64,000 bases of DNA. Source: Vulcanimicrobiota bacterium. Its GTDB lineage: Bacteria; Vulcanimicrobiota; Xenobia; Xenobiales; JADMJV01. The DNA is taken from NCBI GenBank assembly GCA_019637395.1, contig JAHBVR010000002.1, positions 69,495 to 133,494 of the forward strand, read 5' to 3'. Numbering within the stretch: the stretch's first letter is position 1; the number at the start of each line of letters is the position of its first letter. Made by a program: the position numbers and the translations under genes. The notes under the pieces are model-generated. The model did no database searches. It had not been told where the DNA came from and saw only the letters and a list, made by a program, of their open reading frames with translations. This document shows, piece by piece, positions 1-64,000 of this stretch.

Positions 1-716
1 TAGCCGTGGGCCAGCCAGCGCCGGATAAGAGGCTGCAGACGCTGTTCCTGGGCGCGGTCGTGAAGTTGCTCAGGATTCAGTCCTAATTCCTGAAGTTCCT
101 GAGCCGGTAAATAACAGCGGCCCTCACGCAGGTCGCCGCTGATATCGCGGAGCACGTTGGTGAGTTGCAGAGCGTTGCCCAATCGGGTCCCGAGTTCTTC
201 CAGTTGAGGGGAGGCCTGAGCCAGCCGCGGTTCGTGCAGGCGCATGACGGCTGTCCAGAAGGCCCCCACGCAGCCGGCCGCCGCCCACAGGTGGCGGCGC
301 AGTTCCTGAGCATCCAGCACGGCGCCGGGAAAGCGCTCGAGGTCGACCAGCATTCCCTGGGACAGGGTGGTCACGATGTCGCGAATCAAACGCTGATCGG
401 CTGCCGGCAGAACATTCAACTCTTCCAGGGCGACGGGAAGGTGATGAAGCAGGGCTGCCTCTCCACCCTGGGAGGGATCCACGGCGGCCACGCGAGCGCG
501 CCACGGGTCCGGGCTGGCGCCGTTCAGGCATTCCAGAAATATGCGCAAAGTAGCCTCGCGCTCGCCGGCGTCCAGCCATTGGCCGTCGCTGATGCTATCG
601 GCGCAACGCGCCAGCAGATAGGCCAGCGACATGGTCTGGCGAGCGCCCGGCGGTAAGACGCGCAAACTTAGATAGAAGGCTCGGGAGGTGGCCTTGAGGA
701 GTTGCTGGGAGTTCAT
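1..716 (-). CDS. Squalene/phytoene synthase family protein (HpnC/HpnD-like head-to-head prenyl synthase), N-terminal part; C-terminus beyond window edge
   Basis: Reverse-strand translation from ATG (rc of 714-716) gives MNSQQLLKATSRAFYLSLRVLPPGARQTMSLAYLLARCADSISDG..., the conserved FYLS..R.LP / AYLLAR.AD.I.D N-terminal motifs of squalene/phytoene synthases. Not in the ORF track because no stop lies inside the window. Confidence 0.6.
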   Translation of the reverse strand, partial: MNSQQLLKATSRAFYLSLRVLPPGARQTMSLAYLLARCADSISDGQWLDAGEREATLRIFLECLNGASPDPWRARVAAVDPSQGGEAALLHHLPVALEELNVLPAADQRLIRDIVTTLSQGMLVDLERFPGAVLDAQELRRHLWAAAGCVGAFWTAVMRLHEPRLAQASPQLEELGTRLGNALQLTNVLRDISGDLREGRCYLPAQELQELGLNPEQLHDRAQEQRLQPLIRRWLAHG

Positions 717-2242
717 TTGAGCAGGGGTTGGACTTTTTGCCATTCCCCTTGTTTGAACTGCTCGCATAGTTGCAGGGCGGTGCGTCCCTGGTTGTCCAAG
801 AGTTCCTTGTGGGCACCGGCCTTGAGCAGTCTTTCCACAATGGCCGCTCGACCGGCCGCGGCCGCCCGGTGCAGGGGCGTTTGACCGTTGCCATCGGGCG
901 CTTCCAGCGGGGCTCCGGCTTTCAAAAGAGCATCCACCAGGTCGGGCGCACCGTTCTGAGCGCACCAGTGCAGGCTGGTATTCCCCTGTGAATCCTTGAG
1001 CTGAGGATCCGCATTTTTGGCCAGCAGCGCCGTGAGCACGGGCGACGACGAGTATTTGCCGGCCTCCACCAGGGGAAAACTGCCGTTGCTCAGGCTCTGA
1101 TTGGGATTGGCGCCTTTGTTGAGGAGAGCCACGGCGATTTTCTCCCATTCGCCGTCACGTCCCCGCAGACACACATCCAGCGGTGTGGGCGAACCGCCGT
1201 CGGGCAGAGCTCCGGCGCCCAAAAGTTTCTCGGCATTGGCCGCCCGGCCACTGGCCGCGGCCATAGCCAGGGGGGTGGCGCCGCTTTGATCCTGAGCTTC
1301 GATGGCGGCCCCGGCCGCCAGCAATTGCGTGACCACCTCCAGGGAACTGGTGCGGGCTGCCCAATGCAGGGCCGTCCGCCCCAGGCTGTCCGTTGAGTGG
1401 ACGTCCGCTCCTTTGGAGAGGAGCAGGGCCACGGTTTCCTGGGCGTTCTTTTCCTTGGCGCCGTTGCGGCAGGCCGCCTGCAGGGGATAACCGCGACCGC
1501 GTGCGGCCAGATTCACATCGGCTCCGTGACGGACGAGCGAGGCGGCGACTTTGTTCCACTCGCCGTGTTGACCTTGCAAACACAGGTAGAGAGCGGACTT
1601 ACCCGAGCCATCCGGCAGATCGACCGGCTGGTTTCCCAGCAAAAGCCGATCCACGGCGGCGGCTTTGCCGGCCATGGCGGCCATGTGCAGAGGGGTCCGG
1701 CCATAGGCGTCGGTGGCTTCCAGGGGAGCTTTGGCCGCCAACAGCCGGTTGATGATCTCGAGGTTGCCGCTGTGGGCGGCCCAGTGGAGCGGAGTGCGGC
1801 CGCCGCCATCGCGCAGCAGCGGGTCGGCGCCATGATCGAGCAGGGAGCTGGCGATCTCCAGGCTGCCGTTCTCGGCGGCCGCATGCAGCGGGCGCGTGCC
1901 GCGGGCCGTGCCCAGGTTCACGTCGGCTCCGCGCTCGATGAGCAGGTTGACCAGGTCGGGGCGCTTCATGTAGGCGGCTTTGTAGAGGGCTCCGTAGCCG
2001 CGCTTGTCTTGCGCTTTGGACAGAGTTGGATATTGGTCGAGCAACTGGCGGACGACCTGAGGGCGATGATCCCCGATGGCGCGGAAGAGTTGCTCCAGGT
2101 CCTGGGCAGGAGCGGCCCAGGAAAGCGCCAAAACCACCACGGCGGCGGCGCTCAGGCTGGAAGGCTTATGGCGAAACACGCACGCCAGTTTCGCCTCCAG
2201 GGGAGGCGGTCCTGCGGAGAGGAAATTCGTGGCTTCATCCAA
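713..2242 (-). CDS. Ankyrin-repeat protein (about 12 ANK repeats), probably Sec-exported. An in-frame GTG at 2179 gives MFRHKPSSLSAAAVVVLALSWAAPAQD, which looks like a signal peptide.
   Basis: Repeated G.TPLH.AA..G......LL..GA..N motifs throughout the 509-aa ORF. The TGA stop overlaps the downstream ATG (ATGA at 713-716). Confidence 0.8.
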   Translation of the reverse strand: MDEATNFLSAGPPPLEAKLACVFRHKPSSLSAAAVVVLALSWAAPAQDLEQLFRAIGDHRPQVVRQLLDQYPTLSKAQDKRGYGALYKAAYMKRPDLVNLLIERGADVNLGTARGTRPLHAAAENGSLEIASSLLDHGADPLLRDGGGRTPLHWAAHSGNLEIINRLLAAKAPLEATDAYGRTPLHMAAMAGKAAAVDRLLLGNQPVDLPDGSGKSALYLCLQGQHGEWNKVAASLVRHGADVNLAARGRGYPLQAACRNGAKEKNAQETVALLLSKGADVHSTDSLGRTALHWAARTSSLEVVTQLLAAGAAIEAQDQSGATPLAMAAASGRAANAEKLLGAGALPDGGSPTPLDVCLRGRDGEWEKIAVALLNKGANPNQSLSNGSFPLVEAGKYSSSPVLTALLAKNADPQLKDSQGNTSLHWCAQNGAPDLVDALLKAGAPLEAPDGNGQTPLHRAAAAGRAAIVERLLKAGAHKELLDNQGRTALQLCEQFKQGEWQKVQPLLK

Positions 2243-3116
2243 TCGCCTTTGGCTGCTGGCGATCCCGTTCTTGACCCTGTTCTTTATTGCAGGCGTCTAT
2301 GTCTCTTCTCCCCGCAAACGGCCGGTGGCCGCCATTACCGGCTCCGCCACACCGGCTGAATTTACCGCGGCCCACAAGCCGACGGTGGCCGAGTCGCGCA
2401 AAACACCCACCCCCCGGCCGGCGCTACCGGACTTGCCCGAACCGCCCGGGCCGGGACCCGCTCCAGCCGCCCCGGCCGGGGGCACCAGCTACTGGGTTTT
2501 TCAGGATAATGCGCCGCTCTATGCAGCCAAGGGGCTGAATCAGGCTGTCCTCGACCATCTGGCCTGCTCCACTCCTCTCAACCTCTTGCGCGAGGAAGAC
2601 GACTGGGTGGAGGTTCAGGTTCTGGGGGGCAATTCGGGTTGGATGAAGCGCTCCCAGGTGGACGACCATCCCCCGCCCGGGGCGCCGGGTCCACGTCCCG
2701 GCGATGCTTTGCTTTCCTTGCAGGCCTTCTTTCAATTTTTGAATCAACGGAACTACGCCCGGGCCTACGATCACCTGTCTTTCGATTTTAAACGTGACCT
2801 TCCATATGTTCGCTTCGCTCGAGGCTATTCCACTCTGGACCAGGTTTTTATGCGGGTGGTGCGGGTCCAGACCCTCAGTCCTCAATCCCAGTTGTTCTAT
2901 CTGGAAATGCTTTGTGAAGAACGTCCCAAGCCGAAAACCTATCAGGGCGAATACACCATGGTCTTAGAACAGAATCATTGGTATATCGCTCAGGCCACCA
3001 TGAAAGAGGTCAACCCCAAGAGCCTGGAGCCGTTTCAATTGCCGGCCAACACTTCCCCCAAACCAGCTTTCGCCGATCCCACCCCTCAGCCGGAAGAAGA
3101 CGAATTCGGCGAATAA
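2229..3116 (+). CDS. Hypothetical membrane-anchored protein with a bacterial SH3-like domain
   Basis: The ORF-track start at 2076 overlaps the divergent ankyrin gene; an in-frame GTG at 2229 gives the N-terminal TM helix (LWLLAIPFLTLFFIAGVYV). A Pro-rich linker is followed by YWVFQDNAPLY...DWVEVQVLGG..GWMKRSQV (SH3b-like). Confidence 0.5.
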   Translation: MASSNRLWLLAIPFLTLFFIAGVYVSSPRKRPVAAITGSATPAEFTAAHKPTVAESRKTPTPRPALPDLPEPPGPGPAPAAPAGGTSYWVFQDNAPLYAAKGLNQAVLDHLACSTPLNLLREEDDWVEVQVLGGNSGWMKRSQVDDHPPPGAPGPRPGDALLSLQAFFQFLNQRNYARAYDHLSFDFKRDLPYVRFARGYSTLDQVFMRVVRVQTLSPQSQLFYLEMLCEERPKPKTYQGEYTMVLEQNHWYIAQATMKEVNPKSLEPFQLPANTSPKPAFADPTPQPEEDEFGE

Positions 3117-3177
3117 ACAGGTTCTGGCGCTGGCTCCGCAGAACCCAATGGGTAGAAACTTACAGGAGGTCCCGGTT

Positions 3178-3765
3178 GTGGCTAAACCTCGGAAAGCCAT
3201 CGAAGCTCGGTTTCGACGCGGCAGCAATTTTCTCATCCTGATCGGCCTGCTTTCAGCGCTCTGCAATAGTCTGCTCTATTTCGGTTTCACCTGGAAGCCC
3301 GTGACTATCTTCTGTCTGGCCATTCCAGTGGTATTGGATACGGTGGTGCGCGTAGTCGATCCCCGTCTGTGGGGCCAGGAGCTACATTATTACTGCTATA
3401 TTTTTGGCCTGATTCTCTCCGGTCTCTTCGTCTTGTTGGGCATGGCCTCCAAGTTCACTTCGCACACGGGCACTTTTTTCAAGCTCGGTTCTTTCATGCA
3501 CGGCTTGAAACGGTTGGGCAGCTGGGCCGGCGGAGCGCAATTGATGGGGTCTCGCCTCTTTTATTTCGTCGGTATCGTGCTCTATATTCTCGATGGTGTG
3601 CTGGCGCTGGTGATGGAAAATTTCCTGCGCGCCAATTTCGACCAGTTGCGTATCATGGTTTTGATGAACCTGGGCTTTCACTGTTTCGTGCTGGTGTTTT
3701 TGCTACACGGCTTCGTGGCCGGATTGGAATCTGAGGCGGCCGCCAGTCCGCCCGCCAATGCTTGA
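3178..3765 (+). CDS. Hypothetical polytopic membrane protein
   Basis: AGGAGG at 3164-3169 lies 8 nt before the in-frame GTG at 3178. At least five hydrophobic helices; no recognisable motif. Confidence 0.5.
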   Translation: MAKPRKAIEARFRRGSNFLILIGLLSALCNSLLYFGFTWKPVTIFCLAIPVVLDTVVRVVDPRLWGQELHYYCYIFGLILSGLFVLLGMASKFTSHTGTFFKLGSFMHGLKRLGSWAGGAQLMGSRLFYFVGIVLYILDGVLALVMENFLRANFDQLRIMVLMNLGFHCFVLVFLLHGFVAGLESEAAASPPANA

Positions 3766-5560
3766 TTCCGATACGCTCCCGGTAGACCACGCCGGAAACA
3801 GCGAGAAGGGGGGCAAGTCGAAGGGCCTGCCTGTCTGGTTGGTCGGGATGGTGGCTCCACCGGTCGTGGTCACCGCCGGGGCCTATTTTCAATCCCACGG
3901 GGACAGCCATAGAACGCTGATCGGCCTGGCCGCGGGCGTTGGGCTCTCGATTGCCTGGGTCGGCTGGCTGGCTCTGCGAGATGCGCGCCGCGTCAGCACG
4001 GCTCGTCGGGTGCAGGATCAGATCGAAGACGCCTGGACGGCTCATGCCAAGGGAGAGTCCCAGCGGGCCGAGGAGCTGCTCAAAGACTGCGTCAAGCTGG
4101 CCGGCGCGCGGTTGGGTCGCTATGACCTGGTGACGCTGGCCTGTCTGCACACGCTGGGAAATCTTTACCGACTGCGCGAGGACCATGCCGGGGCCAATTC
4201 TTGCTACGAGCAGGCCCTGCCCATTTATCAGAAGACTCTGCCCCGCCTGCACCCGGCACGCGCTTCTTTTCATACCCATCGAGCCCTGACCTATATCACC
4301 ATGGACAATCTGGACAAGGCTCTGGAGGAAGCTCGGGAATCGGTGGCCCTGTATCGCGAAATGGGCGGCCAGGACTTTGGACTGGCCGAAGCCTGCTCGC
4401 TGGTTGGGAGACTGGCCAACCAGCGCGACGACAATGAACTGGCGCTCAAGTCCTACTCAGAAGCGCTGGAGCTGGTGCGTAAACGACTTCCCATTCAGGA
4501 TCCGCGAGTGCTCACCGCTATGGGCAATCTGTGCCGCATTTACGTCAAGCTGCGCATGTTCCAGGAATCGGAGAAATACCTGGTGGAGCTGGTGCATGAA
4601 CATCGCGCCCAGCCTGACTTGCAGCCGGAGAATTTTCTGGATGCGTTGCTGGATCTGGCCTGGACGCGCCTGGAACAAGGACGCAGCGAGGAATGCGAGC
4701 CGCTCTTGGTAGAGGCCCTGGAGATCTTGCAGAACCGGGTGGGTCCGCGCGAGCGCCCTCTGCAGAAAGTCCTGGACGCTTACCGGCGTATCACCAAAGA
4801 TTCGGTGGCGGCGGCGGCCACCACCCACGGGCTGGTTAATTTGATGCTGGTGTTCTGCGGCGAGCGCGAGAAGCTGCGCCAGACGCTGGAGAAGTTTCCC
4901 CTGTGGATGAATGCGCGCGACGCCACCGGCTGGGGACCCTTGCACTGGGCGGCTTTTGTGGGCCGAGACGATATCGTGCGCTGGCTGCTGCAAAAAGGAG
5001 CCGAGATCAGCCGCCCCGAGGACCGGGTCAGTCCGCTGCATGTGGCCGCCGCCTGGGGCAAGCGCGAGTCCTTGCTCGAGTTGCTCGATGCCGGAGGCGA
5101 CTTCAACGCCCGTGATCCGCGCGGCTGGACGCCGGTTTTCTGGTGTTCTTTCTCGGGCCGCACCAAGATACTGGAGACCATCATCAAGCGCGGAGCCGAC
5201 GTCAATCTGCGCGACGATCACGGCCGCACACCCCTGCACATTGCCGCCGAGCAAGGTCATTTGAGCACGGTGGCGGCACTGGTGGGCAGCGGGGCCCGTC
5301 TGAGCGCCAAGGAGTCCGAGTGCGGCCGCAGCCCGCTGCATCTGGCCGCTCGGCGCGGCAATCTGGCTGTCTGTGAGTGCCTGGTCTACAACCAGGGAGA
5401 CCTGGGAGCTCGCGATGAGAGCGGCAAGAATCCTGTCGATCTGGCCCGCGAGGGCCAGCATCGCCTGCTCCATCGAGTGCTGCGCCGCCTGACCCGGGCC
5501 GGCCTGGGCCGCTCTCAGCTGGGAGCAGGTCCGCGCCGCGTTTCTTTGGATGCGCCTTAG
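3758..5560 (+). CDS. Membrane-anchored TPR plus ankyrin-repeat protein
   Basis: Two N-terminal TM helices, central TPR-like helical repeats (LGNLYRLREDHAGANSCYEQALPIYQK and similar), and four or five C-terminal ANK repeats (GWTPVFW..., GRTPLHIAAEQGH..., GRSPLHLAARRGN...). Confidence 0.75.
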   Translation: MLDSDTLPVDHAGNSEKGGKSKGLPVWLVGMVAPPVVVTAGAYFQSHGDSHRTLIGLAAGVGLSIAWVGWLALRDARRVSTARRVQDQIEDAWTAHAKGESQRAEELLKDCVKLAGARLGRYDLVTLACLHTLGNLYRLREDHAGANSCYEQALPIYQKTLPRLHPARASFHTHRALTYITMDNLDKALEEARESVALYREMGGQDFGLAEACSLVGRLANQRDDNELALKSYSEALELVRKRLPIQDPRVLTAMGNLCRIYVKLRMFQESEKYLVELVHEHRAQPDLQPENFLDALLDLAWTRLEQGRSEECEPLLVEALEILQNRVGPRERPLQKVLDAYRRITKDSVAAAATTHGLVNLMLVFCGEREKLRQTLEKFPLWMNARDATGWGPLHWAAFVGRDDIVRWLLQKGAEISRPEDRVSPLHVAAAWGKRESLLELLDAGGDFNARDPRGWTPVFWCSFSGRTKILETIIKRGADVNLRDDHGRTPLHIAAEQGHLSTVAALVGSGARLSAKESECGRSPLHLAARRGNLAVCECLVYNQGDLGARDESGKNPVDLAREGQHRLLHRVLRRLTRAGLGRSQLGAGPRRVSLDAP

Positions 5561-6152
5561 ACTCTTCCTCGTCCTGTTCGGCTTATGGCTGTGCCAATGG
5601 GCTTACCTGGCCGTGGTGGGGCTGCCCAGCGGTTTGTGGGACATCAGTTACACTCACGCGGAGAAGTCGCTGGGACCGCGCCCTCCCTATCCGCCGGCCA
5701 GTTTAGACGCCTATCGCGAGGCCGCGCGGCGCGCCGAGCAGTTGACTCCCGAGGATGGCCGCCTGGGGCGCACCTATCACGACCTGGGCACCTTGCTCTG
5801 GTTCATGGGACGCAACAACGAGGCGCGCCTCTACTTGACGCGAGCCTTGCGCATCTTTGAACGAGTGGACGGCACCCGGTCCACCTGGGTGGGTATTACT
5901 CGCGCCCGTCTGGGGGAAATGGATTTGCGTTCCGGCAAGTTGGGCGAAGCGGTCTTCAACCTGCAAAGGGCCGATGCCATCCTTGTGCGAACGGTGGGCA
6001 GGCTCGATCCAGTGGCCCTGCGCGTCGCTTCTCTGGTGGCATCGCAGACCCACGATCGGGCCCGGGCGAAGGAAGTATTGGACGCGTATCAACTGGCTGG
6101 TGTGATGCCCGACCCGCTCCTTCGCATGCAGCTTGAGCAATTGATTCGCTGA
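5550..6152 (+). CDS. Hypothetical secreted TPR-like protein
   Basis: Hydrophobic N-terminus (LFLVLFGLWLCQWAYLAVVG) followed by TPR-like helices. The start overlaps the upstream gene by 11 bp. Confidence 0.45.
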   Translation: MRLRLFLVLFGLWLCQWAYLAVVGLPSGLWDISYTHAEKSLGPRPPYPPASLDAYREAARRAEQLTPEDGRLGRTYHDLGTLLWFMGRNNEARLYLTRALRIFERVDGTRSTWVGITRARLGEMDLRSGKLGEAVFNLQRADAILVRTVGRLDPVALRVASLVASQTHDRARAKEVLDAYQLAGVMPDPLLRMQLEQLIR

Positions 6153-6165
6153 AGGGTCGTGGACA

Positions 6166-8661
6166 TTGCAGGTCATCCTCCAGGCACCGTTGACGGGTTG
6201 GGCTTTGCCCTTGAGCGAGGTTCCTGATCCAGTTTTTTCTCAAGGCTTGGCCGGGCCCGGTTACGCCATCGACCCCACCGTGTCGGTGCTCAAGGCGCCG
6301 TGCGCTGGAGAGGTGGTGCAACTGCACCGCTGTCTGCATGCACTGACGGTACGGCGCGGCGATGGCCTGGAAGTGCTCATGCACGTCGGCATCGACACCG
6401 TCAAGCTGAATGGCCAGGGTTTCAAGCCGCGCGTCAAAGTCGGTGATAGGGTGGAAGCCGGCGCGCCCCTGCTGGAGTTCGATAGCGACCTGATCGCCAC
6501 CCGCTGCCGTAGTCTCATCACCGTGGTGGTGATTCCCGAGAATCCGGCCGTCACGGGCGTGGACGCCAGCCAGGGCAAGGTCCTCCAGGGGAGCGATTGG
6601 CTGAAGGTCGAGGTCAAGCAGCCGGACCTGGCGGCTCCTCTTTACAACGCCGCCGAGGATACGGGGAAAATGCCGGCCGAGAAGATTGGACGCTGGCTGG
6701 AGTTGCCTAATCCCAGCGGCATGCACGCCCGCCCGGCCGCCCGGCTGCTGATCCTGGTCAAAGACTTGCCGGGCAATATCTACTTGGAGAAGCGCTCCGG
6801 CCGCGCCTCGGCCCGCAGTCTGGTAGGTATTCTGGGCTTGGGCCTGGGGCCCAAAGAGGAAGTGCGCCTGGTTCACACGCATCTGAGCGAAGAGCAGTTA
6901 TCCAGGCTGGAAGCGGAGATTCTCGGCGGCCTGGGCGATGATCTGGCGGCCGTTCCGGTGGTCAGCGCCGCTCCGGCGCTGACCGAGGCCTTGCCCGGCC
7001 AGTTGCGCGGCGTGGTGGCTTCTCGAGGGCTGGGAATCGGCACCGTCTATCTTTGGAAGCGGGCGACCTTTCACTTGCCCGAGGAAGCTCAGGGCGGCGC
7101 CGCCGAACTGGAAGAGTTCGAGCAGGCCCTGGCGGAGGCGGCCCGGCAAATTTCTGACCTGGAGCGTAAGGCGCCGGTCTCCGAGCGGAGCATTTTTGCG
7201 GCTCACGCGGAGATCTTGCACGATCCGCAGTTGTTGGACGAAACGCGCAAGGCCATCGGCGCCGGCCAACCGGCCGCGCGCGCCTGGCATAACGCCTACG
7301 ACAAGCAGGCCGAGTTGCTGGCGGCGCTTTCCAACCCGCTGCTGGCGGCGCGGGCTAACGATCTGCGTGACGTGGGCGAGCGGGTACTCACCTGTTTGCT
7401 GGGCGAGAGTTCGGCTCAGCGTATCTTTCCCGAGGATTGCATCGTCGTTTGCCGCGACTTGAATCCGAGCGAGACGGTGCAATTGGACCGCCGGCGGGTA
7501 AAGGGTTTGTGTCTTTCTCAAGGAGGGCCGACCAGTCACGTGGCCATTTTGGCGCGCTCGCTGGGGATTCCCTCGTTGTGCGCGCTGGGACCGGCCTGCC
7601 TGGAGCTAAAGGAAGGCGTTCCCGTCGTGCTCGACGCGGAGAACGGAGTCTTACTCTGTGAACCTTCGGAGGCCGAGCTGGACAGTGCTGGGAGGCGTCT
7701 CGAGGCTTTACAGAAACAACAAGAGGCGGAGCGGGCGCTGGCTCATCAGGAAGCGCGCACCGGCGACGGCGCTCACGTGGAAGTGGCCGTCAACATCGGC
7801 AACGGCGAGGATCTGCGCCAGGGGTTGGAACAAGGCGCGGAGGGCGTCGGGCTTTTCCGCACTGAGTTTTACTTCCACGGGTTGGACCAGGAGCCCGGCC
7901 TGGAGCAGCAGGTGCAGTTCTATGGAGAACTGGCCGCTCAACTGGGAACGGAGAAACGGCTGGTGGCCCGCCTGCTCGACGTGGGCGGAGACAAACCGCT
8001 GCCCTATGTGCCCATGGCTCACGAGGAAAATCCCTTCCTGGGCGTGCGCGGCATCCGTCTCTACAAAAAGCGCCCGGAGCTCTTTCGTAACCAGATCCAG
8101 GCACTACTTCAGATTTCGGATCAATGTCGCCTGGCCGTGATGGTGCCCATGATTTCCACACTGGCCGAATGGCGCTCGATCCGGGCCGAGATCGAGCAGC
8201 AGTTGCGGGGCCGCCGGCTGGAGCTGGGGGTGATGATCGAGGTGCCCTCGGCCGCGCTGCTGGCCGATCAACTGGCCCCCGAAGTGGATTTCTTCTCGAT
8301 CGGTACCAATGACCTGACGCAATATACGCTGGCCATCGATCGCGCCCATCCCGACCTGGCCGGTCAGGTGGATGCGCTGCACCCGTCCATTCTGCGCTTG
8401 ATGCACGGAGTGGGGGAGGCGGCCCGTAAGCACGGCAAGTGGGTGGGCGTGTGCGGTGGGGCCGCTCAGGACCTGGAGGCAGTGCCCTTGCTGCTGGGCA
8501 TGAACATTCGCGAGCTGAGCGTCAGCCCGCCGGCTGTGCCTTCGGTGAAAGCCGAAGTGCGCCGCTGGTCGGTGGCCGATTGTGAAACTCTGGTGGGCGC
8601 GGCGCTGGCCCTGGCGGATGCCGAAGCAGTGCGCAAATTGGTGCGGGAGCGGCGCAAATGA
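6166..8661 (+). CDS. PTS multiphosphoryl transfer protein: EIIA(Glc-family)-HPr-Enzyme I fusion
   Basis: N-terminal EIIA-Glc motif (VLMHVGIDTVKLNGQGFKPRVKVGDRV), HPr active-site motif (GMHARPAARL), then an EI PEP-utilising domain (PTSHVAILARSLGIPS and a C-terminal PEP-binding TIM barrel). Architecture resembles Pseudomonas NagF/FruB-type proteins. Confidence 0.85.
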   Translation: MQVILQAPLTGWALPLSEVPDPVFSQGLAGPGYAIDPTVSVLKAPCAGEVVQLHRCLHALTVRRGDGLEVLMHVGIDTVKLNGQGFKPRVKVGDRVEAGAPLLEFDSDLIATRCRSLITVVVIPENPAVTGVDASQGKVLQGSDWLKVEVKQPDLAAPLYNAAEDTGKMPAEKIGRWLELPNPSGMHARPAARLLILVKDLPGNIYLEKRSGRASARSLVGILGLGLGPKEEVRLVHTHLSEEQLSRLEAEILGGLGDDLAAVPVVSAAPALTEALPGQLRGVVASRGLGIGTVYLWKRATFHLPEEAQGGAAELEEFEQALAEAARQISDLERKAPVSERSIFAAHAEILHDPQLLDETRKAIGAGQPAARAWHNAYDKQAELLAALSNPLLAARANDLRDVGERVLTCLLGESSAQRIFPEDCIVVCRDLNPSETVQLDRRRVKGLCLSQGGPTSHVAILARSLGIPSLCALGPACLELKEGVPVVLDAENGVLLCEPSEAELDSAGRRLEALQKQQEAERALAHQEARTGDGAHVEVAVNIGNGEDLRQGLEQGAEGVGLFRTEFYFHGLDQEPGLEQQVQFYGELAAQLGTEKRLVARLLDVGGDKPLPYVPMAHEENPFLGVRGIRLYKKRPELFRNQIQALLQISDQCRLAVMVPMISTLAEWRSIRAEIEQQLRGRRLELGVMIEVPSAALLADQLAPEVDFFSIGTNDLTQYTLAIDRAHPDLAGQVDALHPSILRLMHGVGEAARKHGKWVGVCGGAAQDLEAVPLLLGMNIRELSVSPPAVPSVKAEVRRWSVADCETLVGAALALADAEAVRKLVRERRK

Positions 8662-10400
8662 AGAAAATGTTCGCGGTCTTACAGCAAATCGGGCGCTCCC
8701 TGATGCTGCCGGTGTCGGTGCTGCCGGTGGCGGGCATTCTGCTGGGTGTGGGCAGCGCCAAGTTTAGCTGGATGAATTCGTTGCTGGCCACCGTGATGGA
8801 GAAATCAGGGGGCGCTATTTTCTCGAATTTGCCGTTGATTTTCGCCATCGGCGTGGCCCTGGGCTTTGCCAACTTCGACGGAGTGGCGGCGGTGGCGGCC
8901 ACGGTGGGGTTCTTCGTGCTGATTTCCACCATGGGCGTGATGGCCGAATTCCGCCATCTACCCGAGGTCATGATGGCCAACGTGGATGGCATCAAGACGC
9001 TGGAGACCGGTGTTTTTGGTGGTATTCTGATCGGCTTGCTGGCCGGCAATCTTTTCAAGCGCTATTATCGGATTGAATTGCCGGCTTACCTTGGCTTCTT
9101 TGCCGGCAAGCGTTTCGTGCCCATCATCACCGGCGTTTGCTCGCTGATTCTGGGTATCGTGATGAGCTTTGCCTGGCCGCCCGTGCAGGGGCTCATCAAT
9201 GAGTTTTCGGATTTTGTGGCCAATCGCAACCCGGCTCTCTCAGTGGCTATTTACGGAGTCGTGGAGCGCGGATTGATTCCGTTTGGTCTCCACCACATTT
9301 GGAACAACCCGTTCTTCTTCACTATTGGAAGCTTTGTCAAAGATGGCCAGACTTATCACGGCGACATCACCCGCTTTATGCAGGGCGATCAGACGGCCGG
9401 TATTCTAGGCGGCGCCTACCTCTTTAAAATGTGGGGACTACCGGCGGCGGCCATCGCCATGTGGCACAGCGCCAGGCCGGAGCGGCGCAAAGAAGTGGGC
9501 GGCATCATGATCTCGGCCGCCTTTACCTCGTTTTTGACCGGCATTACCGAGCCTATCGAGTTTTCGTTTCTCTTCGTGGCGCCCTTGCTTTACGGAATTC
9601 ATGCACTGCTGGCCGGCAGCGCCTTCTTCGTGATGTATGAAATGGGCGGCCGGCTGGGCACGACTTTTTCCCATGGCTTGATCGACTACGTGGTGCTTTA
9701 CGCCAAGTGCGTCAACCCTTATCTAGTCTTCGTGTTGGGGCCGCTCTACGCGGTCATCTATTACCTGGTGTTTCGCGCCGCCATCCGGGCTTTCAACCTG
9801 AAAACGCCGGGCCGTGAGGATGAAGTGGCGGCGGCCGCCGCTACCGGCGAAGCCGGGGGGCTGGCCGCCGCGGTGCTGGAAGCCCTGGGCGGGCCCGGTA
9901 ATCTGGCCGCGCTGGATGCCTGCATTACGCGCCTGCGCGTCACCGTCAAATCCATGCCGGCGGTCAAGGTTGACGTGCTCAAGCAATTGGGGGCCACCGG
10001 AGTGATGGTGGTGGGCGACAGCCTGCAGGCCATCTACGGCACGCGCTCGGAGAATATCAAAACCGACATCGAGGCCATCATGGCCGGCCGGGGTCAACTG
10101 GTGATGGCCAAGCCCGCCGAGCCGGCGGCCGAAGCGGCTGTGAGCAATGACGCTCCGCCGTTGCCGGGCGAGCAGGCGGACAAGTTGCGCCAGGCCCTGG
10201 GCGGTCAGGACAACGTCCTGGATAGCTCGCAAGTGGCCGTTACCCGCCTGAGAGTCCGCCTGCGCAAGTCCGACCTGCTCAAGAAGACTCTGTTGCAGGA
10301 GCTGGGGGCCCGCGACGTGCAGGATCTGGGCGGCGATGTTTTTCACGTGCTGGTGGGGCCGGAAAGCGCTCGTTGGAGCAAAACACTGGAGGTCAAATGA
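8658..10400 (+). CDS. PTS glucose/N-acetylglucosamine-family EIICB permease with an extra C-terminal EIIB-like domain
   Basis: EIIC motifs (GITEPIEFSFLFVAPLLYGIHALLAG) and an EIIB domain with the catalytic Cys (LDACITRLRV). A second EIIB-like repeat lacks the Cys (QVAVTRLRVRL). ATGA overlap with the upstream EI gene. Confidence 0.85.
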   Translation: MKKMFAVLQQIGRSLMLPVSVLPVAGILLGVGSAKFSWMNSLLATVMEKSGGAIFSNLPLIFAIGVALGFANFDGVAAVAATVGFFVLISTMGVMAEFRHLPEVMMANVDGIKTLETGVFGGILIGLLAGNLFKRYYRIELPAYLGFFAGKRFVPIITGVCSLILGIVMSFAWPPVQGLINEFSDFVANRNPALSVAIYGVVERGLIPFGLHHIWNNPFFFTIGSFVKDGQTYHGDITRFMQGDQTAGILGGAYLFKMWGLPAAAIAMWHSARPERRKEVGGIMISAAFTSFLTGITEPIEFSFLFVAPLLYGIHALLAGSAFFVMYEMGGRLGTTFSHGLIDYVVLYAKCVNPYLVFVLGPLYAVIYYLVFRAAIRAFNLKTPGREDEVAAAAATGEAGGLAAAVLEALGGPGNLAALDACITRLRVTVKSMPAVKVDVLKQLGATGVMVVGDSLQAIYGTRSENIKTDIEAIMAGRGQLVMAKPAEPAAEAAVSNDAPPLPGEQADKLRQALGGQDNVLDSSQVAVTRLRVRLRKSDLLKKTLLQELGARDVQDLGGDVFHVLVGPESARWSKTLEVK

Positions 10401-11029
10401 AGAAGTTTTTCGTAGCCGCCGCGCTGCTGCAGGGCGTGGCCGCGGCCGACCCGCTGGGCGAGGCGCTGGCCAGCTATTCCGCTATCTCCGAAGGCAAGGT
10501 CACCTTCCAGCTCAAGGTCGAGGGGATGGTGTGGACCCAGAATTCCACCCTGGCTTTCCGCCGCCCCGACCGCATGCATTACTGGGCCGAAACCAAATAC
10601 CCCGAAGGGCCGCCGCTGGTGGTGCACTGCTGGCTGGAGGGCGGTAAGCTGTGGAATTGGACCAGCCGTGTCGGTGATTGGCAGGATGCCCAGCAGAACG
10701 GATACAACAGTGAGGATTTCCCGGGTGGGCTAAAAGATGCGCCCACCAGTCCCGCTCTGGGTCCCGGCAACTTTCTGCTGCTGCTGCTTTCCGGTTCCCG
10801 CCAGGACTTCGAGCTGGAGCCTTCCAAAGCCAAGGAACCGGATATCTGGTGGAAGGACGGCGAAAATCAACTGGTGCTCGACCCGGCTACCAAACTGGTG
10901 AAAGAGATCGTGGCCTGGCACAGCGGCAAAGACGTGGCCCACGCTCAAGTGCAAACTGCGCCCGGGCCGGTGCCGGATGCTGAATTGACCTGGAAGATGC
11001 CGGCCGACTCGACGATTATAAAGGAATAG
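10397..11029 (+). CDS. Hypothetical periplasmic protein (signal peptide MKKFFVAAALLQGVAAA)
   Basis: ATGA overlap with the EIICB stop; the N-terminal signal peptide gives an exported soluble protein. No recognisable family. Confidence 0.5.
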   Translation: MKKFFVAAALLQGVAAADPLGEALASYSAISEGKVTFQLKVEGMVWTQNSTLAFRRPDRMHYWAETKYPEGPPLVVHCWLEGGKLWNWTSRVGDWQDAQQNGYNSEDFPGGLKDAPTSPALGPGNFLLLLLSGSRQDFELEPSKAKEPDIWWKDGENQLVLDPATKLVKEIVAWHSGKDVAHAQVQTAPGPVPDAELTWKMPADSTIIKE

Positions 11030-11684
11030 GTTCGGGGGTTTTCGGGGCCAGCAGGCGGCAGGCCAGCCAGCACAGTCCCACCACCAGCGCGTCGGCCACC
11101 AGCACGTAAAAAGGCCAGGGACCGAGGTAGTCGAGCGGTGAGCCGGCTGGCGGCTTGAGCATCAGGTAACCGTAATTCCAGTTGAACAGGTAATCCAATC
11201 CGCCCACCAGCAAAATCCACAGTTGCAGGCCCCAGGCCGCGCCTTTCCAGGAGTCGCGGCTCAGCCGATAGCCCTGGCCGCCCTGCAGGTGGGCCAGCAC
11301 CACGAAGATCAGGCCGTGTCCCCAGAAGAATTCGAAGTAGCGGTAGTGGGGAAAATCATGGGGCAGATCGGGAGTGATCAGGGCCCAGATGCTGCTGGTC
11401 CATGAGAGCAGATGGATGCACTCGAAAGTGATCTGACTGCGCCGCTCACAGAGCAGGTAACAGGCCGCGAAAAGAATGAAGTCGCACAGGTGGAGCGGCA
11501 GGCAGGTGGCCAACGAGAGCTGGCTCCAGCGCCAACTGTAGGCGATCACCATATAAGCGATCAAATTGAGCAGCAGAAAGCGGTCGATCGCTTTCCGCGA
11601 CTGCCTTCCCCAGCGGCTCAGCAGCAGGCAAGCCAGCCAGATTCCGGCCAGCCCGGCCAGGTGCGTCAACCCAAACCAGCTCAT
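11016..11684 (-). CDS. Hypothetical integral membrane protein (about 6 TM helices)
   Basis: Likely start is the internal Met (MSWFGLTHLAGLAG...) at 11684; the longer ORF-track N-terminus runs into the REP-like repeat. Multiple hydrophobic segments. Confidence 0.5.
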   Translation of the reverse strand: MSWFGLTHLAGLAGIWLACLLLSRWGRQSRKAIDRFLLLNLIAYMVIAYSWRWSQLSLATCLPLHLCDFILFAACYLLCERRSQITFECIHLLSWTSSIWALITPDLPHDFPHYRYFEFFWGHGLIFVVLAHLQGGQGYRLSRDSWKGAAWGLQLWILLVGGLDYLFNWNYGYLMLKPPAGSPLDYLGPWPFYVLVADALVVGLCWLACRLLAPKTPEPIPL

Positions 11685-11724
11685 GCCCCGACCTTCGATT
11701 CTTTTCCTTTGGCAACCTCCGGTT

Positions 11725-11805
11725 TCCGGCCTGCCACAGGTGATGGCCCCTGGGTCTGGCCGCCACGGATGGTGTGTCTTGCCGACCACAGGTGGTGGCA
11801 GCCCC
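11725..11805. repeat. REP-like palindromic intergenic element, copy A (core GCCGCCACGGATGGTGTGTCTTGCCGACCACAGGTGGTGG)
   Basis: Shares the ACCAC-RG-GTGGT palindromic core and flanks with the elements at 15686-15925 and 46209-46325. Confidence 0.7.
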
Positions 11806-11843
11806 GGGCAGGACACCCCTTTCCTGATCGGAAAGGGCTATCC

Positions 11844-12551
11844 ATGGATATTCAGCGCAGAAGCTTTTTGCAGGGCCTGGCCAGCCTCGGCCTGGCCGCC
11901 ACCTTGCCGACGCTGGCCCAGGCCGCGGCCGCTCCCGGATTCACCGTACCTGACCTGGGCTACGGTTACAATTCTCTCGAGCCGGTGATCGACACGCTCA
12001 CCATGCAAATTCATCACGACAAACACCATGCCGCCTACGTAAAGAACTTGAACGAGGCCATCGCCAAGAACCCGGGCCCATGGAGCAACTGGACAGTGGA
12101 GCAACTGCTGACAGGCCTTTCGGAGTTACCCCTGTCGCTGCAGTTGCCAGTGCGTAATAACGGCGGCGGCCACTATAATCACAGCTTGTTTTGGAAATGG
12201 ATCGGTCCGCCCAACACCTCGAATGTTCCTGGCGACTTGAAGAGCGCTCTGGAAGACAAGTTCGGTTCCTGGCAGAAATTTCAGGAACGCTTTCAGGAAG
12301 CGGCCATGACCCGCTTCGGCAGCGGTTGGGCCTGGCTGGTCCTGGAAAAAGGTGGGAACCTGGCGGTGCGCTCGACCGCCAATCAGGATTGCCCGCTGCT
12401 GGAAGGTCAGACGCCCCTTTTGGGGTTGGATGTCTGGGAACACGCCTACTATTTAAAATACCAGAATATGCGCAAAGACTATGTGGACAATTTCTGGAAG
12501 ATCGTGCGTTGGGAAGAAGTCGGGCGCCGCTGGCGCGAAGCCAGGGCTTAG
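11844..12551 (+). CDS. Fe/Mn-family superoxide dismutase with a Tat signal peptide
   Basis: MDIQRRSFLQGLASLGLAATLPTLAQA (twin-arginine motif) followed by the Fe/Mn-SOD signatures HHDKHHAAYV and DVWEHAYYL. Confidence 0.85.
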   Translation: MDIQRRSFLQGLASLGLAATLPTLAQAAAAPGFTVPDLGYGYNSLEPVIDTLTMQIHHDKHHAAYVKNLNEAIAKNPGPWSNWTVEQLLTGLSELPLSLQLPVRNNGGGHYNHSLFWKWIGPPNTSNVPGDLKSALEDKFGSWQKFQERFQEAAMTRFGSGWAWLVLEKGGNLAVRSTANQDCPLLEGQTPLLGLDVWEHAYYLKYQNMRKDYVDNFWKIVRWEEVGRRWREARA

Positions 12552-12575
12552 GGCAGGTTCATCGAACCGAGCAGG

Positions 12576-13424
12576 ATGGACGTGCAACGCCTGCGCATCG
12601 GATCCTACAACGTGAAGGACTTCATTGCTCCCTCGCAAGGTAATGGCGTACGCCAGGGCAAGAGCACCCAGGAACTGCGGGCTCTGGCCGGCACCATCAA
12701 AGAGTCCGAATGCGACGTCATTGCCCTGCAGGAAGTAGGCAGCAAAGCGCTACTCGAGAAGTTCGCCAAGGAGCGGTTGGGGGGCGCCTACCAGCATGTG
12801 GCGCTGGTCCCCAGCAACGACAGGAGCGGCCTGAACCTGGCTCTGATCTCGAAGTATCCCATCACCAAAGTGGTCAGCCACAAAAATGACCGCATCCCCA
12901 CCGCTGATGGCCGCGCCACCACCCACTTCACTCGGGATTTCCTGCGCGTCGACTTGGATGTGAATGGCGAAGCCGTGACCGTCTACAATACTCATGGCAA
13001 GGCCCGCCTGGGTGATCCCACCACCGAAGACCAGCGCATCGCCGAAGCCCGGGCCGGGCGCGAGATTTTGCTCAAGGATATGCGGGCCTTCCCTTCCAGG
13101 CTGGTGGTAGTGACCGGCGATTTAAACGACGAAACCCATAATCGTTCGGTGCAGGCCCTGGCCCAAGGCGATGGACAGGGAGTCCAGTTGTTGGATAGCC
13201 TGGCCGACAAACCGCGCTCGCAGCAATTGACCTGGATTGTGCCGGGAATGGACCCCGGCCTGGTGCGCGGCCATCAATTCGACCATGTCCTTTATCCAGC
13301 CGAGCAGAAAGACCGATTCTTAGGCAGTCAAGTGCACTCCGACGCCAAGAACGCGGATGCCGCCTCGGACCACTATCTGGTCAGCGCTGATTTCAAAATT
13401 TCGAAATCGACATCTGCTTTGTAA
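12576..13424 (+). CDS. Endonuclease/exonuclease/phosphatase (EEP) family protein
   Basis: SYNV...ESECDVIALQEV ... TGDLND ... SDHYLV motifs typical of the EEP fold. Confidence 0.65.
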   Translation: MDVQRLRIGSYNVKDFIAPSQGNGVRQGKSTQELRALAGTIKESECDVIALQEVGSKALLEKFAKERLGGAYQHVALVPSNDRSGLNLALISKYPITKVVSHKNDRIPTADGRATTHFTRDFLRVDLDVNGEAVTVYNTHGKARLGDPTTEDQRIAEARAGREILLKDMRAFPSRLVVVTGDLNDETHNRSVQALAQGDGQGVQLLDSLADKPRSQQLTWIVPGMDPGLVRGHQFDHVLYPAEQKDRFLGSQVHSDAKNADAASDHYLVSADFKISKSTSAL

Positions 13425-13501
13425 CCTTCCGTCAACCATCTCTCCCCTCCCGGCGGCTAAGCTGGTAGCAAGATAGATAGAGATATGAGGGAGAACTGAA
13501 T

Positions 13502-14191
13502 ATGTCTGTAGCACCTTTGTCGGGACGTCGTGTCATGATCGATCCCGGTCACGGCGGCCGTTTCCCGGGCGCCATCGGACCCGCCGGCACCAAAGAAAAA
13601 GACGTGGTTCTGGCCGTTTCCAAGATCCTGGAAGCCGATCTGATCGAAATGGGCGCCGAAGTTCGCATGACCCGCTCGACCGACGTGGAAGTCGCCCCGG
13701 GAGCCAGCCTGAGCGGAGATCTCAAAGCCCGCGTAGATCTGGCCAATCAATGGCCCGCTGACCTGTTCATTTCGGTCCACGCCAATTCGGCCGAGAATGC
13801 CGCCGCCAAGGGCACGGAAACATACCACGCCGTGCAGGCCAGTGACCGCTCCAAGACGCTGGCCAAGTTGCTGCAGAAAAGCATGATCGATGACGTGGGG
13901 CTGACCGACCGCGGTGTCAAGGCTTCCAACTTCTATGTGATCAAGAACACCCGGATGCCCGCCTCCTTGGTGGAACTCGGCTTCCTCTCCAACCCGGGCG
14001 AGGAGCAGGTGCTGGCCAATCCCGCTATGCAACTCGTCTTCGGCCACGCGCTTTCTAAGGGCGTAGCCGACTACTTCGCGGTGGAAGCTCACGTGAAACC
14101 GGACGCACCCGTCCAGGTCCCGGGCGACGACCCGGGCGATCTGCTGGCTCCGGGCGACCCCGCTGAGATGCTTTTCGCCGGGAGGGTCTGA
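13502..14191 (+). CDS. N-acetylmuramoyl-L-alanine amidase (Amidase_3 family)
   Basis: IDPGHGG, FISVHANS and TETYH motifs. Confidence 0.8.
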   Translation: MSVAPLSGRRVMIDPGHGGRFPGAIGPAGTKEKDVVLAVSKILEADLIEMGAEVRMTRSTDVEVAPGASLSGDLKARVDLANQWPADLFISVHANSAENAAAKGTETYHAVQASDRSKTLAKLLQKSMIDDVGLTDRGVKASNFYVIKNTRMPASLVELGFLSNPGEEQVLANPAMQLVFGHALSKGVADYFAVEAHVKPDAPVQVPGDDPGDLLAPGDPAEMLFAGRV

Positions 14192-15669
14192 TGCGCGTCG
14201 CTGACGCTCCCAGGCTGAGTTTGCCCGCCCGAGTCGCGCGCCCGCGCGCGTCCAAGGTCGAGCAGCCGGTGGATCAGGTGGAATTGTCTGACCTGGTGGA
14301 AGTCAAGCACCGCCGGGAGTTGCGCGGCGCCTGGGTGGCCAGCGTGTGGAACATCAATTTCCCCAGCAGCTCCAATCTGGATGCCGAGACGCAGAAGCGC
14401 GAGATGCGCCAGATGCTCGACCGTCTCAAGGAATGCGGTTTTAATTCCGTGTTCTTCCAGGTTCGTCCGGAGGGAGACGCGCTTTATCGCTCCGAGCTGG
14501 AGCCGATGAGTCACTACCTGACCGGCAAACAGGGCCAGGACCCGGGCTACGACCCGCTGGCCTATATGGTCGAACAGGCCCATGAGCGTAACCTGGAGGT
14601 GCACGCCTGGCTCAACCCTTATCGGGCCAGTTCCTCGCTGCGCACCGAGCAGGTGGCTCCCCACATCGCCGTGGAGCATCCCGAGCATGTCCACCCCTAC
14701 GATACCACCAAATGGATGGATCCGGGTGCCGAGGTGGTGCGCCAGAAGCTGGTCGACGTTTGCCGTGACATTACCAAGCGCTACGACGTGGACGGAATTC
14801 ACTTCGACGACTACTTCTATCCTTATCCTAAGGACGGCCTCGAGTTTCCCGATCAGAAAACCTACGCCGCCTATCAGGCGGCCGGTGGCAAGCTGGCCAG
14901 AGACGACTGGCGCCGGGAGAACGTCAATCGGGCCGTGCGCGACGTGCAGGCGGCCGTACGCGAAGAAAAGGACTACGTGCGCTTCGGGATTTCTCCCTTC
15001 GGCTTGCCGGCCCCGGACAAGCCGGAAGGCACCTCGGGCTTCAATCAGTATGAGGGCATCTACGCCGACACCCAGAAATGGATGGACGAAGGTTGGGTAG
15101 ACTATCTGGCACCGCAGCTCTACTGGCGCACCGACCAACCCAAGCAGGCTTACGATAAGCTCGTCAACTGGTGGGCCGATCACAGCCAGGAAGGGCGCTA
15201 CATTTTCGCCGGCAACGACCTGCGCGCGCTGGGCACCAATCCCAAGTGGAACGTGGCCGAGTATCGCAAGCAGTTGCAGCTCTCTCGAGCCAAGCATCCC
15301 GAAGGCTCACAGGGTAATATCTGGTGGAACGTGGGACCGCTTCTGGAGAACCGGCAGAACATCAACAGCGTTTTTAAACAGGAGTTTTACCGCGAACCGG
15401 CTCTGACGCCCGCCCTTTCAACGGCCAAAAACCAGCAGGTCAGCGCTCCTGCGCTGACGCAATCCGGGCGCAAGGTGCGCATGACTCACCAGGACGCCGC
15501 TCCGCTCAAGGCCTGGACGGTCTACCGGCAGGTCGGCGAGGAGTGGAAACTCGATCGCGTGCTACCCGGCCAGCAGACGGAAGTGGAACTGTCGGCGGGA
15601 CAATGGGCCATCGCCGCTGCCAGTAAGTCGGGCGTGGAAAGCAAAGGTGTGCGCGTAACCGTGGCCTGA
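14191..15669 (+). CDS. YddW-like glycoside-hydrolase-like (GHL10) protein
   Basis: RGAWVASVWNINFP...GFNSVFFQVRPEGDALYRS...EVHAWLNPYRA motifs of the YddW/GHL10 family. 1-nt overlap with the amidase stop. Confidence 0.7.
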   Translation: MRVADAPRLSLPARVARPRASKVEQPVDQVELSDLVEVKHRRELRGAWVASVWNINFPSSSNLDAETQKREMRQMLDRLKECGFNSVFFQVRPEGDALYRSELEPMSHYLTGKQGQDPGYDPLAYMVEQAHERNLEVHAWLNPYRASSSLRTEQVAPHIAVEHPEHVHPYDTTKWMDPGAEVVRQKLVDVCRDITKRYDVDGIHFDDYFYPYPKDGLEFPDQKTYAAYQAAGGKLARDDWRRENVNRAVRDVQAAVREEKDYVRFGISPFGLPAPDKPEGTSGFNQYEGIYADTQKWMDEGWVDYLAPQLYWRTDQPKQAYDKLVNWWADHSQEGRYIFAGNDLRALGTNPKWNVAEYRKQLQLSRAKHPEGSQGNIWWNVGPLLENRQNINSVFKQEFYREPALTPALSTAKNQQVSAPALTQSGRKVRMTHQDAAPLKAWTVYRQVGEEWKLDRVLPGQQTEVELSAGQWAIAAASKSGVESKGVRVTVA

Positions 15670-15685
15670 ACGCTCGGTTTCAGTT

Positions 15686-15925
15686 GGTGTGTAATGCCGA
15701 CCACGGGTGGTGGCATCCGGTCTGGGGGGCCCGACTTGCCAACCTGGCGGTAACAATTACCGCGGCCTGGCAAGTCTCGTGGTTTCGGAGTGCCGCCACA
15801 GGTGGTGTGTCTTGCTTACCACAGGTGGTGGCCTCCGTCGAGAGCCCGACTTGCCGACCTGGCGGCAATAATTACCGCGGCCTGGCAAGTCTCGCGGTTT
15901 GGGAGTGCCGGCACAGATGGTGGCG
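15686..15925. repeat. Two tandem ~118-bp copies of the REP-like element, each with an internal imperfect hairpin (GACTTGCCAACCTGGCGG-N9-CCGCGGCCTGGCAAGTC) and the ACCACAGGTGGTGG core
   Basis: Direct comparison of 15686-15803 with 15804-15921 shows about 85% identity. The element fills the convergent intergenic space, and all six frames are open across it in the ORF track. Confidence 0.8.
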
Positions 15926-15936
15926 CTCCGGGTCGG

Positions 15937-16134
15937 CTAGCGGACTTTGAGTCCCACAAAAAAGCCGGCGGTCAGTCCCACCAGGCTGGGACTGAGCTGG
16001 GCCAGCATGGCCTGCAGCCACTGGCCGGCACCGCGGCTGCCTTGCTCGATGCCTTCAGAGACCTGCTGCCAGTGCACCGTGATCCAGCCCTGTTGGGCCA
16101 GAAAATAGAGGCCGATCAGCACCAGGCCCAGCAT
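15937..16134 (-). CDS. Small hydrophobic protein (65 aa), possible glycine-zipper membrane peptide
   Basis: ORF with TM-like segments (MLGLVLIGLYFLAQQGW...GLTAGFFVGL). Confidence 0.3.
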   Translation of the reverse strand: MLGLVLIGLYFLAQQGWITVHWQQVSEGIEQGSRGAGQWLQAMLAQLSPSLVGLTAGFFVGLKVR

Positions 16135-16244
16135 GAGCAGAGCGATTTTGGCGGCTCGTTTGGCTGCGTATCCGATGGCGATTCCGGCGATGGTGCCGCC
16201 GCCGAGTTGAGCTAAGGTGGCCTGATTGAGGAAACTGGCGACGT

Positions 16245-16544
16245 CTATGACGGTTTACCCGAGTAGGCGAACGAAGCCAGTCCGGCGCCGATGGCTCCGC
16301 CGACTAGCGTGCCCAGGGCAAAACCAAGGGCCGGATGTCCCATACTGGCACCCCAACGGGTTCCCACGAACATTCCGACCGTGCCGGTCAGCGATGCGGC
16401 CGCCCAAATCTTCTTGCCGATCTTAGGAGGCGGGGAAGTGGCCGGTTGGAACTGATCGGCCGGCTGCGCCTCTGGAGGAGGGGTGGACTGAGGAGCCCGG
16501 CCCGGGATCGAAGGTGGGTTGTTCGGTAGGCGAGAAATTTCCAT
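16245..16544 (-). CDS. Small Pro-rich protein with a C-terminal glycine-zipper TM domain
   Basis: N-terminal PPPEAQPADQFQPATSPPP and C-terminal GTVGMFVGTRWGASMGHPALGFALGTLVGGAIGAGLASFAY. Confidence 0.4.
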   Translation of the reverse strand: MEISRLPNNPPSIPGRAPQSTPPPEAQPADQFQPATSPPPKIGKKIWAAASLTGTVGMFVGTRWGASMGHPALGFALGTLVGGAIGAGLASFAYSGKPS

Positions 16545-16619
16545 AAGGGGAAAAGCTTCGATTTTCGCATCAAGGATCCTTGAAGCGGGGTCAAGATGCC
16601 AACCGCGAAAGGGCGCTCC

Positions 16620-17327
16620 ATGATCAGCGAAAGAATCCGCACCGCCAATGTTTTAGTCGTCGAAGATGACTGGCCCATTCGTCATCTCCTCAAGGTTTCT
16701 TTAAGCGCGCACGCTTATGAAGTCAGCGAAGCCGAGACCTGTAAGGAAGCTTTTACCAGCCTGGCCAAACAGGTTCCTGACTTACTTCTGCTCGACCTGG
16801 GCCTGCCCGATGGTAGCGGAATCGAGCTGTTACGGCGCCTGCGCCAGGAGCATGCCATCCCGGTGATCATCCTTTCCGTGCAAGGAGCGGAAACCACCAA
16901 GATCGAGGCACTTGACCTGGGAGCCGATGATTATTTGACCAAGCCGTTCTCGGTGGATGAGTTGCTGGCCCGCGTGCGGGCCGCCCTGCGCCGCAGCAAG
17001 TCGCTGCACGCCCCCACATTGTTGACCTGTGGCGATCTGGAACTGGATCTCGAGCGCCGGCACGTGACCCTGGCCGGCCACGAGATTTCCCTGACTCCCA
17101 ACGAGTTCTCGTTGTTGATGGCCTTCATGCGCAATCAGGATCGGGTGCTCACCCATCGCCAGTTGCTCAAGGAGGTCTGGGGCGAAGGCTACGTGGACGA
17201 TTCCCACGTGTTGCGCGTCAATGTGTGCAACCTGCGCCGCAAACTTAACTCGCCCGACGGCAAACGTAACTACATCAAAACGGAACCGGGCGTGGGCTAC
17301 CGTCTCTGCCTGCCTCGTCCCGCTTAG
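16620..17327 (+). CDS. OmpR-family response regulator (KdpE-like)
   Basis: REC domain (VLVVEDD...DLLLLDLGLPDGSG...ADDYLTKPF) plus a winged-helix output domain (LTPNEFSLL...YIKTEPGVGYRL). Confidence 0.85.
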   Translation: MISERIRTANVLVVEDDWPIRHLLKVSLSAHAYEVSEAETCKEAFTSLAKQVPDLLLLDLGLPDGSGIELLRRLRQEHAIPVIILSVQGAETTKIEALDLGADDYLTKPFSVDELLARVRAALRRSKSLHAPTLLTCGDLELDLERRHVTLAGHEISLTPNEFSLLMAFMRNQDRVLTHRQLLKEVWGEGYVDDSHVLRVNVCNLRRKLNSPDGKRNYIKTEPGVGYRLCLPRPA

Positions 17328-17361
17328 GGGAATTCCGCGTGCACGTAGAAACAGCCTGAGC

Positions 17362-18342
17362 ATGAATCAAGGAGCAGATCGAGTTGAGTTTTCCCCTGTG
17401 TTGGGGCGTCCTATTCGGCAGGGCACTTTTTCCGAGCTTTCCGTTTCCGACCGGGAACGGGTCCTGCAGGCCATCGAGGCTCGCGATCTCGAGCGCTTGA
17501 CTGCCTATTGGGCTTATCTTAGCGCTGGTCAGCAGATGATGATCACGCTTGGTTACGAGTGGGCTCTGCGCTGGATCCTGGAAACCGGGCCGGAAGTCAC
17601 CGCTCAGGGTCATAGCGTCTTTGTGGAGTCGCTGGCTGACTCCGTTATTGGGCGGATGGTCACGGAGCTTCTGGAGGACCCTGAAGAACTGTCTGCGTTA
17701 GCCGACCCACAGACGAGCCGCCTGGCGCCTCACCTGCCGCAGCCCTCCCCAGTGCTCGAAAAGGCTCAGGTGGGTGACTGGGAGGGAGCCCGAGTTTTGT
17801 TCGAAGGTGAGTTTTTGCGGGCCAAAGCCTGGCATGATCTCTTGTTTCGTTATTCTTACGCGGTGATGAGCGCCTTGTTGGAAAAAGTTGGCCAGGAGCA
17901 AGCTCAGGCGGCCGTGGAGCGCGTCCTCAGGTCTACTTCTTTTTATGAACCGGCCTGGCAGCAGGCCGCCGCCGTGGAGCCGGAACAATTGGCCGTGATG
18001 CTGGCCGAGCACTTGCGACTGCACTTTTCGGGCCCCGACGGCGGGGGAGTGGAAATCATCGAGGAAGCGGACCGGATCCGCCTGGTCCTTTCTCCCTGCG
18101 GCAGCGGTGGGACGATGCGCCGGCAAATCGGTCATCAGCCGGGCTTTGCCAAGTTGGAACAGGCCAGTGAGGTAACCTGGGGACGCGCCGGCGAGGTTCC
18201 CCTTTATTGCTCGCATTGCGCGGTGAACGAGCTCGAATCTTTACGCCGTTTTGGCCATAAGAAATGGCTCACCGAGTTTGATCCGGACCCCAGCAAACCT
18301 TGCGGTTGGACGATTCTTAAGCGCCCTACCACTTCAACTTGA
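17362..18342 (+). CDS. Hypothetical protein with a C-terminal Cys cluster (CGSGG...CSHC...C)
   Basis: 326-aa ORF, 32 bp downstream of the response regulator, with coding-like composition. No recognised family. Confidence 0.5.
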   Translation: MNQGADRVEFSPVLGRPIRQGTFSELSVSDRERVLQAIEARDLERLTAYWAYLSAGQQMMITLGYEWALRWILETGPEVTAQGHSVFVESLADSVIGRMVTELLEDPEELSALADPQTSRLAPHLPQPSPVLEKAQVGDWEGARVLFEGEFLRAKAWHDLLFRYSYAVMSALLEKVGQEQAQAAVERVLRSTSFYEPAWQQAAAVEPEQLAVMLAEHLRLHFSGPDGGGVEIIEEADRIRLVLSPCGSGGTMRRQIGHQPGFAKLEQASEVTWGRAGEVPLYCSHCAVNELESLRRFGHKKWLTEFDPDPSKPCGWTILKRPTTST

Positions 18343-18685
18343 AGTCGACGCCGGTGGGTCCGCCCTTGACGCCGCCGTTGTCAAAGCGAGGCTTGATCTT
18401 GGCGTCGATTCCCGGCAAGGGAATGCCGTCCACCACCATTTTCATGGGCCCGGGAACAGCCTCTTTGAGCTTGTCGTTGGCGGACTTGGGCTGAGCCGGC
18501 GCCTCGGGCCGGCACAGAGCCATGGCCTGCTGCGGGGTCAGGAAGATCTGCACCGGCGTCGTCTGGGTGGGGATGAAAACATCCGCTGGTGGAGCCACGG
18601 GGCCCGTCAGACTGGCGGCGTCGACCTGGGGGCGCACCGGAACGGTGGCTGGTTGGGGAAGGGTAGCGGTTTTCAGCGAGTCCAT
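18326..18685 (-). CDS. Hypothetical protein (119 aa)
   Basis: Best of several competing overlapping frames; Pro/Ala-rich. Weak call. Confidence 0.3.
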   Translation of the reverse strand: MDSLKTATLPQPATVPVRPQVDAASLTGPVAPPADVFIPTQTTPVQIFLTPQQAMALCRPEAPAQPKSANDKLKEAVPGPMKMVVDGIPLPGIDAKIKPRFDNGGVKGGPTGVDFKLKW

Positions 18686-19022
18686 AGTCGGACTCTAAGC
18701 GGCCGGCCTTAATCTGGCCTTGCCACCAGACTCCAAATATTACGGGGTCGTTAACTCTGACGGCAGGCGCACGTCGCGAGGCTCGGGCGCACACTCGGGG
18801 CGCGTATCCGGACCCATCCAATCATGAGCCTCAATGAGATGGATGGAACTCTTTTCCGGCGCGCTTTGACGCTGAGGAACGGAATGGCCCTGACGCTCAA
18901 ACGAATGAATCAAGCGAACTACCTCCATAGACAATAACATTCTCGAAGCCTAATGGTTAATCCTTGTTATTGAGAGTATTTCAACAAAGAGCTCCGCATG
19001 ACCTTTCCGAGCCGTGGCCCAT

Positions 19023-19436
19023 CTAGAGGTAGACGCGAGAAAACAGGCATTCGGGACGGGGGCTGGAGGAGTCGGCCAGCAGGGGGAAGCCGAGAGCCTC
19101 GGCGCCTACGCGCACCCAGCGGCCGTGGGAACTTTGCAGACCTACTTTCCCCGGCTCCAGTTCCGAAAGTTCAAAAACTTCCCAGCCCAGGATGCGCTCG
19201 GCTCCGCCGTAGAGGGCCCAGCGATTTTGCTCGTCGGTGGCGCTGACGTAGCGTCCGTGGGCCGTCTTGAGAGCAACATGGGTTTCCGAAAGGTAGATCA
19301 GCGAAAAAATTTCCCAGCCCAGCAAACGTTGGGCCAGACCGTTGATGCGCCAACCGCCCTGATGATTGAGGGCGGTAACGTAACGATCCTGATAGGTTTT
19401 CAGCGCAATGTCACGCCGATAGAGGCGGTCGAACAT
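19023..19436 (-). CDS. Hypothetical protein with fascin-like/beta-trefoil-like internal repeats
   Basis: The unit ALKT..GRYV.A.....W.....ER.LGWE.F.L recurs three times. Confidence 0.5.
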   Translation of the reverse strand: MFDRLYRRDIALKTYQDRYVTALNHQGGWRINGLAQRLLGWEIFSLIYLSETHVALKTAHGRYVSATDEQNRWALYGGAERILGWEVFELSELEPGKVGLQSSHGRWVRVGAEALGFPLLADSSSPRPECLFSRVYL

Positions 19437-19455
19437 CGCCTCAGCTTCTCTGCAC

Positions 19456-19495
19456 CCCCCGGGTACTCTTTTCAGCCGGGGATTTTTTTTGTATG
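19456..19495 (+). terminator. Intrinsic-terminator-like hairpin plus T8 on the plus strand, upstream of potA
   Basis: CCCCGG-N13-CCGGGG stem followed by ATTTTTTTT at 19487-19495. Confidence 0.4.
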
Positions 19496-19601
19496 ATGCA
19501 GCGTCTGGATCAGCGACCCGCTCCGGTCTGCACCTCGCAAGCGAAGTGCAGCGGCAATCTCGCCCGAGCTATTCAGGATCTAAAATACTGGAGCGGATTC
19601 G

Positions 19602-20675
19602 TTGGACCCATACGCTGTTGAGTTGCTGCGTGTCAGCAAAACTTACAAAACCTACCAGGCTCTCTTCGGGATCGACCTGCAGATTCGCAAGGGCGAGTTC
19701 TTCTCGCTGCTCGGTCCTTCCGGGTGTGGTAAAACCACCACATTGCGCCTGGTCGCCGGCTTCGAAGAGCCGACCTCCGGTGAAGTGCGCATTGACGGCC
19801 AGGCGGTGGCCGGCCTGCCTGCCTACCAGCGCAACGTCAACACGGTATTTCAAAGCTACAGTCTCTTTCCCCACCTCTCCATCTTCGAGAATGTCGCTTT
19901 CGGCTTACGCCGCCGTAAGGTGTCCGAGTCCGAGATTCGGCGCCGGGTGGACGAGGCGCTGGCCATGGTGCATCTGAGCGATAAAAGCAAAGGGCGCACC
20001 CACGAATTGTCGGGTGGCCAGCAACAGCGCGTGGCGCTGGCCCGCGCTCTGGTCAACCAGCCGGCCGTACTGCTCTTGGACGAGCCGATGGCCGCGCTGG
20101 ATTCCAAGCTGCGCAAGGAAATGCGCTCCGAACTCAAGCGCCTGCAGAAAAGTCTGGGCATTACCTTCGTGCTGGTTACCCATGATCAAGAAGAAGCGCT
20201 CACCCTGTCGGACCGGCTGGCGGTGATGAACGCCGGGCGGGTCGAGCAAGTGTGCCAACCCCGCGAAGTCTACGAGCGTCCGGCCACCCGGTTCGTGGCC
20301 GAGTTCATCGGAACCGCTAACTTTTTACCCGTCAAAGTGGCCGAAATCAGCAACGGCCGCACCCGGGTAAATAGCGAAGATGGCCAGTTCTGGGTGATTT
20401 CACGCCCCGGCCTGCAGGTGGGTGATGCGGCCGAATTGAGCCTGCGCCCGGAACGGCTCAGGCTCGGCAAGACCGCCGATCCGGATCACAATAGCCTCGA
20501 GGGGACGGTGGCCGAGGCCATCTTTATGGGACCAATCACCCGTTACATCGTAAATTTGAGCAACGGCTACCAGTTGCTGACGGAGAGGCAAAATCTGGAG
20601 GAGTCGAGCTTTCAGGCAGGTGATCCGGTGTGCGTGAACTGGGACGTCGACTCGGGGGCCTTGTTGCCGCGGTGA
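19602..20675 (+). CDS. potA: Spermidine/putrescine ABC transporter ATP-binding protein
   Basis: Walker A GPSGCGKTT, signature LSGGQQQRVALARAL, Walker B LLLDEP, and a C-terminal TOBE domain. TTG start preceded by GGAG. Confidence 0.85.
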   Translation: MDPYAVELLRVSKTYKTYQALFGIDLQIRKGEFFSLLGPSGCGKTTTLRLVAGFEEPTSGEVRIDGQAVAGLPAYQRNVNTVFQSYSLFPHLSIFENVAFGLRRRKVSESEIRRRVDEALAMVHLSDKSKGRTHELSGGQQQRVALARALVNQPAVLLLDEPMAALDSKLRKEMRSELKRLQKSLGITFVLVTHDQEEALTLSDRLAVMNAGRVEQVCQPREVYERPATRFVAEFIGTANFLPVKVAEISNGRTRVNSEDGQFWVISRPGLQVGDAAELSLRPERLRLGKTADPDHNSLEGTVAEAIFMGPITRYIVNLSNGYQLLTERQNLEESSFQAGDPVCVNWDVDSGALLPR

Positions 20676-21727
20676 AAGACCGCCTCCAACTGTTGACTCT
20701 ACGGCCCACCCGCCGCCAGTTCTTGCAGGCTGCCTCCCTGTTGGGTCTGGGTTGTCTGGCGGGCGGTTGCCTGGATCATCCCAACACCCTGAATTTCTAC
20801 AACTGGTCGCTCTATATCGGGCCGGATACGGTCAGGCAGTTCGAGCAGGCCAGCGGCATTCGCGTCAACTATGAGGAGTGTTCTTCGGCTGACGTCATGT
20901 TCGCCAAGCTCAAGATCGGCACCGAGGGCTATGACCTGATCGTCACTCCCGATTACATGCTGCGCCGCTTGATTCGCCAGAATCTGGTGCAAAAGTTGCC
21001 CAGGCCGGTGCCGGGAGAGCGTCTCTATGAACGTCTGCGCCACCCTCCCTGGGACCCCCATCAGGAGTGGTCTATTCCTTATCTCTGGGGCACGGTCGGC
21101 ATTGCCTATCTCAAGGATCGAGTGATTCCCGCCCCCGACAGTTGGAAGGTGCTGTTTGACGGCAAGTACGGGCGCAGCATTACCATGCTCGACGAAAAGC
21201 GCGACACTCTGGGGGCTGCCCTGATCAGTCAGGGCTTCTCGGGCAATTCCGTCCAACCGGAAGAGCTGGAGAAAGCCAAGCAGGCCCTGTTGCGGCAAAA
21301 ACAGTGGGTACGCCGCTACACCTCGGATTTCATCGATGACTTGATTCGCCACGAAACCACCCTGGCGCTGGCCTGGTCGGGTGATGTCCATCAAGCCGCC
21401 TCGGACCCGACGGTGGGCTACGCCATTCCCCGCGAGGGCAGCTTTTTGTTCGTCGACAACATGGCCATCCCGCGAGCCGCTCCCCATCCGGAGGCGGCCA
21501 TGCAGTTTATCCTCTACTATATGCAGCCGGAAGTGGCCGCGGGGGTGACCAACGGTTGCGGTTACGCCAATCCCATCGAAGCCTCCGAGAAGTGGGTCCG
21601 GCCCGAGATTCTCACTGATTCGCTGACCTATCCCAGCAAAGAGGTGATGAAACGCCTGGTTTTTCAGGAAGACCTGGGAGCCGGCGAAAAGCTCTGGGAC
21701 CACATTTGGGAAGAGGTCAAGCGATGA
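20672..21727 (+). CDS. potD: Spermidine/putrescine-binding periplasmic lipoprotein
   Basis: GTGA overlap with the potA stop. Tat/lipobox leader (TRRQFLQAASLLGLGCLAGGC) and PotD/PotF-family body. Confidence 0.8.
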   Translation: MKDRLQLLTLRPTRRQFLQAASLLGLGCLAGGCLDHPNTLNFYNWSLYIGPDTVRQFEQASGIRVNYEECSSADVMFAKLKIGTEGYDLIVTPDYMLRRLIRQNLVQKLPRPVPGERLYERLRHPPWDPHQEWSIPYLWGTVGIAYLKDRVIPAPDSWKVLFDGKYGRSITMLDEKRDTLGAALISQGFSGNSVQPEELEKAKQALLRQKQWVRRYTSDFIDDLIRHETTLALAWSGDVHQAASDPTVGYAIPREGSFLFVDNMAIPRAAPHPEAAMQFILYYMQPEVAAGVTNGCGYANPIEASEKWVRPEILTDSLTYPSKEVMKRLVFQEDLGAGEKLWDHIWEEVKR

Positions 21728-22560
21728 AGCGCTTTCTGGCCTGGGCGCTGGTGCTGCCCTTTGTGCTCTACAACCTGACTTTCGTCATCTTCCCCCTCTT
21801 TACCGTGCTCTATCAGAGTATGTTCACCATCGACGCCGAGTATAACGTCTCCCAGCAGGCCAGCCTGGACAACTTCAAGGCAGCCTTTTCGGCCGCCAAT
21901 CTTGAGGTCATGTGGCGTTCGGCCCGCTATGCCTTGACCACCACCGCCGCCTGTCTGCTGCTGGGCTATCCCCTGGCTTATTTCATCGCCGTCTACGGCG
22001 GGCGTTTGCGCAGCCAGCTGCTGATTCTGGTGGTGCTGCCCTTCTGGACATCGTATTTGATCCGCACCTTCGCCTGGACCACACTCTTACAAAAAGAAGG
22101 CGTCATCAATGCCGTCCTGCTCAAGCTGCACCTCATCAGCCAGCCGCTGCAGATGTTGAATACGGATTTTTCCGTGATTTTAGGATTGACTTACGGGTTT
22201 CTGCCCTTTGCCACGCTGCCGATTTATGTGAGCCTGGAAAACCAGGACCGCTCCCTGGTGGAGGCGGCCGCCGACCTGGGCGCTACTCCTGTTCAGGCTT
22301 TTTGGAAGGTGGTTTTTCCGCTTTCCCTGCCGGGCGTGATTTCGGCCAGCCTGATTACCTTCGTGCCGGCCATGGGTGACTTTGTTTCGGCGGAAATCCT
22401 GGGTTCGCCCGAGACGCAGATGATCGGCAATTTGATTCAGCAGCAGTTTCTGGCCCTCTTTAACTGGCCGATGGGATCGGCCCTGTCGCTGGTGCTCATG
22501 CTGTTGATGGTGACTTCCATGGCGCTCTACATGGGGCTGGCGGGTGAGCGCGATGCGTGA
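21706..22560 (+). CDS. potB: Polyamine ABC transporter permease
   Basis: Six TM helices with the EAA-like motif (EAAADLGATPVQAFWKVVFPL). Confidence 0.8.
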   Translation: MGRGQAMKRFLAWALVLPFVLYNLTFVIFPLFTVLYQSMFTIDAEYNVSQQASLDNFKAAFSAANLEVMWRSARYALTTTAACLLLGYPLAYFIAVYGGRLRSQLLILVVLPFWTSYLIRTFAWTTLLQKEGVINAVLLKLHLISQPLQMLNTDFSVILGLTYGFLPFATLPIYVSLENQDRSLVEAAADLGATPVQAFWKVVFPLSLPGVISASLITFVPAMGDFVSAEILGSPETQMIGNLIQQQFLALFNWPMGSALSLVLMLLMVTSMALYMGLAGERDA

Positions 22561-23347
22561 AGAAAAACCCGGCCCCCTCTGGTTGCGACTCTACGCGCTG
22601 ACGGTCTACCTGTTTCTTTACACGCCTATCGTGGTGCTGGTGCTGTTCTCGTTTAACGATAGCCGGCGCAATAGCAGCTGGGAAGGTTTCACCACCAGGT
22701 GGTACGTCACGCTCTGGCACAACGAGCTGCTGATGCGGGCTCTCTTGAACAGTTTGAAAGTGGCCTGCCTGGCCACTTTCCTCTCGACGGTGCTGGGAAC
22801 TATGGCGGCGCTGGCTCTGTCGCGCTATCCATTCCGCGGCCGGGAAGCGGTCGGAGCGCTGGCATACCTGCCGATGATGGTGCCGGAAATTGTCATGGGC
22901 ATCGCTCTCTTGACTTTCTTTATCAAAGTGGGCATCCAGCTCTCTATCGTAACGGTCATTCTGGCTCACGTGGCCTTCTCGGTCGGCTACGTTACGGTGA
23001 CGGTGCGCACGCGTCTGGCCGGTATGAAGGGCAACCTGGAGGAAGCCGCCGCCGACCTGGGGGCCACTCCCTGGCAGACTTTCTGGCTGGTGACTTTTCC
23101 ACGTATTCTGCCCGGCATTATGTCGGGAGCCTTGCTGGCCTTCACGCTTTCCTTCGACGACTTCGTGATCACCTTTTTCACGGCCGGCATCGGGGCCACC
23201 ACTCTGCCGCTCAAGATCTACTCGATGCTAAAGTTCGGCGTGACCCCCGAGGTCAACGCCATTTCTACCATCATGTTGGGCTTTACGATTGGCCTGCTGG
23301 CGCTTTGGAGCCGGCTTGAATCCGATCCAAAGTCCCTCGGCCGGTAA
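22544..23347 (+). CDS. potC: Polyamine ABC transporter permease
   Basis: Second permease with an EAA motif (EAAADLGATPWQTFWLVTFPRI). Confidence 0.8.
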   Translation: MSAMREEKPGPLWLRLYALTVYLFLYTPIVVLVLFSFNDSRRNSSWEGFTTRWYVTLWHNELLMRALLNSLKVACLATFLSTVLGTMAALALSRYPFRGREAVGALAYLPMMVPEIVMGIALLTFFIKVGIQLSIVTVILAHVAFSVGYVTVTVRTRLAGMKGNLEEAAADLGATPWQTFWLVTFPRILPGIMSGALLAFTLSFDDFVITFFTAGIGATTLPLKIYSMLKFGVTPEVNAISTIMLGFTIGLLALWSRLESDPKSLGR

Positions 23348-25336
23348 GATAAAGCCTCCTCCCCTCAAAGGACCCCCCACTTCGTAGCTGGTCAGCTCCA
23401 CTTGCCAGCCGGAACGATGTTCGGCGGGCAACTGAAAGTTTACTTGCGTATCCGAGCCGTTGCAGATCAGCAGCATGTGCTCGCATTCTCCGTGCATCAG
23501 CATGCCCAGGGCTGCCCAATCCGCCAGATGCCAGTCCCGCTGGCTCACTTCACGGCCTTCGGGATGCAGCCAGAGAACGTCTTCGGACTTGAGGTAGCGC
23601 GCTCGTCCCAGCGTTTCTCCCAGACGTTTGCGCAGTTGCGCCAGTTTGTGCACGAAGCCCAGCAAATCGCGCTGGTCGTAGCCTAACTTCCAGTCCACCC
23701 AACTGATGCTGCTGTCCTGGCAGTAGGCATTGTTGTTGCCGCCCTGGCTGCGCCCGATTTCGTCCCCGCCCAACAACATGGGCACGCCTTGAGAAAGGTA
23801 GAGGCAGGCCAACATACTCTTTTGCTGGCGCAAGCGCCGGGCCCGTACGGTAGGATCGTCACTTTCGCCTTCGACTCCGAAGTTGCGGCTGGAGTTGTTG
23901 TTGGAGCCGTCGCGATTTTCTTCGCCGTTGGCCAGGTTGTGTTTTTCCTGATAGCACACCAGGTCGCGCAGCGTGAAGCCGTCGTGGCAGGTGATGAAGT
24001 TGATCGAGCTGAGCGGCCCCTTGCCGGATTTCCCGAACAGGTCGCTGGAGCCGGTCAGACGAGTCGCCAACTGAGCCTGATGACCCGCGTCTCCACGCCA
24101 GTAACGGCGCAGACAGTCGCGGTAGCGGTCGTTCCACTCGGCCCAGCGGGTGGGGAAATTGCCCACCTGGTAGCCCCCCTCGCCCAGGTCCCAGGGTTCG
24201 GCGATCAGCTTGACGTTGCGCAGCACCGGATCCTGATGGACTGCGTCCAAGAAGGAACTGCGGTCACGAGCCAGGGCAGTGGCCAGGTCGTAGCGGAAGC
24301 CGTCCACGTGCATCTCCTCCACCCAGAAGCGCAAGCTGTCCATGACCATGGAAAGCACCTGGGGATGGTCGGTGTTGACGGTGTTGCCGCAACCGGTGAA
24401 ATCCCGGTAGTAGCGCGGCCGGTTCTTATCCAGGCGGTAATAGCTGAGATTGTCGAGGCCGCGGAAACTCAGGGTGGGTCCCAACTGGCTGCCTTCGCCG
24501 GTGTGGTTGTAGACCACGTCGAGAATCACCTCGATACCGGCTCGGTGAAAGGCTTTGACCATTTCCCGGAACTCGCTCAGGGCGTCCTCACGGGCATAGC
24601 GCGAGGCGGGCCGGAAGAAGTTGATGGTGCCGTAGCCCCAATAGTTGACCAGACCCAGTTCGCGCAGCCGCCGGTCATCCAGGATCGAATGCACCGGCAA
24701 CAACTCCACTGCCGTTACGCCCAGCTTCTGGTAGTGCTCCAGCATGACCGGGCAGGAGAGACCGCGATAGGTTCCGCGCAAATCGGCGGGCACGTCGGGA
24801 TGGAGCAGAGTGGCTCCTTTGACGTGGGTTTCGTAAATCAAGGTCTGCGACCAGGGCGTGCGGGGGTGCGCGTCTCCTTCCCAATCGAAGGACATGTCTA
24901 CGACCCGGCCCTTGGGGGCGTGCTCGCCGTTATCGCGCCGATCCATGGTCAGGTCCTGGTCCGGGTCACCGATGACGTAGCCAAAATCGCTGTCGGCCAG
25001 TTGGATGCGCCCATCGTAAGCGCGGGCATAGGGATCGAGTAACAGTTTGTAAGGGTTGAAGCGATGGCCGCGCTCCGGGTCGTAGGGGCCGTGCACTCGG
25101 TAGCCGTATTGCAATCCGGGACCCGCTCCAGGCAGGTATCCGTGGAAAATATTGTGCGTGCATTCGCGAAGGCGGATTCTCTCCTCGCGGCCGTGGCGAA
25201 ACAGGCAGAGTTCTACTTCCTCGGCATTTTCGGAAAAAAGCGCGAAGTTGACCCCCTGGCCGTCCCAGGTGGCGCCCAGGGGATCGGGTCGGCCCGCCTT
25301 CAGCACCAGGTTTCGCGGCACGGTGGAATTACTCAT
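23228..25336 (-). CDS. glgX: Glycogen debranching enzyme (GH13, GlgX-type)
   Basis: GVNFALFS, GYNWGYG, VILDVVYNHT, GFRFDLA and EPWD motifs. The 3' end overlaps potC convergently by about 120 bp. Confidence 0.85.
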   Translation of the reverse strand: MSNSTVPRNLVLKAGRPDPLGATWDGQGVNFALFSENAEEVELCLFRHGREERIRLRECTHNIFHGYLPGAGPGLQYGYRVHGPYDPERGHRFNPYKLLLDPYARAYDGRIQLADSDFGYVIGDPDQDLTMDRRDNGEHAPKGRVVDMSFDWEGDAHPRTPWSQTLIYETHVKGATLLHPDVPADLRGTYRGLSCPVMLEHYQKLGVTAVELLPVHSILDDRRLRELGLVNYWGYGTINFFRPASRYAREDALSEFREMVKAFHRAGIEVILDVVYNHTGEGSQLGPTLSFRGLDNLSYYRLDKNRPRYYRDFTGCGNTVNTDHPQVLSMVMDSLRFWVEEMHVDGFRYDLATALARDRSSFLDAVHQDPVLRNVKLIAEPWDLGEGGYQVGNFPTRWAEWNDRYRDCLRRYWRGDAGHQAQLATRLTGSSDLFGKSGKGPLSSINFITCHDGFTLRDLVCYQEKHNLANGEENRDGSNNNSSRNFGVEGESDDPTVRARRLRQQKSMLACLYLSQGVPMLLGGDEIGRSQGGNNNAYCQDSSISWVDWKLGYDQRDLLGFVHKLAQLRKRLGETLGRARYLKSEDVLWLHPEGREVSQRDWHLADWAALGMLMHGECEHMLLICNGSDTQVNFQLPAEHRSGWQVELTSYEVGGPLRGGGFILPAEGLWIGFKPAPKRQQANRKAQHDGRNGVDLGGHAEL

Positions 25337-25388
25337 TCAATTGCTTGCGACGCCAGGTAGCGAAATCCTGGAAGCCGAACCTGCGGGC

Positions 25389-26846
25389 ATGGAACCGTCC
25401 CTCGATCAGGTGATCCAGACTTTGCAGGAGCTGCGCGCTCGCTTGCAGGCCAGTCATCTGCCGATGATGTATTTTGAAAGCGATGAGCGGGGATGCTTGC
25501 TGCGGCTTGAGGGAGAGGTGGAGCTCTTGCTCGGTTCCCCGGCCACGGTCTGGCTCGGGAAACGTCTGGAGAGCCTGTGGCAAAGCGGGCCTTGGGAAAC
25601 TTCTCCGGCCTCTCTACACAACCAGGTGGTGACCCGTGAGGAAACCCGGCAGCGATTCTGGGTCCGTCTGGCCGACAGCCAGGCGGGTTACCGGGGAGTG
25701 CTGCTGGATTGCAGCCAGCAGCAGGTTCACGACCTGGAAGCCGGCCAGTTGCTGCTCACTCTGCAGCAGCAGCAAAAGCAACTGTCCGAACTGGAATTGG
25801 CGGTCCGCCAGCGGCAGGCTTTCGCGCTGGTCTTCAGCCGCGAGGTCCGCACCCTGGTGCACCGGATGCTCGGTCTGCTGGAAATGGTGCGCCACAAACC
25901 TCAGCCTCAGAGTTTGGACGGGCTGCAAGTCAGCCTGGAACATCTGCTGGCGCTCTCCGGCCCCCTGCAGGACGCGCTCGGGCCGGCCTGGACCGTCGAG
26001 CCGCAGCCGGTCGAGTTCGACCTTCACCAGACGGTGGCCCAGGTGGCCGCCTGGCTGAATTCGGAGGCCCGCGCCAAGGTGATCGAGATCCATTGCACCG
26101 TCTCGGACTCTATTCCGCGGCGTCTTTTGGGCGACGTGGTCAAGCTTCGCCAGATTTTGCTCCAGTTGTTGGATAACGCGGTCAAATTCACGGCCGGCGA
26201 CGTTATTGTGGATGTATCCGGCAGTTCGGAAGTGCTATTTTGCATCCAGGATACCGGGCCTGGCATGTCGGCCGCCAAGATCGAGTCGCTGTTTCAGGGT
26301 TCCCTGCTCTCGGGCGATCTGCCCACCACCGGATTGGGCATCAAGTTGGCTCGCCATCTGGTCGAGCTGCTGAGGGGCAAGATCTGGGTGGACTCTCAGC
26401 CGGAGGTGGGCACGTCCTTCTATTTCAGTTTGAACTTCGCCACCCAGGGCCCGGCCCCGGTGCTTTCGGCCCCGCCGGAGAGCGGGCGCCTGCGCGTGTT
26501 GCTGGCCGAAGATGACGCCGTCTGCCAGAAAGTCGCCCTGCGCATTCTGAACTCCATGGGTCACCGGGTCGACATCGTCTCCAACGGTCTTGACGTGCTC
26601 GAGGTTTTACAGCGAGGGGTCTACGACGTGGTGTTGCTTGATGTGGAAATGCCTGCGCTGGACGGCCTGGAAACAGCCCGCCAGATCCACCGGCGCTTCA
26701 CGCCGGCTCCGTATTTGATCGCGCTTACAGCCGGCAATTCGGCGGCCGATCGGCGTAAGGTGATGCTGGCCGGAATGCAGGATTTTCTGGCCAAGCCGCT
26801 ACGCGCCGAGGAATTAGCCGACGCACTGACGCAGATCCATTTATGA
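25389..26846 (+). CDS. Hybrid sensor histidine kinase with a C-terminal receiver domain
   Basis: HATPase N/G boxes (LLDNAVKFT, QDTGPGM, GLGIKLARHLVELL) plus a REC domain (RVLLAEDDAV...LLDVEMPALDG...KP). Confidence 0.75.
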   Translation: MEPSLDQVIQTLQELRARLQASHLPMMYFESDERGCLLRLEGEVELLLGSPATVWLGKRLESLWQSGPWETSPASLHNQVVTREETRQRFWVRLADSQAGYRGVLLDCSQQQVHDLEAGQLLLTLQQQQKQLSELELAVRQRQAFALVFSREVRTLVHRMLGLLEMVRHKPQPQSLDGLQVSLEHLLALSGPLQDALGPAWTVEPQPVEFDLHQTVAQVAAWLNSEARAKVIEIHCTVSDSIPRRLLGDVVKLRQILLQLLDNAVKFTAGDVIVDVSGSSEVLFCIQDTGPGMSAAKIESLFQGSLLSGDLPTTGLGIKLARHLVELLRGKIWVDSQPEVGTSFYFSLNFATQGPAPVLSAPPESGRLRVLLAEDDAVCQKVALRILNSMGHRVDIVSNGLDVLEVLQRGVYDVVLLDVEMPALDGLETARQIHRRFTPAPYLIALTAGNSAADRRKVMLAGMQDFLAKPLRAEELADALTQIHL

Positions 26847-27244
26847 CGCTCGTGCAAGATATCATGACCAAGGGCTGCTACTGCATGCGCCAGGAGCAAA
26901 CTCTGGCCGAGATTCTGCACGAATTCGACAAGCGCGCCATTTCGGGTGGTCCGGTGGTGGACGCTGACGGAATTGTCATCGGTCACCTCTCGCGCACCGG
27001 CGTCTCCCGCCATTTTGCTAAAGCCGGCCAGATCGACCAGAATCTAACGGTGAGGGAGGTCATGGAGACGTTTGCCTTTCAGGTCTACGCCGACGACTCG
27101 GTGAAGTCGCTCTTGGAAACGATGTTGGCCAGTCGTATTCATCGAATGATCGTGACCGATGAGGACGGGCGCCCGATAGGAATCGTGACCTCGATGGATC
27201 TCATGGGCCTTCTCTACGACCGGCTGAGCGCTTCAGACGGATAA
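26843..27244 (+). CDS. CBS-pair domain protein
   Basis: Two CBS motifs (VQDIMTK...GGPVVDADGIVIGHLS and VREVME...RMIVTDEDGRPIGIVTSMDL). ATGA overlap with the kinase stop. Confidence 0.7.
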   Translation: MTLVQDIMTKGCYCMRQEQTLAEILHEFDKRAISGGPVVDADGIVIGHLSRTGVSRHFAKAGQIDQNLTVREVMETFAFQVYADDSVKSLLETMLASRIHRMIVTDEDGRPIGIVTSMDLMGLLYDRLSASDG

Positions 27245-27856
27245 ACTCTGGCCGTTGTGCGCGGGGCCCAGGCCGAGAATGAGCCGGGCCGCCTTATCCA
27301 CCCACTGGTCCGGAGTAGGAAAAAAGCGCGCTCCTTCGCCCAGCGCCTGACGCAACATATCGGTCTGGAGCGTGCCCGGATCCAGTGCCACCGCCGCCAT
27401 CGTCTTGGGCAATTCCGAGGCCAGCGTCTTGACCAGGCCTTCCACCGCCCATTTTGAGGTGCAGTAAGGACCCATGCGCGGCGAGGTGGTGCGCCCGTAG
27501 CCGGAGCTGATGCCGATGAGCACACCCCGGGTCATGTGGGGCAGCACGGCTCGGAAAAGGTAGAACACCCCTTTCACGTTCACGTCGATGAGCCGCGAAA
27601 AATCTTCCGGTTCGACCTGGGCCAGAGGCGCGGGCGAAAGCACGGTGGCGGCATTGGCGAGGACCAGATCGGGCGCACCGTAGTGATGCACGACGCTCTC
27701 GACCCAGTCGCGGACCTGTCCGAAGTCGCTTGCGTCCACCCGGTTGGGTGGGGCGGAAGCCTGAGAAAAGCCCCAGACCTGGTGGCCTTGCTCGCTGAAG
27801 TAGTCGGTCAGGGCGGCGCCCAGGCCGCGCCGATTACCGCTGATCAGAATGCGCAT
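27233..27856 (-). CDS. Short-chain dehydrogenase/reductase (SDR) family protein
   Basis: N-terminal ILISGNRRGLG Rossmann motif and catalytic Y...K (GPYCTSKWAVEGL). Confidence 0.7.
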   Translation of the reverse strand: MRILISGNRRGLGAALTDYFSEQGHQVWGFSQASAPPNRVDASDFGQVRDWVESVVHHYGAPDLVLANAATVLSPAPLAQVEPEDFSRLIDVNVKGVFYLFRAVLPHMTRGVLIGISSGYGRTTSPRMGPYCTSKWAVEGLVKTLASELPKTMAAVALDPGTLQTDMLRQALGEGARFFPTPDQWVDKAARLILGLGPAHNGQSLSV

Positions 27857-28787
27857 AGAATTTCTCCAAGAATTGTTCCCATTGATTCGGATCCAGGACG
27901 GCGCCTGCCGATTGGGGGTGACCGCGCACGATCAGGCCCAATTGACCGAGGATTTTGATGGCGTTCAGCGCTCCCCTGCTGCGCGCCGAGATATGCACCT
28001 CGGCCACGTCGCTGCGCCGATTGGCCGCCAGCACCACATAGTCGGCCAGACGCGCTTTCCAGATCTGGGCGACCACGGACTGGATGGGGCAGTCGCTGGA
28101 AAATTGCACCAGGGCAATCCGGCCGCGTTTGATGGCCGGGACCTGTTTGGCCTGGCCCAGGCGTTTGCGTACCTTGCGCTGGCAGTCGCGTAGATAGACC
28201 ATGGAGGCATGGTCAGAACGTAACATTTGCGCGGGAGAGTCGTGATGAGTCAGGGCTGACAGGGCCTGCTCGCAGTCAGCACCGGCTCGATGAGCACTGT
28301 TGACCAGCGAGGTGAGCTGGCGTAAAGGATTGAGCCCCCAACGCCGTATTTGATTCTGCAATATTTCGCCGGCGGCGGAGTCGCCCAGGTCGCTGAGGAT
28401 TCCCAGGGCGGCAATCCAGGCGTGCGGGCCGTCGCTTTCGCCCCATAGCAGTTCATGGGTCAGCCAGGCGGTACAGCGGTCGGGACGATGCAGCAGGAGG
28501 GTATCCGGTGGCGGTTGCCGCGGCAGGGGGTGGTGGTCGATGACGACCGTCGGCAGTTGCCAGGGAAAGCGTTCCTCGGGGCAACTCAGGTCCAGCAGGT
28601 AGACCAATCGGGCCGGATTTTGCAGAACGGGTAGCCACTGGCGGGCGCTGACCACCTGGGTGGTCCCACCCAGGCGCAGCTTCCAGAGCGCCGCCGCGCA
28701 CAGCCCGTCGGCGTCAAAGTCATGCAGCGCCGTCGGTGGACCGGGGTAACGCCGAATCCACTCTTCCAGGAAGTCTTTCAGGGCCAC
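27834..28787 (-). CDS. DHH-family phosphoesterase (NrnA/RecJ-like DHH-DHHA1)
   Basis: VVIDHH motif and the C-terminal GHPQSAG (DHHA1 GGH-like motif). Overlaps the upstream gene by 10 bp and the downstream SDR by 23 bp. Confidence 0.6.
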   Translation of the reverse strand: MALKDFLEEWIRRYPGPPTALHDFDADGLCAAALWKLRLGGTTQVVSARQWLPVLQNPARLVYLLDLSCPEERFPWQLPTVVIDHHPLPRQPPPDTLLLHRPDRCTAWLTHELLWGESDGPHAWIAALGILSDLGDSAAGEILQNQIRRWGLNPLRQLTSLVNSAHRAGADCEQALSALTHHDSPAQMLRSDHASMVYLRDCQRKVRKRLGQAKQVPAIKRGRIALVQFSSDCPIQSVVAQIWKARLADYVVLAANRRSDVAEVHISARSRGALNAIKILGQLGLIVRGHPQSAGAVLDPNQWEQFLEKFYAHSDQR

Positions 28788-30022
28788 AATTTGGTGACGG
28801 TCATCGGCGTGAGGCCGGCGGGAGGACGAATTTTCCAGAGCGAGCCCCGTTCGGTGGTCAGGAAAAATAGGCTGCCATAGCGGTCAGTGGTCATCCCCGA
28901 AGGTAAGTCCTGGCGCAAATTCTCATCAAGCGTTCCCAACAGCGACCACTCGCCGGTGCTGTCCACAAAGCGGTAGAGCCGGGCCCGATCATGCACATAA
29001 ACGGCCCAGCCGTGGCTATCCATAGCCAGTCCAATGGGAGAACCCAGCCCCAGGCTGGCGGGCGGGCGGAAACGCCGGCGGTGCCAATTTCCCAGCGGGC
29101 CGGCGCTCTCCAGCTCGGTAGGCGAATAGTGGGCCGAGGCCTCGGGACTGACGAGTTTGCGCAGACATTGGTAGTCCACGTCAGCCACCCAGATCAAGCT
29201 CATGGCCGGGTCACAAACGATCCCGGCCGGTCGGCCCAGCGGAGGATTCTGAGGTTTGCTGACGCTGGTGCTGTTCCAGGCGCTGCCATCGCTGAACCAG
29301 AGGCCGCGATTGGTGAGGTCGGCCGCCACCAGGCGACCGGTGCCCTGATCGGTGGCCATACCGCTAAACAGGGCCAGGGCGCGCTGGGAATCTACCGCTG
29401 CTACGGGCGCCGCCAGCGCTGCCCCCCAGGTCCCGGGCGCGGGCAAGGTCTCTCGATAGGATACGGGGGACTCTTTGCTACCTCCGCGCCAGAAGAAATT
29501 CGTGCCGGGGCGCCCGGCCAGGGCGCCCCCGCGGCGAGCGTCGCTGACCGCGCCCAGGTTGGTGACGGTGGAGGTCTGGTCGTCCCAGCCCATTAAGTCC
29601 GTTCCGTTGACCCAGACCACTTTGTGGGAGTATTCATCGCTGATCACACCGCTGAAGGCGATGGCCGGGTCGGATGTCAGGCAAAAGGCCCTGGCCAGCG
29701 CCCCGCTGGGCGCCACCGCCTCCACTTGCAGAACGTAAAGCCCGTCCTCATAAGGAGTCAGGCTCAGGGTGGTATTGAAACCCGGATTAGGGTCTGTTTC
29801 CTGGCGCAAGCCGGTGGCGAGTTCCTCGAACGGAACGGTTTTGGCTTCTTCCAGGCGGCGGTGGGCCAGCATGGTGCATTTGGAGTAATCGATGGAGCGC
29901 CGGGCGTGACGCTGACCAGAAGCAAATAGAGACATTAAATAGAGGCAAACGAGCAAAAGCAGCAGCAGCGAAACTTGCACTTCCAACAAGGACAGACCCT
30001 GACGCCAGCCGCGATTCCCCAT
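28778..30022 (-). CDS. Prepilin-type (class III) N-terminal leader protein with a large beta-propeller/NHL-like periplasmic domain
   Basis: MGNRGWRQG|LSLLEVQVSLLLLLLV: short basic leader ending in Gly, Glu at +5, then a hydrophobic helix. Followed by about 380 aa of beta-rich repeats. Confidence 0.5.
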   Translation of the reverse strand: MGNRGWRQGLSLLEVQVSLLLLLLVCLYLMSLFASGQRHARRSIDYSKCTMLAHRRLEEAKTVPFEELATGLRQETDPNPGFNTTLSLTPYEDGLYVLQVEAVAPSGALARAFCLTSDPAIAFSGVISDEYSHKVVWVNGTDLMGWDDQTSTVTNLGAVSDARRGGALAGRPGTNFFWRGGSKESPVSYRETLPAPGTWGAALAAPVAAVDSQRALALFSGMATDQGTGRLVAADLTNRGLWFSDGSAWNSTSVSKPQNPPLGRPAGIVCDPAMSLIWVADVDYQCLRKLVSPEASAHYSPTELESAGPLGNWHRRRFRPPASLGLGSPIGLAMDSHGWAVYVHDRARLYRFVDSTGEWSLLGTLDENLRQDLPSGMTTDRYGSLFFLTTERGSLWKIRPPAGLTPMTVTKLWP

Positions 30023-30065
30023 TCTCTTAGGTTGCTTCCACATTCCGCAAAAACCTGCATAAAAG

Positions 30066-30095
30066 GAAGAGGCCCGAATAGCTCCGGGCCTCTTC
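30066..30095 (-). terminator. Rho-independent terminator downstream of the HU gene
   Basis: Perfect 11-bp stem GAAGAGGCCCG-N8-CGGGCCTCTTC, followed on the minus strand by CTTTTAT. Confidence 0.7.
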
Positions 30096-30120
30096 CTTTC
30101 AGGTTCATCCGAGAAAACGG

Positions 30121-30408
30121 TTATTTATCACAACTCTCTTTGAGCGTCTTGCCGGGCTTGAAAACGGGGTAGTTCTTGGCGGGAACCTTAATCGTTTTGC
30201 CGGTGGCCGGGTTGCGAGCTTCGCGCTCTTCGCGCTTGCGGGCGAAGAAAGATCCGAAGCCGGGGATCACGAGCTTGTCTCCCGCCTTCAGTTGATTTAC
30301 GATCAGGCCTTTTTCTGCGTCGAACAGCGCATCCACAACATCCGCGGCCTTGGCCTGGGACAGGTCGGTATGCTTGGCCAATTCTTTGATCAACTCGGTT
30401 TTGTTCAC
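30121..30408 (-). CDS. hup: HU/IHF-family nucleoid-associated DNA-binding protein
   Basis: GTG start (rc of 30406-30408) preceded by GGGAGA. MNKTELIKELAK...KLVIPGFGSFFARKREEREARNPATGKTIKVPAKNYPVFKPGK matches the HU fold. Confidence 0.8.
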   Translation of the reverse strand: MNKTELIKELAKHTDLSQAKAADVVDALFDAEKGLIVNQLKAGDKLVIPGFGSFFARKREEREARNPATGKTIKVPAKNYPVFKPGKTLKESCDK

Positions 30409-30547
30409 GGGGGGATTCTCCCTTTCAACGAAATACTTGGTGTTGCCCACGTAACACCGGTGCAGGCGCTCAGGTTAAAGCAACCTCCAGGCAACTCCTG
30501 CTCCCTGGTGGTTTGTTAACAAATGTAGCCAAATTGTTAACAGAAAG

Positions 30548-31348
30548 GTGCGACTGTTCTCCGTGCGAATAGCAAAGCCCGTGAATCAGGTCGTTTGCGC
30601 ACCTCCATGGGGCTTTTCCCGGCTGCCTTTGAAAAGCCCCCCGGGACACTGGCTGCATGTGCTCGAGGCCGGGCAATCCGAGGCCCCCACCCTCTTGCTG
30701 CTTCACGGGGCAGCCGGCAGTTGGCACAATTTTCGTCTTCAAATTGAATGGCTGCAGCATAGTTATCGTATCGTTTCGTTAGACTTGCGCGGTCACGGAT
30801 TGTCTCCCTGGCCCGGCACCAGTCACATCGAGGACTTTGTGCAAGACGTTCTGGGAGTGGTGGAAGCCCGCGTTCCCGGGCCTTTCGCCATCGTCGGCCA
30901 TTCCTTTGGCGGTTGCCTGGCCACCATGGTAGCCGACCGCCTTGGGTCGCGCGTGCGGGGCTTGACGCTGCTCAACACCGCCGGGGAAATCCCGCGCGGG
31001 CCGCTGTTCCGCTTCCTCAAATTGTTTGCCCGCTTCTCCCATTGGGTGGCCCAGATTGAGCCTTACTGGATTTCCTGTCACGGCCGGGTGGCCCACGACC
31101 TGCTCTGGGACACCTTGCCGGCCTGGAATACCTGGAATCTGTACCCTGGAATTCAGGTGCCCACACTGGTCTTGGCGGGACGGCGAGATTCGCTGATCCC
31201 CTGGCGGTCCAGCCTGCGCATGGCCGCCATGATCCCTGGAGCCATGTCCCACCTGATCGACGACGGCGCCCACGTCTGCATGTGGGAAAGCCCCGACCTG
31301 TTGCGCTCCCACATGGAAGCCTGGCTGGCCCGCCTGGACTGGAAATAA
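30548..31348 (+). CDS. Alpha/beta-fold hydrolase
   Basis: LLLLHGAAGSW, nucleophile elbow GHSFGG, and a C-terminal His motif. Confidence 0.7.
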   Translation: MRLFSVRIAKPVNQVVCAPPWGFSRLPLKSPPGHWLHVLEAGQSEAPTLLLLHGAAGSWHNFRLQIEWLQHSYRIVSLDLRGHGLSPWPGTSHIEDFVQDVLGVVEARVPGPFAIVGHSFGGCLATMVADRLGSRVRGLTLLNTAGEIPRGPLFRFLKLFARFSHWVAQIEPYWISCHGRVAHDLLWDTLPAWNTWNLYPGIQVPTLVLAGRRDSLIPWRSSLRMAAMIPGAMSHLIDDGAHVCMWESPDLLRSHMEAWLARLDWK

Positions 31349-31377
31349 AAACAAGGCGGAGAGAACCTCTCCGCCTT
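31341..31377 (-). terminator. Rho-independent terminator for the minus-strand gene ending at 31400
   Basis: Stem AAGGCGGAGAG-AACC-TCTCCGCCTT, followed on the minus strand by TTGTTTTTATTT. Confidence 0.65.
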
Positions 31378-31399
31378 GCGGTCGACACCGGTTTTCGTT

Positions 31400-31885
31400 T
31401 TAGATACCCGCGGAAATACGGGCCTGGTCGTGTTGGCGGGTCAGGTAGCTGACGATTTGTTCCTGCTGTGAAGGGGTGGCCCACAGTTCCAACTGGCCAC
31501 TGTAGCACTTGATGGGTTTGACTATGCCGAGAGAACTCTGGCTGGGTGGAGCTTCGGTTTGAACTTCCGAGGCCAGGGCCACGTGCTTGACCTGGCCCAT
31601 CACTTTCATCTGTCCGATGCCCTGGAGCAGAAACTCCAGTTCCAGGCACTCTTCTTCCTTGACCAGAGTGGTGGTGCGGAAAATCATTCCGGAGGTGGTG
31701 AGGCGGCCGCACAACAGGCGGAGAGGCTGATCGCTCCCGCTGCGATAGGCGATGACGGGCAGGATGCTGCGGAGACGCCCGCTGGTGGTCGGAGCCAGTG
31801 TCTTTTCGCTGGCCTTCTGAGGGGTTTTGCGACCGAAAAGCGCCTTCAGGTTCAGCGCGCGAAAAAAGGGAAGTTCTTTAGCCAT
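31400..31885 (-). CDS. Hypothetical protein, possibly PilZ-like
   Basis: 161-aa ORF from the internal Met (MAKELPFF...). Weak resemblance to PilZ beta-barrel proteins; unverified. Confidence 0.35.
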   Translation of the reverse strand: MAKELPFFRALNLKALFGRKTPQKASEKTLAPTTSGRLRSILPVIAYRSGSDQPLRLLCGRLTTSGMIFRTTTLVKEEECLELEFLLQGIGQMKVMGQVKHVALASEVQTEAPPSQSSLGIVKPIKCYSGQLELWATPSQQEQIVSYLTRQHDQARISAGI

Positions 31886-32053
31886 TGCTGTGTGCATCCT
31901 CCGAGACTCAGCATCCAGGGGCAATGTGATTTTACCCTCGTGCCTCGCTTTGTAATGTCAGTATTACAGTTCAACTGCGCCCCGGTCTGTGATCTGCTTC
32001 ACATTGCATGTTTTTTCAAGGGTTCCGCCCGGTCCACCCCAAAGGGCAGGGCC

Positions 32054-32884
32054 ATGGTCGCGACCCCCATCGTGAAGTGGGCCGGCGGCAAAGGACGCTT
32101 GCTTTCTCAATACGAGCCCTACCTGCCCCCCCGCTTCAAACGCTATTTCGAACCCTTCGCCGGCGGGGCGGCGGTGTTTTTCTGGCTGCGCAATCAGCGC
32201 GGCCTCAAGTTTTCGGCCACCCTGAACGACTCCAATGAGGAACTGATCAATTGCTATCAGGTCGTGCAGTCCCAGCCGGAGCCGTTGCTGGCGCGGCTAC
32301 GCCAGATGGCCGACCGGCATAGCCATGCTTACTACTACCAGATTCGCGCCGAACGACCCGAATTGCCTCTGGAGCGCGCCGCCCGTCTCATTTATCTGAA
32401 CAAGACCTGTTACAACGGACTCTATCGGGTCAACGCCTCGGGCGGATTTAATGTGCCCATGGGCCGCTACAAGGATCCTTCCATCGTCCAGGAGGACAAG
32501 ATTGTGGCTGCTCACCAGGCGCTTCAGGGAGTGCAGTTGTGGAACAAGGGGTTTGACGACGCCGCGCTGGCCGCTCGCAAAGGCGATTTTGTCTACTTCG
32601 ATCCGCCTTATCAGCCGCTCAACGCCACTTCCAACTTCACCAGCTACACCAAGGACCAGTTTGGCATGGAACAACAGTGCCATCTGGCCGCGGTCTTCAA
32701 ACAATTGGTCAAACGCGGCTGCCACGTGCTGCTGTCAAATTCGGACAGTGAGTTGGTGCGCGATCTGTACCGTGATTATCAGCAGGTGGAAATTCGGGCG
32801 CCCCGCTTCATCAATTCCAAAGCGGCCGGCCGCAGCTCGATCGCCGAGTTGCTCATCCTCGCAAATCCCGCAGAGAGTGGATGA
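32054..32884 (+). CDS. dam: DNA adenine methyltransferase (Dam family, GATC-specific N6-adenine MTase)
   Basis: Collinear with E. coli Dam: IVKWAGGKGRLL, EPFAGGAAVF, LNKTCYNGLYRVN...GGFNVPMGRYK, catalytic DPPY, SNSD. Confidence 0.85.
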   Translation: MVATPIVKWAGGKGRLLSQYEPYLPPRFKRYFEPFAGGAAVFFWLRNQRGLKFSATLNDSNEELINCYQVVQSQPEPLLARLRQMADRHSHAYYYQIRAERPELPLERAARLIYLNKTCYNGLYRVNASGGFNVPMGRYKDPSIVQEDKIVAAHQALQGVQLWNKGFDDAALAARKGDFVYFDPPYQPLNATSNFTSYTKDQFGMEQQCHLAAVFKQLVKRGCHVLLSNSDSELVRDLYRDYQQVEIRAPRFINSKAAGRSSIAELLILANPAESG

Positions 32885-33269
32885 GCTTCTCGGGAAGGGC
32901 TACCTTGGCGAAGGTGTGGCGCGCGACCGCCACCAACACGTAGCTGGCGGTCGCGATGAGGTCCGGACCTTGTTCCGGGCGGGTGACTTCGAACGACAGT
33001 TTAAGGCTGGTCTGACCGATGTGAGAAACCCAGCACGACACTTGCAGCAGGTCATCGAGTCGAGCGGCCACCAGAAAGTCACATTCGATGTGCCGGCGCG
33101 GTAACCAGACATCGAGCTCTTCGAACATCCGGCCGTAAGCGAATCCGATATGACGAAACATTTCGCTCTCGGCGAACTCGAAAAAGCGAATGTACGAACC
33201 GTAGAAAATAATTTCGGCAGCGTCGACGTCGCTCCAGCGAACCCGTTCTTGGATGGAAAATTTGCCCAT
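32853..33269 (-). CDS. Acyl-CoA thioesterase (4HBT/YbgC-like hotdog fold)
   Basis: RVRWSDVDAAEIIFYGSYIRFFE... matches the 4-hydroxybenzoyl-CoA thioesterase family. Convergent 32-bp overlap with dam. Confidence 0.7.
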   Translation of the reverse strand: MGKFSIQERVRWSDVDAAEIIFYGSYIRFFEFAESEMFRHIGFAYGRMFEELDVWLPRRHIECDFLVAARLDDLLQVSCWVSHIGQTSLKLSFEVTRPEQGPDLIATASYVLVAVARHTFAKVALPEKLIHSLRDLRG

Positions 33270-33352
33270 GCAATTCCCTTAGCAAGTGGGTTTGGGGCCA
33301 CCTGCCGCTCAGTCTAGAAGGCACCTAAACTTTCATCGAGAAGCCTCCGGCC

Positions 33353-36300
33353 ATGATTTTATGGGAGACCTACTTCGAATCGGCTCAGCAAGCGCTGGCT
33401 GAGGGCGACGACGCCAAGGCGGCCGAGCTTTTTGCTTCCGCTTTCGAGGAGGTCGAGTCCGAAAGTGTGCGCGATGATCGCTGGTTGCGTACGTTGTTGG
33501 GCTGGTCCAAAAGTCTGACCCGCCAGGGCAATTACGACCAGGCCACGGAAGTGCTCCAGGTTGACCCGGCGGAGCTGGCCGCCTGTCCAGCGGACTTACA
33601 ATTGGATTTGCAGGCCACCCTGGCCCAACTACAGCAGGCCAAGGGGGACAGCGCCGCCGAGCTGAACAGTTGGGCCAATTGGTACGGGGCTCTGAACGGA
33701 GCCAGTGAAGCCCGCTTGCCTCACCTGCGCCGGGCCGTGCAGTTGGCTCAAGAATTGCAGGCGGACTGGATGAGCGGGGCGCGGGAGCTGCTCTACAGTT
33801 GGTCGGTGGAGTTGTTGGGACCCGATCACCCGGAGACCTTGGCCGCGGCTCAGCACCAGCTCGATAGTTACCTGGCCGAAAAGGATTGGGCTCGCGCTGA
33901 GCCGCTGCTGCGTGCTCAACTGGCGCTGAACGAGAAAGATCGGTCCGCCTGGCTCAAGACGCAAGGTTTATTAGCTCTGGCCCTGCGCTCTCAGGGCAAA
34001 GCCGAAGCGGCCTGGCTCGCTTATCGAGAAATTTTGCGCGCTCAGCCGCTGGAACACGAAGAGCATTTGGAGGTGCTTCGTTGGGCCTATGAAGAGGCTC
34101 AGGGCGAGCAGGCTCAGGAAGTCGCGCTGGACTATCTGATTCGACTCACCCAGCCGCTGCCGGGCCATCTCGACCTCTACGACTATGTTATGGTGCTGGC
34201 CGAACCGGCGGATCAACTGCGCTTGCAGCAGGCTCGACTGGGCTGGGCCGAGGCCCTTCAGACCAGCCTGGAGATCCAGTTGGACTGGACCCACGAATTG
34301 GCGCTGGCTCTCGAGGCGCAGGGGCAGCCCGATCAGGCCAATTTTTTCTGGGATCGAATTTTGCTGGAGGGCCTTCCCAAGAAGGCGTTGGCCGACGCTC
34401 ACCTGCGCGCCGCGCGCAAGGCCGCCGCTCAGGGGCAGCCGGCCGGAGACCACTACCGGGCAGGCCTGATGGGGCGTCTGGAGCAGTCCCAGTGGGAAGA
34501 GTGCTGGCTGGAGGACGCCCTGCATTGGGCCCGGCTCGAGTTTGAGCAGAACAATCAGGTCACCGCCCTGGCGATTCTTACGCCGCTCCTCGGGCAGCTC
34601 GAAAAACGCTCCTTGGAAGGCACGGCTCCCTACTGTGAGGCTCTCTTTATGCGGGCTCGACTGGCCTACGCGCAAGAGCAGCCCACGGGCCAGGCGGACC
34701 TGGAGCAAGCTTTCGAACTCTGGCAGGCGGTCGAACAGCCGGCGGACCTGGGAGTCAAGATTTCCACCTTCGCTGTCGAACAGAGCATCGCGGCTCGTCA
34801 GCAGACGGACTACCAGCGCTGGGCTGCGCGTCTGGAAAAGCTGGGTGTGGAACCTCCGCCCTTCGAACGCGGCTTCGATGAGGAGGCGATGCAGGCTCTG
34901 CATCACTCGGGAGAGTGGGTCCGGCTGGAACAAGAACTGCGCGAAGTTCTGCCCAAGCTGGGAGCGGAAAGCCCGGAGGAGCATTTTGTCGCCTACCTGT
35001 GGCTGGCCGAGAGCTTGGAGCAGCAGGGACGCTGGGAGGAGGCCTTGGAATTCCGCCAGCAATCTCAGCCCACTTTGGTGGAGCGGCTGGGTGCTGCCCA
35101 CGCGCTGGTTTTACGCGGTCAAATGCAGTTGGGTCAGTGCCTCAATGCCTTGAGCCGCTTCGCTGAAGGCGAACGGGTCCTGGCCCAGTCGGTGCGCGCC
35201 CATGAGAAGGCCCTGGGGGCTGACAGCCTGGCCGTGGGCCGGGTATTGCTCGCTTTGGCCGAGAGTTTCCGGCTGCAAGGCAAGGATAACCTGATGGAGG
35301 CGGTTTCCGGCCGGGCTGTCGGCTTGCTGGAAAAACACTTGCCGGTGGGACACCCGGACCGTTTGCAGGCCAAGCGGGACCTGGTGCAGTGGATGATGGA
35401 TCAGGGCCGCTTTGGCGAAGCCCGCCAACAACTCCAGTTTATGGAGCAAGAAGAAGTTCAGGCTTTTGGCGCGGATCACCCCGAATTAGCGGTGACTCTC
35501 TCGCAATGGGCCAGCCTGGAAACGGCCGAGGGCGACTACGCGGCAGCCGAGGTCCACTACCGGCGCTCGTTGGACCTGTTCGAACGCGGTCTCGGGGATG
35601 CCCACCCGAACGTGGCCGCCACTCTCAACAACCTGGGACAGAACCTTTACCGACAGGCTCACTATGCTAAAGCGGCCAGCGTGCTGGAGCGGGCTTTGCA
35701 GATTTTTGACGCCCACGATGCCGGGCGCGTCTCGACCATGGTCAACCTGGGACTGGTCTGGCAGGCTCAACAAGAACATGCTAAAGCCCAACAATGGTTG
35801 GAAGAAGCCTTGCGGCTGAGCCAGGAGTGGTTGGGCGAAGACGACCTGGAGGCCGCCTTCTGCTGCTTTACGCTGGCGGAAGTGCTGGCTCATCAGGGAC
35901 AAATGGCGGAAGCCCGCCAGTTTGCGCAGAGGGCTCTGGACATTCGCGAAAGACGCCTGGGAGCGTTGCATCCGGAAACCTCCACCAGCCAGGCTCAGGT
36001 GAGTAATCTGCTGATGCGTGACGGCCGGGAGGCCGACGCCATCCCCCTGGTGGAAGGCTCCCTGAAAATTCAGGCTCAGGCCCTCGGGGAAGACCATCCC
36101 GAATTGATCCCTACCTATTCAACCTTGGGCCGACTCTACATGGCCGATCAGCAGTGGGATAAGGCGGAGGAGACCCTGCTCAAGGCCATTGGTCTGATCC
36201 ATCGATCGACCGCCCAGGTCAGCGCCGAACTGGCTCAGAGAGTGGCCGAGTTGGGCGAACTTCGGGCTTCTCAAGGAGATTTGGAGCAGGCCATCGGGTT

Positions 36301-39300
36301 CTCGGCCAAAGCGGTGGAGATTCTGGTGGAGGCGTTGGGAACTCAGCACGAGGCCACCGATCCGGTCATGCTCAGACTGGCCAAGCTCTACCTGCAGGCC
36401 GCCCGCTATAAAGAAGCCGAGGCTTGCTTCAAGCGGGTGCTGGACCAGCGCACCCAGCGCCTGGGCGGCGACGACCCTGGTGTGGCTCTGGTCTGGCTGG
36501 AACTGGCCGAACTCCAATTGGCCCAGAACCGCCAGGTGCTGGCCGAAACCTTGGGCAAAAAGGCCCTGGATCTGATTCAGCGACGCTTTGGTGAAGAGCA
36601 TGTGCAACTGCGTCCAGCTCTGGAATTCCTGGCCCGGCACGCCTCCCACCACGGCAACGAATCTCAGGTTGCGGCCTATGAGCAGCGACTGGCCGCTCTG
36701 GTGGAGCCGTCCCTCGAGGATACTCCCTCAACCACCACCTCGCCGGTCGTGGCCGTTCCCTTACCCGACACCGAAGGGCAGGCGACCGTCACGCCGGAGT
36801 CAGGCCCTTCTGAGGTCGAAGGAGAGACCGTTCCTGCAGAAGATGAGCCGTCCGTGGAGCCACCTTCCATTGAGGCGGAGGCTGTCCACCTCGAGACGCC
36901 GGCGCCTACCGAAAGGGACGCGCCCGCCGAGGCGGTTGTTGAAGTGGCCGTGCCTGACGAGGCTGCCGGCCTGGTCGAGGATGTGCCTTCGGTTTCGGAA
37001 GCCATCGAGGAATCTGGGGCAGAGCCGGCGACCGCGGTCATGGCCGAGGCTGTTACCGAAACGGTTGCTGAAGCGGCGGTGGAACCCGTGGTTGCCGAGG
37101 CACCTGAGGTGGTGCCGGTGGTGCCTGAGCCGGAGCCGGAACCGCTCAGTCCGGAGGAACAGGCGGCCAGGGCGGCGCTCGAAAAGAACTGGGTTTATGT
37201 CAGGGAGTTGTTGACGCCGCTGGTCGCCGCGCGCAGCGGAGTGGACCTGGCCGAGATATTGCGCCGTCTGTCCCTGGCCGAGCGCCACCTGGGCAATCGC
37301 ACTCAGGCCGAGCGGCTGCTCTTGCAATCGATTACCTTGTGGTCTCAGGAATACGGTGAGAACCATCCGGAACTGGCCGAAAGCATGGGAGACCTGGCCG
37401 AGGTCAGTTTCGAGATGGGTAAGTTGGAGCAGGCGGAAGGCTTGCTGCGCCGGGCCACCGAGATTCAGGTTCGCCTGCACGGCACCGACCATGCCGCGAT
37501 GATTCCCTGGCTGTTGCGCCTGGGCCGGATCTATTTGCCCCACAAGGCCAGCCAGGCCCTGCCGCCGCTGCAACGGGCCCTGGGCTTGGCCCAGAGCCGC
37601 CTCAACGCTCAGGATCCGGTGCAGGCGGAGATTCTCTGGTCTCTGGCTCTGGCCCAAGAGCAGGCGGGTGACTTTGAGGAAGCCACGGTTCTCCTGCGCC
37701 GACGCCTGAGTTTTCCGGATGGCGAAGAAGCCCTCGAAGTCCAACTGAAGCTCGCCCAAATGCTGCTGCGGGCTGGACAAATCGAGGCGGCCACGCAGAT
37801 TCTGCATAAGTTGGAAGTGCACTTGCCGGTTCCCGGTCCCGAGATTGAGGAACAGGTAAAGGCGCTGGTGGGCAACATTCTGGTCTTGGAAGACCGCCTC
37901 GAGGAAGCCGAGCCGCGTTTGCTGGAGGCCCTGCAGATGCGCAGCCAGCGTCTCAGCACGCAGCATCCGGATTTGCGCCCCATCCTGTTCAATCTGGCCA
38001 AACTCTATAGCGCCCGCGAAGCTTACCAGCAGGTGGCTATTTTCGCCCAGCAGGCCCTGGAGTTAACCCCCGAAAGCGAGACCGAGACCAGGCTGCAGCT
38101 CTATTCTCAGTTGGCGCCCGCCCTGATGCACTTGGACCGGCACTCGGAAGCGGAGGTTCTGTATCGCACCTGGGCGGATTTGATCGTGGCCCAACAGGGG
38201 GAAAATCATCCGGCCCAACTGCCGGCCCTGCAAGCCCTTTCCAAGCTGCTGCAGCGCCGCGGCGACTCGATGGCGGCCCAAGAAATGCGCGAGCAGGCCT
38301 GGCAGATCCTCAGCCAGAGCCCGCAGGTCTCGGAAGCCGAGTTTCTGTTGCCTTTGGAGGACCTGGCCCGCGGCGCCATCGAGCAGGCTGCTTGGGATAA
38401 GGCTGAAGCCTGGCTCCGCCGCGCCTACGCCATCGCGGAGAAACAGGATGGACTGGCGGCGGCGCGCCTGGCTTATGCTCTGGGCGAAGTCTTCCGCTCG
38501 ACCGGCCGCCTGGCCGAAGCCGAGACCGCCATTCGCCGCTCGCTGGAATTCCGCCAGACGGCGCTGGGGGCCGAGCATGTGGAAACGCTCCGGTCCCTGC
38601 AGTCCCTGGCCGAGGTTTACTCGGCCCAGAATCGGTTTGAAGCTGCTCAATCAATGCTCAGCCGCTGTTTGGATGCGGGTAAGCAGACGTTGGGCGATCA
38701 GCATCCCGACCTGGCGGGTTTTCATCGCGCCCTGGGCGTACTCTGGTCCCACACCGGCCGGATGGACGAAGCCGAGAAGTCCTTGTTGGAGGCGCTCGCT
38801 CTGGTCGAGAATCTCTCCCCGCCCCATCCCGAACTGGTGCCTACCTTGGAAGCGCTCGGCCAATACTATCAACGCCTCGACCAGTTGGCCCAGGCCGCTC
38901 CCTTTTACAGTCGGGCTCTGGATTCAATGGAGCAGTCGTTGGGACCAAGCCATCTGGCCGTGGCCGATTCTCTGTTACAACTGGGCGAGTTACAGCAGCG
39001 TCAGGGGAATTTCGAGGAAGCCGAGAAGCTCTATCGCCGCTGTCTGGAGATTCGCAGTCAGAAACTGGCGGCGCAAAGCCCTCGTCTGGCTCAGGTCCGC
39101 CAGGTTCTGGCCCAACTGCTGCAAAAGCAGGGGCATACGGCTGCCGCCCGCGAGTTGTTCGAGCAGGCTCTGGCCGCTCTCTGGTCGGAACAAGGCGGTG
39201 AGAGTTCGCAGGTGGCGGAATGCCTCGAAGGTCTTGGGCTGCTGGAGTTGCAGCAGTCCCTTTATGCCGAATCGGAAGCTCGCCTGCAAAAGGCTCTGAC

Positions 39301-40588
39301 CATCCGGGAGAAGGAACCGGCTGACCGCCAGGGCCCCACCATGAATACCCACCAATTGCTGGCCCGCGTCTTTCTGGAAAGCCGCCGGCCCGAGATGGCC
39401 GAGCGCTCTCTGAAGCGAGCTCTGGAGATCGCCCAGAAAGCCTTCGGAGGAGACCGTCCTGAAGTAGCGGCCTGTCTCGAGCAGTTGGGTGGATTGTATT
39501 TGAGTCAGGGACGCTATGTGGCGGCCGAAGCCCTGTTTGATCGCGCCCTGGAAATACGCGACCGGAGCCAGCAGCCGCAGCATCCCGATTCGGGCTTTTG
39601 TTTGCTGGGTCTGGCTCAGATTTATCTGGCCCAGAATCAATTGACACAGGCCTGGCAAACGGCCGAGACGGCCAAGAAAATTTACGACGCGCTGCCCCAG
39701 CAGCCTAACCTGGATGGTGCCCAGGCTCTGTATCTGATGGCCGAAACGCTGCGCCTGCAGGGGCGCTTCAAGGAGTCCGAGGCGCTTTATCAGCGCTGCC
39801 TGGAGATTCGCAACAAGTTGTTGGGCAATGACCACCCCGAAGTGCAGCGCGGTTTGCACGGTCTGGGTGTGTCGCTGATGGATCAGGGCAAAGCTCCCCA
39901 GGCCGAGCGCATTTTTACCCACGCTCTGAGACTGCTGGAGGCCAAGTTGGGCAACGATCACCCCGATCTGGCCAACAGTCTGCACAGTTTGGGACTATTG
40001 CATCGCAGCCAGGGTCGCGGCGCCACCGCTGAACTGCATCTGAAACGAGCTTTGGAACTGCGCACCAAGGGATTGGGTAACGAGCACCCGGATCTGGCGG
40101 CCAGCTTGCAGGCCATGGCTCAGTTACATTTGGATCAGCGCAACGACCAGGCGGCTGAGGCGTTATTGAAACAGGCCTTGAGCATTCGAGAGAAGGCTTT
40201 GCGCGCCGATCACCCGGCTCTGTCCGCGCTGTTGCTCTTGCTGGCCGGTCTTTACAAATCGCAGGAGCGCTTTTCCGAGGCCGAGCCCCGCTTGAAGCGC
40301 GTGCTCGATCAGCGCGAAAAGTTGCTGGGCACCCATCACCCGGATACTGCCGCCATCCTTCAGGAACTGGGCGAACTCTATCTACTGAACGGCCAGCAAC
40401 AGCAGGCGGAAACCTTGCTCAAACGGGCCCTGGATATTTATGAAAAACGCCTGGGCCAGGAACATCCTACGATTTTGCCGTGCCTGCATCTGCTCTGGAA
40501 GGCTTACGACGCCCAAAAACGCACCCAGGAAGCGGCCGGCATCCGCTCGCGCATCCAACTCCTCGAAGTTACTCGCCCTGCTGGTTAA
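33353..40588 (+). CDS. Giant tetratricopeptide-repeat protein (2411 aa; KLC/TPR_12-type repeats throughout, central acidic P/E/V/A-rich linker)
   Basis: Dozens of LG..HP..A..L..LA.LY...GR..EAE.L..RAL.I.E..LG units. No Walker A or other enzymatic motif seen. Low-complexity segment at roughly 36700-37160. Confidence 0.85.
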   Translation: MILWETYFESAQQALAEGDDAKAAELFASAFEEVESESVRDDRWLRTLLGWSKSLTRQGNYDQATEVLQVDPAELAACPADLQLDLQATLAQLQQAKGDSAAELNSWANWYGALNGASEARLPHLRRAVQLAQELQADWMSGARELLYSWSVELLGPDHPETLAAAQHQLDSYLAEKDWARAEPLLRAQLALNEKDRSAWLKTQGLLALALRSQGKAEAAWLAYREILRAQPLEHEEHLEVLRWAYEEAQGEQAQEVALDYLIRLTQPLPGHLDLYDYVMVLAEPADQLRLQQARLGWAEALQTSLEIQLDWTHELALALEAQGQPDQANFFWDRILLEGLPKKALADAHLRAARKAAAQGQPAGDHYRAGLMGRLEQSQWEECWLEDALHWARLEFEQNNQVTALAILTPLLGQLEKRSLEGTAPYCEALFMRARLAYAQEQPTGQADLEQAFELWQAVEQPADLGVKISTFAVEQSIAARQQTDYQRWAARLEKLGVEPPPFERGFDEEAMQALHHSGEWVRLEQELREVLPKLGAESPEEHFVAYLWLAESLEQQGRWEEALEFRQQSQPTLVERLGAAHALVLRGQMQLGQCLNALSRFAEGERVLAQSVRAHEKALGADSLAVGRVLLALAESFRLQGKDNLMEAVSGRAVGLLEKHLPVGHPDRLQAKRDLVQWMMDQGRFGEARQQLQFMEQEEVQAFGADHPELAVTLSQWASLETAEGDYAAAEVHYRRSLDLFERGLGDAHPNVAATLNNLGQNLYRQAHYAKAASVLERALQIFDAHDAGRVSTMVNLGLVWQAQQEHAKAQQWLEEALRLSQEWLGEDDLEAAFCCFTLAEVLAHQGQMAEARQFAQRALDIRERRLGALHPETSTSQAQVSNLLMRDGREADAIPLVEGSLKIQAQALGEDHPELIPTYSTLGRLYMADQQWDKAEETLLKAIGLIHRSTAQVSAELAQRVAELGELRASQGDLEQAIGFSAKAVEILVEALGTQHEATDPVMLRLAKLYLQAARYKEAEACFKRVLDQRTQRLGGDDPGVALVWLELAELQLAQNRQVLAETLGKKALDLIQRRFGEEHVQLRPALEFLARHASHHGNESQVAAYEQRLAALVEPSLEDTPSTTTSPVVAVPLPDTEGQATVTPESGPSEVEGETVPAEDEPSVEPPSIEAEAVHLETPAPTERDAPAEAVVEVAVPDEAAGLVEDVPSVSEAIEESGAEPATAVMAEAVTETVAEAAVEPVVAEAPEVVPVVPEPEPEPLSPEEQAARAALEKNWVYVRELLTPLVAARSGVDLAEILRRLSLAERHLGNRTQAERLLLQSITLWSQEYGENHPELAESMGDLAEVSFEMGKLEQAEGLLRRATEIQVRLHGTDHAAMIPWLLRLGRIYLPHKASQALPPLQRALGLAQSRLNAQDPVQAEILWSLALAQEQAGDFEEATVLLRRRLSFPDGEEALEVQLKLAQMLLRAGQIEAATQILHKLEVHLPVPGPEIEEQVKALVGNILVLEDRLEEAEPRLLEALQMRSQRLSTQHPDLRPILFNLAKLYSAREAYQQVAIFAQQALELTPESETETRLQLYSQLAPALMHLDRHSEAEVLYRTWADLIVAQQGENHPAQLPALQALSKLLQRRGDSMAAQEMREQAWQILSQSPQVSEAEFLLPLEDLARGAIEQAAWDKAEAWLRRAYAIAEKQDGLAAARLAYALGEVFRSTGRLAEAETAIRRSLEFRQTALGAEHVETLRSLQSLAEVYSAQNRFEAAQSMLSRCLDAGKQTLGDQHPDLAGFHRALGVLWSHTGRMDEAEKSLLEALALVENLSPPHPELVPTLEALGQYYQRLDQLAQAAPFYSRALDSMEQSLGPSHLAVADSLLQLGELQQRQGNFEEAEKLYRRCLEIRSQKLAAQSPRLAQVRQVLAQLLQKQGHTAAARELFEQALAALWSEQGGESSQVAECLEGLGLLELQQSLYAESEARLQKALTIREKEPADRQGPTMNTHQLLARVFLESRRPEMAERSLKRALEIAQKAFGGDRPEVAACLEQLGGLYLSQGRYVAAEALFDRALEIRDRSQQPQHPDSGFCLLGLAQIYLAQNQLTQAWQTAETAKKIYDALPQQPNLDGAQALYLMAETLRLQGRFKESEALYQRCLEIRNKLLGNDHPEVQRGLHGLGVSLMDQGKAPQAERIFTHALRLLEAKLGNDHPDLANSLHSLGLLHRSQGRGATAELHLKRALELRTKGLGNEHPDLAASLQAMAQLHLDQRNDQAAEALLKQALSIREKALRADHPALSALLLLLAGLYKSQERFSEAEPRLKRVLDQREKLLGTHHPDTAAILQELGELYLLNGQQQQAETLLKRALDIYEKRLGQEHPTILPCLHLLWKAYDAQKRTQEAAGIRSRIQLLEVTRPAG

Positions 40589-41312
40589 TCCGCTCGTAAT
40601 TTCGCAAATGGCGGATGATGCCGAGCAGGAAGTTTACTTCGAAGACTTCTAAGCGGGAGCGATGCAGAATATCGTTGATTTTCCGCAGTTCCTCGTCCAG
40701 GGTGGCATCGTGGCTGGGGTAACCATGATCCGATAGATAGCGGGAGATTTCTCCCAGGGCGCCTTGCAGAAGTTTGGGTTCGGCCCAGCGATTGGGTTTA
40801 CTGCCCAGGTCCGTGTCCCGGTAGCGTCCCAGCAGCTCGTAGAGCATGAGCGTGACGGCGTGGGCCAGGTTGAGTGAGGAGTGAACCGGGTCGGTGGGAA
40901 TCTTCACGCGCCAATGGCAGATGGCGATGTCGGCGTTATCCAGCCCGCTTTCTTCGTTGCCGAAGACCAGGGCCAGCCGGCCGAGCTGGAAGCGCGGGAT
41001 GACGGTGTCGCTCAAGCCGGCCGGAGTGACCAGGCGATGGCGCCGTTTTCCGGACTTCCCCGTCAGGGCCACCGAGAGGTCGATGCCGACCAGGGCTTCC
41101 GGCAATGTCTCGGCGTATTGGATTCTATCCAACCAGGCGGCGGCGTGGGTGGCCCAGTTTTGCGATTGCTGGGAGGGGCGGCGTTGCGGTCGCACCAGCC
41201 ACCAATCGGTGACTCCGAAGCAGGCCAGCGAGCGCGCCACCGCGCCGATATTGGCTTCGCCCATCGTTTCCACCAGGATGACGCGGACCTGGTCAGGTTT
41301 GAGGAGGTTCAT
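40569..41312 (-). CDS. SpoU/TrmH-family RNA 2'-O-methyltransferase (TrmJ-like)
   Basis: VILVETMGEANIGAVARSLACFG, LVFGNEESGL, RVKIP and SLNLAHAV motifs. Confidence 0.75.
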   Translation of the reverse strand: MNLLKPDQVRVILVETMGEANIGAVARSLACFGVTDWWLVRPQRRPSQQSQNWATHAAAWLDRIQYAETLPEALVGIDLSVALTGKSGKRRHRLVTPAGLSDTVIPRFQLGRLALVFGNEESGLDNADIAICHWRVKIPTDPVHSSLNLAHAVTLMLYELLGRYRDTDLGSKPNRWAEPKLLQGALGEISRYLSDHGYPSHDATLDEELRKINDILHRSRLEVFEVNFLLGIIRHLRNYERINQQGE

Positions 41313-41613
41313 CGGGAGGAGGTTCGTCGCCCTGGACCACTTCTTGAAGTTGCTTCTCCAGGCTCACGATCTGCTGCTGAAATTCGCGCACCGATTCCAC
41401 CGAGTCTTTCAGTTCCTCGGGAGAGAACGTGTCCATATCAAACATGACGCAGACGCGCTCAGCCAGCGTGATCAGAGCCTGGTGTTTGTCTTCCTTGGCC
41501 TTGCTGAGCTGGTTTTGCAATTTGGTCCTGTCGACCGTCTCCTTAGCCTTCTTCTGCAAGAAATCCAGGCCCATTTTGAACGACTTTTTGGCTTTCTGGC
41601 TGAACTCTTCCAT
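41293..41613 (-). CDS. Hypothetical Lys/Glu-rich coiled-coil protein (106 aa)
   Basis: ORF in a locally lower-GC stretch; heptad-like composition; Pro/Glu C-terminal tail. Overlaps the trmJ-like start by 20 bp. Confidence 0.4.
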   Translation of the reverse strand: MEEFSQKAKKSFKMGLDFLQKKAKETVDRTKLQNQLSKAKEDKHQALITLAERVCVMFDMDTFSPEELKDSVESVREFQQQIVSLEKQLQEVVQGDEPPPDEPPQT

Positions 41614-41635
41614 TGCTCCGCCCTCCCTCTCCTGA

Positions 41636-42175
41636 TTGTTTCAGGGGGGCGTTCCGCCGCTCCCCCTGGAACCACCCACGGTAGAAGGGTTCCCCATCCG
41701 CAATCCAAAAGCCCTGCTGGTGTCGGCTCGAATCTGGTTCAATACGCGCGTGCTGTGTTGTGAAGAAGATCCCGTCCTGGCTGCCTCCTTGACGGCGGCC
41801 AAAGCTCGCGTGACCTTCGCTCCTCTGATCGGGGCGGAGGAAGGGGCCTGGAAAGTGCGCACCGGCGACTGGGCCAATCCCGATTACCCCTTTGCTCTGG
41901 TGGAAGGGCATGAAGTGGTGTTGCTGCGCTGGCCGGCCGGACCGCATCCGGCTGAGCGAGTGCGCTGGTGGCTCAGCGCCTGTCTCTATTTAGCCGAGTC
42001 GGCCCGACGTTCGCGAGTGCGGGCTCTGGGTTTGCAGACCTGCCCTCAAGCCGAGCCACTGTTGCTGCATTCCGGCCGCTTCCTGGAGGAATATTTTCGC
42101 CAGCTGCCTGTACCGGTTTTCTGTACTCATGATCATCTTTTGGCCGAGGTGGAGGCCGGACTTGCTGGTGCTTAG
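41636..42175 (+). CDS. Hypothetical protein
   Basis: ORF with coding-like codon usage upstream of tsaE. True start uncertain. Confidence 0.3.
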   Translation: MFQGGVPPLPLEPPTVEGFPIRNPKALLVSARIWFNTRVLCCEEDPVLAASLTAAKARVTFAPLIGAEEGAWKVRTGDWANPDYPFALVEGHEVVLLRWPAGPHPAERVRWWLSACLYLAESARRSRVRALGLQTCPQAEPLLLHSGRFLEEYFRQLPVPVFCTHDHLLAEVEAGLAGA

Positions 42176-42617
42176 CTCCGGACCCGCGCGCACCGAGGAA
42201 CTGGCCGGCCAACTGGCCCAACTGCTGCAACCGGGCGATGTGATCACCCTGGAAGCACCGCTGGGCGGCGGCAAAACCACCTTCGTGCGCGGCCTGGCGG
42301 CCGGCCTGGGAGTTCCTGAAGACGAGGTTTCCAGCCCGACCTTCGTGATCTGGCAGATCTATGAAGGACGGCTGCGCCTGCACCACCTGGACGCCTATCG
42401 CTTGCGTTCAGCCGAAGAACTGGAGGAAATCGGCCTCTCGGAGGCTCTGGGCGGCCAGGACGTGATGGTGCTGGAATGGCCGGGCGTGGCGGAACCCTTG
42501 TTGCCGGCCGATCGCCTGCAGGTGCGCATCGAGTACGGCACCGGTGAGGAAGAGCGGACTCTGGAGCTGGAAGGACGGGGAAACTGGCGGCCCCGATTGG
42601 AGCAATGGAAACCGTGA
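42129..42617 (+). CDS. tsaE: tRNA t6A biosynthesis ATPase TsaE (YjeE)
   Basis: P-loop LEAPLGGGKTTFVRGL and SPTF motifs. Confidence 0.8.
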   Translation: MIIFWPRWRPDLLVLSSGPARTEELAGQLAQLLQPGDVITLEAPLGGGKTTFVRGLAAGLGVPEDEVSSPTFVIWQIYEGRLRLHHLDAYRLRSAEELEEIGLSEALGGQDVMVLEWPGVAEPLLPADRLQVRIEYGTGEEERTLELEGRGNWRPRLEQWKP

Positions 42618-43279
42618 AGCCCTGGCTATCCTTGGATTCCACCGGCGAGAGCTACTCACTGGCTTTGTGGAGGGGCCCGCAGTTGTTGGCCGAGTGTAGC
42701 GGCGGGCAACCGCGCCAGCACCTGGTGCAGATTTTTCCCGCTCTGGATCTGCTCTGCCGGCAGTCGGGCTTAAAGCCGGGCGAGCTGCGGGCGGTGGCGG
42801 TGACCGGCGGTCCGGGCTCTTTCACCGGGGTGCGCACCGGCCTGCTGCTGGCCAAAACCCTGGCCCAGGCCGACGACCTGCCGGTGTATCCGGTCGATAC
42901 TCTGGAGGCGTTGGCGGCCAACGCGGTGGAAGGAGATTCGGTGGTGGCCGGGCTGGATGCGCGCAAAGGCGAGATCATCTGGGCGCGCTATCGAGTGCGC
43001 CAGGGGTTGCCCAGCCTGCTGGAACCAGCTCGTCTGAGCAGCCCTCAGGAATTTTTAGATTCGATTCCCGCCGGTAGCCTGGTCCTGGGCAGCGCCTGCC
43101 AGGCGGCCCTCCCGGGCGGCGAAGAGGTGCGTGTTCTGCCAGCCGATCTGTGGAGAGTGCGGGCTGTTTCGGTCGGGCGCGTGGCCTGGCCGCGCCTGCA
43201 AGCAGGGGCCGGCACCAGTTGGCCGCAACTGCGGCCGGACTATGTGCGTCCGGCCGATGTGCAGGTGCATCGCGGGTGA
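42605..43279 (+). CDS. tsaB: tRNA t6A biosynthesis protein TsaB (YeaZ)
   Basis: LSLDSTGE..SLAL and GPGSFTGVRTG motifs of the inactive Kae1 paralog. Confidence 0.8.
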   Translation: METVKPWLSLDSTGESYSLALWRGPQLLAECSGGQPRQHLVQIFPALDLLCRQSGLKPGELRAVAVTGGPGSFTGVRTGLLLAKTLAQADDLPVYPVDTLEALAANAVEGDSVVAGLDARKGEIIWARYRVRQGLPSLLEPARLSSPQEFLDSIPAGSLVLGSACQAALPGGEEVRVLPADLWRVRAVSVGRVAWPRLQAGAGTSWPQLRPDYVRPADVQVHRG

Positions 43280-43782
43280 ACTTCGTGGTCCAACTGATGA
43301 CCGTGGCCGACATACCGGAAGTGCGCGCCATGGAACTGGAATCTTTCGCAACGGGATGGCAAGAATCGGCTTTCAACAACGAATTGACCCAGAACCCCAC
43401 CGCTCACTATCTGGTCATGCGCGGGGAAGACGAAAAACTGGTCGGCTACGCGGGTTTCTGGCTGGTGAAAGATGAGGCCCACGTCACGTCTATCGCCATC
43501 CGCCCGGGCTACCGCGGCCAGCAACTGGGAAAACGCTTGATGCACGCCATGGTCAGCCGGGCGGCGCAGCACGGAGCCTCGTGGATTACGCTGGAGGTGC
43601 GCGCCGACAATCCGGCTGCCCAGAGCATGTATAAGCGTTTTGGCTTCGCCCGCGTGGGCATTCGGCCCAAATATTATGATGGAACGGTGGACGCCTGGAT
43701 CATGTGGGCTGGCGACCTGCATTCAGAAAGCTATCGGGAAAGGCTCCGTTCCTTGGACACACGAAGGGATCAGCATGCCTGA
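43276..43782 (+). CDS. rimI: Ribosomal-protein-alanine N-acetyltransferase (GNAT)
   Basis: GTGA overlap with the tsaB stop. GNAT motif IAIRPGYRGQQLGKRLMHAMV. Confidence 0.75.
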   Translation: MNFVVQLMTVADIPEVRAMELESFATGWQESAFNNELTQNPTAHYLVMRGEDEKLVGYAGFWLVKDEAHVTSIAIRPGYRGQQLGKRLMHAMVSRAAQHGASWITLEVRADNPAAQSMYKRFGFARVGIRPKYYDGTVDAWIMWAGDLHSESYRERLRSLDTRRDQHA

Positions 43783-44808
43783 GTCCGAGTTCCAGCGCCA
43801 GCAGCCCTTCGAGCCCGGGCTCTTGTTGGCTTTGGAGACCAGTTGCGACGAGACCTCGGTGGCGTTATTAAAGGATGGGCGCCAGGTGCTTTGCAATCGG
43901 GTGGCTTCCCAGGAGGAATTGCATGCCCGGTACGGTGGAGTGGTGCCGGAAATCGCCTGCCGGCGGCATTTTGAAGTGATTCATCCGCTCTTGGAAGAGG
44001 CTTTGGAAACCACCGGCAAAAGGTTTGGCGACCTGGACGCTATCGCCGTCACTCACGGTCCGGGATTGATCGGAGCCGTGCTGGTGGGCGTAACCGTGGC
44101 TAAAACGCTGGCTTTGGCCCTGGACAAGCCATTGTTGCCGGTGAACCATCTGGAAGGCCATCTTTTCAGTCCCCTGCTGGAAAATCCGGAGTTGGAACCA
44201 CCCTGGATCAGCCTGCTGGTGTCCGGCGGCCACACCTGTCTGGTGCTGGTGGAGGATTGGGGAAGCCTGAAGTTGCTGGGAAAGACTCGAGACGACGCGG
44301 CTGGTGAGGCTTTTGACAAGGTGGCCAAGATGCTCCAGCTGGGCTATCCGGGCGGGCCGCGGGTGCAGAAACTGGCCGCCGAGGGCAATCCTGAAGCCAT
44401 TGATCTGCCCCGGCCGATGCGCGGCCAGGGTTACGCCTTCTCCTTTTCCGGTCTGAAGACGGCCGTGCATCGCGCCCGCGAGCAGCATTCTCCCGCCGAC
44501 CTGTGCGCCTCGTTTCAACAGGCGGTGATCGACGTGCTGGTGGAGAAGACTCTCAAGGCAGCGGAAGAGTTTGGAGTGCAACGGGTCAGTCTGGCGGGGG
44601 GCGTGGCCGCCAATCAACCGTTGCGTCAGGCGCTGGAGCAGAACTGCCGGCAACGCGGGTTGTCCTTCTATGTTCCCTCGTTTGAATATTGCACCGACAA
44701 CGGAGCGATGATTGCTATGGCGGGTTATCAAATGGCACGCCTGGGGATCACCGCCACCACCGGGCTGGACGCACACGCCAGCCTTCCCTTGCTAGCCTGG
44801 AGGACCTG

Positions 44809-44809
<1 letters not shown>
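43775..44809 (+). CDS. tsaD: tRNA N6-adenosine threonylcarbamoyltransferase TsaD (Kae1/YgjD)
   Basis: LALETSCDETSVAL, THGPGLIGAVLVG, VNHLEGHL and SGGVAAN motifs. ATG overlaps the rimI stop. Confidence 0.9.
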
Positions 44810-46203
<1,394 letters not shown>

Positions 46204-46208
46204 ACCTG

Positions 46209-46325
46209 ACTCAGTCCGGCAAGTCGGCCCCCCGTGGTAGGTGATACACACCACCCGTGGCGGCACTCCGGCCTCCCGGCTGGCGGACGAAGGTCGTGAC
46301 CGGGTGGTAACATGTCGGCAACAAA
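46209..46325. repeat. REP-like element, copy C, in inverse orientation
   Basis: The reverse complement contains GGAGTGCCGCCACGGGTGGTGTGTATCACCTACCACGGGG...CCGACTTGCC, matching the core at 15780-15850. Confidence 0.65.
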
Positions 46326-46437
46326 CATGTTAACTCGTTCGCTCTGAGATTAACGGCTCGTTCATACTGGACGGGCCGAATTTATCTGGCCTTGCCGGAT
46401 AAAACGTAAACTCATCTCATAAGCAGTCGCGAAAGAG

Positions 46438-46992
46438 GTGAGCAAAATGAGCAAGGTCGCCACGAACCACAAAGCCCACGCCCACAAACCGAGTCACGGC
46501 CACAAACCCAAGCCGAAGCCCGGCGCTCACAAGCCCAACAAGCCGGCGGCCAACATCACCAATTTCAATCAGCAGGCAATGGATCAGCAGATGCTCATCT
46601 GGCAGATGCGGCAGGCCCAGATGATTCAGCAGTTCAACGCCGGGCTGGCCGGTCTCCAGCAGCAGCTACAGCAAGGCGGAGTGCCAAATCCGCAACAGGT
46701 CGCCGCTCAGGCCCAGGCCGAACAGCAGGCTCAGGCCCAACAGGCTGCCTTCACTGCCTATCAGACCCAGGCGATTGCGCAATTTCAGGCCACCGGTGCC
46801 GCCCTTCAGGGGACTTTCTCGGCCAGCATGCAGCAGGGTTTTGGTTCCCTCGAGTCCTCGCTGGGCGGATTTCTCAACCAGGGCTTCTCTCCGGCTCAGT
46901 TCAACGGCGGGGCCTACGCGCTGAGCGCCAGCTCCAGCCTCTTCTCCGGCCCCATCGCCGTGCCCACTTTTTACGGCAACCGCCGTTATTAA
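46438..46992 (+). CDS. Hypothetical low-complexity protein (His/Lys/Pro-rich N-terminus, Gln/Ala-rich core)
   Basis: AGAGGTG RBS precedes the ATG; an AT-richer promoter-like region lies upstream; a strong terminator lies downstream. No signal peptide. Confidence 0.5.
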   Translation: MSKMSKVATNHKAHAHKPSHGHKPKPKPGAHKPNKPAANITNFNQQAMDQQMLIWQMRQAQMIQQFNAGLAGLQQQLQQGGVPNPQQVAAQAQAEQQAQAQQAAFTAYQTQAIAQFQATGAALQGTFSASMQQGFGSLESSLGGFLNQGFSPAQFNGGAYALSASSSLFSGPIAVPTFYGNRRY

Positions 46993-47092
46993 TTCTCGCC
47001 CACCTCGACCGTGGCGGCCCTTCGAAACCGCCCGGGCCGGGCCAACCGGGTCCCCCCAACCGCGGCTGGCCCACCAGCTACTGTAAAAAGGA

Positions 47093-47131
47093 GGTCCGGT
47101 ACCCGGGTACCGGACCTTTCGTATTGTTTCC
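47093..47131 (+). terminator. Rho-independent terminator (perfect 12-bp palindrome GGTCCGGTACCCGGGTACCGGACC plus T-rich tail)
   Basis: Perfect inverted repeat at 47093-47116 followed by TTTCGTATTGTTTCC; A-run upstream, so possibly bidirectional. Confidence 0.75.
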
Positions 47132-47259
47132 ACTGAGTAAATAACCGCGGCAACCCTATTCTTGGGTCATGGCTACACCTCAAGGTTTCTCAGCGGCAGG
47201 TATGATGTTCGGCGGTTTTTTCGCGCCCACTCCGGTAAAAAAACCAGCTTCCCCCGCGA

Positions 47260-48465
47260 TCAAGACCGCCTGATCGAGAGCATCCGACCCAGCAGCATCA
47301 AGCTCAGAAAGCTCCAACCGTAGATGCGGAAGGCCAGCAGCGGTCCGCCGTGGGCGATCATCCAGGGCGTGATGATGGTGCCCAGGAAGCAGGCGATGAG
47401 AACCGCCTGTTCCCAGGCTGCTTGCGCGCGTCCCATCAGATGGGACGGCACTTCCCGAGCCAGTTGTTGGGAAATCAGCACCATCAGACCGCCCACACCC
47501 AGTCCTCGCAGGGACCAGGCCAGCACCAGCTTGGTCAAACTGTCGCAATGCCCGAGACTCAGGTAGCTGCCACAGATCAAACCCAGGCAGATCCAGCGTA
47601 AACCCTCTCCCTGCGGAAGCCGCATGACCCAGCGCGTCCCCAGGGCCCCGGTGATGCCCATGGAGGCCTGCAACCAACCATTGTTGGCCGCCCGCACGTG
47701 CAGCACTTGCTCCAGGTAGGCCACCGCCGTGGACCAGGTGGCCATGCCGAAGAAGGAGATGAGCAGGTCGATCCACAGCAATCCTCTCAGTTCCGCTCTG
47801 GATACCAGCAGTTTCCAACCCTCGCGCCAGCCTGCCTCAGCCCTGGTCTCGGCCGAGGGGGTGACCTTCGGTCCGCTGACCCAGGCCGGCCAGATGAGCA
47901 GACTGGAAACCAGGTAGAGAACGGCGTCGGCGGCCACGCCGGCGCGGGCGTCACCGACCAGCAGAATCAATCCCATCAAAGCCGGAGAGATCAGGCGCAA
48001 TAGGAAAGTGCTGGTACCTTCCAGGGCCACCGCCTCCAGCAGGTCGTGGCCGGACAGCAGCCGCCGGAGGAAGGCCGCCCGAGCCGGGCTGAAGAGTGCG
48101 GCCGAACCACCCAGGGCCATGGAGAGCAGCAGATAAAACCAGGCTGGATAACCGTGAGCCAGAGTGTAAAGAAGCAGCAGCAGTAACCCGAAACGCGAGA
48201 AGTTGGCCGCCAGCATCAGCCGTTTTTGCTCCCAACGGTCAGCCAGGTAGCCGGCCAAAGGGCTTAGCAGTCCGTAGGCCAGGATATCGCCGGTGAAAGC
48301 CAATCCGGTCAGGCTGATGTCGTGGGTCACTTCCAGAATCAAGGTAGGAAAGGCGACCACCAACATGTTGTGGCCCAGTTGCGCCAGCGCGTCGGCCCAG
48401 AAAATCCGGGCGAAGGCGGGATAGCGCCTGAGAAGTTGAAAAGAATTCGAGAAACTTGCGGACAC
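47260..48465 (-). CDS. MFS transporter
   Basis: Twelve predicted TM helices and a loop 2-3 motif (GYLADRWEQKRLM). Confidence 0.75.
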   Translation of the reverse strand: MSASFSNSFQLLRRYPAFARIFWADALAQLGHNMLVVAFPTLILEVTHDISLTGLAFTGDILAYGLLSPLAGYLADRWEQKRLMLAANFSRFGLLLLLLYTLAHGYPAWFYLLLSMALGGSAALFSPARAAFLRRLLSGHDLLEAVALEGTSTFLLRLISPALMGLILLVGDARAGVAADAVLYLVSSLLIWPAWVSGPKVTPSAETRAEAGWREGWKLLVSRAELRGLLWIDLLISFFGMATWSTAVAYLEQVLHVRAANNGWLQASMGITGALGTRWVMRLPQGEGLRWICLGLICGSYLSLGHCDSLTKLVLAWSLRGLGVGGLMVLISQQLAREVPSHLMGRAQAAWEQAVLIACFLGTIITPWMIAHGGPLLAFRIYGWSFLSLMLLGRMLSIRRS

Positions 48466-48743
48466 GAGAACCTCCGGGAAAAAGGGCGAGCGAGGGGGCG
48501 GCTGGGGGCGTTACTGCCGGTCGAACGACGGTCGCGAAGTCGGCGAGCCACCCAGGGAGAAGTCTACTACAAGTGCAGTCATCATTTGATACTTATGCAT
48601 TGGGAACTCCTCCATCCGTGTCAGGTGCCTCCGATGCTACGGGTTTCGCGAATTTTCGTCAACCCCTGAAAATATAGTATCCATGTCCATAGCCTGATAG
48701 TATCTTTGTATTAGAATAATCTGACTGCGGAGAGGAGTGAGCT

Positions 48744-50048
48744 TTGCCTCCACAACTAAATAATCGGACCCGTGTTCGACTTTTATTGGTCGAGGACGAC
48801 CCGGATCATGCCTGGCTATTGACCGACCAGCTGCGCATGGGCGGATTTGATTTGAAGACCTTGCGTGTGGAAACGGCCGAGGCTATGCGAGTCGCTCTGC
48901 GCGATCCCTGGGATGCCATCATTGCGGACAATCGCCTTCCCAATTTTTCCGGGATGGACGCGCTGGCCATCTACCGGGAAACGGGGTTGGATATTCCTTT
49001 CATGGTCGTCTCCGGCACGGTGGGAGAAGAGCGGGCCGCCGAGTTTATGAAGGCCGGGGCCCACGATTTCATCCTCAAGGAAAATACCGGCCGCTTGATT
49101 CCGGCCCTGCAGCGCGAATTGCGCCAGGCCGCCCATCGACGCCGCGAGCGTCTGAGCCAGGCTCGCTATCAGCAAATTGTGGAGACATCCAGCGAGGGCA
49201 TCTATACGGTGGACGAAAGCTCGCGTATCACCTTTGCTAACCAGAGACTTTCGGAAATGTTGGGTCGGTCTAATTTCGAGCTGCTGGGTCGTTCCATTTT
49301 TCGCTTTGTCCGCCCGCAGGACCGCCGTCTGGCGGCTATGACCTGGCGTTCTCCCAGTCCCGTCGACCTTTGCTTGCAGCGGCGCGATGGCAGCGATTGC
49401 TGGGTGATGGCCACGGTCACTCCACTGCTGGACGAAAAGGGCCAGCGCGCCGGCGTGCTGGGTATGGTGCGCGATATTTCCAAACGGAAGTTACTAGAAA
49501 GCCAGTTGCTGGCTGCCGAGATCGAGAAGAAGACCTTTTGCTGCCATCTACTCAACACGGTCACGCGCGGTAAATTCCATCTGGTGGACGAACTGGACAT
49601 GCCGCGTCGCGGTCAGTTGCTTCTGGAACTGGACCTGTCCCATCGGGATGCCTTTCGCGAGTTGCGCCAGGCCGTCTACCAGATGGCCAGCGCCGAAGGC
49701 ATGGAGGAAGAGCGGGCCAGCGATCTGGTGGTGGCCGTTGGGGAAGCGGCCGGTAACGCCATCAAGCACGGAGAATTGGGCCTGGCGCGCGTGCGCAAGG
49801 ACGACCACCGCCTGCAAATCGAAGTCACGGACCGAGGGCCCGGCATCCGCGCCGAGGACCTGCCGGCTTCCATCCTGCAAACCGGATTTTCGACCAAAGT
49901 TTCGCTGGGAATGGGGTATTCGCTCATGCTGGAACTGGTCGACCAGATCTGGCTGGCTTCTCAACCCGGCGGCACCACTTTGCAACTGGAGAAAGGCATT
50001 CTCTCGCCACCGGATCCGCTGCTGGCCTTGTTGGACCGTTACGACTAA
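48744..50048 (+). CDS. Response regulator with REC-PAS and an RsbW/SpoIIAB-like serine-kinase ATPase (HATPase_c_2) output
   Basis: REC (LLVEDDPD...IIADNRLPNFSGMDA...ILK), PAS (YQQIVETSSEGIYTVD...), and a C-terminal GEAAGNAIKHG...VTDRGPGI...GMGYSLMLEL domain. Confidence 0.7.
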   Translation: MPPQLNNRTRVRLLLVEDDPDHAWLLTDQLRMGGFDLKTLRVETAEAMRVALRDPWDAIIADNRLPNFSGMDALAIYRETGLDIPFMVVSGTVGEERAAEFMKAGAHDFILKENTGRLIPALQRELRQAAHRRRERLSQARYQQIVETSSEGIYTVDESSRITFANQRLSEMLGRSNFELLGRSIFRFVRPQDRRLAAMTWRSPSPVDLCLQRRDGSDCWVMATVTPLLDEKGQRAGVLGMVRDISKRKLLESQLLAAEIEKKTFCCHLLNTVTRGKFHLVDELDMPRRGQLLLELDLSHRDAFRELRQAVYQMASAEGMEEERASDLVVAVGEAAGNAIKHGELGLARVRKDDHRLQIEVTDRGPGIRAEDLPASILQTGFSTKVSLGMGYSLMLELVDQIWLASQPGGTTLQLEKGILSPPDPLLALLDRYD

Positions 50049-51265
50049 ACGAGTTCCACCCGGATTGTATTGATGATGAATTGCAGCATTTCGTCCACCA
50101 CTTTGGTCTCGGGGTGGCGGACGATGAGGAAGCCTTCGCCCTCGTAAGTGATGGCGGCGGGTTGCCCGGGCTGAGGGATACGGTAGTCGGTAATGTATTC
50201 GCCGATTTCGGAAAACACCTGATCCAGACCCACCACGCCCTTGACCCGGCCGCCGCCCAGACCGCGCAGAAAGGCGTTGCCGACCGCATACTTACGCTCT
50301 TTGGGAGGGTCGAATTGGCCGAAGACCATGAGACGGGCCCAGGCGCCTTCGGAGTGGAAGTCGTGAGCCCGGTCCATCATGGTGGTAATCTGAGCCCCCG
50401 GAGGGCGGGCTCCCACTTCACCAATGGCGATGCGGCCGTCGCTGCGGCGGAACCACTCCATGTGGCTGAGGCCGGTGCCCATCCCCAGAGCTTTCAGGGC
50501 TTTGGGGCCAAATTCGCGAATCTCATCGTAGTTTTGATCGTCTACTTCGCGAGGCAGCACGATGCGCCACTGAATCCAGGGATTGCGCATCACGTCCAGA
50601 GGAGTGGGCTGATAGCGCGTCCACGAATGCCAAACGGAAGCACCGCCCAGAGATACGGTTTCAAACGAGTGTTCCTGGCCAACCAGGAATTCTTCCAACT
50701 GCAGGGGAGCATATTCGCTGGCCGGGCGAGACTGCAGCAGTTCACGCAGTCCCCGGGAGCTCTCGACTCGATAGGTCGACTGGGCGGCCGCCCCGTCGAC
50801 CGGCTTGACGCAAATGGGAAAGCCCACTTCCTGCACAAAATTCCAGGCCTCGTCGGCGGATATGGCCCGGCAGTGGCGGGCGCAGGGAATGCCGTGCTCG
50901 CGGAAGAGGTCTTTCATGCGCCCCTTGTCTCGGAAGTTCAGGACGGTCTGAGCGCTCATACCGGGCACGCCCAACTGGTCGCGAACCTGGGCCAGGGGCA
51001 ACTGAATTTGTTCGTTGGCGGCGATCAAGCGCTCGATCGGTCCGTGGCGTCGGGCCAGCTCCTTGGCGGCCCAGGTCAGTTGGTCCAGGTTCAGAGCGTC
51101 ATGGACGCGCCAGTGCCCGGCGAAACGCCGGCGCAATTCGCTGGGTAACACCTCCTGCGGTTCCTGGCTGATGACGCCCAGGCGGATCCCGGGCAGGTGG
51201 GCAAAAGCCTCCACCAATCCCATGGTGTTTTGGGTAAAGAAGGGGGTGGCGTAAACGACAAACAT
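50045..51265 (-). CDS. ATP-grasp domain protein of unknown substrate
   Basis: ATP-grasp core (GFPICVKPVDGAAAQSTYRV..., EEFLVGQEHSFETV). The longer ORF-track start at 51334 (GTG) is also possible. Confidence 0.65.
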   Translation of the reverse strand: MFVVYATPFFTQNTMGLVEAFAHLPGIRLGVISQEPQEVLPSELRRRFAGHWRVHDALNLDQLTWAAKELARRHGPIERLIAANEQIQLPLAQVRDQLGVPGMSAQTVLNFRDKGRMKDLFREHGIPCARHCRAISADEAWNFVQEVGFPICVKPVDGAAAQSTYRVESSRGLRELLQSRPASEYAPLQLEEFLVGQEHSFETVSLGGASVWHSWTRYQPTPLDVMRNPWIQWRIVLPREVDDQNYDEIREFGPKALKALGMGTGLSHMEWFRRSDGRIAIGEVGARPPGAQITTMMDRAHDFHSEGAWARLMVFGQFDPPKERKYAVGNAFLRGLGGGRVKGVVGLDQVFSEIGEYITDYRIPQPGQPAAITYEGEGFLIVRHPETKVVDEMLQFIINTIRVELV

Positions 51266-51302
51266 GGCCTGTGCGCTTCCCGCAGAGCCCAAATTGTCCT
51301 CG

Positions 51303-51902
51303 TCAGCCAGGCAGCCAGGCGGCGACCTGATCACGGATCTGGACGAAGGGTTCGGGGTCGGATTTACGCACCGAGAGGTCGTGGGTTCCGCCCTGGATCC
51401 AGTGGATTTTTACCAAGGAGGGTAAAGAATACCCGGAGACCTCGTCGGGTGTGCCAAAAGGGTCGCGGGTGCCCTGGAGGATGAGCACCGGAGTGGTGAG
51501 GTTTTCAAAGGGAGCCAGGCGCACGTTCTCGGGTTTTCCGGGGGGATGAAAGGGATAGCCCAGGGCGATGGCGCCGACGGCGCCCAGGCGGCTGGCCAGG
51601 CTGACGCTGACTCGGGAGCCCAGCGACTTGCCGCCCAGATAGCGGGGACCGTCCACCGGCCAGTTTTCCCAAATCTGGGCGAGTTCTTCCTGAAGTTTTT
51701 CGAACCGGCTGGGAGGCGGCCTCTTGCTGCTCTGGCGGCGGGCCGCCATGTAGGCGAATTCATAACGAAAGACACGTAATCCGGCCTGGTTCAGAGCCCC
51801 GGCGGCCTTGTCCATAAAGGGGGTATCCATCGGCGCTCCCGAGCCGTGAGCCAGTAAAATACTTCCCAGGGCCTTGACGTTGGGTTCAGAAACGAGGAAC
51901 AT
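51303..51902 (-). CDS. Alpha/beta hydrolase (COG3571-like predicted hydrolase)
   Basis: LLAHGSGAPMD, nucleophile GGKSLGSRV, LILQGTRDPFG and GGTHDL motifs. Confidence 0.6.
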   Translation of the reverse strand: MFLVSEPNVKALGSILLAHGSGAPMDTPFMDKAAGALNQAGLRVFRYEFAYMAARRQSSKRPPPSRFEKLQEELAQIWENWPVDGPRYLGGKSLGSRVSVSLASRLGAVGAIALGYPFHPPGKPENVRLAPFENLTTPVLILQGTRDPFGTPDEVSGYSLPSLVKIHWIQGGTHDLSVRKSDPEPFVQIRDQVAAWLPG

Positions 51903-52082
51903 GGTCGGGTTTTCGCGCAACCTGTCGCGGCCCCTCGGAAACCGAGTTCTGGACGCGCAGCGGACAGGCCGCCGAATCAGGGTGTGCCAAAAAGACGCAC
52001 GGAACTGGATAGGGAGTGGAGCCGGCTTGCCGGCGACCGAACGCAGGATTGGCGGCCTTTTTGGCCAGAACGGAATCAAAGC

Positions 52083-53222
52083 ATGCTTAAGAAGTTATTT
52101 GGCAAAAAAGGCTCAACCGAAGCGGAGGTGCCCGCGGTTCCCTCGGCCGAGGAGCAGACCGCCGTTCCCGACGCGCCGAGTGAAGAAGCGCCCGAGGGCG
52201 AGGAGCCGAAACTGAAAAAGGGCTTCCTGCGCGGCGCCTGGGAAGCCACCAAAAAGCTGGCTTTGACTCCGGTGGATCCGTGGTTTGAGGCGGTTGCCAA
52301 GGGCCTTGACAAGACCCGCGCGGGCCTGGTCAATAAAGTTGCTTCGCTCTTCAAGATGCACGGCAAAGTCGACGAAGCCCTCTGGGAAGAGCTGGAAGAC
52401 ATCCTTATCACCTCCGACGTGGGCACGGCCGCCACCGAAAAGATCATCGACCAGCTACGCGAGATCGTCAAAGAGAAGAAGTTGACCACGGCCGAGCCGC
52501 TGCTGGAAGAGATGCGCACGATCTTGGGGGCCGTGCTCAACTACGACGGCGCCGACGTGCCCGAAGAACCCGTCGACCCGCTCAACGTCGAGCCGGGACG
52601 TCTGAACGTGATTCTCATGGTGGGCGTCAACGGCACCGGCAAGACGACCTCGACGGCCAAACTGACGCATCGTCTCAAGAGCAAAGGGCACAAGGTGATC
52701 CTGGCGGCCGCCGATACTTTCCGCGCCGCCGCCATCGATCAGTTGCTGGTTTGGGGCACGCGTCTGGGAGTGGACGTCATTCACCAGAACGAGGGTTCGG
52801 ACCCGGCCGCGGTCGTTTTTGACGCCGTTAACGCGGCTAAAGCGCGTAAAGCCGACGTGTTGATCGTGGATACGGCCGGTCGCCTTCATTCCAAGGTCAA
52901 TCTGATGGAAGAGCTGCGCAAAATCCGCCGGGTGCTCACAAGGGAAATCCCCGACGCGCCGCACGAGACTCTGTTGGTGCTGGACGCCACCACCGGCCAG
53001 AACGCTGTCAATCAGGCCCGCACTTTTAACGAGGTGGCCAATCTGACCGGCCTGGTCCTGGCCAAGCTGGACGGTACCGCCAAGGGCGGCATCGTGGTGG
53101 CCATTTCGCAAGAATTCCAGATCCCCGTGAAGTACATCGGCCTGGGCGAGAAGATCGAGGACCTCCAGGTCTTCCACCCCAAGCCGTTCTTGTCCGCACT
53201 TTTTGGAGAGACCGATGGATGA
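52083..53222 (+). CDS. ftsY: Signal recognition particle receptor FtsY
   Basis: Acidic N-terminal domain; NG domain with GVNGTGKTTSTAKL, DTAGR and TKLDGTAKGG. Confidence 0.9.
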   Translation: MLKKLFGKKGSTEAEVPAVPSAEEQTAVPDAPSEEAPEGEEPKLKKGFLRGAWEATKKLALTPVDPWFEAVAKGLDKTRAGLVNKVASLFKMHGKVDEALWEELEDILITSDVGTAATEKIIDQLREIVKEKKLTTAEPLLEEMRTILGAVLNYDGADVPEEPVDPLNVEPGRLNVILMVGVNGTGKTTSTAKLTHRLKSKGHKVILAAADTFRAAAIDQLLVWGTRLGVDVIHQNEGSDPAAVVFDAVNAAKARKADVLIVDTAGRLHSKVNLMEELRKIRRVLTREIPDAPHETLLVLDATTGQNAVNQARTFNEVANLTGLVLAKLDGTAKGGIVVAISQEFQIPVKYIGLGEKIEDLQVFHPKPFLSALFGETDG

Positions 53223-55773
53223 ACATTCGCTACGAATTCTCGAGCTGGTGCCTGTGCTCGGCCTGGTGGCCGGGCTCACCCACGGCCCACTGGCTCGAGA
53301 GATCGTGGAGCAGCTTCGACCGGCCGACTCGCTGGAGGAGCTGAAGAATCGCCAGGCCGAGGTAGGGGAGGCCCTGCTGCTGCTGGACCTGGGGTTCGTC
53401 CCACCGCTGGTGGGATTGGAAGACAAACGCGGGGATATTCAACTGGCCGGCCGTGGCGGTATTCTGGATCCGCAGCGTTTGCTGGCCGTTCGCGAGATCG
53501 CGGTGGCCTCGCGCAAACTGGGTCGCTACTTGGAAGAACGTTCGCAGCGTGCCCCGCGCCTGGCCGACCGGGCCCGCTGGATGCCGAATTTTCCTCGTCT
53601 GGAGAGCGAGATCTCACGCTGCCTCAGTCCCGATGGGCGGGTGCTTGACGCCGCCAGCACCACCCTGCGCAACATTCGCGCCGACATTCGCTCGCTGGAT
53701 GCTTCCCTGCAGCGCAACCTGAACGCTCTGCTGCGCGACCCCGACATCTTGAAAATGGTGCAGGAACCGATCGTGACCCAGCGCCAGGGGCGTCAGGTCA
53801 TCCCGGTCAAATCCGAACACAAGGGACGCTTCCCCGGACTGGTCATCGACCAATCCGGTTCGGGCGCCACCGTCTTCATGGAGCCGCTCTCGGTATTGCC
53901 CCTGAGCAATCAGCTGCGCTCGCTGATCAGCGCCGAAGAGCATGAAGTCGAAGCGGTGCTGCGCTCATTGAGCGGTTGGGTGGCTCAGGAAGAAACCCCG
54001 CTGGTGGCCGCCTGCGAGGAAGTGGCTATTGTCGACGCCACTTTTGCCCAGGCCAGTTACGCTAAGAAGGTGGACGGCAGCCTGCCGGCTATCCAGGAAG
54101 GCGGTTTTTTGCGATTGGTCAGCGCCCGCCATCCGCTTTTGCTGGCCAAGGGAATCCAGGCCGTACCCATTTCGCTCGAGATGGGCAAGGAGTTTACCAC
54201 CGTGGTGGTCACCGGCCCGAATACCGGCGGTAAGACGGTCGCTCTGAAGACGGTGGGCATGCTGGCCGCCATGGCTATGAGCGGCCTGCCCATTCCGGCC
54301 GAACCCGATAGCCAGCTGCCCTTTCTGACGGAAATCTGGGCCGACATTGGCGACGAGCAGAGCATTTCTCAGTCGCTTTCGACCTTCTCTGCGCACCTGA
54401 CCCAAATTCTGCGCATCTTGCCCAAAGCCGGTCACGGTTCTCTGGTGCTCTTGGACGAGTTGGGAGCCGGTACCGATCCCTCCGAAGGAGCCGCACTGGG
54501 CGTTTCCTTGCTGGAACATCTGAACGCAGCCGGGGCGCTGACCATGGTCACCACCCATCTTTCCGACCTCAAGATTTACGCCAGCAAGACGGCCGGGTTC
54601 GAGAATGCGGCCGTCGAGTTTGATGCGGCCACGCTGTCGCCGACTTATCGGGTTACGGTGGGCGTGCCGGGGCGGTCCAATGCCTTGTTGATCGCGGCCG
54701 GACTGGGTCTGCCCGACCCCTTGGTGCGCCGGGCCCGCGAGATTTTGGGCAAAGAGCACGTGGGCGTGGAAGTTCTGCTTGACGACCTGGAGAACGAGCG
54801 CCAATCGCTGCGCCAGCGGGAAGCCCGCCTGTCCCAGGGCCTGGCTCAGATGGAGCTGGATCGCCGGCTGCTGCAGGAGCAGTTGGACGATCTCAAGCGC
54901 GAACGCCAAACCCGGCTGGATGAGGCGGCCACCCAGGCCGAAGACGTATTGCGCCAGGCGCGTGAGAAATCTCACGGTTTGCTGCGTGATTTCCGCCAGC
55001 GCATCGCCGACCTGGGCCGGCAGAAAGAGCAAGCCCTGGCCGAAGCCCAGCGCTACCTGGCCGACCTGCGCGATCACGGGGAAGAAGCCGAGCCACCGCG
55101 TCCTTTTGAAGAATTGAGCGAGGCCGAACTGGAACGTCTGACCCGCCCCGAACCGGAGGAAGACGAGGAAGAGATCCGCGAAGCCGTCAGCGAAGCTCCG
55201 CAAGCTCCGGAAAGAACCGATGAGATCGACTCTCAGGCGCGAGTGGTGGCGCGCACTATGGAAGCCAGCCTGAACGAGATGGCCCACCAGCTTCACGAAA
55301 TGCGCTCCGAGCCCGCCCCGGCAGCTCCTCTGCCCGAGCTGGAGGTGGGCCAGCGCGTCTACTCGCGCCGCTACGGTCAGGAGGGCGAGGTTCTGCAGAT
55401 TCGCGGCCACAAAGCTGAGGTCAAGCTGGGCATGGTGCGCCTCAGTCTGGGCCTGGAGGACCTGGAGCCTCTGGCCGGCCCGGCTACCGGTGGGCAGATT
55501 CACCTGCCTGACGCGCCTCCGGGAGCGCTCTCTTCACGCGTGGATTTGCGCGGCCTGACGGTGGATGAGGCTCTTTTTGAGTTGGGCAAGGCGCTGGATC
55601 AGGCGGCTCTGGCCAGGAGCGAAAAAGTCGAAGTCATCCACGGCAAGGGGACCGGCGCGCTGCGCAAGGGGGTCAGCAAATTCCTCAACAACCATCCGCT
55701 GGTCCAGGAGCAGAATCTGGGCGAGGTTTATGAGGGAGGATGGGGTGTCACGGTGGTGAAGCTCAAGCGATGA
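53215..55773 (+). CDS. mutS2: Endonuclease MutS2 (MutS domains plus C-terminal Smr)
   Basis: Walker A GPNTGGKTVALKT, LLDELGAGTDPSEG, and a C-terminal Smr domain (VDLRGLTVDEAL...IHGKGTGALR). Start overlaps the ftsY stop. Confidence 0.85.
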   Translation: MDEHSLRILELVPVLGLVAGLTHGPLAREIVEQLRPADSLEELKNRQAEVGEALLLLDLGFVPPLVGLEDKRGDIQLAGRGGILDPQRLLAVREIAVASRKLGRYLEERSQRAPRLADRARWMPNFPRLESEISRCLSPDGRVLDAASTTLRNIRADIRSLDASLQRNLNALLRDPDILKMVQEPIVTQRQGRQVIPVKSEHKGRFPGLVIDQSGSGATVFMEPLSVLPLSNQLRSLISAEEHEVEAVLRSLSGWVAQEETPLVAACEEVAIVDATFAQASYAKKVDGSLPAIQEGGFLRLVSARHPLLLAKGIQAVPISLEMGKEFTTVVVTGPNTGGKTVALKTVGMLAAMAMSGLPIPAEPDSQLPFLTEIWADIGDEQSISQSLSTFSAHLTQILRILPKAGHGSLVLLDELGAGTDPSEGAALGVSLLEHLNAAGALTMVTTHLSDLKIYASKTAGFENAAVEFDAATLSPTYRVTVGVPGRSNALLIAAGLGLPDPLVRRAREILGKEHVGVEVLLDDLENERQSLRQREARLSQGLAQMELDRRLLQEQLDDLKRERQTRLDEAATQAEDVLRQAREKSHGLLRDFRQRIADLGRQKEQALAEAQRYLADLRDHGEEAEPPRPFEELSEAELERLTRPEPEEDEEEIREAVSEAPQAPERTDEIDSQARVVARTMEASLNEMAHQLHEMRSEPAPAAPLPELEVGQRVYSRRYGQEGEVLQIRGHKAEVKLGMVRLSLGLEDLEPLAGPATGGQIHLPDAPPGALSSRVDLRGLTVDEALFELGKALDQAALARSEKVEVIHGKGTGALRKGVSKFLNNHPLVQEQNLGEVYEGGWGVTVVKLKR

Positions 55774-56081
55774 CAGGCACTCAGCCCGGCTACATCATCT
55801 CCGTCTTCCAATTGGCCGGCATGTGCACGGGCGCTTTTGACTCCAAAGAAGTAGCCGCCCGCCTGCAGACGCAACTACGCAATTTGGGCCTGGAGCTGAC
55901 CTCCTGGGAACCCGTCAGCCAGTCCGGATGTTTTGCCGTGCTGGTCTGGGCTGAGGCCCGGGCGGGTGGCCGGGTGGATCTGCTGGAAGCGCGACGTCAA
56001 CTCACCGCGCAGTTGGCTCCGCAGCAATTGCAAGTGCGCATCCAGCGCGAAGACGTCTTCCTGGCAATGCACCGGCTTTAA
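55770..56081 (+). CDS. Hypothetical small protein (103 aa)
   Basis: ATGA overlap with the mutS2 stop. No motif. Confidence 0.35.
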   Translation: MTGTQPGYIISVFQLAGMCTGAFDSKEVAARLQTQLRNLGLELTSWEPVSQSGCFAVLVWAEARAGGRVDLLEARRQLTAQLAPQQLQVRIQREDVFLAMHRL

Positions 56082-56089
56082 GGAGACAG

Positions 56090-58258
56090 ATGAAGTCCAA
56101 GGGTGCCCGCCAGCGGAAGCCCCCATCTCGGGGGAAACGTTGGTTCTTTACCTTTCTTAAGGTCATGGCGGCCAGCAGCCTGGTCTTCGTGCCTCTAGGC
56201 CTGGGGGCAGGCTACGCCGTGGTGACCCAGTTGACTAAAGACCTGCCCGACGTGGAAGGTCTGGCCAGCTACGAGGCTCCTCAGACCACGCGCATTTTCT
56301 CCAAGGACGGTCAGGTGGTGGCCACCCTCTTCGTGGAGAATCGCACCACCGTTCCTCTGGACCGAATGTCGCCCTACCTGCCCAAAGCGCTGCTGGCCGT
56401 GGAAGATTCGCGCTTCATGCAGCATCACGGCGTGGACTGGGTGGGCGTGGGGCGCGCCGCCCTGGCCAATGTGTTTTTCCGCGGCATCGACCAGGGTGCC
56501 AGTACGCTGACCATGCAGTTGGCGCGCAATCGCTTTCTCACCCAGGACCAGACCATTGCCCGCAAGATTCGCGAGATCGTGCTGGCTCAACGGATCGAGA
56601 AACGCTTTTCCAAAGAGAAGATCCTTGAGTATTACCTGAACAACGTTTATTTCGGCAGCGGCGCCTATGGGGTGGCTGCCGCCAGCAGCCTGTATTTCGG
56701 CAAACCGGCTCAGCAGTTGAGCATTGCCCAGTCGGCTCTGATTGCCGGGCTGGTCCAGGCGCCGTCCTCGCTCTCGCCGTTGGTGGACGCCCAGGCGGCG
56801 GTGAAGCGCATGAAAATCGTGCTGGCGCGTATGAAGCAAACGCACATCATCGATCAGAAGCAGTATGATCAGGCCGTACGCGAAGGCGAAGGCTTCAAGT
56901 TCAGCGGCGGACCGATGGTCAACTCCGGATCCGATCAGCTACTCAAGTATCCCTATTTTACCACCTACGTCATCGCGGAGTTGTCGGACCGTTACCCGGA
57001 AGATATGCTCTATCGAGCCGGGCTGCAGGTGCGCACCACCTTGGACATCGAGCTGCAGCGGATGGCCGAGGATGAACTGGCTTACGCTTTGGACGAATTG
57101 GGCGCCAATCTGAACGCCGGGAACGCCGCCCTGGTTTTGATCGAGAACTCCACCGGTTACGTACGCGCCATGGTCGGCGGCCGGCGCTGGTCGCAGGAAA
57201 ATCAGTTCAACCGGGCCTGGCAGGCGGTGCGCCAACCGGGCAGTAGCTTTAAACCTTTTGTTTATACGGCCGCCCTGCTCCAGGGCATGACCCCGGAGAG
57301 CGCGGTGGAGGACAATCCCGTCAACTACGGGGGCTGGTCGCCCAAAAACAGCGATGGCAAGTTCAAGGGCCGTATGCCCATGCGCCAGGCCCTGCAGGAA
57401 TCGCGCAACGCGGTGGCCGCCTGGCTGATCAATAGGGTCGGCTCGGATCGTGTGGTGGAAGTGGCTCACGCGCTGGGCATCCACGAGCAGTTGACCTCCA
57501 ATTTGACCCTGGCCCTGGGCTCCTGCGAAGTAGCCCCAATCTCCATGGCCAGCGCTTACTCGACCCTGGCCAGCGGAGGGGTCTATCACCCGCCCCTGTC
57601 GGTGACCCAGGTCGTCGACCACGGCGGGGAGATCCTCACCGACAATCGCAACCATCCGGGCAAACGAATGCTGCCCGCCGACATCGCTTCCCAGATGATC
57701 GAAATGATGATGGGCGTCGTTCTTTACGGCACGGGCACGGCCGCTTACATCGACGGTGTGGACGTGGCCGGCAAAACCGGCACCACCGACGATTCGCGCG
57801 ATGCCTGGTTTGTCGGCTTCACCCCCGAGTATACGCTGGCCGTCTGGGTCGGCAATGACGATCACTCGGCCATGTATGATGTTTTTGGAGGCGGTCTGCC
57901 GGCCACCATCTGGCGGCGCGTCATGGGCCACGTGGTGGCCCGCGGCATTGCGCAGCCGCGCTTCGCCTTCGAAGCCAGCCAGGCGCAACGCGTCAAGATC
58001 TGCCGGGAGAGCGGCTTCTTAGCCACGGCCGGTTGCCCCAAGACCCGCGAGCTTCAAGTGTTCTCCGGACCGGTGCCTAAGACGGTTTGCTCCCTGCATG
58101 CCGCACCGACTCCGACTCCCACTCCCACTCCCACGCCGGAAGTGGAGGAAACTCCGGCCGAAACGCCCCTTCCGGAGGAAACCCCGCTGGGGGAAACGCC
58201 CTTGCCGGTTCCCCCTGAGGAGCAACCTCTCGAACCGTTGATGACGCCCGTCCCATAA
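56090..58258 (+). CDS. mrcA: Class A penicillin-binding protein 1A (glycosyltransferase plus transpeptidase) with a C-terminal (TP)n/Pro-Glu low-complexity tail
   Basis: GT51 motifs (EDSRFMQHHGVDW, GASTLTMQLARN), transpeptidase SXXK (GSSFKPF), SXN, KTGT. Confidence 0.85.
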   Translation: MKSKGARQRKPPSRGKRWFFTFLKVMAASSLVFVPLGLGAGYAVVTQLTKDLPDVEGLASYEAPQTTRIFSKDGQVVATLFVENRTTVPLDRMSPYLPKALLAVEDSRFMQHHGVDWVGVGRAALANVFFRGIDQGASTLTMQLARNRFLTQDQTIARKIREIVLAQRIEKRFSKEKILEYYLNNVYFGSGAYGVAAASSLYFGKPAQQLSIAQSALIAGLVQAPSSLSPLVDAQAAVKRMKIVLARMKQTHIIDQKQYDQAVREGEGFKFSGGPMVNSGSDQLLKYPYFTTYVIAELSDRYPEDMLYRAGLQVRTTLDIELQRMAEDELAYALDELGANLNAGNAALVLIENSTGYVRAMVGGRRWSQENQFNRAWQAVRQPGSSFKPFVYTAALLQGMTPESAVEDNPVNYGGWSPKNSDGKFKGRMPMRQALQESRNAVAAWLINRVGSDRVVEVAHALGIHEQLTSNLTLALGSCEVAPISMASAYSTLASGGVYHPPLSVTQVVDHGGEILTDNRNHPGKRMLPADIASQMIEMMMGVVLYGTGTAAYIDGVDVAGKTGTTDDSRDAWFVGFTPEYTLAVWVGNDDHSAMYDVFGGGLPATIWRRVMGHVVARGIAQPRFAFEASQAQRVKICRESGFLATAGCPKTRELQVFSGPVPKTVCSLHAAPTPTPTPTPTPEVEETPAETPLPEETPLGETPLPVPPEEQPLEPLMTPVP

Positions 58259-58333
58259 AGTAAAGGATTGCTCCTTTCGGCCGACGAAAAAAATTCTATA
58301 GCCTCCCCATGGGGGATTTTCGAGGAGTTGTTC

Positions 58334-58909
58334 GTGTTAACGCTGTCCCAACTCATGGAAGACTTGAGGGGGGCGCTTCATCCCGCTCCCTCATGCAAGA
58401 AGGCCGCCTGTGACAGGGCCGCCGAGATCCTGAAGCACTATTCGAGCCACGATATCTGCCTGCCCGAGCGCCTGCGCCAGACCAACCATCCCTGCTATGC
58501 TCGCCATTTAATTCACAAACAGGATGAGGACGGATTTTGCGTGGTGGCCATGGTCTGGTCCCCCGGTCAGGGCACGCCGGTTCACGACCATGGCGGAACC
58601 TGGTGCGTGGAGGGATGCGTGGAGGGGCAGTTGGCCATCACCAGTTATCGCTTGCTGGACGGCAGTGATCCCGAGCACGTTCGTTTCGAAGAAGAAGATT
58701 ACGTGGAAGTGGGCCGCGGCTCGGTAGGGTGCCTGATTCCGCCTTTTGAGCACCACAAGATTCACAACCCCTTCAGCACCACGGCCATTACCCTGCATGT
58801 ATACGGCAGGGAACTGACCAACTGTACCCGCTTTGTGAAGAACGACGGGGAGTCGTTCCGGGTAGAGAAGGTTCCCCTGAGTTACACTTCCACGCCTGCC
58901 GTTTGCTAA
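58334..58909 (+). CDS. Cysteine-dioxygenase-type-I-like cupin protein
   Basis: GAGGAG RBS followed by an in-frame GTG at 58334. The VVAMVWSPGQGTPVHDHGGTWCV motif matches the CDO metal-binding cupin signature. Confidence 0.6.
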   Translation: MLTLSQLMEDLRGALHPAPSCKKAACDRAAEILKHYSSHDICLPERLRQTNHPCYARHLIHKQDEDGFCVVAMVWSPGQGTPVHDHGGTWCVEGCVEGQLAITSYRLLDGSDPEHVRFEEEDYVEVGRGSVGCLIPPFEHHKIHNPFSTTAITLHVYGRELTNCTRFVKNDGESFRVEKVPLSYTSTPAVC

Positions 58910-58927
58910 GAGCCGTAGAGGGGAAGA

Positions 58928-58959
58928 AAGGCCCGGGCACAAGTTGCCGGGGCCTTTTT
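58928..58959 (+). terminator. Rho-independent terminator after the cupin gene
   Basis: AAAGGCCCGG-N10-CCGGGGCCTTTTT. Confidence 0.7.
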
Positions 58960-59009
58960 CGTGCCTGAGAACGGTTTTATCTTCACTTGTTGGGAGTAAT
59001 TTTGCTTTT

Positions 59010-59363
59010 ATGTTGAAGCTCTTTTGGGTCGCGCTGGTGGCTCTGGAACACGTCTATTTCCTCTATCTGGAGATGTTTCTGTGGACCAAGCCCAAGGGAT
59101 TGAAAGTCTTCAAGCAGAGCTTGGAAAAGGCTCAGGCCAGTCAGGTATTGGCCGCCAATCAGGGCCTCTACAACGGTTTCCTGGCCGTCGGTCTGCTCTG
59201 GGGCCTGCTCCACCCGAACCCTCTCATCGGACGCCAGATTCAGCTATTCTTCCTGGGCTGTGTGGTGGTGGCCGGAGCTTTCGGAGGCGCCACGGTGGGA
59301 GTGCGCCTCTTCTTCGCGCAGGCTGTGCCCGCCCTGATCGCCCTCTACTGCTTCTTTTTTTAA
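59010..59363 (+). CDS. Small membrane protein (DUF1304-like)
   Basis: Four TM helices (MLKLFWVALVALEHVYFLYLEMFLW...). Confidence 0.5.
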   Translation: MLKLFWVALVALEHVYFLYLEMFLWTKPKGLKVFKQSLEKAQASQVLAANQGLYNGFLAVGLLWGLLHPNPLIGRQIQLFFLGCVVVAGAFGGATVGVRLFFAQAVPALIALYCFFF

Positions 59364-59366
59364 CCC

Positions 59367-59897
59367 GTGAGCGTTCACATCGGCATCGTGACCGTCTCGG
59401 ACCGAGCCTCGCAAGGAACTTACGAGGATCGGTCCGGTCCGGCCATTCGCGAGTGGTTGAAATTAGCCCTGAGCGTCCCCTGGCAAGAGCACTACCGCTT
59501 GATCCCCGATGAGCCGGCCCGCATTGAAGCAACTCTGCGGGAGTTAAGTGATGAAACCGGCTGTTGCCTGGTCGTCACCACGGGCGGCACCGGTCCTGCC
59601 CGGCGAGATGTCACTCCCGAGGCAACCGAGGCCGTTTGCGCCAAGATGCTGCCTGGTTTCGGCGAACTCATGCGTCAGGTGTCGCTTCACTCCGTTCCCA
59701 CCGCCATTCTGTCTCGTCAGACGGCCGGAATTCGCGAACGTACCCTGATCCTCAACCTGCCAGGTAAGCCGGCCGCTATCGCTGAGTGCCTGAGCGCGGT
59801 CTTTCCGGCTGTGCCCTATTGTATCGATTTGATCGAGGGTCCCCGTTTGGAAACGGATCCCGATTTCGTGAAGGCCTTCCGGCCGAAGGCAGGCTAA
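59367..59897 (+). CDS. mogA: Molybdopterin adenylyltransferase MogA/MoaB family
   Basis: IGIVTVSDRAS...GGTGPARRDVTPEA...LPGKPAA motifs. Confidence 0.8.
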   Translation: MSVHIGIVTVSDRASQGTYEDRSGPAIREWLKLALSVPWQEHYRLIPDEPARIEATLRELSDETGCCLVVTTGGTGPARRDVTPEATEAVCAKMLPGFGELMRQVSLHSVPTAILSRQTAGIRERTLILNLPGKPAAIAECLSAVFPAVPYCIDLIEGPRLETDPDFVKAFRPKAG

Positions 59898-59916
59898 GTC
59901 TCTGGTCGGTACTGGG

Positions 59917-60663
59917 CTATGGTTGTCCTCGCCGTCCCGTGAGACTCTCGTTGACCGCGTTGACCCCGGTGTCCTGATAGAGCCGATTGCGGATGGCCGT
60001 GTCGGAATTCTCGCCGAAGGGGATGTGTTCGACGCGAAGGTAGGATGAATCGGAATCGATCGAATCGGGCAGGGGAGTCTCCCAGGTATGCCAGCCGTCC
60101 CCGCATTCGAACAGCTTGCCGTTCAAAGTCTTTTGCAGCTTGTAAGTAGGACGCCGGCCGCTGTCCTTGCTGGAAATGGGAATGACCCCCTTAACCGTGG
60201 TCTTGTTGACGGTATAGATGCCGGCGTAGTCCACCAGCACTAACCTGGACCGGCCCTTGACGTTGTAGATCCAATCGCCGCCCGAGGAGTTCAGGGTCAC
60301 CGTCTCCACCGGAGCGCCGTTCTTGGTTTTTGCCTCCAACCGCCACACGGATTGGCGCCAGAATCCCTGAGTTTCCAGCGCCAGTTCCGCGTGCCCACCT
60401 CGGGGGACTTCTTGCTGTTGCTTTCCTACCTGCACTACGATAGTTTTGGAATTGGTATCGTTGACGATATGGAGACGAGGCCCACCGTAAAATAAACTGG
60501 AAACGAAACCGATCAACAACAGCACATAGAGGCCGCCACAACCGAGGGTCGTGGTGCATCCCGCGGGCGGATCGTTGGGGTCCGCATGCCGCATCAGTTT
60601 GGCCGGGATGACCAGCCCGAGGGCTATGAGAGTGAGGCACAAAAGCAATTTCAACATGGACAT
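59917..60663 (-). CDS. Hypothetical membrane-anchored protein (two N-terminal TM helices plus extracytoplasmic beta-rich domain)
   Basis: ORF with coding-like composition; locally lower GC; no recognised family. Confidence 0.45.
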   Translation of the reverse strand: MSMLKLLLCLTLIALGLVIPAKLMRHADPNDPPAGCTTTLGCGGLYVLLLIGFVSSLFYGGPRLHIVNDTNSKTIVVQVGKQQQEVPRGGHAELALETQGFWRQSVWRLEAKTKNGAPVETVTLNSSGGDWIYNVKGRSRLVLVDYAGIYTVNKTTVKGVIPISSKDSGRRPTYKLQKTLNGKLFECGDGWHTWETPLPDSIDSDSSYLRVEHIPFGENSDTAIRNRLYQDTGVNAVNESLTGRRGQP

Positions 60664-60684
60664 TGCCGGAGCAGATTTCGACGC

Positions 60685-61497
60685 TCAACTCGGATCTCCG
60701 GCCTGTTTGGGCCGTCGGCGTAGCGTCCTTCCCCCGGAGCGGTGGGCGGACTTCTTGCGCGCAAACCTGGGCAGATGCTCCAGCAACCAGATCAGGTCGC
60801 CCAGGGATTGTGCCGTCAGGCCCTCCGGTTGGCGCGTCAGAATCCAGGGATACTCGTTAGCAAAAAAATCGATTCGAGTCGCCTCCAACAGTTCCAGGTC
60901 AACGGCCGCCACAAAGGCGGGAGTTCCGTAACTCATGCCCAGGCAGAAATTCCCCTCAAGGTCCTTGAGGCCAAAGCCGGGCTCCCCCTGTGGGTCAAAA
61001 AATACCTCGTAAGCATTGCCCTGATCGTTCTGGAAACGGATGGCTTGCAGGCGGCCAGACCGCAAACTGTCTCCGCCCAGATAGTCCCAGGCGTTACGAT
61101 AGAATTGTAATGCCAGCTCCGCTCCGAAGAGCTCAAGCAGACAGTAGTCATCGGTCGTGCGCTGCTCACGAGTTTTCTCTTCGATTTCCTGGAAGAAGCG
61201 ATGCAAATGGGGAGGCCGGGCCTCGAATTTGACCAGGTAGTTCGGCAGCAGCAGGCGGAAGACGGGAGACCAGGCCAGTTTGTCCAGCCACAGCTCGCCT
61301 CTCTCTTTGGGCAGGAGTTCGGCCACCCAGGCGGCCAGGTCCATCACATGTACGGGCTCGTCCGTCATGTTGGCGATCACTTTCTCCCCGGTCGATTCGT
61401 TCATGACGACCTGGAGGTGGGGCCGGCCGGGCATTCCCTTCTCGTTGTTGCCCGCGAATGGGGACCAGCGTTGAGTCAAACTATAGATATTCGACAT
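60685..61497 (-). CDS. Hypothetical cytoplasmic protein
   Basis: Start taken at the internal Met (MSNIYSLTQ...). 22 bp upstream of the gene above on the same strand. Confidence 0.45.
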   Translation of the reverse strand: MSNIYSLTQRWSPFAGNNEKGMPGRPHLQVVMNESTGEKVIANMTDEPVHVMDLAAWVAELLPKERGELWLDKLAWSPVFRLLLPNYLVKFEARPPHLHRFFQEIEEKTREQRTTDDYCLLELFGAELALQFYRNAWDYLGGDSLRSGRLQAIRFQNDQGNAYEVFFDPQGEPGFGLKDLEGNFCLGMSYGTPAFVAAVDLELLEATRIDFFANEYPWILTRQPEGLTAQSLGDLIWLLEHLPRFARKKSAHRSGGRTLRRRPKQAGDPS

Positions 61498-61644
61498 GGT
61501 TGTGGGTCCTCTCTGTGTGGTGTGAGGACCCGAGCCTAAGCGAACCTGGCGCTCCGGTGTTGAACTGGCCATGTCCGTTCTATGTCATTTGTTATTGGTC
61601 AGCCCCGGCGTTCGAGGCTTCGCTCCGAAGAAATAAGTGGGCGG

Positions 61645-62358
61645 CTAGCCTAGAGCCGCCAGAGCCTGGCGGAGCTGCTGCTCCACGCTGCTGAGTCCGT
61701 TTTCCGAGCGCTGCTCGTAGCTGTTGGCGGTGCGCAGATTGCCACTGCAGTCGCGGGTCTGCCATTGAGCCTGGTCGACCTCGCGGCTGGCCTGGCGGGC
61801 ATCGCTGCTGACGTTCTGGCCAGGACGGTCGTAACTGACGTTGCGGGCGCTCATTTCGGCCCAGCGCAGGTTGTTCAGGCTTTGCCGGGTTTTGTTATCA
61901 GCCCAATGGCCCTCGTTGTCGGCCCGGTTGTGGTCTTGGGCGGCGCCGTCCAGACTGGTGCTGGCCTGACGCAGGCTGGCCTGGCTGGAGGGATAGGCGT
62001 TACTATCGTTGATAATGGCGGCCAGATCGCTTTTCGCTTTGGCGAAATCGCCGCTGGCTCCGCGCGAGTCGCCGTCGATTCCTATGAATTCGCGCTGGTT
62101 GCGTTCCAGGTCGCGTTGGGAGGAATTGATGTACTGCACGGCCTGGCGCCCGTCGAAGGACGAGTCGATCTGGGCCGTGTCCGATTCCGCTCGGCGCAAA
62201 GGCCACAAAGCGTTCTGCAGTTCGCGCTCGGTGTCCTGAGAAAGATAGGCACAATCCTGGTAGTCACGCTCCAGGCCTTGAACTTTGCCTTTCAAATGAC
62301 CGACGTCGGCCAGCAACTGTTCAATGCGCGGCCGGGGGGAATTCGTGATTGTAATCAT
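61645..62358 (-). CDS. Hypothetical hydrophilic protein (237 aa) with degenerate Asp/Ser/Arg/Gln-rich internal repeats
   Basis: ATG (rc of 62356-62358) preceded by a strong GAGGAG RBS. The longer ORF-track version (to 62964) is produced by open frames in the upstream tandem repeat. Confidence 0.5.
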   Translation of the reverse strand: MITITNSPRPRIEQLLADVGHLKGKVQGLERDYQDCAYLSQDTERELQNALWPLRRAESDTAQIDSSFDGRQAVQYINSSQRDLERNQREFIGIDGDSRGASGDFAKAKSDLAAIINDSNAYPSSQASLRQASTSLDGAAQDHNRADNEGHWADNKTRQSLNNLRWAEMSARNVSYDRPGQNVSSDARQASREVDQAQWQTRDCSGNLRTANSYEQRSENGLSSVEQQLRQALAALG

Positions 62359-62485
62359 CTTTTCGCTCCTCTGACTGCTTGAGCATAGCCCGGCCAGGCC
62401 CGGCGATCCGCTCGCCGGAGTAAACTTTTCAACGACTGCCCGGCATACTTTGCCGGTTCCCGGGTTTGCGTTGAGGGCCGAGCCG

Positions 62486-62966
62486 GGGTTAGCAACGCTT
62501 GCCAAATTTCCGGCAACGGCCGCCGCCTCGCGCCGGGGTTGCCACTTTCCTGGCAACTCTTGCCAAATTTCCGGCAACAGCCACCGTCTCGCGCCGGGGT
62601 TGCCACTTCCTTGGCAACGCTTGCCACATTTCCGGCAACAGCCACCGTCTCGCGCCGGGGTTGCCACTTCCTTGGCAACGCTTGCCAAATTTCCGACAAC
62701 GGCCGCCGCCCGGCGCCGGGGCTTGCCACTTTCCTGGCAATTCTTGCCAAATTTCCGACAACGGCCGCCGCCTGAGGCCGGGGTTGCCACTTTCTTGGCA
62801 ACTCTTGCCAAATTTCCGGCAACGGCCGCCACCCGGCGCCGGGGGTTGCCACTTTTCTGGCAACTCTTGCCAAATTTCCGACAACGGCCGCCGCCTGAGG
62901 CCGGGGTTGCCACTTTCTTGGCAACGCTTGCCAAGTTTCCGGCAACTGTCGCCCGGGCCGGCACTT
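62486..62966. repeat. Tandem array of about 7.5 units of a 61-bp repeat, each unit containing two TTGCC-N8-GGCAA palindromes centred 21 bp apart
   Basis: Units such as GGTTGCCACTTTCCTGGCAACTCTTGCCAAATTTCCGGCAACAGCCACCGTCTCGCGCCGG repeat head-to-tail. Half-sites are conserved while N8 spacers vary. All six frames are open across the array. Confidence 0.85.
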
Positions 62967-62987
62967 TGCCGGCCTCCCGGGGATCGG

Positions 62988-64000
62988 CTAATAGCTGAAG
63001 AAGTCGCGGATCTTGGCGAGGATTTGTTTGCTGAGCACGTGCAGTCCCTCGCCGGCGGCTGTGACCGGGCCGCGGCTGCTGCGCTCTTCCTGCGCTTCCT
63101 GGCGCGCCTGGTCGGTTTTTAGTTTGCGTTCGGCCAGCACTTCCGAAATCATCTCCTCGGCCTGGTGATTGGAGTTGAAGATGGCGCGCAGATCTTCCTT
63201 GCGCAGACGCAGCAGTTCAGCATCGGTCAGAGCCGTCACCGTGGCCGAGCGGGGTTCGCCGGTAAGCAGGGCCATTTCACCGAAATACTGGCCGGCCCGC
63301 ATCTCGGCCGAGAGGAACTGCTCGCCGTCCTGGTCCACAGCCGTTACCTGCAGACGACCGCGGCGGATGATGTAGAAAGTGTCGCCGGGTTGACCCTGGA
63401 CGCAGATTTTTTCGCCGGCGGCATAGATCTCGTAACGGGCCCGCCGGCGCAGGCCGGCCAGCGTTTCTTCGTCGAGGACCTGGAAGAAGTCGACGGAATC
63501 GATGAGGCTGCGCATTTCCCGTTCCACGTCCACCCCCGCTTCGGGAGCGGCGTGGTAGATGGTGCGGATGGGGAACGGAATTTCCACTCCTTCGCGATGG
63601 AAGTGATACCAGATGGCTTCGCGCACCTTGGAGTCGATGCGGTAGCGCTCTGAGAAGTCGTGGACAAAGAAGCGCAGCCGGTAGGTGATGGCCGAGTCGG
63701 CGAAATTGAGCACGTAGACTTCCGGTTCGGGTTCTCGCAGAGCCTCGCGCACCGAGGCGCACGATTCCAGTAAAAGTTTCTTGACCTGGTTGGGAGGATG
63801 GCGATAGTGCACGCCCACTTCGATGAAGCGGCCTGTCACCGAGGTCGGACTGCTGTGATTGATAATGGTTTCCTGGGCCAGTTTGGAGTTGGGCAGGATG
63901 AGTAAATCGCCTTGATTGTTCATCATGGCGGTGGAGCGCCAATCGATTTTATGAACGCTGCCGGTCAGGGGCCCGACTTCGATGCGGTCTCCCAGGGTAT
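62988..64000 (-). CDS. MscS-family mechanosensitive channel with a C-terminal cyclic-nucleotide-binding domain (N-terminus beyond window)
   Basis: The frame continues to the window edge (GDRIEVGPLTGSVHKIDWRSTAMMNNQGDLLILPNSKL, the MscS beta-domain motif). C-terminal cNMP-binding motifs FGEMALLTGEPRSATV and RRG. Confidence 0.75.
   Translation of the reverse strand, partial: TLGDRIEVGPLTGSVHKIDWRSTAMMNNQGDLLILPNSKLAQETIINHSSPTSVTGRFIEVGVHYRHPPNQVKKLLLESCASVREALREPEPEVYVLNFADSAITYRLRFFVHDFSERYRIDSKVREAIWYHFHREGVEIPFPIRTIYHAAPEAGVDVEREMRSLIDSVDFFQVLDEETLAGLRRRARYEIYAAGEKICVQGQPGDTFYIIRRGRLQVTAVDQDGEQFLSAEMRAGQYFGEMALLTGEPRSATVTALTDAELLRLRKEDLRAIFNSNHQAEEMISEVLAERKLKTDQARQEAQEERSSRGPVTAAGEGLHVLSKQILAKIRDFFSY

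Follow-up and report, generated by a model that had tools for sequence, protein, structure and literature searches.

Two overlapping genes, ank and sqs, which encode a predicted exported ankyrin-repeat protein and a homologue of squalene synthase, constitute a real, conserved and previously undescribed operon variant in an uncultured lineage from soil and wastewater; any shared function of the two proteins is putative. The genes lie at the left edge of a 64,000-nt stretch of Vulcanimicrobiota (class Xenobia) DNA (the window; contig JAHBVR010000002.1, positions 69,495 to 133,494). The NCBI record of an identical Sqs protein carries the name "Candidatus Eremiobacteraeota bacterium", and one relative is recorded as "bacterium SCN 62-11". 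No earlier description of an ankyrin-squalene synthase operon was found in the literature. The features concerned, in window coordinates, are the following.

1..716, minus strand: sqs, a squalene/phytoene-synthase-family gene of the apparent Sqs type (5′ 238 codons, ATG at 716..714; the gene continues past the left window edge)
713..716, minus strand: ATGA stop/start overlap, read from the sequence
713..2179, minus strand: ank, gene for the predicted exported ankyrin-repeat protein (488 aa, GTG start at 2179, stop included)
716..1132, minus strand: Ank module 3 (aa 350-488), tandem copy of a four-repeat unit plus the C-terminal cap GEWQKVQPLLK
1133..1546, minus strand: Ank module 2 (aa 212-349), tandem copy of the four-repeat unit, from module alignment
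1547..2104, minus strand: Ank module 1 (aa 26-211), N-cap and repeats, ending in LCxxxxGEWxKV, from module alignment
2105..2179, minus strand: predicted Sec signal peptide (aa 1-25), with heuristic cleavage after APA and before Q26
2180..2228, no strand: divergent intergenic region between ank and the SH3b gene (49 bp), from gene calls on contig L001 and the sequence
2229..3116, plus strand: gene for an SH3b-domain protein (295 aa, membrane-anchored, divergently transcribed)

The predicted exported ankyrin protein

The open frame that carries ank spans 713..2242 on the minus strand, and the 488-aa product initiated at GTG 2179 is exactly the one called by gene callers on public contigs. A start at TTG 2242 (509 aa) was discarded, since it would place the signal peptide internally and run into the start of the divergent gene, and the N-terminal extension that it creates is unconserved among orthologues. 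The ankyrin identity assigned in an earlier, sequence-only reading of this DNA is borne out by Pfam, with Ank_2 matched above its gathering score (E = 1.1e-73, 244 bits, cutoff 27.3) and Ank matched at E = 2.2e-63 (207 bits). That reading counted 12 repeats, a figure replaced here by the 14 helix pairs of a single-sequence AlphaFold2 model (mean pLDDT 84), whose best structural matches in Foldseek are DARPins and ankyrin-B/R. As modeled, Ank is an ankyrin-repeat protein of about 14 repeats. Module 1 matches the entire 215-aa short form of relatives, and short forms of 215-217 aa occur in L007, L089, L090 and L096. A search with the short form returned two close orthologues only and thereafter generic ankyrins.

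The N-terminus of Ank (MFRHKPSSLSAAAVVVLALSWAAPA, followed by QD beyond the cleavage site) displays a positively charged n-region, a hydrophobic core with a 10-residue Kyte-Doolittle maximum of 2.66, and an AxA site, features that by rule of thumb fit the Sec signal peptide previously thought plausible for translation from GTG 2179. By the same kind of judgement, the n-region, the core and the AxA site before Q are kept in seven Ank orthologues whose N-terminal sequences are otherwise unrelated. Residues 1-21 have a pLDDT below 50 in the AlphaFold2 model.

The gene junction

As had been read from the sequence, the ank TGA (715..713) overlaps the sqs ATG (716..714), and an (A/G)TGA junction is present in 8/8 related contexts, where it is kept despite variation between ATG and GTG starts and in the length of the Ank C-terminal tail. 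There is no Shine-Dalgarno-like motif upstream of the sqs start, and such motifs accompany only 46% of genes in the genome. Among the 34 co-directional neighboring pairs around the window, 20 overlap, nine of them by exactly 4 nt, which is the commonest type of gene junction in the genome. Therefore, neither feature constitutes specific evidence for translational coupling. The 4-nt overlap is by itself ordinary; the conservation of the pair together with its overlap exceeds chance.

The type of enzyme encoded by sqs

A profile search had been set beforehand as the test of whether the gene leftward of ank belongs to the squalene/phytoene-synthase family, and its 238 in-window codons match PF00494 (SQS_PSY) with E = 1.1e-39 and 137 bits (cutoff 26). 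The full protein, taken from L001:11464-12447, has 327 aa. The narrower label of an HpnC/HpnD-like enzyme is not supported. Sqs shares its superfamily (trans-IPPS head-to-head) with the three-step HpnC/HpnD/HpnE route to squalene, and HpnD (TIGR03465) is nominally the best NCBIfam model, but its score of 96 bits is about a third of the cutoff (278.6) and that of HpnC (TIGR03464) is lower still (57 bits, cutoff 250.45). In addition, the first Asp-rich motif reads DSxxD rather than DDxxD, and the protein possesses an SQS-like C-terminal extension. A solved HpnC chain scores 35 bits against the Sqs family profile.

The enzyme appears to belong to the one-step Sqs type of bacteria (Santana-Molina et al., 2020; PMC7306690) and not to HpnC/HpnD, although the assignment is unclean. 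It shares the PF00494 fold of that clade, and its family profile aligns over full length (positions 7-337, 90 bits) with solved eukaryotic squalene synthases, including the C-terminal K-I/V-x-K/R segment (K-V-x-R versus K-I-T-K). Both Asp-rich motifs (D40xxxD44 and D191xxxD195) are invariant over 18 homologues, as are R37, Q184, N187, R190 and R200. A first motif of the form DTxxD, as opposed to DDxxD, is the Sqs signature (PMC7306690); the wider family has DT.AD, and the window Sqs has the related DSISD, with Ser for Thr. JGI annotates clade members as farnesyl-diphosphate farnesyltransferase, and relatives occur in Acidobacteria, Verrucomicrobia, Nitrospira, Rokubacteria, NC10, Elusimicrobia, Chloroflexi, Beta/Gammaproteobacteria and Poseidoniia, phyla as listed for the published clade in PMC7306690. 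Unlike that clade, the window Sqs falls under the cutoff of the NCBIfam squal_synth model (TIGR01559; 52 bits, cutoff 286.75). Members of the wider family reach 65-97 bits with this model, and all NCBIfam equivalog cutoffs are missed both by Sqs and by the whole wider family.

A further departure from the published clade is His142, which replaces the catalytic Tyr (equivalent to Y171 of human SQS) throughout the ank-linked clade P0001-P0031; Tyr occupies this position in most of the wider family and also in L096. About 11 other family members have the His variant too, together with a co-varying Ala, so that it looks from these alignments like a tolerated natural variant. The idea that the substitution marks an inactive enzyme was rejected, since the His and Ala combination recurs in unrelated family members. 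A C-terminal membrane anchor on Sqs was likewise considered and is unsupported (19-residue Kyte-Doolittle maximum of 1.45).

The missed equivalog cutoffs, the nominal first place of HpnD, the His at the catalytic position and the DSxSD motif could all be taken to mean that the product is presqualene diphosphate, hydroxysqualene, dehydrosqualene or a phytoene-like compound, in which case the cluster would be unrelated to squalene. This seems unlikely in view of the end-to-end match to solved squalene synthases, which extends over a C-terminal region absent from the shorter CrtM, PSY and HpnC, and it is also opposed by the invariance of the Asp-rich motifs and the five further residues, by the recurrence of the His variant with its co-varying Ala, and by a phylum distribution that agrees with that of the published Sqs clade.

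Conservation of the ank-sqs pair

The sequence-only reading had proposed synteny in relatives as a test, and the ankyrin gene indeed holds the same position in all of them: the pair, with its 4-nt overlap, is found in 8/8 related contigs examined (L001/window, L003/4, L005/6, L007/8, L089, L090, L094 and L096), down to 44% Sqs identity. Identities among the contexts that retain the pair fall as low as 44% for Sqs, 40% for Ank and about 30% for the SH3 protein, and the pair spans a shift in GC content from 60% to 70%. Ank, Sqs, the SH3 protein and a beta-lactamase-like (Bla-like) protein encoded nearby diverge congruently, with the deepest branch, L096, as the outgroup for all four, and Ank is under purifying selection, diverging at a rate similar to that of Sqs. 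The flanks are rearranged while ank-sqs stays. In L089 the pair formed by an MBL-fold gene and the Bla-like gene is inverted, a TPR-Ank gene has been lost and an M20 peptidase gene has been inserted; L005 has likewise lost the TPR-Ank gene, and in L007 the MBL-Bla pair is replaced. Synteny in these relatives also extends to the whole PTS-to-SH3 block.

Outside this lineage, an ankyrin gene lies near 0/82 other, more distant Sqs-family loci (80 of them by tblastn, within 8 kb, at up to 44% identity, among the matches listed), which agrees with the earlier remark that linkage of an ankyrin gene to isoprenoid synthesis is not standard. The ank-linked Sqs is thus the sole part of the family found with an upstream ankyrin gene among the matches listed, a distinction from the published Sqs clade at large. 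A Pfam scan of 103 neighbors of distant Sqs genes revealed no SHC, hpn or other enriched partner. A degenerate DNA pattern that ran from the Ank C-terminus across the RTGA junction into the Sqs N-terminus found the known loci again, and in metagenome contigs it yielded one match, a false positive in an O-antigen-ligase-like region; the pattern demanded TTC for Phe and CGN for Arg and was probably too strict. A single ancestral event may underlie all cases of ank-sqs, and therefore their conservation could be partly inertia.

The surrounding cluster

Leftward of sqs, where hpnC/D/E and shc had been expected, the extended contig instead contains an MBL-fold gene followed by a beta-lactamase-fold gene. 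No hpn, shc or other isoprenoid gene is present in window positions 1..50 kb and the 10 kb beyond the left edge, and the locus differs from an hpn/shc cluster in having no hpnE, second synthase or shc near sqs. Judged by its predicted gene products, the cluster is a conserved one of envelope type and contains no hopanoid (hpn/shc) operon.

The Bla-like protein has a class-A beta-lactamase fold of the PBP-A-like kind, with SxxK/SDN/KTG motifs and a predicted signal peptide, and its nearest solved relatives are LRA-5 and PBP-A Tll2115 (PMC4331424). Its gene is situated no more than 3 kb from ank in 7/8 contexts and directly after sqs in L096, and it lies on the opposite strand in L089. At the L007/L008 locus it is absent and a Tat-exported BNR-like protein is encoded in its place, while ank-sqs persists. 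On the other side, the SH3b gene adjoins ank-sqs in every relative having upstream sequence; its orthologues are 29-76% identical, with divergence congruent with that of Sqs, and the matches of the protein to Pfam SH3_3 and SH3_YKFC are weak and below the gathering score. There is no sigma-70-like site in the intergenic segment 2180..2228, and a scan for promoters and terminators was uninformative, with 0 promoter-like sites and no excess of terminator-like sites over background.

A probably co-regulated pair and its possible partners

On balance, these observations lean towards a conserved, lineage-specific ank-sqs unit that is co-regulated within an envelope-related cluster, with no physical complex between Ank and Sqs. 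Mature Ank, its signal peptide cleaved, would serve as a protein-binding scaffold outside the cytoplasm, and Sqs would act as a one-step squalene synthase homologue using cytoplasmic FPP and NADPH. To the extent that sequence can indicate it, the (A/G)TGA overlap and the lack of a Shine-Dalgarno motif ahead of sqs point to one transcript and to coupling by termination and reinitiation, such that Sqs would be produced whenever Ank is, and at a fixed proportion. The link between the genes is most likely co-regulation in a cluster that runs from the divergent SH3b membrane protein through ank-sqs to, usually, the MBL-fold protein and the exported PBP-A-like protein. Co-regulation is favored over a complex because the two products are predicted to end in different compartments; with Ank exported and the synthase cytoplasmic, direct interaction is unlikely. 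Conceivably, though quite improbably, the SH3b, Ank, Sqs, (MBL-fold) and PBP-A-like proteins of this Eremiobacterota-affiliated lineage form a dedicated envelope module that ties the synthesis of triterpenoid, squalene-derived membrane lipids to the cell-wall enzymes of the periplasm. The overlap would then be purposeful, either fixing the Ank:Sqs stoichiometry or, through co-translational targeting of Ank, bringing the shared mRNA and the synthesis of Sqs to the membrane.

It is possible, if doubtful, that the partner of Ank is the exported PBP-A-like protein, which Ank would bind in the periplasm to inhibit it, to protect the cell from it or to stabilize it, and that sqs is merely co-transcribed. 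By analogy with two known systems, this protein is a more plausible physical partner of Ank than Sqs is. Bd3460 of Bdellovibrio bacteriovorus (220 aa, with a signal peptide and six ankyrin repeats), a self-protection protein at work in the periplasm, is co-transcribed with and inhibits the PBP-fold DD-endopeptidase Bd3459 (PMC4686830), and in Pseudomonas aeruginosa the periplasmic or exported ankyrin-like protein AnkB is encoded in an operon with one enzyme, KatB, for whose optimal activity it is required (Howell et al., 2000, as cited in PMC10294975). AnkB-KatB and related ankyrin-catalase operons (PMC10294975) offer a precedent in free-living bacteria for bicistrons that join an exported ankyrin to a single enzyme, a catalase there and a prenyl synthase here, where the ank-sqs operon includes no oxidative-stress genes. 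The likeness to Bdellovibrio is that the gene for a small, signal-peptide-bearing ankyrin protein lies near one for an exported enzyme of penicillin-binding fold; in length, the short form of Ank equals Bd3460. The predicted signal peptides on both Ank and the Bla-like protein are consistent with such a partnership, as are the proximity of their genes in most contexts, the kinship of the latter protein to LRA-5 and PBP-A, and the peptidoglycan-type SH3b domain on the divergent neighbor. The locus also differs from the Bdellovibrio one: Ank in the window is triplicated to about 14 repeats; the gene overlapping ank encodes a cytoplasmic squalene-synthase homologue, and the PBP-fold gene is one or two genes more distant; and the PBP-fold protein is of class-A/PBP-A type, whereas Bd3459 is S13/PBP4. 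Arguments against a PBP-A-like partner are that Ank does not resemble Bd3460 specifically in sequence (in the PDB it matches generic ankyrins and DARPins), that the Bla-like gene is absent from the locus of one lineage (L007/L008) and has the opposite orientation in L089, and that ank-sqs rather than ank-bla is the tightest and most conserved junction. A PBP-A-like partner is compatible with co-regulation and refines which protein Ank would touch.

A rather unlikely alternative to the co-regulated unit is that no functional link exists: ank would have been inserted once before an ancestral sqs, and the two would have stayed adjacent through inertia of synteny, the genome being compact and the 4-nt overlap its default junction. 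The routine nature of overlaps around the window, the synteny of the wider neighborhood across the same relatives, the lack of conserved neighbors around Sqs homologues elsewhere and the different compartments of the two products fit this account. It accords poorly with the survival of the pair through the sequence divergence and GC shift seen in the relatives, with its persistence despite the inversions, losses, insertions and replacements around it, with retention of the overlap despite varied start codons and Ank tails, and with purifying selection on Ank at a Sqs-like rate. Very improbable is a role for Ank as a secreted effector for a eukaryotic host, in the style of Legionella or Coxiella Ank proteins, or as an anti-phage component. 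Host-associated bacteria are particularly rich in ankyrin proteins (PMC4686830), and matches do come from the NCBIfam models of T4SS Ank proteins and from the ankyrin models of PADLOC, but these are repeat-driven and far under their cutoffs (at best AnkY, 150 bits versus 600), and PADLOC is silent for the Sqs, MBL-fold, Bla-like, SH3 and 195-aa proteins. The N-terminal Sec signal is unlike the C-terminal T4SS signal, no secretion-system genes are adjacent, and no T4SS genes occur in window positions 1..50 kb and the 10 kb leftward. The host-associated flavor of the earlier reading also fades before the vertical inheritance of Ank and its ordinary divergence rate.

Implications

If the pairing is functional, it would represent the first bacterial squalene synthase hard-wired to an exported protein-interaction scaffold and a third type of operon composed of an exported ankyrin and an enzyme, beside AnkB-KatB and Bd3460-Bd3459, and in this little-known uncultured lineage it would point to coordination of triterpenoid lipid supply with machinery of the periplasm or cell wall. 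If it is not, what remains is a well-conserved lineage-specific synteny and a corrected annotation, with an enzyme of Sqs type in place of HpnC/HpnD and no hopanoid operon. One ankyrin scaffold that occurs naturally with either 6 or 14 repeats would be useful for studying the effects of repeat expansion on binding.

An ankyrin gene overlaps a squalene synthase-family gene

The gene for a predicted exported ankyrin-repeat protein (ank) lies directly upstream of a synthase gene (sqs), and the ank TGA at 715..713 overlaps the sqs ATG at 716..714, both on the minus strand. The ankyrin ORF occupies window 713..2242 (-) and is recognized by Pfam Ank_2 (E=1.1e-73) and Ank (E=2.2e-63), while the 238 sqs codons within the window match PF00494 SQS_PSY (E=1.1e-39). 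Sequence and Pfam therefore bear out the ankyrin ORF, the PF00494 neighbor and the TGA/ATG overlap described in the sequence-only reading. An ATGA or GTGA is present at this junction in every ank-linked context, including the related contig L089, where the gene caller picked a later ATG for sqs. The 4-nt overlap is not special in itself but routine for this genome: around the window, 20 of 34 co-directional neighboring gene pairs overlap, nine of them by exactly 4 nt. A Shine-Dalgarno-like motif is present for 26 of the 56 genes around the window and is missing upstream of the sqs start, an arrangement that is compatible with termination-reinitiation but not diagnostic of it.

Among related contigs, ank resides directly upstream of sqs at Sqs identities of 78% (L003/4), 70% (L005/6), 62% (L089), 61% (L090), 54% (L007/8) and 51% (L094), and the pair is kept at 44% in the much deeper L096 (GC 70% vs about 60%). 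The linkage is conserved within the lineage, and the Ank, Sqs, SH3b-domain and beta-lactamase-like (Bla-like) proteins of the locus diverge congruently, with L096 as the outgroup for all four. Outside the lineage, 80 Sqs-family loci among the matches listed, spanning at least nine phyla, have no ankyrin within 8 kb, and none lies near sqs in the comparison loci L091 and L095; in one of the 80, a Baltobacteraceae (Eremiobacterota) contig, the upstream neighbor is an M3-type peptidase. NCBI labels the identical Sqs protein “Candidatus Eremiobacteraeota bacterium” and one relative “bacterium SCN 62-11”.

Architecture of the ankyrin protein

Translation from the GTG at 2179 yields a 488-aa protein identical to the gene-caller product on public assemblies. 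Its N-terminus, MFRHKPSSLSAAAVVVLALSWAAPA|QD, displays a basic n-region, a hydrophobic core and an AxA site. A single-sequence AlphaFold2 model (mean pLDDT 84, pTM 0.70) contains 14 helix-pair repeats preceded by 21 disordered residues, and Foldseek matches to it are limited to DARPins and to long ankyrin solenoids of a generic kind. The protein consists of a ~138-aa four-repeat unit present three times in tandem, every copy ending in LC....GEW.K(V/I). Orthologs fall into two length classes: 215-217 aa for the short, single-module form and 482-506 aa for the long, triplicated form.

Ankyrin modules in the window and in short-form relatives
Window 716..2104 (-): ank modules, long form, tandem triplication
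L007:5357-6004: short-form ank, one module
L089:5270-5920: short-form ank, one module
L090:5351-6004: short-form ank, one module
L096:1698-2345: short-form ank, one module

The long form arose by tandem triplication of the four-repeat unit. Common to the orthologs are a predicted signal peptide, an AQ.L(E/D).LF(R/Q) N-cap and an (E/Q/D/N)W..V..(L/I)L C-cap. A short-form query recovered two close orthologs and, beyond those, just generic ankyrins.

Identity of the synthase

Full-length Sqs, completed from the matching contig L001 beyond the left edge of the window, is 327 aa long. It had been labeled HpnC/HpnD-like, a label that its NCBIfam scores do not sustain (HpnD 96 against a cutoff of 279, HpnC 57/250, squal_synth 52/287, CrtB 54/480); these equivalog cutoffs are likewise unmet by the whole wider family. 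A family profile built from 18 homologs can be aligned over its whole length to eukaryotic squalene synthases of known structure (7wgh, E=1e-24, 90 bits), the C-terminal K-V-x-R falling opposite their K-I-T-K, and scores 62 bits with CrtM and 35 bits with HpnC. The first motif is DTxxD in Sqs and DDxxD in HpnC, HpnD, CrtB and CrtM (Santana-Molina et al., 2020, PMC7306690); it reads DT.AD in the wider family and DS.SD in the ank-linked clade. The same study lists bacterial Sqs beside HpnCDE, in exactly the phyla of the Sqs-family matches listed here, and JGI annotates members of the ank-linked clade as farnesyl-diphosphate farnesyltransferase.

Region of the catalytic tyrosine, compared across homologs P0001-P0120
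Window 283..300 (-): Sqs residues 139-144

The equivalent of the catalytic tyrosine (human SQS Y171) is histidine in the ank-linked clade. Two co-varying states occur at this position, Y.Y.VAGCVG and H(L/T)(W/Y).AAGCVG, and the ank-linked clade is uniformly HLWAAAGCVG. Because H...AAGCVG, with its co-varying alanine, recurs in ~11 unrelated family members, we read the histidine as a tolerated variant. On the profile alignment, first-motif type, phylum spread, JGI names and recurrence of the histidine variant, we therefore assign the gene, with moderate confidence, to the Sqs type rather than to HpnC/HpnD.

Gene neighborhood

An identical Ank is encoded on the Logan contig SRR12908358_568 (L001), which extends beyond the left edge of the window.

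Neighboring genes
L001:12470-14385: MBL-fold and exported PBP-A/Tll2115-like genes, left of the window, after sqs
Window 2229..3116 (+): membrane-anchored, proline-rich SH3b-domain protein, weak DUF4864 match
Window 3178..3765 (+): 195-aa polytopic membrane protein, no family match, next after the SH3b gene
Window 3758..5560 (+): TPR-Ank, 600 aa; hydrophobic segments at the N-terminus, a TPR block, and four or five ankyrin repeats at the C-terminus
Window 6166..10400 (+): PTS EIIA-HPr-EI fusion (831 aa) and EIIC-EIIB gene (580 aa), 4-nt overlap
L007:6984-8132: protein of 382 aa, twin-arginine-like signal (RREFLL), SxDxxxTW BNR-like motif, 4-nt overlap after sqs

The leftward extension had been proposed as a check for hpnC, hpnD, hpnE and shc; MBL-fold and beta-lactamase-fold genes lie there instead, and neither the stretch beyond sqs on L001 nor window 1..50 kb contains hpnE, a second synthase, shc or any other isoprenoid gene. 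A 22-nt gap separates sqs from the MBL-fold gene, whose product lacks a signal peptide. The MBL-fold protein is cytoplasmic, with a weak Anti-Pycsar Apyc1-like Pfam match. Its gene overlaps by 4 nt that of a 351-aa class-A beta-lactamase-fold protein, after which the strand switches. This Bla-like protein carries a signal peptide and SxxK, SDN and KTG motifs; its nearest solved relatives are LRA-5 and PBP-A Tll2115, the latter a penicillin-binding protein that is a poor penicillinase (PMC4331424). The MBL/bla pair accompanies ank-sqs in most relatives. It is inverted in L089, where an M20 peptidase gene is inserted. L007 is the one lineage without the pair, which is replaced there by the gene for the Tat-exported BNR-like protein, a protein with no Pfam match.

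On the other side, ank and the SH3b gene are divergent and separated by 49 bp. Beyond the latter follow the 195-aa membrane protein, the TPR-ankyrin fusion, a TPR protein and the PTS genes. Wherever a relative's contig covers this region, the SH3b and 195-aa genes are conserved beside ank-sqs, and the SH3b gene persists as far as L096. Besides ank, the window has just one ankyrin gene, TPR-Ank, which keeps its syntenic position in L003, L007 and L090 but has been lost from L005 and L089. In all relatives the syntenic block is bounded on its right by the PTS pair, a conserved border.

Possible role and partner of Ank

Gene order, overlap, conservation and domain content are directly observed, and the ank-sqs link is best read as co-expression inside an envelope-type cluster. 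The two genes would share one transcript and be translationally coupled, with Ank exported via Sec and Sqs, whose hydropathy points to no clear membrane span (19-residue Kyte-Doolittle maximum 1.45), acting in the cytoplasm. Predicted export would leave Ank and Sqs on opposite sides of the membrane, which makes a direct complex of the two unlikely.

The most plausible physical partner of Ank, by analogy, would be the exported PBP-A-like protein of the same operon. Exported ankyrin proteins elsewhere act on enzymes of the same transcript: Bd3460 inhibits the co-transcribed PBP-fold DD-endopeptidase Bd3459 (PMC4686830), and AnkB-type proteins support catalases (PMC10294975). Like the Bd3460/Bd3459 pair, the locus here combines a gene for a predicted exported ankyrin protein with a PBP-fold enzyme gene; however, Ank has no specific similarity to Bd3460, and the PBP-A-like gene is missing from the L007 locus. 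Readings of Ank as an effector, the flavor given to it earlier, or as part of a defense system are unsupported.

The literature yielded no account of an operon that pairs an ankyrin with a squalene synthase. The individual parts are ordinary. Their conserved pairing, which is real and previously unnoted, adds a further form to the operons that combine an exported ankyrin protein with an enzyme, and its functional meaning is putative.

Elsewhere in the window, 33353..40588 (+) is a single ORF of 2411 aa, nearly all TPR_12/TPR_NPHP3-type repeats (>50 Pfam hits). Its product, a giant repeat scaffold protein, is also encoded on another public contig.

Follow-up and report, generated by a model that had tools for sequence, protein, structure and literature searches.

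We describe a family of small hairpin repeats at three loci (A, B, and C) of the window, as we call the whole stretch of 64,000 nucleotides that was analyzed. Alignment of the filled sites with the orthologous sites of relatives shows that, on the evidence of sequence, copies inserted into three or more gene ends or spacers once this species had split from its sequenced congeners. The explanation that we favor, with moderate confidence, is that these copies belong to a young, lineage-specific family of small noncoding mosaic insertion elements, of the REP/BIME, REPIN, or MITE kind, that are moved in trans.

RESULTS

The repeat family is real and nonrandom

When up to one mismatch was allowed, the core sequence CCACRGGTGGTG matched the window eight times, against 0.8 matches expected, and none of 100 shuffles reached eight. 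Seven of the eight matches fell inside loci A, B, and C, and repeat finders returned both direct and inverted matches between the three loci. BLAST within the window aligned B with A over 41 nt (90% identity; E = 5.5e-8) and B with C, in inverted orientation, over 25 nt (96% identity; E = 1.3e-5). A covariance model of H1, one of the two hairpin modules described below, was searched against 161 kb and matched A, B, and C only, with E values of 1e-12 to 1e-15. We conclude that the repeat family is real and nonrandom.

The regions of A and B, which were the ones compared between assemblies, were 100% identical across the Logan assemblies of four SRA runs, with A present in one contig, B in three, and part of B in a fourth. 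A second NCBI MAG (GCA_026129085.1) also spans locus A. Independent assemblies thus agree fully over A and B, and the repeat is not an assembly artifact.

A preliminary description of this DNA had claimed three loci, and all three exist close to where it placed them, but comparison with empty sites moves their boundaries to approximately 11734 to 11807 for A, 15670 to 15936 for B, and 46192 to 46296 or 46308 for C. Its account of B as a tandem array of 118-bp units that are about 85% identical held up well. Tandem Repeats Finder reported 2.1 copies with a period of 115 and 85% matches at 15681 to 15922, and alignment of unit against unit gave 84% identity, such that the units are 115 to 118 bp long and 84 to 85% identical. 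The copy at C does lie on the minus strand, as the reported inversion implied, and the gene contexts are as varied as had been said, being divergent at A, convergent at B, and codirectional at C.

Two hairpin modules make up the repeat unit

The family is modular, with the hairpins H1 and H2 and short linkers making up the unit of 115 to 118 bp; two or three intact copies of each module are present. H1, which is approximately 50 nt long, consists of two inverted 15-nt arms separated by an 11-nt loop, and each arm contains the near-palindrome CCACRGGTGG. As DNA, it reads CGGAG-T-GCCGCCAC-AG-GTGGT, followed by the 11-nt loop and ACCAC-AG-GTGGTGGC-CTCCG. H1 can alternatively be read as two direct subrepeats of 23 bp, each beginning CCACAGGTGGTG, and the number of these subrepeats varies: A has three, B1 has two, and the short copy that ends B has one. 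H2 is a hairpin of 44 to 45 nt (GACTTGCC...GGCAAGTC) with the sequence GACTTGCCA..GCGGTAA-CAA-TTACCGC..TGGCAAGTC.

Locus B (15670 to 15936, plus strand) takes up the whole 267-bp spacer between the convergent genes GHL10 (14191 to 15669, plus strand) and FUN14 (15937 to 16134, minus strand). It contains, in order, a partial H1, H2, H1, H2, and a short H1, amounting to 2.3 units of 115 to 118 bp. The best-preserved H1 (15786 to 15837, plus strand; as RNA, CGGAG-U-GCCGCCAC-AG-GUGGU, loop, ACCAC-AG-GUGGUGGC-CUCCG) gave a predicted RNA fold of −35.6 kcal/mol (z = −6.6), with −27.6 kcal/mol (z = −3.6) for the opposite strand; the corresponding z scores for folding as DNA were −5.3 and −3.0. The first copy of H2 (15733 to 15776, plus strand; GACTTGCCA...TGGCAAGTC, with an inner stem of GCGGTAA/TTACCGC) scored 85 bits with the H2 covariance model, CM R1, and gave z scores for its two strands of −4.4 and −4.0 as RNA and −5.1 and −5.0 as DNA. 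The second (15848 to 15891, plus strand) scored 83.9 bits, and its minus strand was the more stable (−30.5 versus −22.1 kcal/mol), which is the opposite bias to that of H1. The short H1 (15902 to 15929, plus strand) is a single 23-bp subrepeat, GGAGUGCCG...GGCGCUCC, that folded with a z score of −3.6.

The modules of locus B therefore fold far better than shuffled sequences, both as RNA and as DNA and on both strands. Folding also bore out the imperfect hairpin of the preliminary description, which is the H2 module (GACTTGCC...GGCAAGTC), with z scores of −4 to −5 on both strands. The sequences of A and C folded no better than shuffled sequence (z of about −0.3 to −1.9), and A and C are decayed copies. 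The strand bias within B is inconsistent, H1 favoring the plus strand and the second copy of H2 the minus strand. These opposed preferences, together with the folding on both strands, fit an element that acts at the level of DNA rather than a strand-specific RNA. A search of Rfam 15 returned nothing at the gathering threshold across the whole window and nothing at an E value of 1 or below at 15600 to 16000; a riboswitch or small RNA was rejected for lack of an Rfam match.

Filled and empty sites in relatives

We compared the window with DNA from three congeners: L026 (GCA_017307785.1; approximately 80% nucleotide identity), L031 (GCA_022842865.1; approximately 84%, the closest), and L034 (an ENA/NCBI MAG; approximately 82%). 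A further relative, P0001, was compared by gene coordinates only. The orthologous sites of A and C were empty in the congeners, and that of B was empty in two relatives and occupied by an unrelated tandem array in the closest, L031. Filled sites in the window and empty ones in relatives, as mobile insertion would produce, were thus found at A, B, and C. Because the elements are missing at orthologous sites in congeneric MAGs, the copies are lineage-specific insertions and not conserved regulatory sites. A conserved transcription factor operator was rejected as an explanation on the grounds of that absence.

No copy of H1 or H2 was found in about 75 kb of four relatives; the models were run on approximately 65 kb of L024, L026, and L034, and motif and covariance model scans were run on 21.5 kb of L031. 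The proposed lineage specificity of the family thus agrees with its absence from the relatives examined. The preliminary description had held that restriction to three loci in the genome, combined with a lack of conservation in relatives, would speak for chance similarity or local duplication, and the second half of that combination, the lack of conservation, is what we observed.

Locus A (11734 to 11807, plus strand) is made up of three H1 subrepeats of 23 to 26 bp, with cores at 11734, 11763, and 11786, and lacks H2. It lies between two divergent genes, a TMEM164-like gene on the minus strand (start at about 11685) and a gene for an Fe/Mn superoxide dismutase (SOD; from 11844, plus strand). 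The spacer between them measures 158 bp in the window, versus 71 bp in L031 and 60 bp in both L026 and the P0001 relative. The extra ~75 bp is exactly the H1 material, and the H1 motif was not found in the site A spacers of L031 and L026.

A separate inverted repeat, CCCTTTCC-TGAT-CGGAAAGGG (11817 to 11838), adjoins locus A directly upstream of the SOD start codon. This hairpin overlaps the likely SOD ribosome-binding site and has been kept in the window, L031, and L026, whereas the rest of the spacer has not. A translational role, or one as an operator, is possible.

At site B, neither L026 nor the P0001 relative has the array, and in both, GHL10 and FUN14 overlap by 14 nt. By blastn, the junction at 11469|11470 of L026 corresponds to 15656|15938 of the window. 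A single 14-nt segment of L026 (approximately 11469 to 11482; TTAGCGTATCTTGA) serves the ends of both genes. In the window and in L031, that segment is duplicated, with one copy at each gene end and the spacer between the copies; the left copy in the window lies at 15656 to 15669 (plus strand; TAACCGTGGCCTGA), and the right copy lies at 15937 to 15950 (CTAGCGGACTTTGA). Since the duplication, each copy has been subject to its own coding constraint, and the two now differ in sequence. As L031 carries the same duplication, the duplication and the spacer are older than the split between L031 and the window species. The H1 and H2 sequences in the spacer are, judging from these alignments, specific to the window species.

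The site B spacer of L031 is 726 bp long and contains an unrelated array of 26 to 27 units of 21/28 bp (GCGCYTACSGGTTCCGGC...; L031 11511 to 12186; GCA_022842865.1, JALHOV010000016.1). This array was not found elsewhere in the 21 kb of L031 that was read, and nhmmer detected no significant relationship between it and the B array. The spacer between GHL10 and FUN14 may simply be prone to repeat growth.

Locus C (46192 to 46308, minus strand) is an inverted and decayed copy about one unit long that lies after glcD and ahead of a codirectional gene. It comprises a short H2 (stem 46196 to 46202/46220 to 46226), an H1 (46228 to 46269) with a truncated right arm, and a degenerate tail. Comparison with L034 revealed a clean insertion of at least 105 bp (46192 to 46296) between GATCTC and the TGA of the ancestral glcD end; L034 reads GATCTC-TGA-CGCG at this site, with nothing in between. 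The first 12 nt of the insertion (46192 to 46203, plus strand) supply Ser-Thr-Thr codons and a new TGA stop, so that the C insertion lengthened glcD by three codons and exchanged its stop codon. The GlcD protein accordingly ends in ...KVFDLSTT in the window, versus ...KVFDL or one residue more in all 14 of the relatives listed. The claim that all copies are intergenic thus needs amendment. All of them do lie in spacers, but the arrival of C gave glcD its final 12 nt, which comprise three codons and the stop.

No target site duplication was found at the C junction (GATCTC^...^TGA), and the only similarity between the two ends of C is a weak CGAC(C)TT(C)G match belonging to the H2 arms. At approximately 46308 to 46337 of the window, upstream of a gene for a Q-rich 181-aa hypothetical protein (46447 to 46992), there is a palindrome, TAACATGTyGGCAACAAACATGTTAAC, that is almost identical in L034, even though the coding DNA is approximately 82% identical. 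This palindrome is probably an operator.

Distribution of the family

No further copy was found in an additional 17.3 kb to the left of the window in the same genome, so that the 81 kb read from this genome (−17.3 kb to +64 kb relative to the window) contains three loci. Simple extrapolation gives approximately 40 to 500 loci per 5-Mb genome, a figure that carries a bias, since this repeat was the reason for choosing the window. Among 185,579 GTDB species representatives, the pattern GCCGCCACRGRTGGTGTGT gave 15 single matches in unrelated taxa, all of which lacked the downstream ACCAC core and are therefore attributable to chance. If the source genome is among these representatives with only the window masked, it would have no other exact H1 19-mer genome-wide, and the absence of GTDB matches would argue against a large family.

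In JGI metagenome contigs, a 28-nt pattern matching four window copies gave four chance matches only. Viral contigs had no match to the H1 pattern and only chance matches to two H2 arm patterns, none with both arms, and blastn searches of plasmid and phage collections found no family member. A concatenated six-frame translation of the B array matched none of 5.8 billion proteins and revealed no spurious open reading frames (ORFs). Across the 81 kb, no Y1_Tnp, RAYT, or other transposase domain was found in the tested ORFs and the listed called genes. At the feet of the hairpins, GTAG or CTAC was absent from A and B, and a single, nonconserved GTAG was present in C.

The window itself is ordinary chromosome, with genes for a PTS system, SOD, an amidase, GHL10, an ABC transporter, TsaBDE, a GlcD-like protein, FtsY, MutS2, and PBP1. 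Exact protein matches (MBX3166304.1 and MCW5870481.1; 526-kb contig; locus tags KF760_*) assign it to NCBI MAGs that bear the name Candidatus Eremiobacteraeota bacterium, and homologues at a greater distance carry the labels Candidatus Xenobia or Vulcanimicrobiota. It also contains an ORF of 2,411 aa (33353 to 40588, plus strand), whose 2,470-aa orthologue in L034 is a TPR repeat protein (TPR_12/TPR_NPHP3), and several Ank/TPR proteins (713 to 2242 and 3758 to 5560) that are unusual and unrelated to the repeat family. An integron attC origin of the repeats was rejected because the genes are housekeeping and syntenic.

Arrays resembling H2

An 88-aa ORF that runs through B was used in a HMMER search and matched P0208 (E = 2e-8), a singleton 283-aa NCBI "protein" encoded on a contig of 11,155 bp. 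P0208 consists of at least six 20-aa repeats (GGGGPSCRPGGKNYRELAS) that correspond to 60-nt units. Since it matches the translation of H2 in two reading frames, P0208 is a spurious ORF through tandem H2-like hairpins. The presence of such an array, of at least six units, in an unrelated NCBI contig implies that the H2 module exists outside this locus. P0208 was the sole foreign relative of the element that we found.

A second tandem array in the window (62492 to 62953, plus strand) has 7.5 units of 61 bp and occupies a 629-bp spacer extending from a cNMP-binding/MscS-like gene to a gene for a 237-aa hypothetical protein. A mini-hairpin in every unit (GCCGGGGTTGCCA..TGGCAAC.CT.G) is similar to the outer stem and flanking sequence of H2, and the unit contains two short inverted repeats, GTTGCCAC-N6-GGCAAC and CTTGCCAA-N8-GGCAAC. 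CM R1 matched every unit in register at 10 to 20 bits, scores that are weak and come from units that are not independent, and tblastn with P0208 also matched this array. These matches suggest that H2-like hairpins may recur in several types of array in this lineage and that the 61-bp array is possibly related to H2. All contigs of this strain end within the 61-bp array. A CRISPR array was rejected for both B and the 61-bp array because the whole unit is conserved (84 to 88%) and there are no unique spacers.

DISCUSSION

Origin of the family

Elements of this family inserted in either orientation at gene ends and in spacers, in this species only. After insertion, slippage gave rise to between one and three copies of the 23-bp subrepeat and between 1 and 2.3 copies of the unit, and copies also decayed by internal deletion. 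According to the explanation that we favor, the elements probably spread as folded single-stranded DNA, mobilized in trans by the product of a gene located elsewhere in the genome; the foremost candidate is a Y1 HUH transposase of the RAYT/IS200-IS605 type. Any influence on expression, whether through the new stop codon of glcD or the wider spacing of the SOD promoter region, would be a by-product of insertion and not the reason that the elements exist. With copies in differing orientations, at distances of 4 and 30 kb, the dispersal is more than tandem slippage could account for by itself. Against the mobile reading stands the lack of clear terminal inverted repeats, of a target site duplication, and of a GTAG head. 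The count of only three loci in 81 kb, the searches of collections and of translated proteins that yielded no family member, the lack of a transposase or RAYT domain in the ORFs tested and the called genes listed, and the different tandem array of the closest relative at site B also weigh against it.

An origin in local repeat dynamics that involve no transposase is the main rival, though an unlikely one. Slippage would have built the array at B, and pieces of it would have been copied to A (4 kb away) and, inverted, to C (30 kb away) by ectopic gene conversion, template switching, or repair synthesis, in which case the family would be confined to this neighborhood. That the three loci lie within 35 kb of one another, with none in the extra 17 kb and no match in public collections, agrees with such confinement, and the numbers of subrepeats and units do vary as those of slippage products do. 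Other arrays also point in this direction, namely, the unrelated 27-copy array of 21/28 bp that the closest relative has in the same GHL10/FUN14 spacer and the intergenic 61-bp array elsewhere in the window. Slippage, however, would not readily yield three separate insertions, one of them inverted and another placed precisely at a stop codon. H2-like arrays are, moreover, present in a foreign contig, and the decayed copies at A and C imply events of different ages rather than a single rearrangement.

We regard as improbable a hairpin element system specific to Eremiobacterota, of which H1/H2 and the H2-like arrays (the 61-bp array of the window and that of P0208) would be the visible part and that would spread without the GTAG/RAYT chemistry of proteobacterial REPs. 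It could use another enzyme or template switching and could prefer exact gene ends (stop codons), rewriting C termini as in glcD.

A role as selected cis-acting elements is also improbable. The CCACRGGTGG twins, 23 bp apart, would bind a dimeric protein, or the RNA hairpins would serve as 3′-end stabilizers, as terminators, or as insulators between convergent genes. The spacing of the palindromic cores by about two helical turns would suit such a protein, as would the HU/IHF family gene present in the window (30124 to 30450, minus strand; PF00216; E = 1e-28), and IHF binds some BIMEs in Escherichia coli. The strong hairpins in B, the position of B between convergent genes, and that of C directly after a stop codon would also suit a selected role. 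None of the relatives examined, nevertheless, has the elements at the orthologous sites, and yet regulatory palindromes close by have been conserved. A and C, in addition, fold no better than shuffles, and the family has no match in Rfam. The roles in termination, mRNA stability, and nucleoid protein binding that the preliminary description had put forward found no support, since there are no U tracts, terminator-like sites are not enriched (5 found versus 4.3 expected), element orientation differs between sites and keeps no consistent direction with respect to transcription, and the sites are not conserved; an intrinsic terminator was rejected for the lack of a U tract. A selected regulatory role is therefore unlikely.

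Finally, chance similarity, for which it could be said that the genome is GC rich and that short GC-rich palindromes are common in such genomes, is ruled out by the shuffle statistics and E values, and an assembly artifact is countered by the matching A and B regions of independent assemblies, which leaves either with a negligible probability.

For Proteobacteria and Firmicutes, much work has been done on small structured intergenic repeats; to our knowledge, from a literature search not aimed at exactly that point, none have been described in the candidate phylum Eremiobacterota/Vulcanimicrobiota. The three filled sites and the matching empty sites in congeners provide a clean natural experiment, in which one insertion altered the C terminus of a protein and its stop codon. 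If the family proves to be abundant genome-wide, it would offer a strain-typing marker, account for assembly breaks in MAGs of this lineage, and serve as a starting point for asking which enzyme moves hairpin elements that lack GTAG. If it is confined to these loci, it would be a local curiosity only.

Comparison with known repeat systems

The REP/BIME-like signature attributed to these repeats stands in part. They do form a dispersed, mostly extragenic mosaic family of palindromes and hairpins that is inserted relative to sister species, but no conserved GTAG/CTAC is present at the hairpin feet. The REP, BIME, and REPIN elements of E. coli, Pseudomonas, and Stenotrophomonas, which are mobilized by RAYTs, are likewise short imperfect extragenic palindromes in mosaic clusters with linkers and variable numbers of tandem units, and the H1 arms and H2 fall within the class of short (20- to 40-nt) imperfect extragenic palindromes. 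The H1 inverted doublet, like a REPIN, forms a long hairpin, and REP/BIME copies, too, often lie just after stop codons or between convergent genes and form species-specific families. The alternating modular layout of H1 and H2, with its variable number of units, matches descriptions of BIMEs and REPINs (PMC2817692, PMC3333891, PMC3337134). The resemblance to their inverted doublets and alternating clusters with linkers is loose, however, in that two types of hairpin module alternate here, as opposed to one REP in alternating orientation. A conserved GTAG (GT[AG]G) or CTAC head is lacking at the hairpin feet of H1 and H2, and binding and cleavage by TnpA-REP need a GTAG tetranucleotide 5′ of the foot (PMC3333891). 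REPs also usually number more than 100 copies per genome, versus three loci in 81 kb here, with no RAYT seen in those 81 kb, and their hosts are Proteobacteria, in contrast to the uncultured Eremiobacterota (Xenobia-like) lineage studied here. Membership of the H1/H2 family in the REP/RAYT system is thus unproven.

The BOX elements of Streptococcus pneumoniae (boxA-boxB(n)-boxC; PMC3049150) resemble H1/H2 in being modular and intergenic, with a variable number of modules, a stable structure, and no transposase of their own. They are unrelated in sequence, and a genome carries more than 100 copies of them, each with terminal modules that are defined, whereas the termini of H1/H2 are undefined. 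MITEs and PATEs (Correia/NEMIS, ERIC, and IS200/IS605-derived elements) are, like the copies described here, small nonautonomous insertions of 100 to 270 bp with filled and empty sites that can reshape gene ends. H1/H2 differs from them in lacking convincing terminal inverted repeats and a target site duplication, the 14-nt duplication at B being older than the array, and in its tandem multimerization, which is not typical of MITEs. The H1/H2 repeats are, in sum, a family new in sequence, but the kind of bacterial element to which they belong is already well known.

Follow-up and report, generated by a model that had tools for sequence, protein, structure and literature searches.

A probable modular minor type IV pilin with an NHL propeller head, linked in one Vulcanimicrobiota/Eremiobacterota clade to a DHH phosphoesterase and an SDR oxidoreductase

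Modular pilins, in which a pilin module is joined to a bulky domain with no specific tie to pilus biology, have been defined as a class and are widespread; the architecture IPR012902 + NHLx3 appears once in Dataset S1 of the survey that defined them (Raynaud et al. 2021, PMC8179133). Modular minor pilins include S. sanguinis PilB, with a vWA domain, and PilC, with a lectin domain, as well as ETEC CofB and T. thermophilus ComZ. Other described systems that bear on the present locus are the GspI-GspJ-GspK tip set (EpsI/J/K; PilV/W/X) and the PilY1/PilC tip adhesins, and NHL repeats occur in some PilY1 architectures (PMC8179133). Among DHH-family enzymes, MtPAPP is the pAp phosphatase of Methanothermococcus thermolithotrophicus (PDB 8a8k; PMC10322725). 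With respect to the organisms concerned, the cultured Eremiobacterota strain V. alpinus has pilMDTC and produces type IV pili (PMC9758169).

The locus described here belongs to a stretch of 64,000 nucleotides from a Vulcanimicrobiota bacterium, called the window below. It comprises three successively overlapping genes on the minus strand (lengths from ORF translation) and a hairpin ahead of them:

30057..30100, minus strand: strong GC-rich hairpin followed by a T-run, read from the sequence
28778..30022, minus strand: gene 1, probable modular minor pilin (pilin-NHL), 414 aa counted from MGNRGWRQG
27834..28787, minus strand: gene 2, predicted cytoplasmic stand-alone DHH/DHHA1 phosphoesterase, 317 aa, GTG start
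27233..27856, minus strand: gene 3, short classical SDR oxidoreductase, 207 aa, ATG start

A first-pass annotation of this DNA had reported three genes overlapping by 10 and 23 bp, and both the coordinates and the overlaps were recovered when re-derived from the ORFs. The GTG start of the DHH gene lies within GTGGCCCTGA and produces the 10-bp overlap with the pilin stop; the SDR gene, preceded by a GGAG Shine-Dalgarno sequence, overlaps the DHH stop by 23 bp and is convergent with a CBS gene, with a 12-bp overlap. An alternative upstream ATG at 30043 would extend gene 1 to 421 aa. The hairpin directly follows the HU gene and precedes the pilin start by about 15-35 nt, leaving almost no room for a dedicated pilin promoter. 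A simple scan of 26800..30700 found no sigma-70-like promoter for the trio, and the same scan overlooked the evident terminator hairpin of HU. Rfam detected neither a riboswitch nor any other RNA element in the whole window. The three genes are probably co-transcribed, possibly when transcription of the HU gene reads through, and their overlaps probably couple their translation as well. PADLOC returned no match for the pilin-NHL, DHH, SDR or CBS proteins, and the reading of the trio as a defence system was dropped on that result.

The proposal that gene 1 encodes a prepilin-type protein with a class III signal is well founded. The protein starts with the short, positively charged leader MGNRGWRQG, which is followed by LSLLEVQVSLLLLLLVCLYLMSLF, so that Gly stands at -1, the hydrophobic Leu at +1 and Glu at +5, and about 22 hydrophobic residues come next, where some 20 are typical of prepilins. 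A glycine followed by LSLLEV and a hydrophobic stretch is the sole prepilin-like motif in the six frames of the window. Both Gly-1 and Glu+5 are kept, down to 36% identity, wherever a family member has enough of its N-terminus to show them (four gene calls are truncated at this end). Since the motif is conserved in these complete N-termini, it is not a chance match. Pfam N_methyl matches 9 of 16 family N-termini (best E 2.6e-5); the copy in the window has no N_methyl match at E<=10, nor does it reach TIGR02532.

The AF2 model of gene 1 (pLDDT 87.9) contains a long N-terminal helix, a four-stranded pilin sheet and a six-bladed propeller. The alpha1 helix (aa 12-62) packs on an antiparallel sheet (aa 71-117; strands 71-74, 83-91, 95-103 and 109-117), as in the pilin fold. 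When this N-terminal module was compared with the PDB by Foldseek, the T. thermophilus competence pilin 6qvf ranked first and a match to EpsI (2ret_C) had a TMt of 0.57, all at weak E-values of 0.04-0.3. Weak XpsI and ComGE HMM matches cover aa 15-112. A sequence profile of the module found nothing meaningful in the PDB; the N-terminal helix is usually missing from solved structures of pilins, which may account for this result.

The rest of the protein, described in the first-pass annotation as a beta-rich repeat body, is a six-bladed NHL-type beta-propeller at aa ~126-413, the AF2 secondary structure showing six blades, the number expected of NHL-repeat propellers with blades of four strands. 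NHL is one of the identities that had been suggested for this body (PilY1, GspK, NHL or lectin), and a profile search matched the NHL domains of TRIM3/TRIM2 (E 4.8e-7 to 3e-6, 4.8e-7 being the best value against TRIM2/3) as well as Pizza designer propellers. Pfam gave no match for the window copy; the family members P0028 and P0069 carry precomputed Pfam NHL/SGL matches, that of P0028 being marked as faint in the locus table. A Foldseek search of the PDB with the full model returned only generic WD40, NHL and SMP30 propellers and no functional lead.

Gene 1 thus combines a pilin module (aa 1-~120) with a propeller that is not specific to pili. It resembles the known modular minor pilins in its short class III signal, small pilin module and bulky domain, as well as in its size, about 45 kDa compared with about 15 kDa for a major pilin. 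Unlike them, its grafted module is a complete six-bladed NHL propeller, its family is known from sequence in uncultured lineages only, and in this clade the gene stands apart from other pilin genes. PilY1/PilC and gene 1 would both place a beta-propeller at the pilus tip, if the tip position proposed for gene 1 is correct. However, PilY1 is a non-pilin with a Sec signal and an IPR008707 propeller, whereas gene 1 carries its own pilin module. The PilC/PilY1 propeller domain (IPR008707) gave no Pfam match in gene 1 at E<=0.1, and a PilY1-like reading was rejected for this reason and because gene 1 is itself a pilin.

The class of pilin is indicated by distant homologues. At 33-38% identity, pilin-NHL homologues form the last of three genes in a minor-pilin cassette, in the order GspK-like gene (~131 aa), prepilin gene (~191-198 aa) and pilin-NHL gene, which is common to L016, L017 and L019. 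The GspK-like genes gave E-values of 4.5e-5 and 4.6e-8, and the prepilin motifs of the cassettes are GHTVIEV, GLTLPEV and AHTIVEL. Behind the L019 cassette comes a GspF/PilC-like gene (E 1e-76), and farther along is one for a PilT/PilU-family ATPase, which scores 374 bits (cut-off, 319). The presence of this putative retraction ATPase points to a T4aP-like system and not to a T2SS. In L005 a T2SSF gene lies one gene away from the pilin-NHL homologue. On grounds of sequence and gene order, these loci settle the assignment of gene 1 as a minor pilin.

The cassette recalls the GspI-GspJ-GspK set in having three genes: a GspK-like N-terminus that lacks Glu5, a prepilin of ~190 aa and a GspI/ComGE-like pilin module. 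Gene 1 shares with GspI/EpsI the weak XpsI match and the structural match to EpsI. In contrast to GspI-J-K, the large extra domain of this family sits on the GspI-like subunit and not on GspK, and none of the HMM scores comes near the family cut-offs.

The first-pass annotation had also noted that no pilus-assembly, secretin or ATPase gene lies nearby, and this is true of the 64-kb window, in which about 45 ORFs, all but a few small ones, were compared with Pfam. Neither a prepilin peptidase nor a partner minor pilin was seen in it. The lack of pilus genes within 64 kb leads to a second reading of gene 1, namely that it is no longer a pilin but a filament-independent periplasmic or surface NHL protein, anchored by its N-terminus as a type II membrane or pseudopilin-like protein and acting as a sensor, binding protein or enzyme. 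The failure of the window copy to match the N_methyl HMM and a hydrophobic segment long enough for a membrane anchor agree with such a protein, and some NHL/SGL propellers, lactonases for instance, are enzymes, SMP30 proteins being among the Foldseek matches. Nevertheless, hardly any variation is seen inside the clade at Gly-1, at Glu+5 and along all of alpha1, as would be expected if cleavage and filament packing were still under selection, and the homologues described above are clearly cassette minor pilins. Moreover, type IV filament systems commonly have orphan minor-pilin genes that lie apart from those for assembly. We therefore regard the loss of pilin function as rather unlikely, and a minor pilin remains the preferred identity of gene 1.

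Gene 2 was correctly assigned to the DHH-DHHA1 proteins, all the catalytic motifs being present: D23/D25/D27 (motif I, DxD), D66 (II), DHH at 84-86 (III), D133 (IV) and, in DHHA1, GH at 289-290 followed by SAG are invariant or nearly so in 24 sequences. Both Pfam domains score below their gathering thresholds (DHH, 18.1 bits against 28.1; DHHA1, 23.5 against 25.9). In a profile search of the PDB, MtPAPP (8a8k) is first, with E 3.4e-13 over the full length, followed by archaeal RecJ/GAN (4e-7) and then by a c-di-AMP phosphodiesterase (6e-4). No NrnA or GdpP HMM matches the protein; together with the PDB ranking, this led us to reject an NrnA or GdpP identity, and the earlier emphasis on NrnA and c-di-AMP phosphodiesterases gives way to an archaeal pAp phosphatase as the nearest solved relative, with RecJ-type nucleases after it. 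The RecJ equivalog TIGR00644 reaches only 13.5 bits, far from its cut-off of 396.9.

As in MtPAPP and RecJ/NrnA-type enzymes, gene 2 encodes a stand-alone protein made of DHH, linker and DHHA1 (about 320-335 aa in this group) with conserved metal-binding motifs. It differs from MtPAPP in belonging to a bacterial subfamily, in having a RecJ-like GH..SAG DHHA1 motif and in its lack of a sulfate-assimilation context. The protein resembles the RecJ core or the archaeal pAp phosphatase, and it is probably either a Mn-dependent phosphatase of pAp or short oligonucleotides or a RecJ-like ssDNA exonuclease.

Gene 3 had been called an SDR, and a Pfam adh_short score of 105 bits (cut-off, 26.6) and the catalytic tetrad bear this out. 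The translation contains the glycine motif SGNRRGLG (TGxxxGxG in classical SDRs), ANAA in the position of NNAG, and the N-S-Y-K tetrad as N93, S117/118 and Y131xxxK135. Many NCBIfam SDR models match, none at an equivalog cut-off, and the relatives in the PDB are generic SDRs. From its motifs, the product is predicted to be a short NAD(P)-dependent enzyme.

The similarity of gene 2 to RecJ could suggest DNA uptake, with an NHL minor pilin in a competence-type pilus and a RecJ-like DHH nuclease processing incoming or displaced ssDNA. The weak ComGE match and the Thermus competence pilin as best structural match of the pilin module speak for it, as do the JGI label of the DHH-protein relatives ("single-stranded-DNA-specific exonuclease") and the position of distant DHH homologues beside an ATP-dependent DNA ligase and Fpg, or beside RarA. 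However, the similarities on the pilin side are all weak and generic to minor pilins, the closest solved relative of the DHH protein is a pAp phosphatase, and its RecJ equivalog score is the low one given above. In addition, ComEA, ComEC and DprA were not seen in the window, and the SDR would have no role. Altogether, a function in DNA uptake appears highly improbable.

The pilin-DHH-SDR trio was found in only one Vulcanimicrobiota/Eremiobacterota clade (56-100% identity). A scan of genome contigs that mapped the family recovered close relatives in only five GTDB species genomes, and the trio is present in 5/5; these and a JGI metagenome locus (L008) make up six related loci in which the trio is contiguous, at 56-85% identity. 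The gene order is thus conserved in every close relative examined; its absence from all relatives would have spoken against the first-pass annotation. Across three independent flank rearrangements the trio is unbroken: the region upstream differs from that of the window in L006 and L012, L008 is devoid of the CBS and HK genes, and both L008 and L013 have insertions after HU. This integrity is compatible with selection for co-expression.

Such conservation could mean that the trio is a true functional module, the DHH protein (through turnover of pAp, pGpG/nanoRNA or c-di-AMP) and the SDR being co-regulated with the surface NHL pilin or needed for it; for instance, a nucleotide second messenger might control the display of a pilus-tip adhesin. 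Besides the contiguity of the trio in all six loci despite their rearranged flanks, the overlapping frames leave no internal promoter or terminator, the match lists of pilin-NHL and DHH have many contigs in common, and the adjoining CBS-pair protein has weak CbpB-like similarity. Most of the six loci, however, share wider synteny with the window, so that conservation is not specific to the trio, and overlap between adjacent genes is routine in this genome (5/11 junctions in the 15-kb locus L001). The linkage is also missing outside the clade: L016, L017 and L019, where pilin-NHL lies in the cassette, and L005 have no DHH or SDR neighbour. Likewise, those DHH homologues examined in Chloroflexota, Acidobacteriota and cyanobacteria, which belong to a set present in several phyla at ~30-35% identity, have no linkage to pilin-NHL; an aldo-keto reductase is found among their neighbours in addition to the DNA-related genes already mentioned. 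Furthermore, signal peptides are lacking in the DHH and SDR proteins, whereas the pilin has its place of action outside the cell, and a pAp phosphatase and RecJ stand nearer to the DHH protein than GdpP or Pde2 do. A functional module is accordingly unlikely, and the earlier pairing of a pilin with a nucleotide phosphoesterase as one module is not favoured.

A stronger form of this idea is that a tip minor pilin was recruited into a dedicated operon with the DHH and SDR genes, the display of the NHL head being mechanistically tied to cytoplasmic nucleotide turnover. The coupling could involve pAp, nanoRNA, breakdown products of cyclic dinucleotides or the processing of ssDNA imported by the pilus. 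We consider this recruitment quite doubtful; if true, it would couple a pilin to an enzyme in a way that has not been described in any type IV filament.

Because the trio is limited to one clade, the cassette homologues lack DHH and SDR genes and the neighbours of distant DHH genes are different, the trio is best read as a lineage-specific operon derived from a relocated pilin gene, and not as a functional pilin-nucleotide module. Gene 1 is likely a modular minor type IV pilin whose gene has moved away from the pilus genes, its linkage to DHH and SDR being incidental and confined to one lineage. The preprotein would insert into the cytoplasmic membrane and be cut by a prepilin peptidase (PilD) after Gly9, leaving Leu at +1 and Glu at +5. 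The hydrophobic alpha1 and the small GspI/ComGE-like sheet would then seat the product in a type IV filament, probably at the tip together with GspK/PilX-like and GspJ/PilW-like minor pilins, where the C-terminal NHL propeller could be displayed as a ligand-binding head, adhesin or receptor. In this clade the gene would have been split from its minor-pilin cassette and now stands directly upstream of two unrelated cytoplasmic enzymes, most likely by an accident of genome rearrangement that was fixed in one lineage. Since the linkage is most likely incidental, no function of the DHH or SDR protein should be inferred from it.

Gene 1 adds one more example, of modest novelty, to a known design, pilins with NHL repeats having already been catalogued, and is not a new system. 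If the favoured explanation is right, the catalogue of modular pilins gains a well-supported example of an NHL head on a GspI-like minor pilin, and a conserved three-gene minor-pilin cassette is defined in poorly known uncultured lineages. It would also mean that a tip pilin gene can persist as an orphan far from its machinery, and it could guide work on what the pili of Eremiobacterota bind.

The three genes of the trio lie tightly packed on the minus strand, with the overlaps reported in the first-pass annotation, whose identification of the three proteins was largely right.

28778..30022, minus strand: gene 1, pilin-NHL gene (prepilin-type N-terminus and NHL propeller), 414 aa, start MGNRGWRQG
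27834..28787, minus strand: gene 2, DHH/DHHA1 phosphoesterase, 317 aa, GTG start
27233..27856, minus strand: gene 3, SDR, 207 aa, ATG start
30057..30100, minus strand: strong, GC-rich hairpin and T-run at the end of the HU gene (30121..30408), read from the sequence

The GTG start of gene 2 is found within GTGGCCCTGA and overlaps gene 1 by 10 bp, while gene 3 is preceded by a GGAG Shine-Dalgarno sequence and overlaps gene 2 by 23 bp. Translation from an alternative in-frame ATG at 30043 would lengthen the gene 1 product by 7 residues; in the family alignment, homologues start mostly at the position equivalent to 30022. The HU hairpin, which was not picked up by a simple terminator scan, lies only ~15-35 nt before the pilin-like start codon. 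No sigma-70-like promoter for the trio was found by a simple promoter scan, and no Rfam elements were found. The trio is likely transcribed by read-through from HU or from a promoter overlapping the terminator.

The prepilin signature of gene 1 (Gly at -1, a hydrophobic residue at +1, Glu at +5 and then a hydrophobic helix) is kept in the family alignment down to members of 36% identity, in variants such as GLSLLEV, GLSLVEL and GFSFLET. Pfam N_methyl is matched by nine of 16 family N-termini, the window copy being unmatched. The AlphaFold2 model built from the family alignment is confident (pLDDT 87.9) and predicts the following regions of the gene 1 product:

residues 12-62: alpha-helix
residues 71-117: four-stranded antiparallel sheet
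residues ~126-413: six four-stranded blades

In a profile comparison, the family aligns with the TRIM3 and TRIM2 NHL domains (E 4.8e-7 to 3e-6) and with the NHL-derived 'Pizza' designer propellers, and some members carry precomputed NHL/SGL Pfam matches. A separate model of the N-terminal 124 residues (pLDDT 84.8) has as its best Foldseek PDB match the Thermus thermophilus competence pilin 6qvf, and it also resembles the T2SS pseudopilin EpsI (TMt 0.57), the E-values being weak in both cases (0.04-0.3). Weak NCBIfam matches to XpsI (GspI) and ComGE cover residues 15-112.

This design corresponds to the 'modular pilins' described by Raynaud et al. 2021 (PMC8179133), which comprise more than 1,200 proteins in 264 architectures. 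One protein combining a prepilin motif with NHLx3 is already listed in Dataset S1 of that work. A cultured Eremiobacterota strain has pilMDTC and produces type IV pili (PMC9758169).

Identical proteins are encoded in MAGs that carry the label Candidatus Eremiobacteraeota / Vulcanimicrobiota, such as GCA_026129085.1. A word-indexed search returned only 28 relatives of gene 1 (36-100% identity), and a pattern scan detected close relatives in 5 of 185,579 species genomes, labelled Vulcanimicrobiota (two), only 'bacterium' (two) and Burkholderiales (one). An exhaustive profile search added ~40 full-length representatives of ~400 aa (E 1e-132 to ~1e-15); its other matches were mostly NHL-repeat proteins aligned over the propeller only. 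The locus labelled 'uncultured Burkholderiales bacterium' (L013, CAZYPN010000014.1) has the full HU / pilin-NHL / DHH / SDR / CBS / HK / GlgX order, and all other labelled relatives are Vulcanimicrobiota/Eremiobacterota or unclassified 'bacterium'. The Burkholderiales label probably reflects misclassification or faulty binning.

A relaxed prepilin regular expression, applied to the 64-kb window in all six frames, gave a single N-terminal match with a hydrophobic segment behind it, namely gene 1. Comparison of ~45 window ORFs with Pfam revealed no pilus, secretin or T2SS/T4P ATPase proteins, so that the earlier description of gene 1 as a lone prepilin-type protein holds within the 64-kb window. 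The scanned ORFs include PTS components, an ABC transporter, GlgX, a hybrid histidine kinase, HU, a Dam-like methylase, TsaD/TsaB, FtsY, MutS2 and a class A PBP. The window also contains a single 2,411-aa ORF (33353..40588, plus strand) composed almost wholly of TPR_12/NPHP3-type TPR repeats; this ORF is also conserved in L001, a close relative. Ankyrin repeats are uncommon in bacteria; two large ankyrin-repeat proteins are encoded here (713..2242, minus; 3758..5560, plus), the second fused to TPR repeats. At 11412..12551 (plus), the longest ORF with Fe/Mn superoxide dismutase domains has 379 aa. The true start of this gene is probably internal, since the domains begin at residue ~177 and the genes called in relatives encode 237-241 aa.

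Pilus genes do appear beside distant gene 1 homologues. P0028 (locus L016), P0069 (L017) and P0070 (L019), with ~33-36% identity, share one arrangement of three overlapping genes:

first gene: ~131-136 aa, N-terminus G(M/I)AL..., without Glu5
second gene: ~191-198 aa, canonical prepilin motif (GHTVIEV, GLTLPEV, AHTIVEL)
third gene: pilin-NHL gene

The first product matches the GspK N-terminus (E 4.5e-5 and 4.6e-8). In L019 a GspF/PilC-like platform gene (E 1e-76) comes directly after the cassette, and a PilT/PilU-family ATPase gene (374 bits; cut-off 319.1) lies further on. In L005, a T2SSF gene is one gene away from the pilin-NHL homologue. No DHH or SDR gene adjoins the pilin in any of these four loci. 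Because of these neighbourhoods, the gene 1 family is predicted to be a minor pilin of a type IV filament, most probably belonging to a GspI/J/K-like tip complex in which the propeller is grafted on a GspI-like subunit. Conserved proteins of ~235-250 aa without Pfam match (L019, 4247..4996; L016, 7397..8152 and 8162..8881) flank the cassette; their N-terminal segment is hydrophobic and signal-like, KGSPN[IV] motifs recur in them, and they may serve the cassette's pilus system as additional components or substrates.

Gene 2 contains all DHH-family metal-binding motifs (DxD, D, DHH, D) and the DHHA1 GH..SAG motif, invariant or nearly so across 24 homologues; its Pfam DHH and DHHA1 scores fall just under the gathering thresholds. 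The best match of its family profile, over the full length, is MtPAPP of Methanothermococcus thermolithotrophicus (8a8k, E 3.4e-13), a pAp-specific, Mn-stimulated DHH-family phosphatase of RecJ/NrnA-like fold (PMC10322725). Archaeal and bacterial RecJ-type nucleases come next, and a c-di-AMP phosphodiesterase (E 6e-4) and TmPDE (E 9e-3) are much weaker. Gene 2 falls well short of the RecJ equivalog cut-off (13.5 bits vs 396.9). Gene 2 lacks a signal peptide, and its product should therefore be cytoplasmic. By profile search the subfamily is widespread at ~30-35% identity, distant matches being labelled Chloroflexia, Anaerolineae, Thermoanaerobaculia and Leptolyngbyaceae. The DHH homologues in three further loci have these unrelated neighbours:

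L015: RarA/MgsA and CoaE
L022: aldo-keto reductase and amidohydrolase
L023: Fpg and ATP-dependent DNA ligase

Neither a pilin nor an SDR gene adjoins them. In L023 (3248..6089) the homologue overlaps the ligase gene, itself located after fpg, and in L015 (6495..9089) it follows the RarA/MgsA gene, which could point to DNA repair as the role of the wider subfamily.

Gene 3 encodes a short classical SDR with a complete catalytic tetrad (Pfam adh_short, 105 bits); its NCBIfam scores all stay below the equivalog cut-offs, and its PDB relatives are only generic. A stand-alone CBS-pair gene (26843..27244, plus, 133 aa) converges on it with a 12-bp overlap, and overlaps by 4 bp the stop of the hybrid histidine kinase/response regulator gene that lies upstream of it. 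The similarity of the CBS-pair protein to the c-di-AMP-binding CbpB is weak and sub-threshold (E 1.9e-5, 24.6 bits vs a cut-off of 125).

Conservation of the gene order was confirmed in relatives: the trio is contiguous in all clade loci examined (L008, L009, L010, L011, L012 and L013; pilin identity 56-85%). It also stays intact through three rearrangements of its flanks: the upstream region differs in L006/L012 (one genome), L008 has lost its CBS and HK genes, and insertions separate HU from the pilin gene in both L008 and L013. This is mild evidence of selection on co-expression and could speak for a true functional coupling of the three products; the overlap of the reading frames also makes separation of the genes mechanically unlikely. 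Several observations weigh against a functional module: synteny extends from the thioesterase gene to glgX over most of that stretch, overlaps are common (5 of 11 junctions in L001), linkage is lost outside the clade for both the pilin-NHL and the DHH partners, and the products work in different compartments. For these reasons functional coupling seems unlikely, the undescribed pilin-phosphoesterase module suggested by the first-pass annotation is not supported, and the trio is better read, with reasonable confidence, as a lineage-specific operon. This operon probably originated by relocation of the pilin-NHL gene, or retention of a copy of it, beside a DHH-SDR pair. The most interesting outcome is the conserved GspK-like / prepilin / pilin-NHL cassette of uncultured lineages, together with its orphan copy in the Vulcanimicrobiota/Eremiobacterota clade.

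Follow-up and report, generated by a model that had tools for sequence, protein, structure and literature searches.

Introduction

Eukaryotic TPR (tetratricopeptide repeat)/HAT mega-scaffolds are long superhelical arrays of fixed repeat number that hold multi-protein complexes together. In defence and sensor systems, TPR arrays are usually quick to evolve and differ in their number of repeats. MamA self-assembles, and the kinesin-light-chain-like protein BtubC (BKLC) decorates BtubAB mini-microtubules. SgmX of Myxococcus xanthus is an all-TPR polar scaffold with a proline-rich region, which is cytoplasmic and activates type IV pili (PMC9811614). Different partners of SgmX, MglA-GTP and FrzS, use separate TPR blocks or triads, with cis masking of one block by another (PMC9811614).

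Here, I analyze a much larger TPR protein, encoded in a 64-kb window (the whole stretch of DNA that was studied). The KLC1/2 proteins and the bacterial BKLC/BtubC (PDB 5o01) have TPR_12/TPR_10-type arrays of about six repeats, whereas the giant protein has about 39 units plus about 15 hairpins. No report of this giant family was found in the literature on Eremiobacterota with TPR, on giant genes with TPR, and on bacterial KLC/TPR_12.

Results

The gene and its surroundings

It was found that a complete coding sequence occupies positions 33353..40588 on the + strand. As in the original prediction, it is a single uninterrupted ORF of 7.2 kb, with an ATG start, 2411 codons for amino acids and no internal stop. 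The product (268 kDa, pI 5.0, net charge −125) has the same sequence as NCBI MBX3166327.1, a "tetratricopeptide repeat protein" of a Ca. Eremiobacterota/Vulcanimicrobiota MAG. A sequence scan of the giant protein revealed no signal peptide, lipobox, or transmembrane segment. Its N-terminus MILWETYFESAQQALAEGDD is acidic and has no hydrophobic core, and the maximum of the Kyte-Doolittle 19-residue mean is 1.34, with 0 windows above 1.6. A secreted or periplasmic TPR lipoprotein of the PilW/PilF, BamD, Tgl, or PrsT type was rejected because signal peptide and lipobox are absent and the NCBIfam scores lie far under the cut-offs.

The gene is monocistronic. The upstream neighbour, a YbgC/FadM-family acyl-CoA thioesterase gene (32853..33269, −), is divergent, and the downstream neighbour, a TrmJ/YjtD-family (SpoU) RNA methyltransferase gene (40569..41312, −), is convergent and overlaps the 3′ end of the giant gene by 20 nt. 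Both lie outside the feature, and both adjacencies are conserved. A Dam methylase gene (+) is also among the neighbours. It had been noted that these genes are unrelated to the giant and form no operon that explains it; this holds, and the neighbours are housekeeping genes. The gene order is kept across the relatives, which is most simply a sign of their kinship. Dam was discarded as a functional neighbour, as it is missing at the locus of the most distant ortholog, where the giant gene retains its position. A link to tol-pal via the thioesterase and a weak YbgF TPR match was also dropped: the thioesterase passes the generic YbgC/FadM subfamily cut-off only, and the YbgF match to the giant is far under its cut-off. 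No promoter-like site was found in 32700-41500, terminator-like sites there occur at chance level in the scan, and Rfam and tRNA scans of the 64-kb window gave no matches.

Two TPR arms and an acidic linker

In Pfam searches, TPR_12 matched 26 stretches of the protein (E 8e-207; 670 bits, cut-off 30.1) and TPR_10 matched 19 stretches (428 bits, cut-off 27.5), while TPR_NPHP3 was also matched. With these tandem repeats above the gathering score, the protein belongs to the KLC-type TPR proteins, and its repeat content exceeds chance expectation by far. For mapping the repeat units, a unit HMM was built from the giant itself. It detected 13 units of 42 aa in residues 551-1090, about 26 in 1306-2402, and about 10 degenerate ones in 1-420. 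In total, there are about 39 clear units that recur every 42 aa, which together with about 15 degenerate hairpins make about 54 TPR-like hairpins. The repeat type is that of KLC and BtubC, but the identity to them does not go beyond the repeat consensus, and a heptad-repeat or motor-binding region is absent from the giant.

The N-terminal part (aa 1-550; 33353..35002, +) is a degenerate TPR-like alpha-solenoid of about 15 helix hairpins, and its best conserved stretch is the first 50 residues (MILWETYFESAQQ...). It is followed by arm A (aa 551-1112; 35003..36688, +) with 13 KLC-type 42-aa units, the linker, and arm B (aa 1276-2411; 37178..40585, +) with about 26 such units; regularity and conservation peak in the final nine (aa 2003-2378). 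The original prediction of a protein made almost wholly of KLC-type TPR units was thus confirmed by Pfam, NCBIfam, and PADLOC, all of which gave TPR matches alone, with a degenerate array in residues 1-550.

AlphaFold2 (AF2) models covered aa 1-560 and 901-1500, computed from shallow input alignments of 4-5 sequences; the remainder of the protein was assigned from sequence profiles. Both models have an all-alpha superhelical fold, with nothing but helices outside the linker and pLDDT of about 88-90. The fold matches of the N-terminal model were all TPR proteins (CTR9, OGT, TTC21B/IFT-A, Ski3, APC subunits, BtubC/BKLC, KLC, and LGN). The top Foldseek matches (E 1e-8 to 1e-5) were eukaryotic TPR/HAT mega-scaffolds, namely CTR9, Ski3/TTC37, TTC21B/IFT139, the OGT TPR domain, and APC/C subunits. 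At 9-16% identity and TM 0.2-0.3, this is a likeness of fold only and implies no counterpart complex.

As had been predicted, an acidic PEVTA-rich segment without TPRs divides the protein in two; by composition, it spans aa 1113-1275 (36689..37177, +). This linker is rich in Glu (20%), Ala (18%), Val (16%), Pro (15%), and Thr (8%), with a net charge of about −37 and Leu nearly absent, and it is predicted to be disordered. In the AF2 model, its core (aa 1120-1256) lacks secondary structure and has pLDDT of about 30, compared with about 90 for the TPRs on either side. The protein as a whole has two arms, rigid superhelices of aa 1-1112 and aa 1276-2411, tethered by an acidic disordered spacer. 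A short motif, PVVAVPLPDTE (aa 1131-1141; 36743..36775, +), lies about 20 residues past arm A. Of the 8 orthologs, 7 have the pattern P[VI]VxVPLP[DHR]TE, and the remaining one has a degenerate form of it; P1136, P1138, and E1141 are invariant in a three-way alignment. The linkers of 5 of the 8 also have a W-acidic-like PDWL[LT][DE].

Search for catalytic and effector domains

Is there any other domain in the giant protein? In Pfam, no non-TPR family had a credible score. NCBIfam and PADLOC returned TPR-type matches alone, and regular-expression scans found no Walker A, HExxH, GxSxG, or kinase HxD motif. The protein cannot be classed with the STAND NTPase-TPR proteins, as it has neither a P-loop NTPase with Walker A nor an NTPase family match in Pfam, NCBIfam, or PADLOC. 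Nor is it a CHAT-TPR protein, since CHAT (PF12770) is absent from the giant and from the six orthologs listed. No beta strand is present in the N-terminal AF2 model. The predicted lack of a catalytic or NTPase domain is therefore supported by profile searches, motif scans, and the all-helical N-terminal model.

Two assignments were rejected. PADLOC returned only a generic TPR model and gave no defence-system assignment. The whole protein scored 366.9 bits with NF040586 (FxSxx-COOH system TPR protein), above the curated cut-off of 300, but this is an artefact because repeated TPR matches were summed. The two arms scored 145.5 and 254.5 bits, both under the cut-off, the N-terminal 560 aa had no match, and only profile positions 434-740 of 830 were matched, in the TPR part and outside the non-repeat N-terminal half of the profile. 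The genes called up to 10 kb to either side, on the window contig and in relatives, include no FxSxx-COOH partner families (radical SAM/SPASM enzyme, precursor peptides).

The best non-orthologous matches of the giant are CHAT-TPR, kinase-TPR, and STAND-TPR proteins of 1300-2640 aa (22-37% identity; 132-373 bits), which share its TPR_12/TPR_10 repeat type. All 27 have PF12770 CHAT, PF00069/PF07714 kinase, or PF13191 AAA_16, while the giant family has none of these. The premise that large bacterial TPR proteins usually accompany STAND ATPases, kinases, or CHAT is thus correct. A score gap separates the most distant ortholog (2093 bits) from the best effector-fused TPR protein (373 bits).

Orthologs and selection

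Orthologs were found by exhaustive phmmer and full-length searches; a word-indexed search with the N-terminal 560 aa gave generic TPR proteins only. The family is distributed in a small Vulcanimicrobiota (Eremiobacterota) clade only. Seven relatives (50-88% identity) have a one-piece gene wherever the contig permits. The full-length ones encode 2454, 2458, 2481, 2576, 2596, and 2700 aa, and two others are interrupted by contig ends only. Down to 50% identity, the arms are collinear without indels and the repeat number is constant. The linker is the sole part that changes in length (164-428 aa); its acidic P/E/A/V composition is kept while length and sequence vary, and it has been lengthened in relatives via short tandem acidic Pro-rich units.

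The dN/dS is 0.032 for arm A and 0.037 for arm B, compared with about 0.29-0.3 for the linker. For the same genome pair, the arm values (0.03-0.04) may be set against those of TsaD (0.055), HU (0.077), and TrmJ (0.107). Both arms are under purifying selection as strong as, or stronger than, that on these three genes. Even where the repeats differ from each other, about 45-50% of positions are invariant among the orthologs, indicating that each repeat keeps its own identity. Over 19 canonical units, conservation does not differ between groove-facing (0.48) and outer positions (0.44) and so gives no pointer to the site of ligand binding.

Conservation is highest in the blocks aa 1-50, 593-800, 1670-1790, and 2003-2411. 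The block in arm A (aa 593-800; 35129..35752, +) covers units A2-A6, with 86% invariance among 7 orthologs in unit A3 (aa 635-676). The C-terminal block (aa 2003-2411; 39359..40585, +) covers units B17-B25, which are 48-79% invariant per unit, and 60-79% in 8 of the 9. Such patchy conservation is as expected for discrete binding platforms.

Discussion

These results clearly indicate that the giant is a genuine, strongly conserved bacterial protein with TPR helical repeats only. It is probably a cytoplasmic, non-enzymatic, multi-partner TPR mega-scaffold, restricted to a small Vulcanimicrobiota (Eremiobacterota) clade. In the original prediction, it looked like a pure scaffold; this putative role derives from the absence of other domains, a negative kind of evidence. 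Each conserved repeat block (aa 1-50, 593-800, 1670-1790, and 2003-2411) may be a platform on which its own partner proteins or peptides dock, as in SgmX (PMC9811614) and eukaryotic TPR scaffolds, and the acidic spacer may be a flexible tether by which the reach of the two arms is set. Short conserved spacer motifs, e.g. VPLPDTE, could bind to a TPR groove of the same or of another molecule. SgmX may be taken as a functional model by analogy only: both proteins are essentially all-TPR and have a proline-rich region, but the 14 TPRs of SgmX compare with about 54 hairpins in the giant. No MglA, FrzS, or pilus genes were found near the giant in the window locus or in relatives.

A bolder form of the scaffold reading seems improbable. 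It holds that the giant is a near-essential, lineage-defining cytoplasmic organiser, in which an acidic entropic spring tunes the distance of two frozen TPR superhelices. Its linker motifs would lie in KLC-type grooves in cis, and the scaffold, autoinhibited in this way, would open when it binds a partner. Such autoinhibition would be a bacterial counterpart of that of kinesin light chains.

Could the giant be one half of a split system? It may be a sensor or regulator that belongs to a CHAT-protease-type or STAND-type system whose effector was lost or is encoded elsewhere in the genome, with the TPRs sensing a ligand and the output given in trans. The best non-orthologous matches speak for this, as all 27 combine KLC-type TPRs with an effector (CHAT in 24, a protein kinase in 2, and an AAA_16 ATPase in 1), which indicates that this repeat type is typical of such systems. 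However, no CHAT, NTPase, kinase, or nuclease genes lie within ±10 kb in the window and five related loci. The C-terminus stops directly after the last TPR and abuts the convergent gene without a domain remnant, and the sole PADLOC match is the generic one. Moreover, the arms are frozen (dN/dS about 0.03) with constant repeat number, unlike typical defence or sensor arrays. On balance, this explanation is unlikely.

It is similarly doubtful that the giant is a structural or cytoskeleton-associated protein, which would self-assemble into a coat or lattice like MamA or decorate filaments like BtubC/BKLC, with the spacer as an entropic spring or bristle.

Finally, a repeat-rich protein with a low-complexity middle from a MAG might raise the suspicion of a repeat collapse or expansion, a sequencing-error fusion of two TPR genes in the linker, or a decaying pseudogene, but an artefact is virtually inconceivable given that the gene has no DNA repeats longer than 49 nt or above 85% identity, that its units share a median of only 21% protein identity (maximum 52%), that the identical 2411-aa product was recovered in two independent assemblies and read sets, that one reading frame runs through linkers of differing length in seven orthologs, which come from different samples and assemblers, that dN/dS is 0.03-0.07 at dS above 1, and that GC3 is 0.70-0.73 along the whole ORF, the same as in adjoining genes. 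Neither of the two outcomes that had been named as refuting the original prediction was found: profile searches gave no NTPase or protease domain, and in relatives the gene is split by contig ends only, nor are there long DNA repeats able to collapse.

The giant family is a well-documented orphan rather than a new mechanism, unusual in size and ordinary in kind. It is also a clean natural case of a frozen repeat array combined with a freely evolving acidic disordered tether, which may be of interest for repeat-protein evolution and for designed TPR scaffolds. If the autoinhibited organiser existed, it would be a new kind of bacterial cell-organising protein. Most likely, the giant is a scaffold for protein docking that is confined to a single little-known lineage. 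Should this reading be true, it is among the largest bacterial TPR proteins that lack an effector, and an array constrained like universal housekeeping genes would point to a sizeable multi-protein assembly specific to the barely studied, mostly uncultured Vulcanimicrobiota/Eremiobacterota.

Architecture of the giant TPR protein

The giant gene (window 33353..40588, +) is a single uninterrupted ORF with an ATG start, encoding a protein of 2411 aa and 268 kDa with a pI of 5.0. KLC-type TPR families of Pfam match it nearly throughout (TPR_12 in 26 stretches with an E-value of 8e-207, TPR_10 in 19 stretches, and TPR_NPHP3), and its membership in the KLC-type TPR repeat class was confirmed when tested. 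No non-TPR family has a credible Pfam score, the NCBIfam and PADLOC matches are of the TPR type only, and a pattern scan found no Walker A, HExxH, GxSxG, or kinase HxD pattern. This agrees with the original observation that the protein has no Walker A or other catalytic signature.

A unit HMM was seeded with 13 clear 42-residue units of the giant and iterated against the giant itself. It detected 13 units in aa 551-1090 (arm A, aa 551-1112), about 26 units in aa 1306-2402 (arm B, aa 1276-2411), and about 10 further weak or degenerate units in aa 1-420. Beyond the N-terminal region (aa 1-550), the longest stretch left unmatched by this HMM is 41 aa and itself unit-like; no space for another domain is left outside the linker. 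This linker (aa 1113-1275; nt 36689-37177, +), recognized by its composition, contains 20% Glu, 18% Ala, 16% Val, 15% Pro, 8% Thr, and almost no Leu, with a net charge of about -37. AlphaFold2, applied to aa 901-1500, gave residues 1120-1256 a pLDDT of about 30 and no secondary structure, against a pLDDT of about 90 for the flanking repeats. Composition and predicted disorder agree with the original prediction that an acidic segment separates two TPR arrays. The giant has no hydrophobic stretch suitable for a signal peptide or membrane anchor, whereas periplasmic TPR lipoproteins have a signal peptide.

The N-terminal region is the only sizeable part without clear Pfam TPR matches, and NCBIfam gave no match there. 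Profile searches for a cryptic domain (Pfam, NCBIfam) found no NTPase or protease in it. Its AlphaFold2 model, built from four input sequences, has a mean pLDDT of 88, with 30 helices arranged as hairpins and zero strands, and Foldseek against the PDB returned TPR/HAT solenoids only (CTR9, the OGT TPR domain, TTC21B of IFT-A, Ski3, SYF1-type spliceosome proteins, and APC/C subunits). Since the model is all-helical and its fold matches are confined to TPR/HAT, a cryptic NTPase or protease is absent from this region.

Orthologs and conservation

The N-terminal 560 aa, searched exhaustively with phmmer against 1.84 billion cluster representatives, retrieved only two true relatives, P0005 (2576 aa) and P0006 (2700 aa), the remaining matches being one generic TPR stretch each. 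Searching with the whole protein yielded three more, P0156 (2596 aa), P0158 (2458 aa), and the partial P0157. A scan of GTDB species genomes added the loci L003 (2481 aa), L004 (2454 aa), and L005 and L006, which both end at a contig edge; their source records read Vulcanimicrobiota or unclassified 'bacterium'. The relatives are 88% to 50% identical to the giant. It had been asked whether relatives might carry several smaller genes, and the protein is encoded in one piece in every relative with a sufficient contig.

The N-terminal search also gave a 231-aa fragment, P0091 (NCBI CAN0234946.1), which starts with MILWDTF and is 34% identical to the N-terminus of the giant. Its record assigns it to the alga Phaeothamnion confervicola (1461-bp contig). 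Bacterial DNA within the algal assembly is the most likely source, and the fragment hints at a more distant family member.

The repeat number of the arms is fixed and their constraint is strong. The arms are alignable without any indel down to 50% identity, and length differences among orthologs are confined to the linker. Among seven full-length orthologs, invariant positions are concentrated in aa 1-50, 593-800 (unit A3, aa 635-676, reaches 86%), 1670-1790, and 2003-2411, while the units of aa 1431-1660 are far less conserved (14-40% invariant). Positions that vary among repeats are still about 45-50% invariant among orthologs, indicating that the identity of every repeat is preserved beyond the folding consensus. 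Presumed groove-facing and outer positions are conserved alike (0.48 vs 0.44), and thus do not point to a binding face.

The ortholog linkers are 164-428 aa long, always acidic and P/E/A/V-rich (net charge -36 to -67), and have grown in relatives via short tandem units, such as PQAEPEPVAVEPPPP in P0005 and ANAEAETAEPP in P0006. They contain three small islands of conservation. P[VI]VxVPLP[DHR]TE (aa 1131-1141 of the giant, about 20 residues past arm A) is found in seven of eight orthologs, and (PE)nPL[ST]PEE lies immediately N-terminal of arm B. A W-acidic-like motif, P[DAG]WL[LTS][DE], is present in 5/8 orthologs (P0005, P0156, P0158, L003, and L006). The linkers of the window protein, L004, and P0006 lack it; the two shortest linkers are among these. 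Examples of the motif (GMPDWLTDD, EAPDWLLDA, VPAWLSEE, and APGWLLEE) are similar to cargo motifs of kinesin light chain TPR grooves.

Genomic neighborhood

The giant gene is flanked by a divergent YbgC/FadM-type thioesterase gene (32853-33269, -) and a convergent TrmJ/YjtD-family methyltransferase gene (40569-41312, -), and thus is transcribed alone. Its last 20 nt, stop codon included (40569-40588), overlap the 3′ end of the TrmJ-like gene tail-to-tail, and no terminator-like hairpin was detected between the two. Close relatives have the same order as the window: HU, alpha/beta hydrolase, hypothetical, Dam, thioesterase, the giant, TrmJ, hypothetical, and TsaE-TsaB-RimI-TsaD. The locus of the most distant ortholog retains the thioesterase, giant, TrmJ, and Tsa genes, but has PAD_porph (agmatine deiminase-like) and CN_hydrolase genes (L011/L012 7005-8818) in place of the Dam-family methyltransferase gene (32054-32884, +) that adjoins the thioesterase gene in the window and close relatives. 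Since these neighbors are housekeeping genes on other strands, the synteny was taken as shared ancestry rather than functional linkage, in keeping with the original view of the thioesterase, Dam, and TrmJ-like genes as unrelated neighbors.

The most conserved gene of the neighborhood encodes a 161-aa hypothetical protein without Pfam or NCBIfam match (31400-31885, -). Its identity to the counterparts in L004, L005, and L006 is 96-97%, and to that in L003 84%; its adjoining genes are about 68-95% identical in L004, L005, and L006. The P0006 locus has a 163-aa counterpart at the equivalent position. Two conserved genes next to each other (27834-30043, -) encode a 421-aa protein that matches no family and a 317-aa protein whose DHH/DHHA1 matches are sub-threshold. 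Both are retained in L004, L005, and L006, and a 421-aa gene is called at the equivalent position of the P0006 locus. A 184-aa ORF (46438-46992, +) has a His/Lys/Pro-rich N-terminus (KAHAHKPSHGHKPKPKPGAHKPNKP), a Gln/Ala-rich middle, and no Pfam match; the source contig has a 181-aa gene called there.

Possible function

The giant, a cytoplasmic protein without an effector, has two long superhelical TPR arms joined by a variable acidic disordered spacer, and I consider it rather likely to be a multi-partner scaffold. Each conserved block would be a docking platform of its own for partner proteins or peptides, and the spacer would be a flexible tether. Its mode of action is probably like that of SgmX or eukaryotic TPR mega-scaffolds, with no family membership implied. 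The all-TPR Myxococcus scaffold SgmX provides the model: its TPR triads have MglA and FrzS as binding partners and mask one another in cis (PMC9811614). Known ligands of KLC-type TPR grooves include acidic aromatic peptides as well as an acidic motif of KLC's own linker (PMC6214655); thus, as a lead, the conserved linker islands might dock into the giant's own arms.

Past the orthologs, the score drops from 2093 to 373 bits, and all of the next-best 27 proteins have an effector: CHAT in 24, a protein kinase in 2, and an AAA_16 ATPase in 1. None of the orthologs carries a CHAT, kinase, or ATPase domain. This upholds both the premise that large bacterial TPR proteins are usually effector-linked and the view of the giant as an exception. 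A split CHAT/STAND-type system is an unlikely alternative, and a self-assembling or filament-associated structural role is equally doubtful. The 10 kb on either side of the giant contain no CHAT, NTPase, kinase, radical-SAM, filament, or pilus gene. As for known families, the giant is not a STAND protein (NTPase family and Walker A absent) or a CHAT protein (effector domain absent from giant and orthologs). Nor is it an FxSxx-COOH-system protein: its NF040586 score exceeds the cut-off only through the summing of many matches to the profile's TPR part.

The giant is a genuine single gene on four lines of evidence, and an artefact has almost no probability. Direct repeats within the gene are at most 49 nt long and at most 85% identical, significant tandem repeats are lacking, and its units are divergent at the protein level (median identity 21%, maximum 52%), making assembly collapse implausible. 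The identical 2411-aa product is called on contigs of two independent read sets, SRR12908358 and SRR22956010; it is NCBI MBX3166327.1, annotated solely as 'MAG: tetratricopeptide repeat protein [Candidatus Eremiobacteraeota bacterium]'. GC1/GC2/GC3 are even along the whole ORF, linker included, with GC3 like that of adjacent genes. Compared with the L004 ortholog, at dS >1, the arms have dN/dS values of 0.032 (A) and 0.037 (B), the N-terminal region 0.068, and the linker 0.29. Other genes of the same genome pair gave 0.055 (TsaD), 0.077 (HU), and 0.107 (TrmJ). Thus, the arms are constrained as much as universal housekeeping genes.

The original prediction of a non-catalytic TPR scaffold was accurate in its observations and stands, with the scaffold role as interpretation. 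The giant is of a well-known kind, with no evidence for a new mechanism. What sets it apart is its size, the missing effector (present in all near relatives), a repeat array that is frozen and under high constraint, and a distribution limited to one small clade within a little-known phylum.
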